A DNA stretch of 20,000 nucleotides, from IMG/VR virus record IMGVR_UViG_3300028187_000002, one strand, 5' to 3'. Positions 1 to 20,000 of this stretch are shown piece by piece (the stretch's first letter is position 1; each line of letters begins with the position of its first letter). This DNA is from an uncultured virus (IMG/VR IMGVR_UViG_3300028187_000002). Taxonomy: Duplodnaviria > Heunggongvirae > Uroviricota > Caudoviricetes > Herelleviridae. A model generated the notes under the pieces. The model was given only the letters and a program-made list of their open reading frames with translations, did not search any database and was not told the origin of the DNA. The translations under genes and the position numbers were made by a program.

Positions 1-1
1 T

Positions 2-100
2 TACCAGTGCTTTGGGATGGACTATACTGCTGAAGTCTTTACTTGCATATGCTGGAACGGTATCTTTAGTGGGGAAGAAAGGATTAGTGACGTAGAATGA
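2..100 (+). CDS. 3' end of a partial upstream CDS (hypothetical)
   Basis: Frame 2 is open from the window edge (YQCFGMDY...ISDVE*), and its TGA (98-100) overlaps the next ATG (ATGA coupling). Frame 3 is also open to 95, so the frame is uncertain. Confidence 0.5.
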   Translation, partial: YQCFGMDYTAEVFTCICWNGIFSGEERISDVE

Positions 101-660
101 ACGATATGACACCTCCTACTCATTTTGAACCTGTATATCTCTATAATAAGTATGAGCCACTTAGAAGAAAGATATACAATAAGTTCAAAGACCAGATGGC
201 TAACAACACAGATAGGGAAGAGTTGTCTGCTGAAATAGACCGTACATTCTTAAGCTTAGTAACGGAATACAACCCCCATCGGGGGGTTGACTTCCCCTAC
301 TATATTAAGAAGATGCTTGATTTACGTATCTTCCACTGGGTAAACAAGTACCATAAGAACATAAATCGTGAGACATACAGCAATGATGATAACGGTATAG
401 TAGTGGAGGATACCCAATATGCAGAGTTACTTCAGCGTATAGTTGACCTTCATAGTATTGACCCAGACATTCAGCTAGGAGAGAAACATCGAAATCTTAT
501 GATTGGATTGCTGATAGACCAGAAGACTATTCAGCAGTTAGCCGAGGAAGAAGGGGTACCTTCCAATAGACTACATGCTAGGCTGTACTTCTTGATACAG
601 AAGTTTGACAAAGAGTATGCAAGACTAATAGAGTGGTGGGGAGAGGACTTATATGACTAA
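97..660 (+). CDS. Phage RNA polymerase sigma-70 family factor (regions 2 and 4)
   Basis: Region 2-like KYEPLRRKIY...DREEL...FLSLVTEYNPHRGVDFPYY, and C-terminal region 4-like HTH (KTIQQLAEEEGVPSNRLHARL); 187 aa. Confidence 0.85.
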   Translation: MNDMTPPTHFEPVYLYNKYEPLRRKIYNKFKDQMANNTDREELSAEIDRTFLSLVTEYNPHRGVDFPYYIKKMLDLRIFHWVNKYHKNINRETYSNDDNGIVVEDTQYAELLQRIVDLHSIDPDIQLGEKHRNLMIGLLIDQKTIQQLAEEEGVPSNRLHARLYFLIQKFDKEYARLIEWWGEDLYD

Positions 661-1054
661 TGAGTATCAAATGAAGAAACATGAAGAAGCTATGACACTC
701 CAGGCTAAGAAACTTGAGCAGGAGATAGCTAAATTTGGAATAACCTACAGTAATGCTGGACAACTTAAAGACCATGATGCTATTATGTTTATGAACCTTG
801 TAGAGAAGTGCCTAGTAACGTGTGGTTCAGAGCCTAAACCACACTTCCTTGAGGTTAGTAGAAACTTTATACAGGTATATACCCTTGTTAAGATGAATGC
901 TAACATCTTCCCATTTTATCCAGACGAACACCCTAAAAATGATAGATTCCATAAGGTTGTGACACAGACGTTGCTTGGAATGGGCTGGGTGGATTCTGTT
1001 AGATGGCTACCCAAAGAGAATGGCTCAATTTTATTGGTGACAAGGAGGGTATAA
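653..1054 (+). CDS. Hypothetical protein
   Basis: 133 aa ORF with GAGG RBS, overlapping the sigma factor stop. Confidence 0.8.
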   Translation: MTNEYQMKKHEEAMTLQAKKLEQEIAKFGITYSNAGQLKDHDAIMFMNLVEKCLVTCGSEPKPHFLEVSRNFIQVYTLVKMNANIFPFYPDEHPKNDRFHKVVTQTLLGMGWVDSVRWLPKENGSILLVTRRV

Positions 1055-1055
1055 G

Positions 1056-1436
1056 ATGATAGCGGTTATCGTTGAAGGTTTTAGTGACCATGACGCAATT
1101 CGTAGAGTCTACAGTCCAAAAGATGTGCAAACCATAGTAACGAATGGGACAAAATTTAATAACCGTATCAGAGAGCAGATTCAGGAAGCCTTAGACATGA
1201 GGCTTCCTACTTTCATATTATCTGACCCTGATAAGGCTGGGGATGAGCTTGCTAGCATGATTAAGAGCAACTTTGGTAAGATTTCTAGGATCAAGGTAGA
1301 CCCTGATAGAGCAAAGCAGGAACGTATGTTCAGAGTGAAATATGGTGTGGAGTATTGCAGCGATGAATATTTAAAAGAACTACTGGAAGGAGTGGTACAG
1401 TATGGCAGAAGCAAAAAAGAGATGTACGGCTTGTGA
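1056..1436 (+). CDS. Stand-alone Toprim domain protein, ribonuclease M5-like
   Basis: IVEG..D, TNG, DPDKAG (DxD) and GVE motifs of the RnmV-type Toprim domain. At 126 aa it lacks the C-terminal domain. Confidence 0.8.
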   Translation: MIAVIVEGFSDHDAIRRVYSPKDVQTIVTNGTKFNNRIREQIQEALDMRLPTFILSDPDKAGDELASMIKSNFGKISRIKVDPDRAKQERMFRVKYGVEYCSDEYLKELLEGVVQYGRSKKEMYGL

Positions 1437-1698
1437 GAAATGGCTAGACTATGATGAGTTCCATAGAGACTCTAAGTCCTCAGATGGGAGAGTACGTAAA
1501 TGTAAATTATGTACTAAGATGAATAGAGGAGCAAAGAAGCCTATCACTAAGAGCAGAAGTGTATCCCTCATGTCTATAAGGCTGTCCAAGGCTATAAGTA
1601 CTCTTGCCAAACGTATGAAGATTCCAGTAAATATCCAAGTGAACAATGACACAACCATTACTGTCACTATCAACAGGGAGGAATCATCGGATGAGTAA
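1402..1698 (+). CDS. Zinc-finger protein (CxxC...EF...DG...CxxC), no nuclease domain seen
   Basis: KRCTACEKWLDYDEFHRDSKSSDGRVRKCKLC resembles the zinc-binding modules at the N-terminus of phage HNH/Endo VII-type proteins; AAGGAG RBS. Confidence 0.7.
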   Translation: MAEAKKRCTACEKWLDYDEFHRDSKSSDGRVRKCKLCTKMNRGAKKPITKSRSVSLMSIRLSKAISTLAKRMKIPVNIQVNNDTTITVTINREESSDE

Positions 1699-2308
1699 AG
1701 GCATTGTAATTCAGGGTAGTGTAGGAGCAGGAAAGAGTACTTTAGCTGAGATGTTGGCAACATATACAGGAATGACATTATTCCGAGAGCCAGTTAAGAG
1801 TAACCCCTACTTAACTGATTATTATAAAGACCCTGAGAAACATGGATATGCAATGCAGGTATTCCTGTTGCATGAACGCTTTAAGCAAGCCTTACATGCA
1901 CAACGCTTAGATGATCACATTATGGATATGAGCATGTATGGAAACTTAATATTTGCTTCCATGATGACTCAAGATGGCATTATGACGGAACGTAATATGA
2001 ATGACTACATCAACATATTCCATACATTCCGTGCCCTAACTGAGCCACCAGCACTTATGGTTTACCTAAAATGCTCCACTGATGAGTGTATCAACCGAAT
2101 TCAAAAAAGAAATAGGAAATCGGAGTTGAACGTAGAGCGTTCCTATTGGGAGAAGCTAAATCAAGCGTATGAAGTCTGGTACAGAACCTACTTCTACAGT
2201 CCTAAAGTTGAGATTGATGTTACAAATATCAATATAGTTGATAGCAAGGAATCAGCTCACTATGTAATGGAGACTATTATGAAAGAACACGTCAAGGCTA
2301 CCCTTTAG
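1691..2308 (+). CDS. Deoxynucleoside kinase (dNK/dCK-dGK family)
   Basis: P-loop GSVGAGKST, REPV, QVFLLHERF and lid RIQKRNRKSE. Start moved to ATG 1691 after the GGGAGG RBS. Confidence 0.9.
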   Translation: MSKGIVIQGSVGAGKSTLAEMLATYTGMTLFREPVKSNPYLTDYYKDPEKHGYAMQVFLLHERFKQALHAQRLDDHIMDMSMYGNLIFASMMTQDGIMTERNMNDYINIFHTFRALTEPPALMVYLKCSTDECINRIQKRNRKSELNVERSYWEKLNQAYEVWYRTYFYSPKVEIDVTNINIVDSKESAHYVMETIMKEHVKATL

Positions 2309-2322
2309 GGTAGTCTTTTCTT
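2294..2322 (+). terminator. Intrinsic terminator
   Basis: AAGGCTACCCT/AGGGTAGTCTT dyad plus T-tract, overlapping the dNK stop. Confidence 0.8.
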
Positions 2323-2338
2323 GTATAGGTCTACTGGT

Positions 2339-2367
2339 TTGACTTTTTTCGAGGATTCGGAAAAAAT
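2339..2367 (+). promoter_or_regulatory. Sigma-A-like promoter P1 (TTGACT-17-AAAAAT)
   Basis: Exact 17-bp spacer, right after a terminator; the same architecture recurs at 4115, 7127 and 10218. Confidence 0.7.
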
Positions 2368-2415
2368 AAGGATGTGGTCGAGGGACACACCAAGCATAAA
2401 GGAGAGGTGATATTC

Positions 2416-2637
2416 GTGCGTATTAACAGAATAGTAGGGGAATGTAGTTGTAACAACTGTTTAGACAGGGGTTTGACAGAAGCCTACAAGATATATGTAG
2501 GTAGAACTAATACTACAACCACGATAGTTCTGTGTGTTCAGTGCTTAATCAAGCTAGACGCTGACATTAACAACAAGATTAGAATGATAGCTATGAGGGG
2601 TACCGTTGACTCCCTTCAGCAGGGTAGGGAGGAATAG
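2416..2637 (+). CDS. Hypothetical Cys-rich (zinc-binding) protein
   Basis: GTG start after AAAGGAGAGGTG; CSCNNC...CVQC. Confidence 0.75.
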   Translation: MRINRIVGECSCNNCLDRGLTEAYKIYVGRTNTTTTIVLCVQCLIKLDADINNKIRMIAMRGTVDSLQQGREE

Positions 2638-2640
2638 CTA

Positions 2641-2868
2641 GTGAACATAAAGATTAACTACATCGCTGACCTTAGGCTACGTCAGGTAGAGGTCAGAACA
2701 GGAACTACAGTATTCCTAGTAGATGTAGAGCACTTCAAGAGAATAACAGAAGCAGATATAGAGTCTATAGAAGGTCGTAGAGGAACTCTGGTAATGAGTA
2801 GTAACCTCTACATCAGTCTTAGGAAGGAGGCTACACATGTCGGCAGAGTTAGAGGAACTGAAGCGTAG
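2641..2868 (+). CDS. Hypothetical protein
   Basis: GTG start, GGGAGG RBS, tight packing. Confidence 0.75.
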   Translation: MNIKINYIADLRLRQVEVRTGTTVFLVDVEHFKRITEADIESIEGRRGTLVMSSNLYISLRKEATHVGRVRGTEA

Positions 2869-3058
2869 GGCAAAATTAGCAAGGCTGAGTAAAGTCCCTA
2901 AGGGGGCTTCAGCCCTTACTAAAGAGGATGTAATGTTAGTACTTCATCCAGATGAGGCACAACTGATACTAGATTTCATGTATGGAGCTATTCAGTGTAA
3001 AGAACTTAAAAGTGACCACAAGATGGCACTTAATATAATCGAACATATGGAGGGATAG
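2837..3058 (+). CDS. Hypothetical protein
   Basis: AAGGAGG RBS, 73 aa. Confidence 0.75.
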   Translation: MSAELEELKRRAKLARLSKVPKGASALTKEDVMLVLHPDEAQLILDFMYGAIQCKELKSDHKMALNIIEHMEG

Positions 3059-3060
3059 TT

Positions 3061-3372
3061 ATGATGACCAACGGTGAGGTAAAAGATGAAGCGGTAAAGA
3101 TATTAGAAGAGTGGGCACAAGAGAAACCAGAGATGTTTGTATCTGGTGGAGAGCCTAGTTTCTGTTGGGAAATGAGACATTCAGCTATCAGAAAGGTACT
3201 GGAGGACAATGACCTTACTGAGTATGAAGATGACATAGAACAAATTGATGGCTTCTTACACTACAGTCACCTAGCAACAGCAAGAAAATATGTAGAAGAG
3301 TACTTAGCAGAGGAACAAGGTAAGCTTAGTAAGGTGGCTGAAGTGGGTCACAGACAATCAGACTTTATGTAG
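3061..3372 (+). CDS. Hypothetical acidic protein
   Basis: GGAGGG RBS, 103 aa. Confidence 0.75.
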   Translation: MMTNGEVKDEAVKILEEWAQEKPEMFVSGGEPSFCWEMRHSAIRKVLEDNDLTEYEDDIEQIDGFLHYSHLATARKYVEEYLAEEQGKLSKVAEVGHRQSDFM

Positions 3373-3384
3373 GGGGAATGGAAA

Positions 3385-3723
3385 ATGAATGAGTTTCACA
3401 TGGATATTGAGTTGTTTCTTGCTATAGACAAGTTTTTACTACCAGGAGTAAAGGTTGGTAGTCTTAACATGGATGTATCTGCTAATGCAGGCAAGCCAGA
3501 GGGTACAGTAATTCTATCTCACCTATTGGTTTACAAGGATGGAGTTAGCCATGTATTCTTAGTAGATCATAGTAGCAATGGTATTACAATGGCACTGTTT
3601 GATGAGAAGGGTTGTGGTGCTGCACCTATACCTGATGGTGAGGAAAGACAGACTAAGCAGGTATTACAAATGATGATGGCAATAGCTAGTGGAGGGGATG
3701 TTAAAGATGGAAGCGTACATTAA
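3385..3723 (+). CDS. Hypothetical protein
   Basis: AGGGGG RBS, 112 aa. Confidence 0.75.
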   Translation: MNEFHMDIELFLAIDKFLLPGVKVGSLNMDVSANAGKPEGTVILSHLLVYKDGVSHVFLVDHSSNGITMALFDEKGCGAAPIPDGEERQTKQVLQMMMAIASGGDVKDGSVH

Positions 3724-4054
3724 TACTACAGGTGTTAGAACAGGTCGTCTTAGCTCATCTAGAGAGAATAAAGCAGGGGTGGCACAATCTCCTGTAAACT
3801 GGGTAGGAGAAGTAAAGGTTAGTAGCTTCATGCCAACCTTTAGTATCTATGACATAATGGGCATTACTCCTGAGAGTGAGGTGGCTGTAAGAGAGAAGGA
3901 ACTAGCATTTTGGGAGGGCAAGTATAAAGCTACAAACAAGCATAGTCAGAAGACGCGTATCAAACGTAGAGTAGACTTCAAACGACATATGTTAAACAAA
4001 GCTAAGGAAGACATGGAAAATTACTACAAGAGCAAGGAACAGTATAAGGCGTAG
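3707..4054 (+). CDS. Hypothetical protein with an N-terminal TGRLSS motif
   Basis: GGAGGGG RBS upstream of ATG 3707; followed by a terminator. Confidence 0.75.
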   Translation: MEAYINTTGVRTGRLSSSRENKAGVAQSPVNWVGEVKVSSFMPTFSIYDIMGITPESEVAVREKELAFWEGKYKATNKHSQKTRIKRRVDFKRHMLNKAKEDMENYYKSKEQYKA

Positions 4055-4063
4055 ACACTGTAG

Positions 4064-4093
4064 GGAGACAACTTTGATGTTGTCTCCTTTTTT
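4064..4093 (+). terminator. Intrinsic terminator
   Basis: GGAGACAAC/GTTGTCTCC stem plus T6. Confidence 0.85.
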
Positions 4094-4114
4094 ATTTATT
4101 GTAAGAGGATTGAT

Positions 4115-4143
4115 TTGCTTTTCTCTCTGTTCCGTGTGAAAAT
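4115..4143 (+). promoter_or_regulatory. Promoter P2 (TTGCTT-17-GAAAAT)
   Basis: Same spacing and motif as P1, P3 and P4; lies between a terminator and an AAAAGGAGAGGT RBS. Confidence 0.65.
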
Positions 4144-4196
4144 TGACTCATGGAAGTCAGGAAGTACATTGAGTCTAAAAGGAGAGGTGTAGAGAT

Positions 4197-4874
4197 ATGA
4201 CTAAATTATCAGTAGGTGAGTGGAGAATACTTTTGCTTAGTGACTGTCTACAGGACAGCGAGGAACTGTATGAGTACACAGAATGTCTACGTAAGGAAGG
4301 TAAGAGAGCAGTCTTATCAATCACTAGAGAAGATGCTAAGGTTTTGGATGAGTATCTTGAGGATGGACAGGATAACCACTTTAGAGAACAACTTAGAAAA
4401 GAGTGGGTATTCACTGGTAAGGTAAAAGACAACGGTAAAGGTAATAAAACTACATGTGAGTACTGCCAACACCAGCAAATTAGATACAGATACTTATGCA
4501 AGAACATTAAAACAGGTGTATATTTGGACTTGGGTAGTGTGTGCGTAGGGTATATTGTACATGGTGAAGAGAAGATGAAGGATAAAGAGTTCAGTAAGAA
4601 CTTTGTAGAAGGTCTAGACAGTCTTAGGAAGAAACCATATGTACCAGACCCACAAGAGGTAGAGAGTAAACGCAGAAAGCAAGAGCCTTCAATTCGATAT
4701 GCAGCAAGTATTATACATAGTGCTGGGCATGGAGAGAATAGTTTCTTCCAAAGCCTACAGAAACAGTGGAATGAGGGTAACTCCCTATCAGATAAGCAGT
4801 TTGAAGCTTTAAAGAATATGGCAATCAGAATACGTGATTCACGTAAGCGTAAGGAGGTAGCAAACAATGCCTGA
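4197..4874 (+). CDS. Hypothetical zinc-binding phage protein
   Basis: 225 aa; CEYC...IRYRY..KN..TG...LGSVC; strong RBS. Confidence 0.8.
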   Translation: MTKLSVGEWRILLLSDCLQDSEELYEYTECLRKEGKRAVLSITREDAKVLDEYLEDGQDNHFREQLRKEWVFTGKVKDNGKGNKTTCEYCQHQQIRYRYLCKNIKTGVYLDLGSVCVGYIVHGEEKMKDKEFSKNFVEGLDSLRKKPYVPDPQEVESKRRKQEPSIRYAASIIHSAGHGENSFFQSLQKQWNEGNSLSDKQFEALKNMAIRIRDSRKRKEVANNA

Positions 4875-5127
4875 GATGTACGTAATGTTTAAGCCAGGTT
4901 CTGTAATGTTGTGTACTAAAGAGATAAATTTTGGTAGTGCTGTTATTCCAGAAGGTACTACAGGAATAGTGGAAACTGTTTCTCTAGACAATGGAGGAGG
5001 AAGACACTACACAGTATACTTTGCCTTAGTTCTCATGGATGGGGATAGGGCAGAAGAAGAGGTACCTTACATCCTTACAGAAGAGAGAATGGGGCACTTG
5101 GGTATTAGGATGATACAAACACCATGA
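4867..5127 (+). CDS. Hypothetical small beta-barrel (SH3-like) protein
   Basis: AAGGAGGT RBS; G......KE......PEGTTGIV.....YTVYF pattern shared with 6134-6490. Confidence 0.75.
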   Translation: MPEMYVMFKPGSVMLCTKEINFGSAVIPEGTTGIVETVSLDNGGGRHYTVYFALVLMDGDRAEEEVPYILTEERMGHLGIRMIQTP

Positions 5128-5471
5128 GAGTTCTATGCACGGGGAGTAGAGACTTCAAGAACGTTGACATGGTAATAGATGCTCTACTGGAATTACCAGT
5201 AGACTCTGTTATCATACATGGTGGTGCTAAAGGACTAGACAAAATAGTAGACATAGTAGCCAGATACTTAGGGTTTAAAGTAGAAGTATATAAGGCTGAG
5301 TGGAAAGGCGATAAGCGTGAGGGCTTATACCGTAATAGCCAGATGTTGCATGAGGGTAAGCCTGAATATGGTCTAGGGTTCAGAAGTAAGCTGAACAGTA
5401 AAGGTACTAATGACATGCTTATGAAGATGGGGCAGGCAGGTATACCACATAAAATCTATAACGATTTCTAG
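5124..5471 (+). CDS. SLOG superfamily protein (DUF2493/YspA-like)
   Basis: RVLCTGSRDF, IIHGGAKGLD, YRNSQML and SKGTNDM motifs typical of DUF2493. Confidence 0.85.
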   Translation: MRVLCTGSRDFKNVDMVIDALLELPVDSVIIHGGAKGLDKIVDIVARYLGFKVEVYKAEWKGDKREGLYRNSQMLHEGKPEYGLGFRSKLNSKGTNDMLMKMGQAGIPHKIYNDF

Positions 5472-5482
5472 GAGGACATAAA

Positions 5483-5914
5483 ATGGGACTGAATCACAGA
5501 AATGTAACTATAAGTAATGGGGACTTAGATAAGGGAGAGAAATTAATTAAGCTAACAACAGAGAAAGCATTCCAGAAGCTAATGGAGGGTAAGGAAATCT
5601 TTGCTAGATTCCAAACAGTTACCTATGACCATGTTAAGGGGTGTAGAAGATGTAATAAAGAGAGAAAGGGTAACTACTGTAGTGAGTGTGGTTCACAACT
5701 AACAGATAATCTACCAAGGGAAGTAATTAAGGATAAGAGATGGTTAGGATTAGAGCTGAGATGGAAAGAGGATAGTGAGGAATTTAAGGAAGCTGAAAGA
5801 GAGCTATGGGAGTTCACTAACCACCCATTCTCTGGTGGACGTTCTTATAAGAAGTCTAATACTCAACTAGGCTACTTTACACAAGTCCAAGTTTGGTACT
5901 GGAGGGGTTATTGA
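5483..5914 (+). CDS. Hypothetical protein with a zinc ribbon
   Basis: CRRC...YCSECGSQL; AGGAGG RBS. Confidence 0.8.
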   Translation: MGLNHRNVTISNGDLDKGEKLIKLTTEKAFQKLMEGKEIFARFQTVTYDHVKGCRRCNKERKGNYCSECGSQLTDNLPREVIKDKRWLGLELRWKEDSEEFKEAERELWEFTNHPFSGGRSYKKSNTQLGYFTQVQVWYWRGY

Positions 5915-6147
5915 TGAAGGGTGTAGTTAGATGCTGGCAATGTAAAGAGAGGCATGAAGCAGATAGAACCACTTATATCCAGGTTCAGGGGTATATCTAT
6001 CAAGGTAATCAGGAGGTACTGGATGCCAACTGCTCTGGTAAATGTGATCATGAAGAACTACCTTCAGCTAACTTTTGTGCTGACAAGGATTGTCTTATGA
6101 AACATATCAAAGCTAAGAAGGAGGATGCAGACAATGGCATTCGATAA
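5914..6147 (+). CDS. Hypothetical Cys/His zinc-binding protein
   Basis: GGAGGGG RBS; CWQCKERH...FCADKDCL. Confidence 0.75.
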   Translation: MKGVVRCWQCKERHEADRTTYIQVQGYIYQGNQEVLDANCSGKCDHEELPSANFCADKDCLMKHIKAKKEDADNGIR

Positions 6148-6490
6148 AGCTAAGAAGAAAGAGGTAAGAGAAATAGGGGAGAGACCGTGGCAGGTATCTA
6201 TAGAACCAGAGACTGAACCTATATATCAGGTGAAATGTATCAGAATAATAGGTACGAAAATTGCAGTTGCTAAAGAGCACTATGTAGATGACCTTGGTTC
6301 TTTCCTACCACAAGGTACTCTAGGAACAATAAAAGAGGCAATCATAAGAGAAGATGAAACTATCTATGGAGTGTACTTTGAAGATGTACACTGGGTGTTT
6401 GACACCCCTTGTGGCATACAAGGAGAGGTATCAGAAGGTACGTTCCACTGGTCTGAGGAAGAAATGAAAAATATAATAGGAATTATATAG
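6134..6490 (+). CDS. Hypothetical protein with an SH3-like barrel
   Basis: AAGGAGG RBS; PQGTLGTI...YGVYF. Confidence 0.75.
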   Translation: MAFDKAKKKEVREIGERPWQVSIEPETEPIYQVKCIRIIGTKIAVAKEHYVDDLGSFLPQGTLGTIKEAIIREDETIYGVYFEDVHWVFDTPCGIQGEVSEGTFHWSEEEMKNIIGII

Positions 6491-6503
6491 GAGGATGTAA
6501 ACA

Positions 6504-7130
6504 ATGGGAACTAATAATACTGAAGAGTTAACAGGGTTGAAGATGCAAAACAAGCCTAGAAAGGCTGTACTTAAATCTACAGGGGAGCTAGAGGTCATTC
6601 AGTATAATGATGAGATAGTGGAGTTTGTTAACTGTCATGAGTGTAACTGTCAGCACCTTACTCATCAGGAGAGCTACCTAGAAATAGTGGGCAACCTCCA
6701 TGTAGGAGGCACGAGTAGGGGTGGATTGTTAGGTAATGGTGACTGGAAGAACATTGGTGTCCCTGTATACTACTTCTGTATAAACAATCGTTGTCTGTCT
6801 AATTATATCCGTAAGATAGAGCTGAAGGAGTTAACTACTACGGAGCAGATAGCTGAGGTCAAGTACCTAACTGTGTTTGAAGTTGGTGTTCCCGTACCTG
6901 TAACTAATGAGTTCTTCCTTAAACCAGACAATAAGTACTGTGTAGTAAATGCGAATAGGGAAGGTGATATAGTTATAGAGGGTATGATATATTCTATACA
7001 TCCTCAAGGGGACTACGTAAAACATAGGAAGATGGCAACTACTTCTGACCTAATACAGGAGTGGATGGTTAAAGGGATAGTTCAGCTTGTTCCTGACACT
7101 GTAGAGCTTGAGCCTACGGAACGTCCTTGA
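6504..7130 (+). CDS. Hypothetical two-domain protein with a Cys/His zinc-binding domain
   Basis: AGGAGG RBS; CHECNCQH...FCINNRCL. Confidence 0.8.
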   Translation: MGTNNTEELTGLKMQNKPRKAVLKSTGELEVIQYNDEIVEFVNCHECNCQHLTHQESYLEIVGNLHVGGTSRGGLLGNGDWKNIGVPVYYFCINNRCLSNYIRKIELKELTTTEQIAEVKYLTVFEVGVPVPVTNEFFLKPDNKYCVVNANREGDIVIEGMIYSIHPQGDYVKHRKMATTSDLIQEWMVKGIVQLVPDTVELEPTERP

Positions 7131-7155
7131 TTTCTGTTTCCAGTCGTGAGAAAAT
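7127..7155 (+). promoter_or_regulatory. Promoter P3 (TTGATT-17-GAAAAT)
   Basis: Same motif; upstream of the helicase gene and followed by a GGTCT...AGACC-closed hairpin. Confidence 0.7.
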
Positions 7156-7214
7156 GGTCTTGTGAGAGGGAGAACCTCCTTCCTCTAGACCAGAGCTAAA
7201 AGGAGAGGGTACTA

Positions 7215-9248
7215 GTGAGTAAATTTATTGATGGGTTAAACCCAAGCCAAGAAACAGCAGTATTAGCAGTAGAAGGTCGTGTACAAATCAATGCAGTAGC
7301 AGGTAGTGGTAAGACTCGTGTTCTAACACACCGTGTAGCACACATGATTACTGACCTTAAAATCAAGCCTAAGCATATCATGATGACAACATTCACTAAG
7401 AAGGCTAGTGAAGAGATGGAAGAGCGTCTGTCTAAGCTTATCCCCCAGATGAAGCTAATGCAGTTAACAATTGGTACTACACACTCTATTGGTTACCGCA
7501 TCTTGAAGAAAGAGTATGAAGCGTTAGGTGACTCTAGAATGTGGGCATTTAAGAAGAAGGATGGAGTACTAATGGGTAACTCTCAAAAGTACTTTGCTGA
7601 GAGTATAGTCAAGGCTATCATGATGGATAGAACAATTGAGTTCAGTATCAAAGAAGAGCTAAGAGACATGCCTATCCCAGGATTACTGAAGGTAGTAGGA
7701 TTGACTAAGAATAATGGTCAGAACTACCAAGACTTTGAAGAAGAGAATAGTGGTAAGGGTACTAGAATGGATTGCTATATCGAGTTCTTCAGACGCTATG
7801 AGATTACTAAGCAGAGCCAAGATAAGATTGATGGTGACGACATGCTATACCTTCTATGGAAGCTGTTTAAGGAGCACCCAGAAGTACTTAAAAAGTACCA
7901 AGACATCTACAAATACATACTAGTGGATGAAGCACAAGATAGCAACTCATTACAGTATGAGCTAATGAGCATGCTAGCTTATCCAGAGAATAACTTATTT
8001 ATCGTAGGTGATGACGACCAGTCTATGTACGGTTTCCGTGGTGCTAAACCAGAACAGTTTATAGAGTTTAGCTCTTCATACAAGAATGTACAGTCCATTG
8101 CATTAGAAGACAACTACCGTAGTAACCCAGCTATTCTACAGATTGCTAACAATCTGATTAAACATAACACTAAGCGTATCAAGAAAACGCTTAAAGCACA
8201 TAAGCAAGATAACAGTGATTGTACAGCATTATCTGTATTCAGAGATGAGACAGAGGAAGCTAAACAGGTAGTAGATGATATCAAGATTCAGATAGAGAAG
8301 AAAGGTAGAGGTCATAAGGACATTGCTATCCTTTACCGTACTAATTCTCAATCTCGTGCTCTAGAAGATGAGCTAATCATGTCAGGTCTACCATATGTTA
8401 TCCATGGAGGTATTTCCTTCTATGAGCGTAAGGAGATTAAGGACATTGTATCTTACCTTAAACTGGCTATTGACCCTCATGCAGATACAGCGTTCAAGCG
8501 TGTGTATAACGTTCCAAGTCGTTATCTAGGTAAAGTGTTCTTTGAGAAGGTTAAGTCATATGATGGCTCACATTGGGAAGCTATTACTTCTGGTAAGTTA
8601 TCTCTTAAAGGTTATGAAACTAATGGTATTCTAAGCTTTACAGCAGTAGTGAGAGAACTACAAGAGCTTCTACGTAAGGATAGTACTCCTACTGATTTAG
8701 TAAATCATTTATTAGACAATGCTGGGTACCGTGAGTATATCCTAGGTGAGGACGATGAGGAAGAAAGTAACCGTCTAGAGAATATTGAGACATTAAAGTA
8801 CGTGTTAGACCGTTATGAGAACGTTGAGGACTTCCTAGGCTATATTGAGATGATGACTTCTCAAGCTAAACATAGTATTGACGGTGTTCAGCTAATGACT
8901 ATCCATAAGAGTAAGGGTCTTGAGTTCCCTGTAGCATTCTGTGTGGGTGTGTCTGAAGGAGTATTGCCTCACTTTAGAGCAGTAGAGTCAGAAAATGATG
9001 GTAAGCCTTTGGCTATTGAGGAAGAGCGTAGATTGTTATATGTTGGTATTACAAGAGCAGAGAGTGAAGTATATATCTCTTGCCTACAATCTTATAATGG
9101 TAGACGTTGTATGGTGAGTCGCTTTGCTAAAGAGCTAGGCATGAGTGCCTTTAGTGCCAAAGCAGTTAATGAAGAGTATGATAGCCGAGTATATCAACAT
9201 ATTAGAGAGCAAGAAGAGGCTATGATGAGAGGTATAGTGGGGGAGTAA
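7215..9248 (+). CDS. pcrA: ATP-dependent DNA helicase, UvrD/PcrA family (SF1A)
   Basis: AVAGSGKT, TFTKKA, VDEAQD, VGDDDQSMYGFRGA, NYRS, ILYRTN, TIHKSKGLEF and EERRLLYVGITRA motifs. Confidence 0.97.
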   Translation: MSKFIDGLNPSQETAVLAVEGRVQINAVAGSGKTRVLTHRVAHMITDLKIKPKHIMMTTFTKKASEEMEERLSKLIPQMKLMQLTIGTTHSIGYRILKKEYEALGDSRMWAFKKKDGVLMGNSQKYFAESIVKAIMMDRTIEFSIKEELRDMPIPGLLKVVGLTKNNGQNYQDFEEENSGKGTRMDCYIEFFRRYEITKQSQDKIDGDDMLYLLWKLFKEHPEVLKKYQDIYKYILVDEAQDSNSLQYELMSMLAYPENNLFIVGDDDQSMYGFRGAKPEQFIEFSSSYKNVQSIALEDNYRSNPAILQIANNLIKHNTKRIKKTLKAHKQDNSDCTALSVFRDETEEAKQVVDDIKIQIEKKGRGHKDIAILYRTNSQSRALEDELIMSGLPYVIHGGISFYERKEIKDIVSYLKLAIDPHADTAFKRVYNVPSRYLGKVFFEKVKSYDGSHWEAITSGKLSLKGYETNGILSFTAVVRELQELLRKDSTPTDLVNHLLDNAGYREYILGEDDEEESNRLENIETLKYVLDRYENVEDFLGYIEMMTSQAKHSIDGVQLMTIHKSKGLEFPVAFCVGVSEGVLPHFRAVESENDGKPLAIEEERRLLYVGITRAESEVYISCLQSYNGRRCMVSRFAKELGMSAFSAKAVNEEYDSRVYQHIREQEEAMMRGIVGE

Positions 9249-9283
9249 TTCCCCCTCTTGCTTTCTTAGAAGAGGGGTATACG

Positions 9284-9418
9284 TTAGTTAAGTGTACTAA
9301 TTGTTATCATCCATACACTTCCTCACCAAAGTTTAGTGATACCCAGCCTGATGAGGTGGAAGATGGCTTGTGTCATGCATGTAAGAAGCTAGAAGCAGAA
9401 CTAGATATAGTTTGGTAG
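9284..9418 (+). CDS. Possible 44-aa CxxC...CxxC protein with no canonical start codon (not in the ORF track)
   Basis: Frame reads LVKCTNCYHPY...GLCHACKKLEAELDIVW*. The RBS-like GAGGGG at 9272-9277 points at a TTA codon. Confidence 0.5.
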   Translation, partial: LVKCTNCYHPYTSSPKFSDTQPDEVEDGLCHACKKLEAELDIVW

Positions 9419-9449
9419 AAAAGACAACCGAGAAAAAGGAGAGGTTCAG

Positions 9450-10202
9450 ATGAACAAGGTATATGAGGAGACTATCAAGAAGGTTAGTGAGTTGCTAAAG
9501 GGGAGCAAGAAGACGGTGGTGTTGAGTGGGGCTGGACTTTCAACCGAATGCGGGCTACAGGATTTTAGAAGCTCTAGCGGTCTCTACAAAAACAGACGTA
9601 TTCAAGAATTAGCTACTACTAGAGGGTTGTGGGATAGCACCTTTGAATTTACTGAGTACTATAGAGAGAGAATTGGTCAAGTGTTAAGTAATGAGCCTGA
9701 TGAGTCTTATATGTGTATTAATGACTGGGCTGAGCAAGGACTGGTACATCACATTATCACCCAGAATGTTGATGGATATCATAGCCAAGTCAATACTGCT
9801 AAGATTCCTGTGCATATGTTGCATGGTGATTTAGCTAGTTGCTTCTGCTCTGCATGTAAAAAGAGTACTCCTAGTTCTTATTACCTGCATAACATCAGAT
9901 GTCCTCATTGTGGTGGACTTCTTAGACCTAACATCGTTCTATTTAACGAGCAGTTATCCCAGAACACTTTAGCCTTATCATTATCTGCGGTGCAGAATGC
10001 TGACCTTACTATTGTAATGGGTTCTTCCCTACAGGTAACCCCAGCAGCTATTCTACCTGCCTACACTAAGAAGAATGGTGGAAGCTTAGTAATCATTAAT
10101 AATGACGAGACACAGCTAGACCATATAGCTGATGTAGTTATAAACGCCCCTCTTGGGAGAACAATAGCGGAAATCAATAAGGAACTAGGTACTTCAGCCT
10201 AG
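9450..10202 (+). CDS. cobB: Sir2-family NAD+-dependent protein deacylase (CobB-like)
   Basis: GAGLS...DFR, TQNVDG.H, catalytic HG, CxxC/CxxC, RPNIVLF, GSSLQV.PA and IIN motifs. Confidence 0.93.
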   Translation: MNKVYEETIKKVSELLKGSKKTVVLSGAGLSTECGLQDFRSSSGLYKNRRIQELATTRGLWDSTFEFTEYYRERIGQVLSNEPDESYMCINDWAEQGLVHHIITQNVDGYHSQVNTAKIPVHMLHGDLASCFCSACKKSTPSSYYLHNIRCPHCGGLLRPNIVLFNEQLSQNTLALSLSAVQNADLTIVMGSSLQVTPAAILPAYTKKNGGSLVIINNDETQLDHIADVVINAPLGRTIAEINKELGTSA

Positions 10203-10210
10203 TTCCTTTT
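10179..10210 (+). terminator. Intrinsic terminator
   Basis: AAGGAACTAGG/CCTAGTTCCTT 11-bp dyad plus T-tract. Confidence 0.85.
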
Positions 10211-10217
10211 CATTTGT

Positions 10218-10246
10218 TTGACTTCTGGGGTGGTTTCCTTCAAAAT
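10218..10246 (+). promoter_or_regulatory. Promoter P4 (TTGACT-17-CAAAAT)
   Basis: Same motif, immediately after a terminator. Confidence 0.7.
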
Positions 10247-10260
10247 GAAGTCATCAAGTT

Positions 10261-10326
10261 GAGTTGGTTGGTTCACTCTACGGAGTAGCTAAGGATGGAG
10301 ATTCCGTTCTTCGGGCAAACTAACTT
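10261..10326 (+). promoter_or_regulatory. Structured 5' leader (predicted three-way junction)
   Basis: Closing stem GAGTTGGTT/AACTAACTT encloses ACTC-TACG-GAGT and AGGATGGA-GAT-TCCGTTCT hairpins. Confidence 0.5.
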
Positions 10327-10360
10327 CAAAAGATACCAAAGATAAAAGGAGCTGGTTATA

Positions 10361-10765
10361 ATGGCAGTAAAACAACGTATTATCACTAAACAAATGCAGG
10401 CACATGTAGACCAATATCTAAAGATATATGAGGCATCTAAAACTCTAGAGAAAGAATTGAAAAGATTACGTGGTCTTATAGAAGATGAAATGGAAGCACG
10501 TCAGGTGTACGCTATATCAGGTACTAATGGTGGTGGAGTTGAGCTACAAGAGGGTGAGAGAGTAGTGCAGAATGCTTTGTACACTACGTATGACCCTTCA
10601 TTACTAACTGCTATCCCTGCTGGGTTGGCACGTCAGTGTAAGGAGATTGTAGTCAACAAGGATATGGTAGAGGGATTTATCAAAGAGAAGAAGCTATCTA
10701 GAAAGATGTGTGATGAGTTTAAGATTAAGAAGCCTTCTGTAACATTCAAGACTACAGTACTATAA
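10361..10765 (+). CDS. Hypothetical coiled-coil protein (weak Gp157/Gam-like architecture)
   Basis: AAAGGAG RBS; N-terminal coiled coil followed by a small C-terminal domain. Family assignment is tentative. Confidence 0.75.
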   Translation: MAVKQRIITKQMQAHVDQYLKIYEASKTLEKELKRLRGLIEDEMEARQVYAISGTNGGGVELQEGERVVQNALYTTYDPSLLTAIPAGLARQCKEIVVNKDMVEGFIKEKKLSRKMCDEFKIKKPSVTFKTTVL

Positions 10766-10784
10766 ACATAGGAGGTGGGGGTCT

Positions 10785-11165
10785 ATGGGTCTCTTTGGAG
10801 ATTTCTTTAGACGGTTGGGTGGGAAGGCTTATGAGCGAGATTTACGTAAGCAGTATGATCATCGTAAGCGTAAGTGGACAGAGCACGGGTACTGGAAGAA
10901 CATCGGTACCCCTATCCATGATAACTGGGAATGGGTTGACCTTAAACCTGGAAAGTATGAAGCCCCTAAGTGGCTTAATGTTATAGAGATGCCTGAAGGT
11001 CATTACCTTATAAAACTAACTGATGAGATACTTCCTGATACAGAAGAGGTTGTCAAATGTGGATGCGTAAGGGACGTAGAAATTTCTGTAGAGCTATTGA
11101 AAAGTTATTATGAGTGTCTAGGTGACGTAATAGTTGACGTTAATACCGAGAAGAGAACAATTTAA
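10785..11165 (+). CDS. Hypothetical protein
   Basis: AGGAGGT RBS; amphipathic N-terminus MGLFGDFFRRL. Confidence 0.75.
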   Translation: MGLFGDFFRRLGGKAYERDLRKQYDHRKRKWTEHGYWKNIGTPIHDNWEWVDLKPGKYEAPKWLNVIEMPEGHYLIKLTDEILPDTEEVVKCGCVRDVEISVELLKSYYECLGDVIVDVNTEKRTI

Positions 11166-11202
11166 TCGTCCTCGTTTTATTAATCCAAAGGAGAGTGTCT
11201 GT

Positions 11203-11433
11203 ATGACAAACGTGATTGAGTTTACAGCTAAGAGTAGTCGTAAGGGAGTAGCATCAGTACCAGTTAAGGGTGACCTTTTTGACCAGATGTTAGCTAGTGA
11301 GATAGAAACAGTATTAAAGGCTACAGGTTTACCAGATGGGGAGTCAGCTATCAAGTTTGTATCTGACTTTTATAGAAAGTATCCAGCGTTAGTGGAATAT
11401 GCTCGTAGTCAAGAGAACCTACTAAGGAGGTAA
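11203..11433 (+). CDS. Hypothetical protein
   Basis: Start moved to ATG 11203 after AAAGGAGAG. Confidence 0.75.
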   Translation: MTNVIEFTAKSSRKGVASVPVKGDLFDQMLASEIETVLKATGLPDGESAIKFVSDFYRKYPALVEYARSQENLLRR

Positions 11434-11438
11434 CTGTG

Positions 11439-11690
11439 ATGGCTGACCAAATGATTATGCATTTTCGTAGAATGAGGGGTATTCCTGTAAAGGGTAGACT
11501 AGTATTAGAAGTCAACTACGAAGAGGGTACAATTAAGCAAGTTAGAGAAGGCTTAGATGAGAATGGTTCAGATAAGTGGATGCACGATGACTTACCTGAA
11601 GAGTGCAAGTATTGTGGTAAGGAAGTAGACAATGCAGGTAAGGTTGCCTGTAACAGTTGCATAGATAAACGTAAAGATACGTTGGAGTAG
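11439..11690 (+). CDS. Hypothetical protein with a C-terminal zinc ribbon
   Basis: AAGGAGG RBS; CKYC...CNSC. Confidence 0.75.
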   Translation: MADQMIMHFRRMRGIPVKGRLVLEVNYEEGTIKQVREGLDENGSDKWMHDDLPEECKYCGKEVDNAGKVACNSCIDKRKDTLE

Positions 11691-11702
11691 GAGGAAATTA
11701 TT

Positions 11703-11825
11703 ATGGATAACAATATTATGGGTGGATTAGCTAGAGCATTACGTAACTATCACTACTATGAGAAGTCAGGACGTAACCCCGTCCTGTCTCCTTTCTCACT
11801 ATTCCGTAGATTATTCAATAGCTAG
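11703..11825 (+). CDS. 40-aa small protein (below the ORF-track cutoff)
   Basis: AGGAGG RBS; MDNNIMGGLARALRNYHYYEKSGRNPVLSPFSLFRRLFNS*; fills the gap between its neighbours. Confidence 0.7.
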   Translation: MDNNIMGGLARALRNYHYYEKSGRNPVLSPFSLFRRLFNS

Positions 11826-11847
11826 TCCCCTAAAGGGGGTGAGACCT

Positions 11848-12039
11848 GTGGGGAAGCGTAAGGACACTTTGATAGCTTTTCAGCTAGAAGTAAGTGAAGC
11901 CATGAGGAAGAATAAGCACGGCTATAAGACTTTGCTGAAGCGAGTACAGAACAAAGTGTTTCGTAATATTACTAGGTCAGAGCATGAGAGTACGTTGGAG
12001 AGTTTAGTAGTCAAGAAGTGGAGCAGTAGAGATGTTTGA
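11848..12039 (+). CDS. Hypothetical basic protein
   Basis: GTG start after AAAGGGGGTG; the 11758 start would overlap the 40-aa ORF. Confidence 0.7.
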   Translation: MGKRKDTLIAFQLEVSEAMRKNKHGYKTLLKRVQNKVFRNITRSEHESTLESLVVKKWSSRDV

Positions 12040-12117
12040 CAACTGGTGAGGATACACAATATTTGGTTCTAACATCAAGAGACCACACATAGTCTAATAT
12101 AAAAAGGAGTGTGTTCT

Positions 12118-12300
12118 ATGAAAGGGAGAAGAGAAGCTGTAGTAAAGTTGAATGTGATTAAGATAGATATTGATTACCAGTTACAGGCTTTATTTGATGC
12201 TATGCAGTCTAAAGATGACCAAGCCAAACAACAAGCTAAAGCTAACCTCTATACCCTTCGCAACCAGTTGAATGACCAGACAAAACTTATGGGGGTATAG
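12118..12300 (+). CDS. Hypothetical helical protein
   Basis: ATG 12118 is properly spaced from AAAAGGAG. Confidence 0.7.
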   Translation: MKGRREAVVKLNVIKIDIDYQLQALFDAMQSKDDQAKQQAKANLYTLRNQLNDQTKLMGV

Positions 12301-12302
12301 TT

Positions 12303-12563
12303 ATGAAAGGCTTCATCAAGTATATTCCATGGGCAATACGAGCAGCATCTATACTGATGTTATTTATCTACTTGGGTAATGTGAAAGATATGATTGATAT
12401 TTATAACACCAGGGTAGAAGATGCACAGTCTGCTATGCAGGCTACCCAATTGTCTAGTGAGTCAATTATGCAAATGATACGACATGTAGCAGTAGTAGTC
12501 ACTTTTGGTTTATTGTGGATAGCATTAGAGATTAATGTGATACGTGGTATGGAGAAGAAGTAG
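12303..12563 (+). CDS. Small membrane protein with two predicted TM helices
   Basis: Hydrophobic segments WAIRAASILMLFIYL and VAVVVTFGLLWIAL. Confidence 0.75.
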   Translation: MKGFIKYIPWAIRAASILMLFIYLGNVKDMIDIYNTRVEDAQSAMQATQLSSESIMQMIRHVAVVVTFGLLWIALEINVIRGMEKK

Positions 12564-12640
12564 ACTTTGTTAGATGCTTGCCCCTTAGGGGGTGAGTATT
12601 ATAGAGAGTCTAAGGCTCTGAGTTAAAAGGGGAGAGGAAT

Positions 12641-12844
12641 ATGAATAGTAGGGGAGTAGGCATTGCATATGGTAGAGTCAAGCAAGATAATAGGCATAAG
12701 GACAAGATTATCAAGGAACACCGAGGTAGAATAAGAGAACTAGAAATACAGGTAAGAAGGCAAGAAGATATCATCAGAGAACAGGCTAGACAGATAAAGG
12801 AGCATAATGAACTCTGGAGGGGATTAGATGAAACTAGAAAATAG
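12641..12844 (+). CDS. Hypothetical coiled-coil protein
   Basis: AAAAGGGGAGAGG RBS. Confidence 0.75.
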   Translation: MNSRGVGIAYGRVKQDNRHKDKIIKEHRGRIRELEIQVRRQEDIIREQARQIKEHNELWRGLDETRK

Positions 12845-13130
12845 TAAAGAAGACTTGATTGTGTGTATACGTTCAGCAATGTTAGAGGGAGCAGAATGGA
12901 TGTCTCTATTAGTGGTGATGCCAGAGCACCCAGCACCACAGCTTATTATTGACCCTAAGGAAAACTTTACTGCAAGACTTAACTTTCTACGCAATACATA
13001 CAACGAGAATTTAGAACATGCTCACAACCCAGCAGTACGAATCGTAGGGTTTTCTAGCGGGTCTAGTGTATCTAAAGTATCTAAGATTTATAAGCTATAT
13101 ATGAAAAAACTACAAGAGGGAGAGAAATAA
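12828..13130 (+). CDS. Hypothetical phage protein
   Basis: GGAGGGG RBS, 100 aa. Confidence 0.8.
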   Translation: MKLENSKEDLIVCIRSAMLEGAEWMSLLVVMPEHPAPQLIIDPKENFTARLNFLRNTYNENLEHAHNPAVRIVGFSSGSSVSKVSKIYKLYMKKLQEGEK

Positions 13131-13131
13131 T

Positions 13132-13554
13132 ATGAAACTAATCATTGGTAAGGTGGCGTCTGGTAAGAGCCAGAGGGTAATTGATATCGCTAAGGAGAAG
13201 GCAGTTGAGGGTAAGGCTACTTTGATTGTGACAAGCCTAGCAGATGAACTAGGGGAGCGCTTTGGAGCTGCTAAACGTGAGTTATCAGAGCATAAAGATA
13301 ACTTCATGGTCACCTCCATTAGACCAGATACCTCCAGTAACCCAGAGATGGCAGTAGTAAAGGGTATGATCCCTGTATTTGGAGCAGTACCTGATGTTAT
13401 AATCGTACATGCTGAGATATTCTCTAGGGAACTGGTGTTAGCCTTAATGAACCTAGAACCAGTGTTGAAAGCAGAGGTTTATATGGTGGTACAAGCCAAT
13501 AGCGAGTTTGCACCAGGAGTACAGGTAGTAGACGTGGAAGAGGTGATTAACTAA
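13132..13554 (+). CDS. Small P-loop protein, possibly a degenerate NTPase
   Basis: N-terminal LIIGKVASGKS Walker A; the Walker B-like strand DVIIVHAE lacks the Asp. Confidence 0.7.
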   Translation: MKLIIGKVASGKSQRVIDIAKEKAVEGKATLIVTSLADELGERFGAAKRELSEHKDNFMVTSIRPDTSSNPEMAVVKGMIPVFGAVPDVIIVHAEIFSRELVLALMNLEPVLKAEVYMVVQANSEFAPGVQVVDVEEVIN

Positions 13555-13814
13555 TGGTAGTAGTATCTTCTAGAAAGTTTGCTAATTTGCTAAACATGAT
13601 TAAAGGTCTAGAGTTAGTAGATGCAGAGATAATTATACATGATGACAATAGTGGTAATTTTGATGAGGTTGTACTAAAGTTTAAGGATGGTAAAGACCAG
13701 AAGGTAGTTAGTATTACTCCTGATTGGGAGCAGAGGAAGTCCGATAGAGATATTATTGATACTACTCTAGTGGTTGATGTCACTGAGATGGTTACTACTA
13801 GGCTCATAAAATAA
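13554..13814 (+). CDS. Hypothetical protein
   Basis: TAATG coupling and GAGGTG RBS. Confidence 0.75.
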   Translation: MVVVSSRKFANLLNMIKGLELVDAEIIIHDDNSGNFDEVVLKFKDGKDQKVVSITPDWEQRKSDRDIIDTTLVVDVTEMVTTRLIK

Positions 13815-13829
13815 AGGGGGACAAGCTTT

Positions 13830-14114
13830 ATGAATACAGTTAAAGATGCTAAGTTAAAGAGGGTACTTGAGTTACGACACATGATAGAAGAGACTAAGAA
13901 GAATGAGACAGAGATGTCTAAGGAACTATCCACTCTAGAGAAGGAACTATATATGGAGTGTGAACATGAACGTATGACTCGTGTAAGTGATTGGGAGAGG
14001 GTAGACACTAGTACAGAGCTAGTATTCATGAAAGCTAACTACAAGTGCGATGAGTGTGGTCACATAGAATCCATTATGGGAAGGGCGGATAGCAATGTTG
14101 GCATCAACAAATAA
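13830..14114 (+). CDS. Hypothetical coiled-coil protein with CEH...CDECGH zinc motif
   Basis: AAAGGGG RBS. Confidence 0.75.
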   Translation: MNTVKDAKLKRVLELRHMIEETKKNETEMSKELSTLEKELYMECEHERMTRVSDWERVDTSTELVFMKANYKCDECGHIESIMGRADSNVGINK

Positions 14115-14508
14115 CGATGAGGCTATACAGAAGATGCTTAATGATAACTGTGAAGTGCGATTCATTCGTATACATAATGGTGAGGTAAGGGAGTTATGCA
14201 TGGAGCGTTTTGGTAAGGCATTCGTTGTACGCTTCGCACCGTTAAGTGACCCTAAGATAATGAAACCAGAGTATTCTGTCTATAAGGTAGGGAGAAATGG
14301 TAGAGAGATTAGAGTAGCAGCCTTCTTTGCAGAGGAACTAGAAGACAATATGGCTAACTTTGGTTTCCGTGATGGCATGCTAGATGAATGGTATGGGAAA
14401 CTAGTAGATAACCCTAATGAGAGGTTCTATAACTCTAACCACACATTCTACATTGCTAGAACCCCTGAAAGTGAACGTGGATTTAAGAACAGTATACTAC
14501 CATACTAG
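14095..14508 (+). CDS. Hypothetical protein
   Basis: 137 aa, ending directly at a terminator. Confidence 0.75.
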   Translation: MLASTNNDEAIQKMLNDNCEVRFIRIHNGEVRELCMERFGKAFVVRFAPLSDPKIMKPEYSVYKVGRNGREIRVAAFFAEELEDNMANFGFRDGMLDEWYGKLVDNPNERFYNSNHTFYIARTPESERGFKNSILPY

Positions 14509-14535
14509 GACTCCTACGGGAGTCCTTTTCTTTTT
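14507..14535 (+). terminator. Intrinsic terminator with a UACG tetraloop
   Basis: AGGACTCC-TACG-GGAGTCCT followed by TTTCTTTTT. Confidence 0.9.
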
Positions 14536-14574
14536 GTCCTCCGTCTCCTTTCCCCTCCTACAAAACTTTCTAAT

Positions 14575-14607
14575 GAAGTTCCCAATCATTCTCCTATTGG
14601 GAACTTC
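14575..14607. repeat. Perfect 12-bp inverted repeat
   Basis: GAAGTTCCCAAT-N9-ATTGGGAACTTC. Confidence 0.85.
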
Positions 14608-14728
14608 CCCCGAATCCGTTTGCCTTTCCGAGAACTTTCCTATTAGATTTGATAACGATTTCTCTTGTTTGAAATTGTATCCAAACTTCATATATTTCTT
14701 TATAGTTGGTAACATTAGGAGGTGCATG

Positions 14729-14875
14729 ATGGAAGGACAGAAGAGAGTAGTAGAAGCTATAGTAGACGGAGTAAGAGTCACAGGAGTCCTAGTTGCCAGT
14801 GAGAATGGCAAGTATGTAATACAGCTTGAGGATGGTAGCAGAGTAGTGTCTGATAATATCAAGGAGGTAGAATAG
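14729..14875 (+). CDS. 48-aa small beta-rich protein (first gene of the cassette)
   Basis: AGGAGGT RBS at 14717-14723; this is the C-terminal part of the ORF-track 14417 ORF. Confidence 0.75.
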   Translation: MEGQKRVVEAIVDGVRVTGVLVASENGKYVIQLEDGSRVVSDNIKEVE

Positions 14876-14876
14876 A

Positions 14877-15554
14877 ATGGCTAACTTTTTCTATATTACT
14901 GTCGATACTGTTGGTCCAGCTAACCCTACAGCTAGCATAGAGAGTGGAGCACAATATACTACTAAACAACTTGTAAACGTTGCTATAGGAACAACAGATG
15001 CTAGTACAGTTGGATACCAAATGAAGATTTGGGGAGATGTAGACAAGGCTAATGATTCTGATATTCAGGATACAGAGGTAGCGTCTAACTGGATTTCCTA
15101 CACACTTACGAAACAGATTAAGCTAACACCTGGTGATGCAGATAAGACTATCAATATTAAGATTCGAGACGATGTACTCAATGAATCAGCAGTAGCTTCC
15201 GATAGTATTAAGTTAAGTGCAACATTACCTAACGTTACTACAGTTGCTTCTGATGTACGTGTATCTAAGAAAGCTACTAAAGATGGATACACATTTACAT
15301 TCTCTGCTGACAAGCCATTTACTGAGTATGCAGTTAAGGTAGTGGCTAATGCATCATCAGCACAGAACACAGGTACTACTATCCCTACAACTAACGGTTC
15401 TGTTAATACTTCTGGCACAGGAACATTCGATACTTCTTCAGTGCCTATCAACGTTACTATTAAGACAAATGACTTACTAGTAGCTAGCTCTGGGGATGGA
15501 CAGAAAGGTATCAAAGTATTTGTTAAGGATGCCGCAGGGAACTGGAGTGCATAA
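14877..15554 (+). CDS. Ig-like domain protein (two beta-sandwich domains), probably virion-associated
   Basis: T/S/V-rich, with Ig-like end motifs KTINIKIRDDVLN and KGIKVFVKDAAGNWS. Confidence 0.75.
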   Translation: MANFFYITVDTVGPANPTASIESGAQYTTKQLVNVAIGTTDASTVGYQMKIWGDVDKANDSDIQDTEVASNWISYTLTKQIKLTPGDADKTINIKIRDDVLNESAVASDSIKLSATLPNVTTVASDVRVSKKATKDGYTFTFSADKPFTEYAVKVVANASSAQNTGTTIPTTNGSVNTSGTGTFDTSSVPINVTIKTNDLLVASSGDGQKGIKVFVKDAAGNWSA

Positions 15555-15556
15555 TT

Positions 15557-16009
15557 ATGGGTAACTTTTTCACTATAACTGTAGATACAACACCTCCAAC
15601 TATTGAACTTATCCATCCTAGACAACCTATCTATGGAGTTAATACTGAAATTATAGTGAAAGCTAGTGAAGAATTGGCTGAATACCAAGGTCTATATCTA
15701 GAAGATAGCCTTGGTATTCGTCATCCACTCATTGGCACATTGGAGTACGACACTATTACTTACAGAACTAACTTCCTTGGTGTGGCTCTGGGTACATGTA
15801 GAATCTATTGTACGGTAAAGGATGTTGTGGACAATATGTCAGAGGAATTTATATCAGTAATAAACCTACGTACATCAGCTCTAGCTAATAAGCAAGAATT
15901 AGAGTTGGGTAACCAAGCATTGACTGAACTAGAGACAGGTGTGATGCCTATCGTTGAAATGGAAGTATGGGTGACACCTAAGATTACCCTAGAAGAAGGA
16001 GGGTGGTAA
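15557..16009 (+). CDS. Ig-like domain protein
   Basis: ITVDTTPPTI...IYCTVKDVVDN; N-terminus shared with 14877. Confidence 0.7.
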   Translation: MGNFFTITVDTTPPTIELIHPRQPIYGVNTEIIVKASEELAEYQGLYLEDSLGIRHPLIGTLEYDTITYRTNFLGVALGTCRIYCTVKDVVDNMSEEFISVINLRTSALANKQELELGNQALTELETGVMPIVEMEVWVTPKITLEEGGW

Positions 16010-16010
16010 T

Positions 16011-16325
16011 ATGTTACAGAAGAACGAGGGAGCTATAGTCTACCAGACAGGTAATACACAACGGTTCTGGTGTAGATTTAGAGACCACAATAACAAAATA
16101 GTAGAGCCAGATATGGTGAAGTTCCGTATCATGGACACTAAGACAGAGAAGGTAATAGAAGAGTTCGATGTACCTAAAACACAGAGAATAGAGGGTGCAT
16201 ATTATCATGACTATATATTACCAGAGAAGGCTCAAATGATCACATATGAATGGTATAGTGAAACAGGAGGGTATCCAAACTTAAAGCGTAAGCAGTTCGA
16301 CACTAAGTTCTTAGGACGTTGGTGA
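16011..16325 (+). CDS. Beta-sandwich hypothetical protein, probably structural
   Basis: AAGGAGGG RBS; beta-strand pattern; located within the cassette. Confidence 0.7.
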   Translation: MLQKNEGAIVYQTGNTQRFWCRFRDHNNKIVEPDMVKFRIMDTKTEKVIEEFDVPKTQRIEGAYYHDYILPEKAQMITYEWYSETGGYPNLKRKQFDTKFLGRW

Positions 16326-16329
16326 GCAT

Positions 16330-17265
16330 ATGGGCATAATAACAGATGGGTTAATTGGATATTGGAATGCACAGAAAGATTGTACCCCTACTCTATGGAA
16401 GAACATCGCTCCTGCTACAGTAGGAACATTAGATGGGATTCCTACAGGGGGTAACCTAGTCATCGAGGGGGATGGCGTGGTTAACATAGCACCTAGATAT
16501 ATTACTGTACCAGGCATTAACTTATCTACAGGGCAGTCTACTATGGAGATAGTATTTTCTCTTAGGAGACCAGAGGATACATCTAAGATGACAATGATTA
16601 TGTTCGGTGTAGGGTTTGAAATGCTAGCCTTAGCTAAGTCAGGTACTCAATTGAATGCACTGGGAGCTATTACTAGACCTGTTCAGTATAATGCTGAGGT
16701 GGTTATGGATGGTAAGACTCAGCTAGCAATAGTCAACACTGGTGGAGCAGGCGATGTATACATGAATGGTGTTAAGATTGGTACTCTGGCTGGTTTGGGT
16801 AACTACGCTAAGAACAACTACAATCTGTACATTGGTGCATCATTCCTTAGTGGTACTGCTAGTCAACAGTTCGATGGTAAGATACATGCAGCTAGAATGT
16901 ACAACAAAGCACTTACTCCTGCACAAATATTAGAGAACTATAACAGTTCCTCTGATATAGGACTCACCAATCCTGCACCATTAGTGACTATCACTAACAT
17001 AACAAGGACTACTGTGAGTAAGAAGTTAGGTGTAGACAAGGCTACGATTACATTCAAGTTCGATAAGGATGTACAGAAGTATGAGTTTAGAGCTGGTGGT
17101 ATGGGGCAAGGATTGGGTGTACTATTGAGTACAGGTACAAGCAAGACTGCTAATGAAGTCATTACCACTGACCTATACTATTCTGACCAACTATTAGAAG
17201 GTATCAACAAGATAAATATCTATGGACAAGATATGGCAGGCAACTGGACACCTTACGAATCCTAA
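16330..17265 (+). CDS. LamG/concanavalin A-like lectin domain fused to a C-terminal Ig-like domain
   Basis: IITDGLIGYW, VYMNG, LYIG and FDGKIHAARMYNKALTPAQI are typical of Laminin_G_3-like domains; C-terminal IYGQDMAGNW. Confidence 0.85.
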   Translation: MGIITDGLIGYWNAQKDCTPTLWKNIAPATVGTLDGIPTGGNLVIEGDGVVNIAPRYITVPGINLSTGQSTMEIVFSLRRPEDTSKMTMIMFGVGFEMLALAKSGTQLNALGAITRPVQYNAEVVMDGKTQLAIVNTGGAGDVYMNGVKIGTLAGLGNYAKNNYNLYIGASFLSGTASQQFDGKIHAARMYNKALTPAQILENYNSSSDIGLTNPAPLVTITNITRTTVSKKLGVDKATITFKFDKDVQKYEFRAGGMGQGLGVLLSTGTSKTANEVITTDLYYSDQLLEGINKINIYGQDMAGNWTPYES

Positions 17266-17305
17266 AGGCAGGGCTACTCTTTCTAGAGTGTTCCTGCCTT
17301 TTCTT
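17264..17305 (+). terminator. Intrinsic terminator
   Basis: AAAGGCAGG...TACTCT/AGAGTG...CCTGCCTTT plus T-tract. Confidence 0.8.
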
Positions 17306-17396
17306 TATGTATAGAAATGGTAACCATACACAGATGTATTTCGGTGTAAAAGTTATGGTGTCCAGAATCGTTTTATTTGGTATGACTTTCTGTCAT

Positions 17397-17424
17397 TTGA
17401 ATTATGTACTGAATTGTCTATAGT
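17397..17424 (+). promoter_or_regulatory. Candidate sigma-A promoter (TTGAAT-16-TATAGT)
   Basis: Near-consensus hexamers with a 16-bp spacer, upstream of a structured ORF-free segment. Confidence 0.5.
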
Positions 17425-17430
17425 TTATAT

Positions 17431-17646
17431 GTGTAACCGTCAGTTAGGAAGCAGTTATTAAAAGTAAAGTTTAGTTCAGTACTCACTGACACACACTTTA
17501 CTGTGATAGCAAGCATCCAGAACGGAGCTAGAAAACCTTAGTTTTACTAGGGTTTTCACACATGGAGAGCTTGCTATCAAGCGTACATCTCCTTTATAGT
17601 TGCTATGCAAGGAAGAGAGTTCTTTTATATAAGGACTCTCTTTTTT
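17431..17646 (+). ncRNA. Candidate structured non-coding RNA (~215 nt), family not recognised
   Basis: Has a candidate promoter and terminator and no obvious ORF with an RBS. Stems: 17463-70/17495-502, 17476-80/17485-89, 17504-14/17569-79 (11 bp perfect), 17531-42/17546-57. Confidence 0.55.
17613..17646 (+). terminator. Intrinsic terminator with no CDS upstream
   Basis: AAGAGAGTTCTT/AAGGACTCTCTT dyad plus T-tract. Confidence 0.8.
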
Positions 17647-17834
17647 GTATGCCTTTATATCGTTACACTCACAAACATTCTCAATCTCCTATTTCTAAAT
17701 CAATAAACTAAGGAGATGAATCCTATAGGATTTATGAGAATCATTTGAGTAGAAACGATATTTAGGGCATGTGCCCCAAAGGGGTGCTGAGATAAGCACT
17801 ATCTCACACAACTGGCAACAGGGGCTACCGAGCA

Positions 17835-17911
17835 TGTCAACGGAGCATAGCGGAGGTGTCAGCGGAGCCATACGGATGCAAAGCGGAGTAGGGAGGTACC
17901 AGCGGATACCT
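17835..17911 (+). repeat. Degenerate tandem array of (A/G)CGGA motifs
   Basis: CGGA at 17841, 17851, 17863, 17873, 17884 and 17903; ~22-bp units TGTCAACGGAGCATAGCGGAGG and TGTCAGCGGAGCCATACGGATG. Confidence 0.8.
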
Positions 17912-18273
17912 GTAGCGTAACCCTAGTTGACACTTGGTGGCAGGATAGTGTGGGTGGGGAAAGTATGCATAGGAGCATACAAAGAGTAACTGGGAGTACC
18001 AGTGTACTCACTCACGAACACAAAGTTATACTGTGTGGAGAATAGATAGGGAATCACAGTTCTATTAATGTAGATGAGCAGGTATAGTATGAATGACTGG
18101 TGATACAGTACACAAACACCCGTTTGGGTGACCCGTACCGCCCCCTATAGGCGCACCATACCTAATTTTTCTACTCCAACTCACTTTGCTTATCTTACAA
18201 ATTGCTACTTACACACAGCCAAGATATGGCATCAACCATCAATAAAACTACTAAAGGAGAGTGCCACAACCAT

Positions 18274-18579
18274 ATGTCACAGGATAACTTTAGTATCAGT
18301 AAACCTCTGATAGGTACTGACCCATCATACGGAGCAGACAGAGATTATATAGATAAACAATTCAACAGTATACAACAAGGCACTGCCCCTACGTGCATTG
18401 TATGCACTAATACGGCAGGGTTTAAGTTAATACCTAAACTCACACATCTAAATACAGCGGAGATACAGGATAGAGGATATGTGTGTGAACACTGTCTTAA
18501 GCAACAGTATTTTAAACCAGAAGAGTATGGCATTAGACCCATACCTACACCCAACAACATTGGAGGTAGTCTACTATGA
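18274..18579 (+). CDS. Hypothetical zinc-binding protein
   Basis: CIVC...CEHC; ATG 18274 downstream of AAAGGAGAG (long spacer); ATGA overlap with the next gene. Confidence 0.7.
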   Translation: MSQDNFSISKPLIGTDPSYGADRDYIDKQFNSIQQGTAPTCIVCTNTAGFKLIPKLTHLNTAEIQDRGYVCEHCLKQQYFKPEEYGIRPIPTPNNIGGSLL

Positions 18580-19289
18580 CGAATAGAAAGAAGCTCACTA
18601 TTGAAGAGCTATCCACAGAAATGCTAGAAACTAGACACCATAAGCTAGAGCGCCTAGTAAAGTGGGAACATGGGGATGAGGTTAATGAGATGCTGCTTAC
18701 AGGGGTATCCCCTCATAAGGTATCTGACTGGTGTAAGGAGAGAGGCTTTAATATATCTCACCCAAAACTATACGAATATAAAGAGATGCTACAGGAAGCT
18801 ATCACAAAGCAGATAACGGTGGAGAGAATGCTAGGTATTGGGATGCCAAAGCGTAAACCTATAGTACTTAACACCATAGCTTTGCAAAATACTAAGCACA
18901 TGGTTAAGAGTGAGTTAGAAGTACTAGACGGTATCATACAGATTGGTATGAACAGTTTATACACTTCCCCAACAGTTAAACTACAAGATGCTATGAAGGC
19001 TATAGAGCTAAAGCATAAATTAACTGGTGGTAATCATGGGGCACTCACTAGCTACGGTCTAGACCAGCTGAGAGCAGTAGAGCAAGCTAAGTTCCAAGCT
19101 ATCATAGAAGTGGTTATGAAATACTTACCAGAAGATAAGCATGCTGAACTAGAACAGGCAATACTAGATGCAGAGCGTGGATACTATGAGAACTATGCAC
19201 CAGAACTACTAGAGGAATATGAGAAGACTGTAGATGAGCAGTATGGAGATGACAAGGATACAATAGTAGTATCAGATAGCCAATTCTAA
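18576..19289 (+). CDS. HTH-containing helical protein, candidate terminase small subunit
   Basis: N-terminal HTH-like segment (EVNEMLLTGVSPHKVSDWCKERGFNISHPKLYEY), helical AMKAIELKHKLTG segment and acidic tail. The CDS is secure, but the terminase call is only inferred from position and architecture. Confidence 0.5.
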   Translation: MTNRKKLTIEELSTEMLETRHHKLERLVKWEHGDEVNEMLLTGVSPHKVSDWCKERGFNISHPKLYEYKEMLQEAITKQITVERMLGIGMPKRKPIVLNTIALQNTKHMVKSELEVLDGIIQIGMNSLYTSPTVKLQDAMKAIELKHKLTGGNHGALTSYGLDQLRAVEQAKFQAIIEVVMKYLPEDKHAELEQAILDAERGYYENYAPELLEEYEKTVDEQYGDDKDTIVVSDSQF

Positions 19290-19303
19290 GGAGGTACTTA
19301 CAC

Positions 19304-19480
19304 ATGTATACACGAGATGATAAGGATAGAGAGAAACTAGAGAAGGTACGTAAAGGTGATATAGTGGAGCTACGAGTGGGAAACAGAGTACTAGGAAGAG
19401 TACACAAGGATGACCTATTCAGTAAGGTGGATAGCTCACAACCACTAGGTAAGCAGATGGATATGGATCTATATAAGTAG
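19304..19480 (+). CDS. 58-aa hypothetical protein (below the ORF-track cutoff)
   Basis: AAGGAGGT RBS; MYTRDDKDREKLEKVRKGDIVELRVGNRVLG...DLYK*. Confidence 0.75.
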   Translation: MYTRDDKDREKLEKVRKGDIVELRVGNRVLGRVHKDDLFSKVDSSQPLGKQMDMDLYK

Positions 19481-19488
19481 TATAGCTT

Positions 19489-19530
19489 AGAGTATGGTAC
19501 AAGAATGACAAGCCATACTCTATTTTTATT
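19489..19530 (+). terminator. Probable intrinsic terminator
   Basis: AGAGTATGG/CCATACTCT stem followed by ATTTTTATT. Confidence 0.6.
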
Positions 19531-19549
19531 TGTATTAGGAGGGATAACA

Positions 19550-19807
19550 ATGAGTACTATTAATAATATACAAAAGTCTATTAACCAGATTGGTATGGAA
19601 GGTGTAGTAAGGTATCTACCAAAGGGTATGAAGCTACATCCCTGTGACCTGCATGGGTCGTTCCTAGCTCACTATAAGGATGAGCTACCTACCTGCCCAC
19701 TATGTGTACAGCACAACCATGCAGCAGAGGGTACTACAGCTACAGAGGTAGAGCACTATATTAACATTAGAGACATGGTAGCCCCACCGCATAACCCACA
19801 TTCGTAG
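19550..19807 (+). CDS. Hypothetical Cys/His zinc-binding protein
   Basis: AGGAGGG RBS; CDLHG...CPLC. Confidence 0.75.
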   Translation: MSTINNIQKSINQIGMEGVVRYLPKGMKLHPCDLHGSFLAHYKDELPTCPLCVQHNHAAEGTTATEVEHYINIRDMVAPPHNPHS

Positions 19808-19859
19808 GGTTTCTATGGGGGTTAGGTAGAAAATCAATTCCAATAAGGGAAAAGAACTA

Positions 19860-19900
19860 GGGAAGAGATAGCGAAACCGCATCTCTTCCTTTTTTATTTT
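19860..19900 (+). terminator. Intrinsic terminator
   Basis: GGAAGAGAT/ATCTCTTCC stem plus a long T-tract. Confidence 0.85.
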
Positions 19901-20000
19901 TTCTTGGTGGGGCTAAGTAGGTTACATTGGTAGCACACCAAATCCGTATAGGGTCAGCAAGTAGAGTAGGCTAGAGTAACAAAACGTCCTTGACTTCCTC

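What the first reader, a model, noticed from the sequence alone, without database searches (positions are those of the whole stretch)
17397..17646. Candidate stand-alone structured phage ncRNA with its own promoter and terminator
Seen: after the cassette terminator come a promoter-like TTGAAT-16-TATAGT, about 215 nt with no evident gene, and a second terminator. The segment pairs into a nested hairpin (AGTAAAGT/ACTTTACT around TCAGT-ACTC-ACTGA) and a long rod. The rod has an 11-bp perfect stem TGATAGCAAGC/GCTTGCTATCA, then TCCA/TGGA, an asymmetric bubble containing ACGGA, and a 12-bp apical stem. GTCAGT (17439-17444) can pair alternatively with ACTGAC (17485-17490), suggesting a conformational switch. 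I do not recognise it as tRNA, tmRNA, SRP or a T-box. Inference: a phage sRNA acting as a protein decoy (for example 6S-like RNAP or CsrA binding), an RNA antitoxin mimic, or a packaging-associated RNA.
Basis: partly seen in the sequence, partly recalled or inferred. Interest (0 to 1): 0.75.

Follow-up and report, generated by a model that had tools for sequence, protein, structure and literature searches.

The report
Conserved non-coding hairpin unit near phage repeat
A 250-base gene-free stretch of a CP-51-like Bacillus phage looks like a small structured RNA gene with its own promoter and terminator, and it is strongly conserved, but nothing yet shows that it is made as a separate RNA or what it does.

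Summary
All the motifs are at the stated coordinates. The 216-nt stretch folds far better than shuffles (z -6.9). The second terminator is canonical. No Rfam family matches.

The window is a Siminovitchvirus (CP-51/Shanette/JL-like Bacillus phage). The unit lies in a 0.9-1.3 kb gene-free gap, 480-730 bp before the start of the 16-kb terminal repeat.

For an RNA gene:
- The body 17431-17600 varies at 7.6% of columns, against 14-30% in the neighbouring genes.
- The promoter hexamers never vary, while 8 of the 23 other positions counted around them do.
- Invariance begins at the predicted transcript start.
- No reading frame is under protein constraint.
- The + strand folds better than the - strand.

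Against, or open:
- Only 8 near-identical variants exist, so covariation is uninformative (1 compensated pair of 52).
- The promoter motif alone is at chance level.
- Soil metatranscriptome contigs cover the region but mostly run in from the upstream gene, and show no abundant discrete RNA.
- A covariance model finds no homologue in SPO1-like or Bastille-like phages.

The RNA has two equal-energy folds.

Verdict: a plausible, unproven, genus-specific phage sRNA candidate. The structured DNA just downstream, up to the repeat boundary, may be at least as interesting.

The parts
17264..17301 (+). Intrinsic terminator T1 of the upstream structural-gene cassette (the gene 16330-17265 encodes a Laminin_G_3 protein).
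   Evidence: Inverted repeat I2. It folds at -22.8 kcal/mol with z -5.2. The CP-51 version differs at 11 of 38 columns and still folds at -20.6 kcal/mol.
17397..17424 (+). Sigma-A-type promoter-like site P1: TTGAAT, a 16-nt spacer, then TATAGT. The predicted start is about 17431-17433.
   Evidence: Found by the scan at 9 of 12, which alone is at chance level. Across 10 sequences the 12 hexamer positions never vary. Six of the 16 spacer positions vary, and 17430-17431 vary. Positions 17432-17483 are then invariant. The hypergeometric P for 0 of 8 variable positions falling in the hexamers is 0.021.
17433..17462 (+). Invariant 5' leader, largely single-stranded in the rod fold.
   Evidence: Invariant in 8 of 8 variants. 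Mean unpaired probability is 0.5.
17463..17502 (+). Nested hairpin 1: an 8-bp outer stem, a 5-bp inner stem and the loop ACUC.
   Evidence: Pair probabilities are 0.99 and 0.96. All 13 pairs are invariant, and the loop changes C>U in 2 variants.
17504..17579 (+). Rod: an 11-bp perfect basal stem, a 4-bp TCCA/TGGA stem, an asymmetric internal loop (GAACGGAGCUA against ACACA) and a 12-bp apical stem with loop UUU. Its 5' arm can instead pair with 17454-17460. GGAGA at 17564-17568 can then pair with UCUCC at 17588-17592.
   Evidence: I13 and I14. The rod-constrained fold and the unconstrained fold have equal energy, -72.8 kcal/mol. The rod has about 0.10 and the alternative about 0.87 of the ensemble. 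One apical pair changes C-G to A-U in 2 variants, a third variant has C.U, and two neighbouring apical pairs are broken in 3 variants.
17580..17610 (+). Linker. The 5' part, AGCGUACAUCUCCUUUAUAGUU, is invariant and pyrimidine-rich, and resembles an anti-Shine-Dalgarno sequence. The last 10 nt (17601-17610) are variable. A second promoter-like site, TTGCTA-18-TATAGT, lies at 17571-17600.
   Evidence: (17601-17610 is 50% variable). CATCTCCTT at 17586-17594 is the exact complement of AAGGAGATG at 17710-17718 (I23).
17611..17646 (+). Intrinsic terminator T2: a 12-bp core stem (up to 19-20 pairs if the flanks are counted), a 6-nt loop and a U6 run.
   Evidence: -24.5 kcal/mol, z -7.8. The variants L009 and CP-51 still fold. 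Its 3' half plus GTATGCCTTT is identical in SPO1 and Goe10.

Best explanation
This is a genus-specific, non-coding transcription unit of CP-51-like (Siminovitchvirus) Bacillus phages. Host sigma-A RNA polymerase would start at about 17431-17433 from P1 and stop at the intrinsic terminator T2, at about 17646. The product would be an RNA of about 215 nt.

That RNA would have five parts:
- an invariant single-stranded 5' leader;
- a very stable nested hairpin;
- a 76-nt rod, which is one of two equal-energy folds;
- an invariant pyrimidine-rich linker;
- the terminator hairpin.

I take it to act in trans as a small regulatory or protein-binding RNA. The rod fold leaves the linker (CAUCUCCUUU) free. 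The alternative fold hides it in a GGAGA/UCUCC helix. So the RNA could switch between an active and an inactive form.

Shown:
- the structure and the terminator;
- sequence conservation above that of the neighbouring genes;
- the absence of coding constraint;
- the restriction to one genus;
- the two folds.

Inferred:
- that P1 fires;
- that the RNA is released at T2;
- that it acts in trans;
- the role of the linker.
For: - Conservation: the body 17431-17600 has 7.6% variable columns, against 14.5-30.5% in the four upstream genes and 16-69% in the four downstream genes (6 sequences).
- Promoter pattern: 0 of 12 hexamer positions vary, while 8 of the 23 other positions between 17397 and 17431 do. 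Fifty-two invariant positions then begin at 17432, right at the predicted start (P 0.021).
- Terminators: T2 is a canonical terminator that stays foldable in divergent variants. T1, just upstream, ends the preceding operon.
- Folding: z -6.9 for the unit and -5.2 for the body. The + strand folds better than the - strand, at -72.8 against -65.0 and -51.6 against -48.9 kcal/mol, with 6-9 G.U pairs against 2.
- No protein: every + frame has stops. The one open - strand frame (34 codons) changes its amino acid at 7 of its 9 variable codons, some radically.
- Orientation: the same as every gene in the window.
- Precedent: small and long ncRNAs were reported from RNA-seq in other Herelleviridae (phage K, PMC9241854, passages read; Listeria phage CKA15, PMC12282133, passages read).
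Against: - No discrete transcript is shown. Four soil metatranscriptome runs were laid as contigs. In 3 of them one contig joins the upstream gene to the unit across T1 and P1. In 2 of those 3 it also crosses T2. In the fourth run, X24, a separate contig crosses T2. In X24 the region has depth 3.8 and 2.6, against 14.8 upstream and 30.1 downstream, and its contig begins at 17377, before P1. Contigs cannot show ends, strand or local depth, and DNA in these libraries is not excluded.
- The promoter is a 9 of 12 match with a 16-nt spacer and no TG. It is one of 53 such matches in the window, against 54 expected.
- There is no covariation. In the rod model 46 of 52 pairs never vary and 1 pair changed on both sides; 400 of 500 shuffles reach that.
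- The stems are Watson-Crick perfect, so a DNA-level role fits them too.
- The SPO1-like phages have different, weakly structured sequence in the same slot.
- No target complementarity above shuffles was found in the 76-kb contig.
Confidence: 0.42

Rival explanations
1. It is the 5' part of a longer structured RNA or leader, not a stand-alone gene. Transcripts from P1, or read-through from the late operon, would continue past T2 into the Y-shaped domain 17651-17767, and perhaps into the 345-nt multi-hairpin domain that ends at the terminal-repeat boundary. T2 would be a conditional or leaky stop, and the bistable body would set the amount of read-through.
For: - Structured, conserved sequence continues without a break. 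The window 17601-17770 has the lowest fold z of all 397 170-nt windows scanned (-15.4 with mononucleotide shuffles; 17601-17790 gives -8.5 with dinucleotide shuffles), and 17652-17780 is only 7.7% variable.
- Contigs cross T2 in 3 of 4 runs: X12 runs to 17755, X24 covers 17577-17773 and X23 runs to 17672.
- In X24 an island of cover, 17377-17773, is cut off on both sides.
- The promoter-structure-terminator layout is that of an attenuator.
- The + strand folds better than the - strand over the whole 17431-18132 stretch (-250 against -215 kcal/mol).
Against: - No antiterminator pairing that could compete with the 12-20 bp T2 stem was found by inspection. The best alternatives are 5-7 bp.
- T2 has a full U6 run.
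- No open reading frame follows for 550 nt.
- Contigs do not prove single molecules or RNA origin.
- The linker just before T2 is the most variable part (50%).
Confidence: 0.2
2. It works as DNA, not RNA. It would be part of the cis-acting module at the junction between the unique sequence and the terminal repeat. The inverted repeats, extruded as hairpins or bound by terminase or replication proteins, would help concatemer cutting, repeat duplication or initiation of replication. Any local promoter would serve only to open the DNA.
For: - It lies 480-730 bp from the repeat start. The JL record annotates a 16,292-bp repeat from its base 1, which is about window 18126-18127; Shanette's base 1 is window 18130.
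- The stems are perfect Watson-Crick, and the - strand also folds well (z -5.3).
- The gap as a whole shares motifs with SPO1 and Goe10 at the same place: the T2 3' half plus GTATGCCTTT, GAGTAGnnACGATATTTAgGGC, arrays of short repeats, and CCGCCCCC(T)ATAGG at the repeat start.
- From memory, not from a call here: phage T7 has short-repeat arrays, a gene-less promoter and a hairpin-forming region beside its terminal repeat.
Against: - The body itself is absent from SPO1-like phages, which share the junction motifs. So it is not part of the conserved core.
- The + strand is consistently more stable, with G.U pairs that would be A.C on the other strand.
- The unpaired leader and linker are as invariant as the stems.
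- The onset of invariance coincides with a predicted transcript start.
Confidence: 0.2
3. It has no product function. It would be a transcriptional insulator: two strong terminators in tandem, with filler between them, keeping late transcription out of the early genes of the terminal repeat. Its apparent conservation would reflect the recent common ancestry of the few known genomes.
For: - Two strong terminators lie 310 nt apart.
- All known variants are at least 91% identical.
- A slot between two terminators is also present in SPO1, with unrelated, weakly structured filler (z -2.3).
Against: - Filler should vary at least as much as synonymous sites. The body instead varies half as much as the most conserved neighbouring gene, while T1, the T1-P1 spacer and the linker vary freely (29%, 22% and 50%).
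- The extreme fold z is not expected of filler.
Confidence: 0.1
4. It encodes a 34-residue protein on the - strand: AAGGAG, 8 nt, then a TTG start at 17577-17579, reading leftwards to a stop inside hairpin 1.
For: The Shine-Dalgarno sequence and its spacing are good, and the frame is open in 8 of 8 variants.
Against: - Seven of the 9 variable codons change the residue (C/F, V/K, L/R, R/M, S/G, H/R, E/K) and only 2 are synonymous. That is no purifying selection on a protein.
- The frame runs through perfect 11- and 12-bp inverted repeats.
- No - strand promoter was found to its right.
- Every other gene is on the + strand.
Confidence: 0.03

Closest known systems
ncRNAs of other Herelleviridae found by RNA-seq (phage K snc001-007 and lnc001/002, PMC9241854; Listeria phage CKA15 intergenic RNAs, PMC12282133)
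   Same: They are intergenic and gene-free, some have their own promoter, they come from large virulent myoviruses of Firmicutes with long terminal repeats, and their function is unknown.
   Different: Those were defined by transcription data. This one is defined only by sequence, structure and conservation. No sequence or model-level homology was tested against phage K or CKA15. The model R1 found nothing in Goe10, phiBsKO1-1 or BCP78.
phi29 pRNA (packaging RNA, Rfam RF00044; family number recalled from memory)
   Same: It is a Bacillus phage RNA of about 170-220 nt, encoded near a genome end, rod-like with internal loops.
   Different: There is no Rfam match even at E<=10. By inspection, the hairpin-1 loop ACUC and the apical loop UUU are not complementary to each other. 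The phage has a terminase-type, terminal-repeat genome rather than a protein-primed one.
6S RNA
   Same: It is a structured RNA of about 200 nt containing a rod with an internal bubble.
   Different: The rod is only 76 nt, with an 11/5-nt asymmetric loop rather than a large central open-promoter-like bubble. No 6S family matches.
Right-end elements of phage T7 (gene-less promoter phiOR, short-repeat arrays, hairpin region beside the terminal repeat); recalled from memory, not checked in a call here
   Same: A promoter with no gene behind it and arrays of short repeats lie just inside the unique sequence, next to a direct terminal repeat.
   Different: Here an efficient-looking terminator stands between the promoter and the junction. 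The polymerase would be the host's. No functional data exist.
Riboswitch or attenuator leaders
   Same: The order is promoter, conserved structured domain with alternative folds, then intrinsic terminator.
   Different: No competing antiterminator was found, no gene follows for 550 nt, and no Rfam family matches.

Membership tests
Any described RNA family (Rfam 15, 4227 models) | A covariance-model score at or above the family's gathering threshold. | tested here: not met
   There were 0 matches in the whole window. At E<=10 on 17200-18600 there were 12 matches, all 14-23 bits against thresholds of 38-114. The only ones inside the unit (RsaE, sau-5971, microRNA families) sit mainly on the terminator.
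Independent bacterial-type sRNA gene | Its own promoter upstream. | tested here: inconclusive
   The motif is a 9 of 12 match, at chance frequency. But its hexamers are invariant while the spacer and flanks vary (P 0.021).
Independent bacterial-type sRNA gene | An intrinsic terminator at the 3' end. | tested here: met
Independent bacterial-type sRNA gene | A discrete transcript with defined ends. | tested here: inconclusive
   Only contigs of 4 metatranscriptome runs could be laid. There was cover but no defined ends. In 3 of 4 runs a contig is continuous with the upstream gene.
Independent bacterial-type sRNA gene | No protein-coding constraint. | tested here: met
Structured RNA supported by covariation | Compensatory changes in the stems beyond what controls give. 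| tested here: not met
   Rod model: 52 pairs, 1 with changes on both sides, reached by 400 of 500 shuffles. Minimum-energy model: 74 pairs, 1 with changes on both sides, reached by 387 of 500. Only 8 variants exist, all at least 91% identical, so the test has little power.
6S RNA | A long closed rod with a large central bubble, and a match to a 6S model. | tested here: not met
   No match. The rod is 76 nt with a small asymmetric loop.
CsrB/RsmZ-type protein sponge | Many GGA motifs, mostly in hairpin loops. | tested here: not met
   There are 5 GGA in 214 nt against 2.4 in shuffles, P 0.08. By inspection, none lies in a hairpin loop of either fold.
phi29-type pRNA | A match to the family model, and two loops complementary to each other for ring formation. 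| tested here: not met
   No match. By inspection, the loops ACUC and UUU are not complementary.
Type III antitoxin RNA (ToxI-like) | Tandem direct repeats of about 34-36 nt next to a toxin gene. | tested here: not met
   There are no tandem repeats in 17200-18600; the direct-repeat families found are short two-copy matches. No adjacent gene exists.

The most novel reading that the evidence does not exclude
The unit would be the first RNA gene described for SPO1-group (Spounavirinae) phages. It would be a bistable RNA of about 215 nt, made at the very end of the unique genome. It would work together with the adjacent, covarying multi-hairpin domain that ends exactly at the terminal-repeat boundary. 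Its role could be to control transcription into the right-hand copy of the early 'host-takeover' repeat, or to serve as an RNA cofactor that marks the concatemer junction for cutting and packaging. That would be an RNA-assisted solution to how phages with long direct repeats define their ends.
Probability: 0.1. Interest if true: 0.75.

Novelty: new member of a known kind. Interest (0 to 1): 0.4.

Why it matters
Non-coding RNAs of large virulent Gram-positive phages are barely charted, and none has a known function in the SPO1 group. This unit is more conserved than the genes around it, which argues that it does something. It also sits in a gene-free, hairpin-dense gap next to the terminal-repeat boundary. 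How that boundary is recognised and how the repeat is duplicated is, to my knowledge, unknown for SPO1-like phages. I ran no search on that point and could not read the SPO1 genome paper.

If the RNA is real, CP-51, Shanette and JL are cultivable phages of Bacillus cereus-group laboratory strains in which it can be tested directly. If it is only DNA signal or insulator, the finding still marks the cis-acting junction region, and shows that the small ORFs annotated there in GenBank are probably spurious.

Tried and rejected
- Distant homologues. The anchor CTCTTTTTTGTATGCCTTT found 10 loci in viral contigs: 8 CP-51-like, SPO1 and 1 chance match. It found 53 loci in metagenome contigs, of which blastn related only 1, and that was a duplicate of a known one. 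The basal-stem pattern with a gap found 2 chance hits in genome contigs, in Psychrobacter and Phocaeicola, and the same 8 viral loci. blastn 'distant' in the phage collection found 3 phages in 6 records. No relative below 91% identity was found.
- Covariance model R1 (166 positions, 40 pairs). It gave no match at E<=10 in Goe10, phiBsKO1-1 or BCP78. CP-51 and the window's own 76-kb contig each hold a single copy. The SPO1 record itself was not held for this search.
- Target search. The longest complementary runs (G.U allowed) of the leader, bubble, linker and whole RNA against the sense strand of the 76-kb contig were 13, under 11, 15 and 18 nt. Shuffled-query maxima reached 15, 15, 19 and 19 nt, so nothing stands above chance. 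A first RNAduplex version timed out.
- Metatranscriptome contigs. Parts without cover were 17324-17376 and 17774-17781 in X24, 17756-17785 in X12, 17532-17811 in X16 and 17673-18023 in X23. The low depth of the unit in X24 and these holes cannot be read as absence or as transcript ends. They are hints only.
- SPO1 slot. L027:890-1212 folds with z -2.3, and the stretch after its terminator with z +0.2. No structural counterpart exists there.
- The phage's better promoter-like sites in the repeat region (10 of 12 with TG) do not resemble P1, so they lend it no support.
- Earlier notes of this scan: three look-ups returned nothing.
- Papers. The SPO1 genome paper (PMC2666789) is not held. The reviews and terminus papers I read in passages (PMC4113786, PMC5418689, PMC3896407) say nothing about this gap.

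Full report
WHERE THE WINDOW COMES FROM

The window is the reverse strand of bases 20317-40316 of a 76-kb IMG/VR virus contig. By blastn the region 17200-18600 matches only three deposited phages: Bacillus phages CP-51 (89.9%), Shanette (94.0%) and JL (92.2%). All three belong to the genus Siminovitchvirus, subfamily Spounavirinae, family Herelleviridae.

All ORFs of 80 codons or more that look like genes lie on the + strand. The finding sits in a gene-free gap. On its left is a 311-residue protein with a Laminin_G_3 domain (16330-17265). On its right are two proteins of unknown function, phrog_32508 and phrog_1007, starting at 18202.

The JL record annotates a 16,292-bp terminal repeat that starts at its base 1. 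JL base 1 corresponds to about window 18126-18127, and Shanette base 1 to 18130. So the unit is the last thing in the unique part of the genome, 480-730 bp before the repeat.

THE OBSERVATION

- The 216-nt stretch 17431-17646 folds at -72.8 kcal/mol with z -6.9. None of 200 dinucleotide shuffles does as well.
- The body without the terminator has z -5.2.
- The reverse strand also folds well, but less so (z -5.3 and -3.9).
- The second terminator is canonical (-24.5 kcal/mol, U6).
- The first terminator, at 17264-17301, is real. The CP-51 version differs at 11 of 38 columns and still folds.
- The promoter-like site is a 9 of 12 match. That is no better than chance: 53 such sites in the window against 54 expected.
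It pairs 17454-17460 with 17504-17510, and GGAGA with UCUCC. Forcing the rod gives exactly the same energy. The ensemble holds about 10% rod and about 87% alternative.

KNOWN FAMILIES

No Rfam family matches at gathering thresholds in the whole window. With permissive filters on 17200-18600, the 12 matches up to E 10 are all far below threshold. ARAGORN finds no tRNA or tmRNA.

RELATIVES AND CONSERVATION

I collected relatives through the neighbouring protein, a 19-base anchor just after the terminator and a gapped pattern of the basal stem. After removing duplicates and chance matches, only eight distinct versions exist: the window, Shanette, JL, CP-51 and four metagenomic contigs. All are at least 91% identical over 281 nt.

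In a six-sequence alignment of 5.4 kb, the share of variable columns is:

| Segment | Variable columns |
|---|---|
| Body 17431-17600 | 7.6% |
| Four upstream genes | 14.5-30.5% |
| Four downstream genes | 16-69% |
| First terminator (T1) | 29% |
| Spacer before the promoter | 22% |
| 10-nt linker before T2 | 50% |

So the body is under stronger sequence constraint than its coding neighbours.

The promoter region shows a telling pattern. None of the 12 hexamer positions varies. Six of the 16 spacer positions vary, and so do 17430-17431. Then 52 invariant positions begin at 17432, just where a transcript from this promoter should start. The chance that none of 8 variable positions falls in the hexamers is 0.021.

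COVARIATION

Covariation cannot decide. In the rod model 46 of 52 pairs never vary. One apical pair changes C-G to A-U in two variants and is C.U in a third. Two neighbouring apical pairs are broken in three variants. Shuffles reach this 400 times in 500. The minimum-energy model fares the same.

Of the 13 variable body columns, 5 lie in the 80 paired columns and 8 in the 90 unpaired columns. The single-stranded leader and most of the linker are as invariant as the stems.

CODING POTENTIAL

All three + frames carry stops in every variant. One - strand frame of 34 codons has a good Shine-Dalgarno sequence and is open in 8 of 8 variants. But 7 of its 9 variable codons change the residue, some radically, and it runs through the perfect inverted repeats. 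The small ORFs annotated here in the Shanette and JL records differ between the two records and are probably spurious.

BEYOND THE GENUS

A covariance model of the body finds nothing at E<=10 in the SPO1-like phages Goe10 and phiBsKO1-1, or in the Bastille-like BCP78. It finds a single copy in CP-51 and in the window's own contig.

SPO1 and Goe10 do have the same layout: a gene-free gap of about 1.1-1.2 kb before the repeat. They share several motifs with the window:
- the 3' half of the second terminator plus GTATGCCTTT (19 of 19 bases);
- GAGTAGnnACGATATTTAgGGC...AAAGGG;
- an array of short repeats;
- CCGCCCCC(T)ATAGG at the repeat start.

Between their two terminators, however, they carry unrelated sequence that is only weakly structured (z -2.3). 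So the body is a genus-specific occupant of a variable slot, inside an older conserved junction region.

EXPRESSION

Twenty-three soil metatranscriptome runs hold the 935-nt stretch 17266-18200. Only assembled contigs of four runs could be laid.

- The unit is covered in all four runs (in X16 only up to 17531).
- In three runs one contig runs from the upstream gene across the first terminator and the promoter into the unit.
- Contigs cross the second terminator in three runs.
- In the fourth run (X24) the unit lies in an island of cover, 17377-17773. Its depth is 3.8 and 2.6, against 14.8 upstream and 30.1 downstream.

This gives no support for an abundant discrete RNA. But contigs cannot show ends, strand or local depth. 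Small structured RNAs are often lost in such libraries. DNA carry-over is not excluded.

In all four runs a new contig begins at 17782, 17786, 17812 (directly behind adapter letters) or 18024. It has 2.0-3.5 times the depth and runs on for kilobases into the repeat. That hints at a transcript start upstream of the repeat boundary.

TARGETS AND PROPOSED FUNCTIONS

Complementarity of the leader, bubble, linker or whole RNA to the 76-kb contig is no longer than for shuffled queries. GGA motifs are not enriched. There are no tandem repeats. No 6S, pRNA, ToxI or CsrB-type model matches.

The invariant linker CAUCUCCUUU resembles an anti-Shine-Dalgarno sequence. It is the exact complement of AAGGAGATG 115 nt downstream (I23). 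A 9-base match is not significant on its own.

WHAT LIES NEXT TO IT

Right after the second terminator, 17651-17767 folds into a Y-shaped nested inverted repeat of about 117 nt. The 170-nt window 17601-17770 has the lowest fold z of the whole 20 kb.

Then CCCAAAGGGGTG (17775-17786) pairs with CACCCGTTTGGG (18117-18128). This closes a multi-hairpin domain of about 345 nt that ends at the repeat start. In it, one hairpin (17788-17806) occurs in four different sequence versions that all pair, and another swaps C-G for G-C.

Over 17431-18132 the + strand folds at -250 kcal/mol against -215 for the - strand. So the unit may be the first part of a larger structured region.

VERDICT

The best reading, at about 0.42, is a genus-specific small RNA gene. 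A host-type promoter, an RNA of about 215 nt with two equal-energy folds, and an intrinsic terminator would give an RNA acting in trans. This rests on conservation above coding level, the promoter's variation pattern, the terminator, the lack of coding constraint and the strand asymmetry. It lacks the two decisive supports, a mapped transcript and covariation.

The rivals are:
- part of a longer leader or large structured RNA that reads through the terminator (0.2);
- a DNA-level element of the terminal-repeat junction (0.2);
- an insulator with no product (0.1);
- a small - strand protein (0.03).

It is not in Rfam. My searches, and the passages I read in five papers, turned up nothing on this gap. 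I file it as a new member of a known kind, a candidate phage sRNA, with moderate interest.

Noticed in passing
window 17651-17767: Directly after the second terminator lies a Y-shaped nested inverted repeat of about 117 nt: GCCUU/AGGGC, AUAUCGUU/AACGAUAU, ACUCA/UGAGU, UUCUCA/UGAGAA, AUCUCCU/AGGAGAU and GAAUCC/GGAUUU. The 170-nt window 17601-17770 has the lowest fold z of the whole 20-kb window (-15.4 with mononucleotide shuffles; 17601-17790 gives -8.5 with dinucleotide shuffles). Only 7.7% of its columns vary. It buries a Shine-Dalgarno-like AAGGAG followed by ATG, which would open a 9-codon mini-frame. The SPO1 equivalent is not structured.
   Followed up: partly
window 17775-18128: CCCAAAGGGGTG (17775-17786) and CACCCGTTTGGG (18117-18128) are complementary and invariant in 8 of 8 variants. 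They close a multi-hairpin domain of about 345 nt that ends exactly at the terminal-repeat start. The hairpin 17788-17806 occurs in four sequence versions that all pair: GAGATA/TATCTC, GGGTTA/TAACCC, TGGTTAC/GTAGCCA and GAGGTA/TACCTC. The hairpin 17966-17983 swaps C-G for G-C in 3 variants. This is real structure-preserving variation, stronger than anything in the finding itself.
   Followed up: partly
window 17839-17910; L027 1395-1500 and 1700-1997: The window has six RCGGAK motifs about 10-13 nt apart. SPO1 and Goe10 have CGAAGG-type repeats at the same place, plus tandem repeats of about 61 nt just before the repeat boundary. These may be binding sites for a packaging or regulatory protein. 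AACGGAGC also occurs in the internal loop of the finding's rod (D17), but an 8-mer repeat is not significant.
   Followed up: no
window 17755-18024: In all 4 metatranscriptome runs laid, a new contig begins at 17782, 17786, 17812 (directly behind adapter letters) or 18024. Its depth is 2.0-3.5 times that of the contig to the left, and it runs for kilobases into the repeat. If this is RNA, a transcript starts upstream of the repeat boundary. In that case only the right-hand copy of the repeat, or a concatemer junction, has this promoter. The conserved GATATT box at 17757-17762, shared with SPO1, lies just upstream.
   Followed up: partly
window 17647-17665; L027 1201-1219; L018 3411-3429: CTCTTTTTTGTATGCCTTT, the 3' half of the terminator plus 13 bases, is identical between this phage and SPO1/Goe10. 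Their neighbouring protein is only about 62% identical. By contrast the ordinary terminator T1 varies freely among close relatives. That is too conserved for a plain terminator.
   Followed up: partly
L018 3250-3370 (Goe10); L027 1060-1160 (SPO1): There are two tandem copies of a promoter-like element: TTTACAAsCCC..AACATC..GTATCTTrmAAT. The second scores TTAACA-17-TACAAT, 10 of 12. They lie just before the conserved terminator in SPO1-like phages. This suggests a very short transcription unit in the same slot. The window has an analogous second promoter-like site at 17571-17600.
   Followed up: no
window 17354-17461 and 17562-17711 (Shanette gp220 and gp221; JL gp220): Small ORFs annotated as hypothetical proteins in GenBank overlap the unit. 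They lack ribosome-binding sites by inspection, and they differ between the Shanette and JL records. They are probably annotation artefacts.
   Followed up: partly
window 201-420, 12451-12620 and 14451-14670: Other 170-nt windows have strongly negative fold z, from -5.3 to -6.9 with mononucleotide shuffles. Some overlap predicted terminators, for example 14507-14526. I did not examine them.
   Followed up: no
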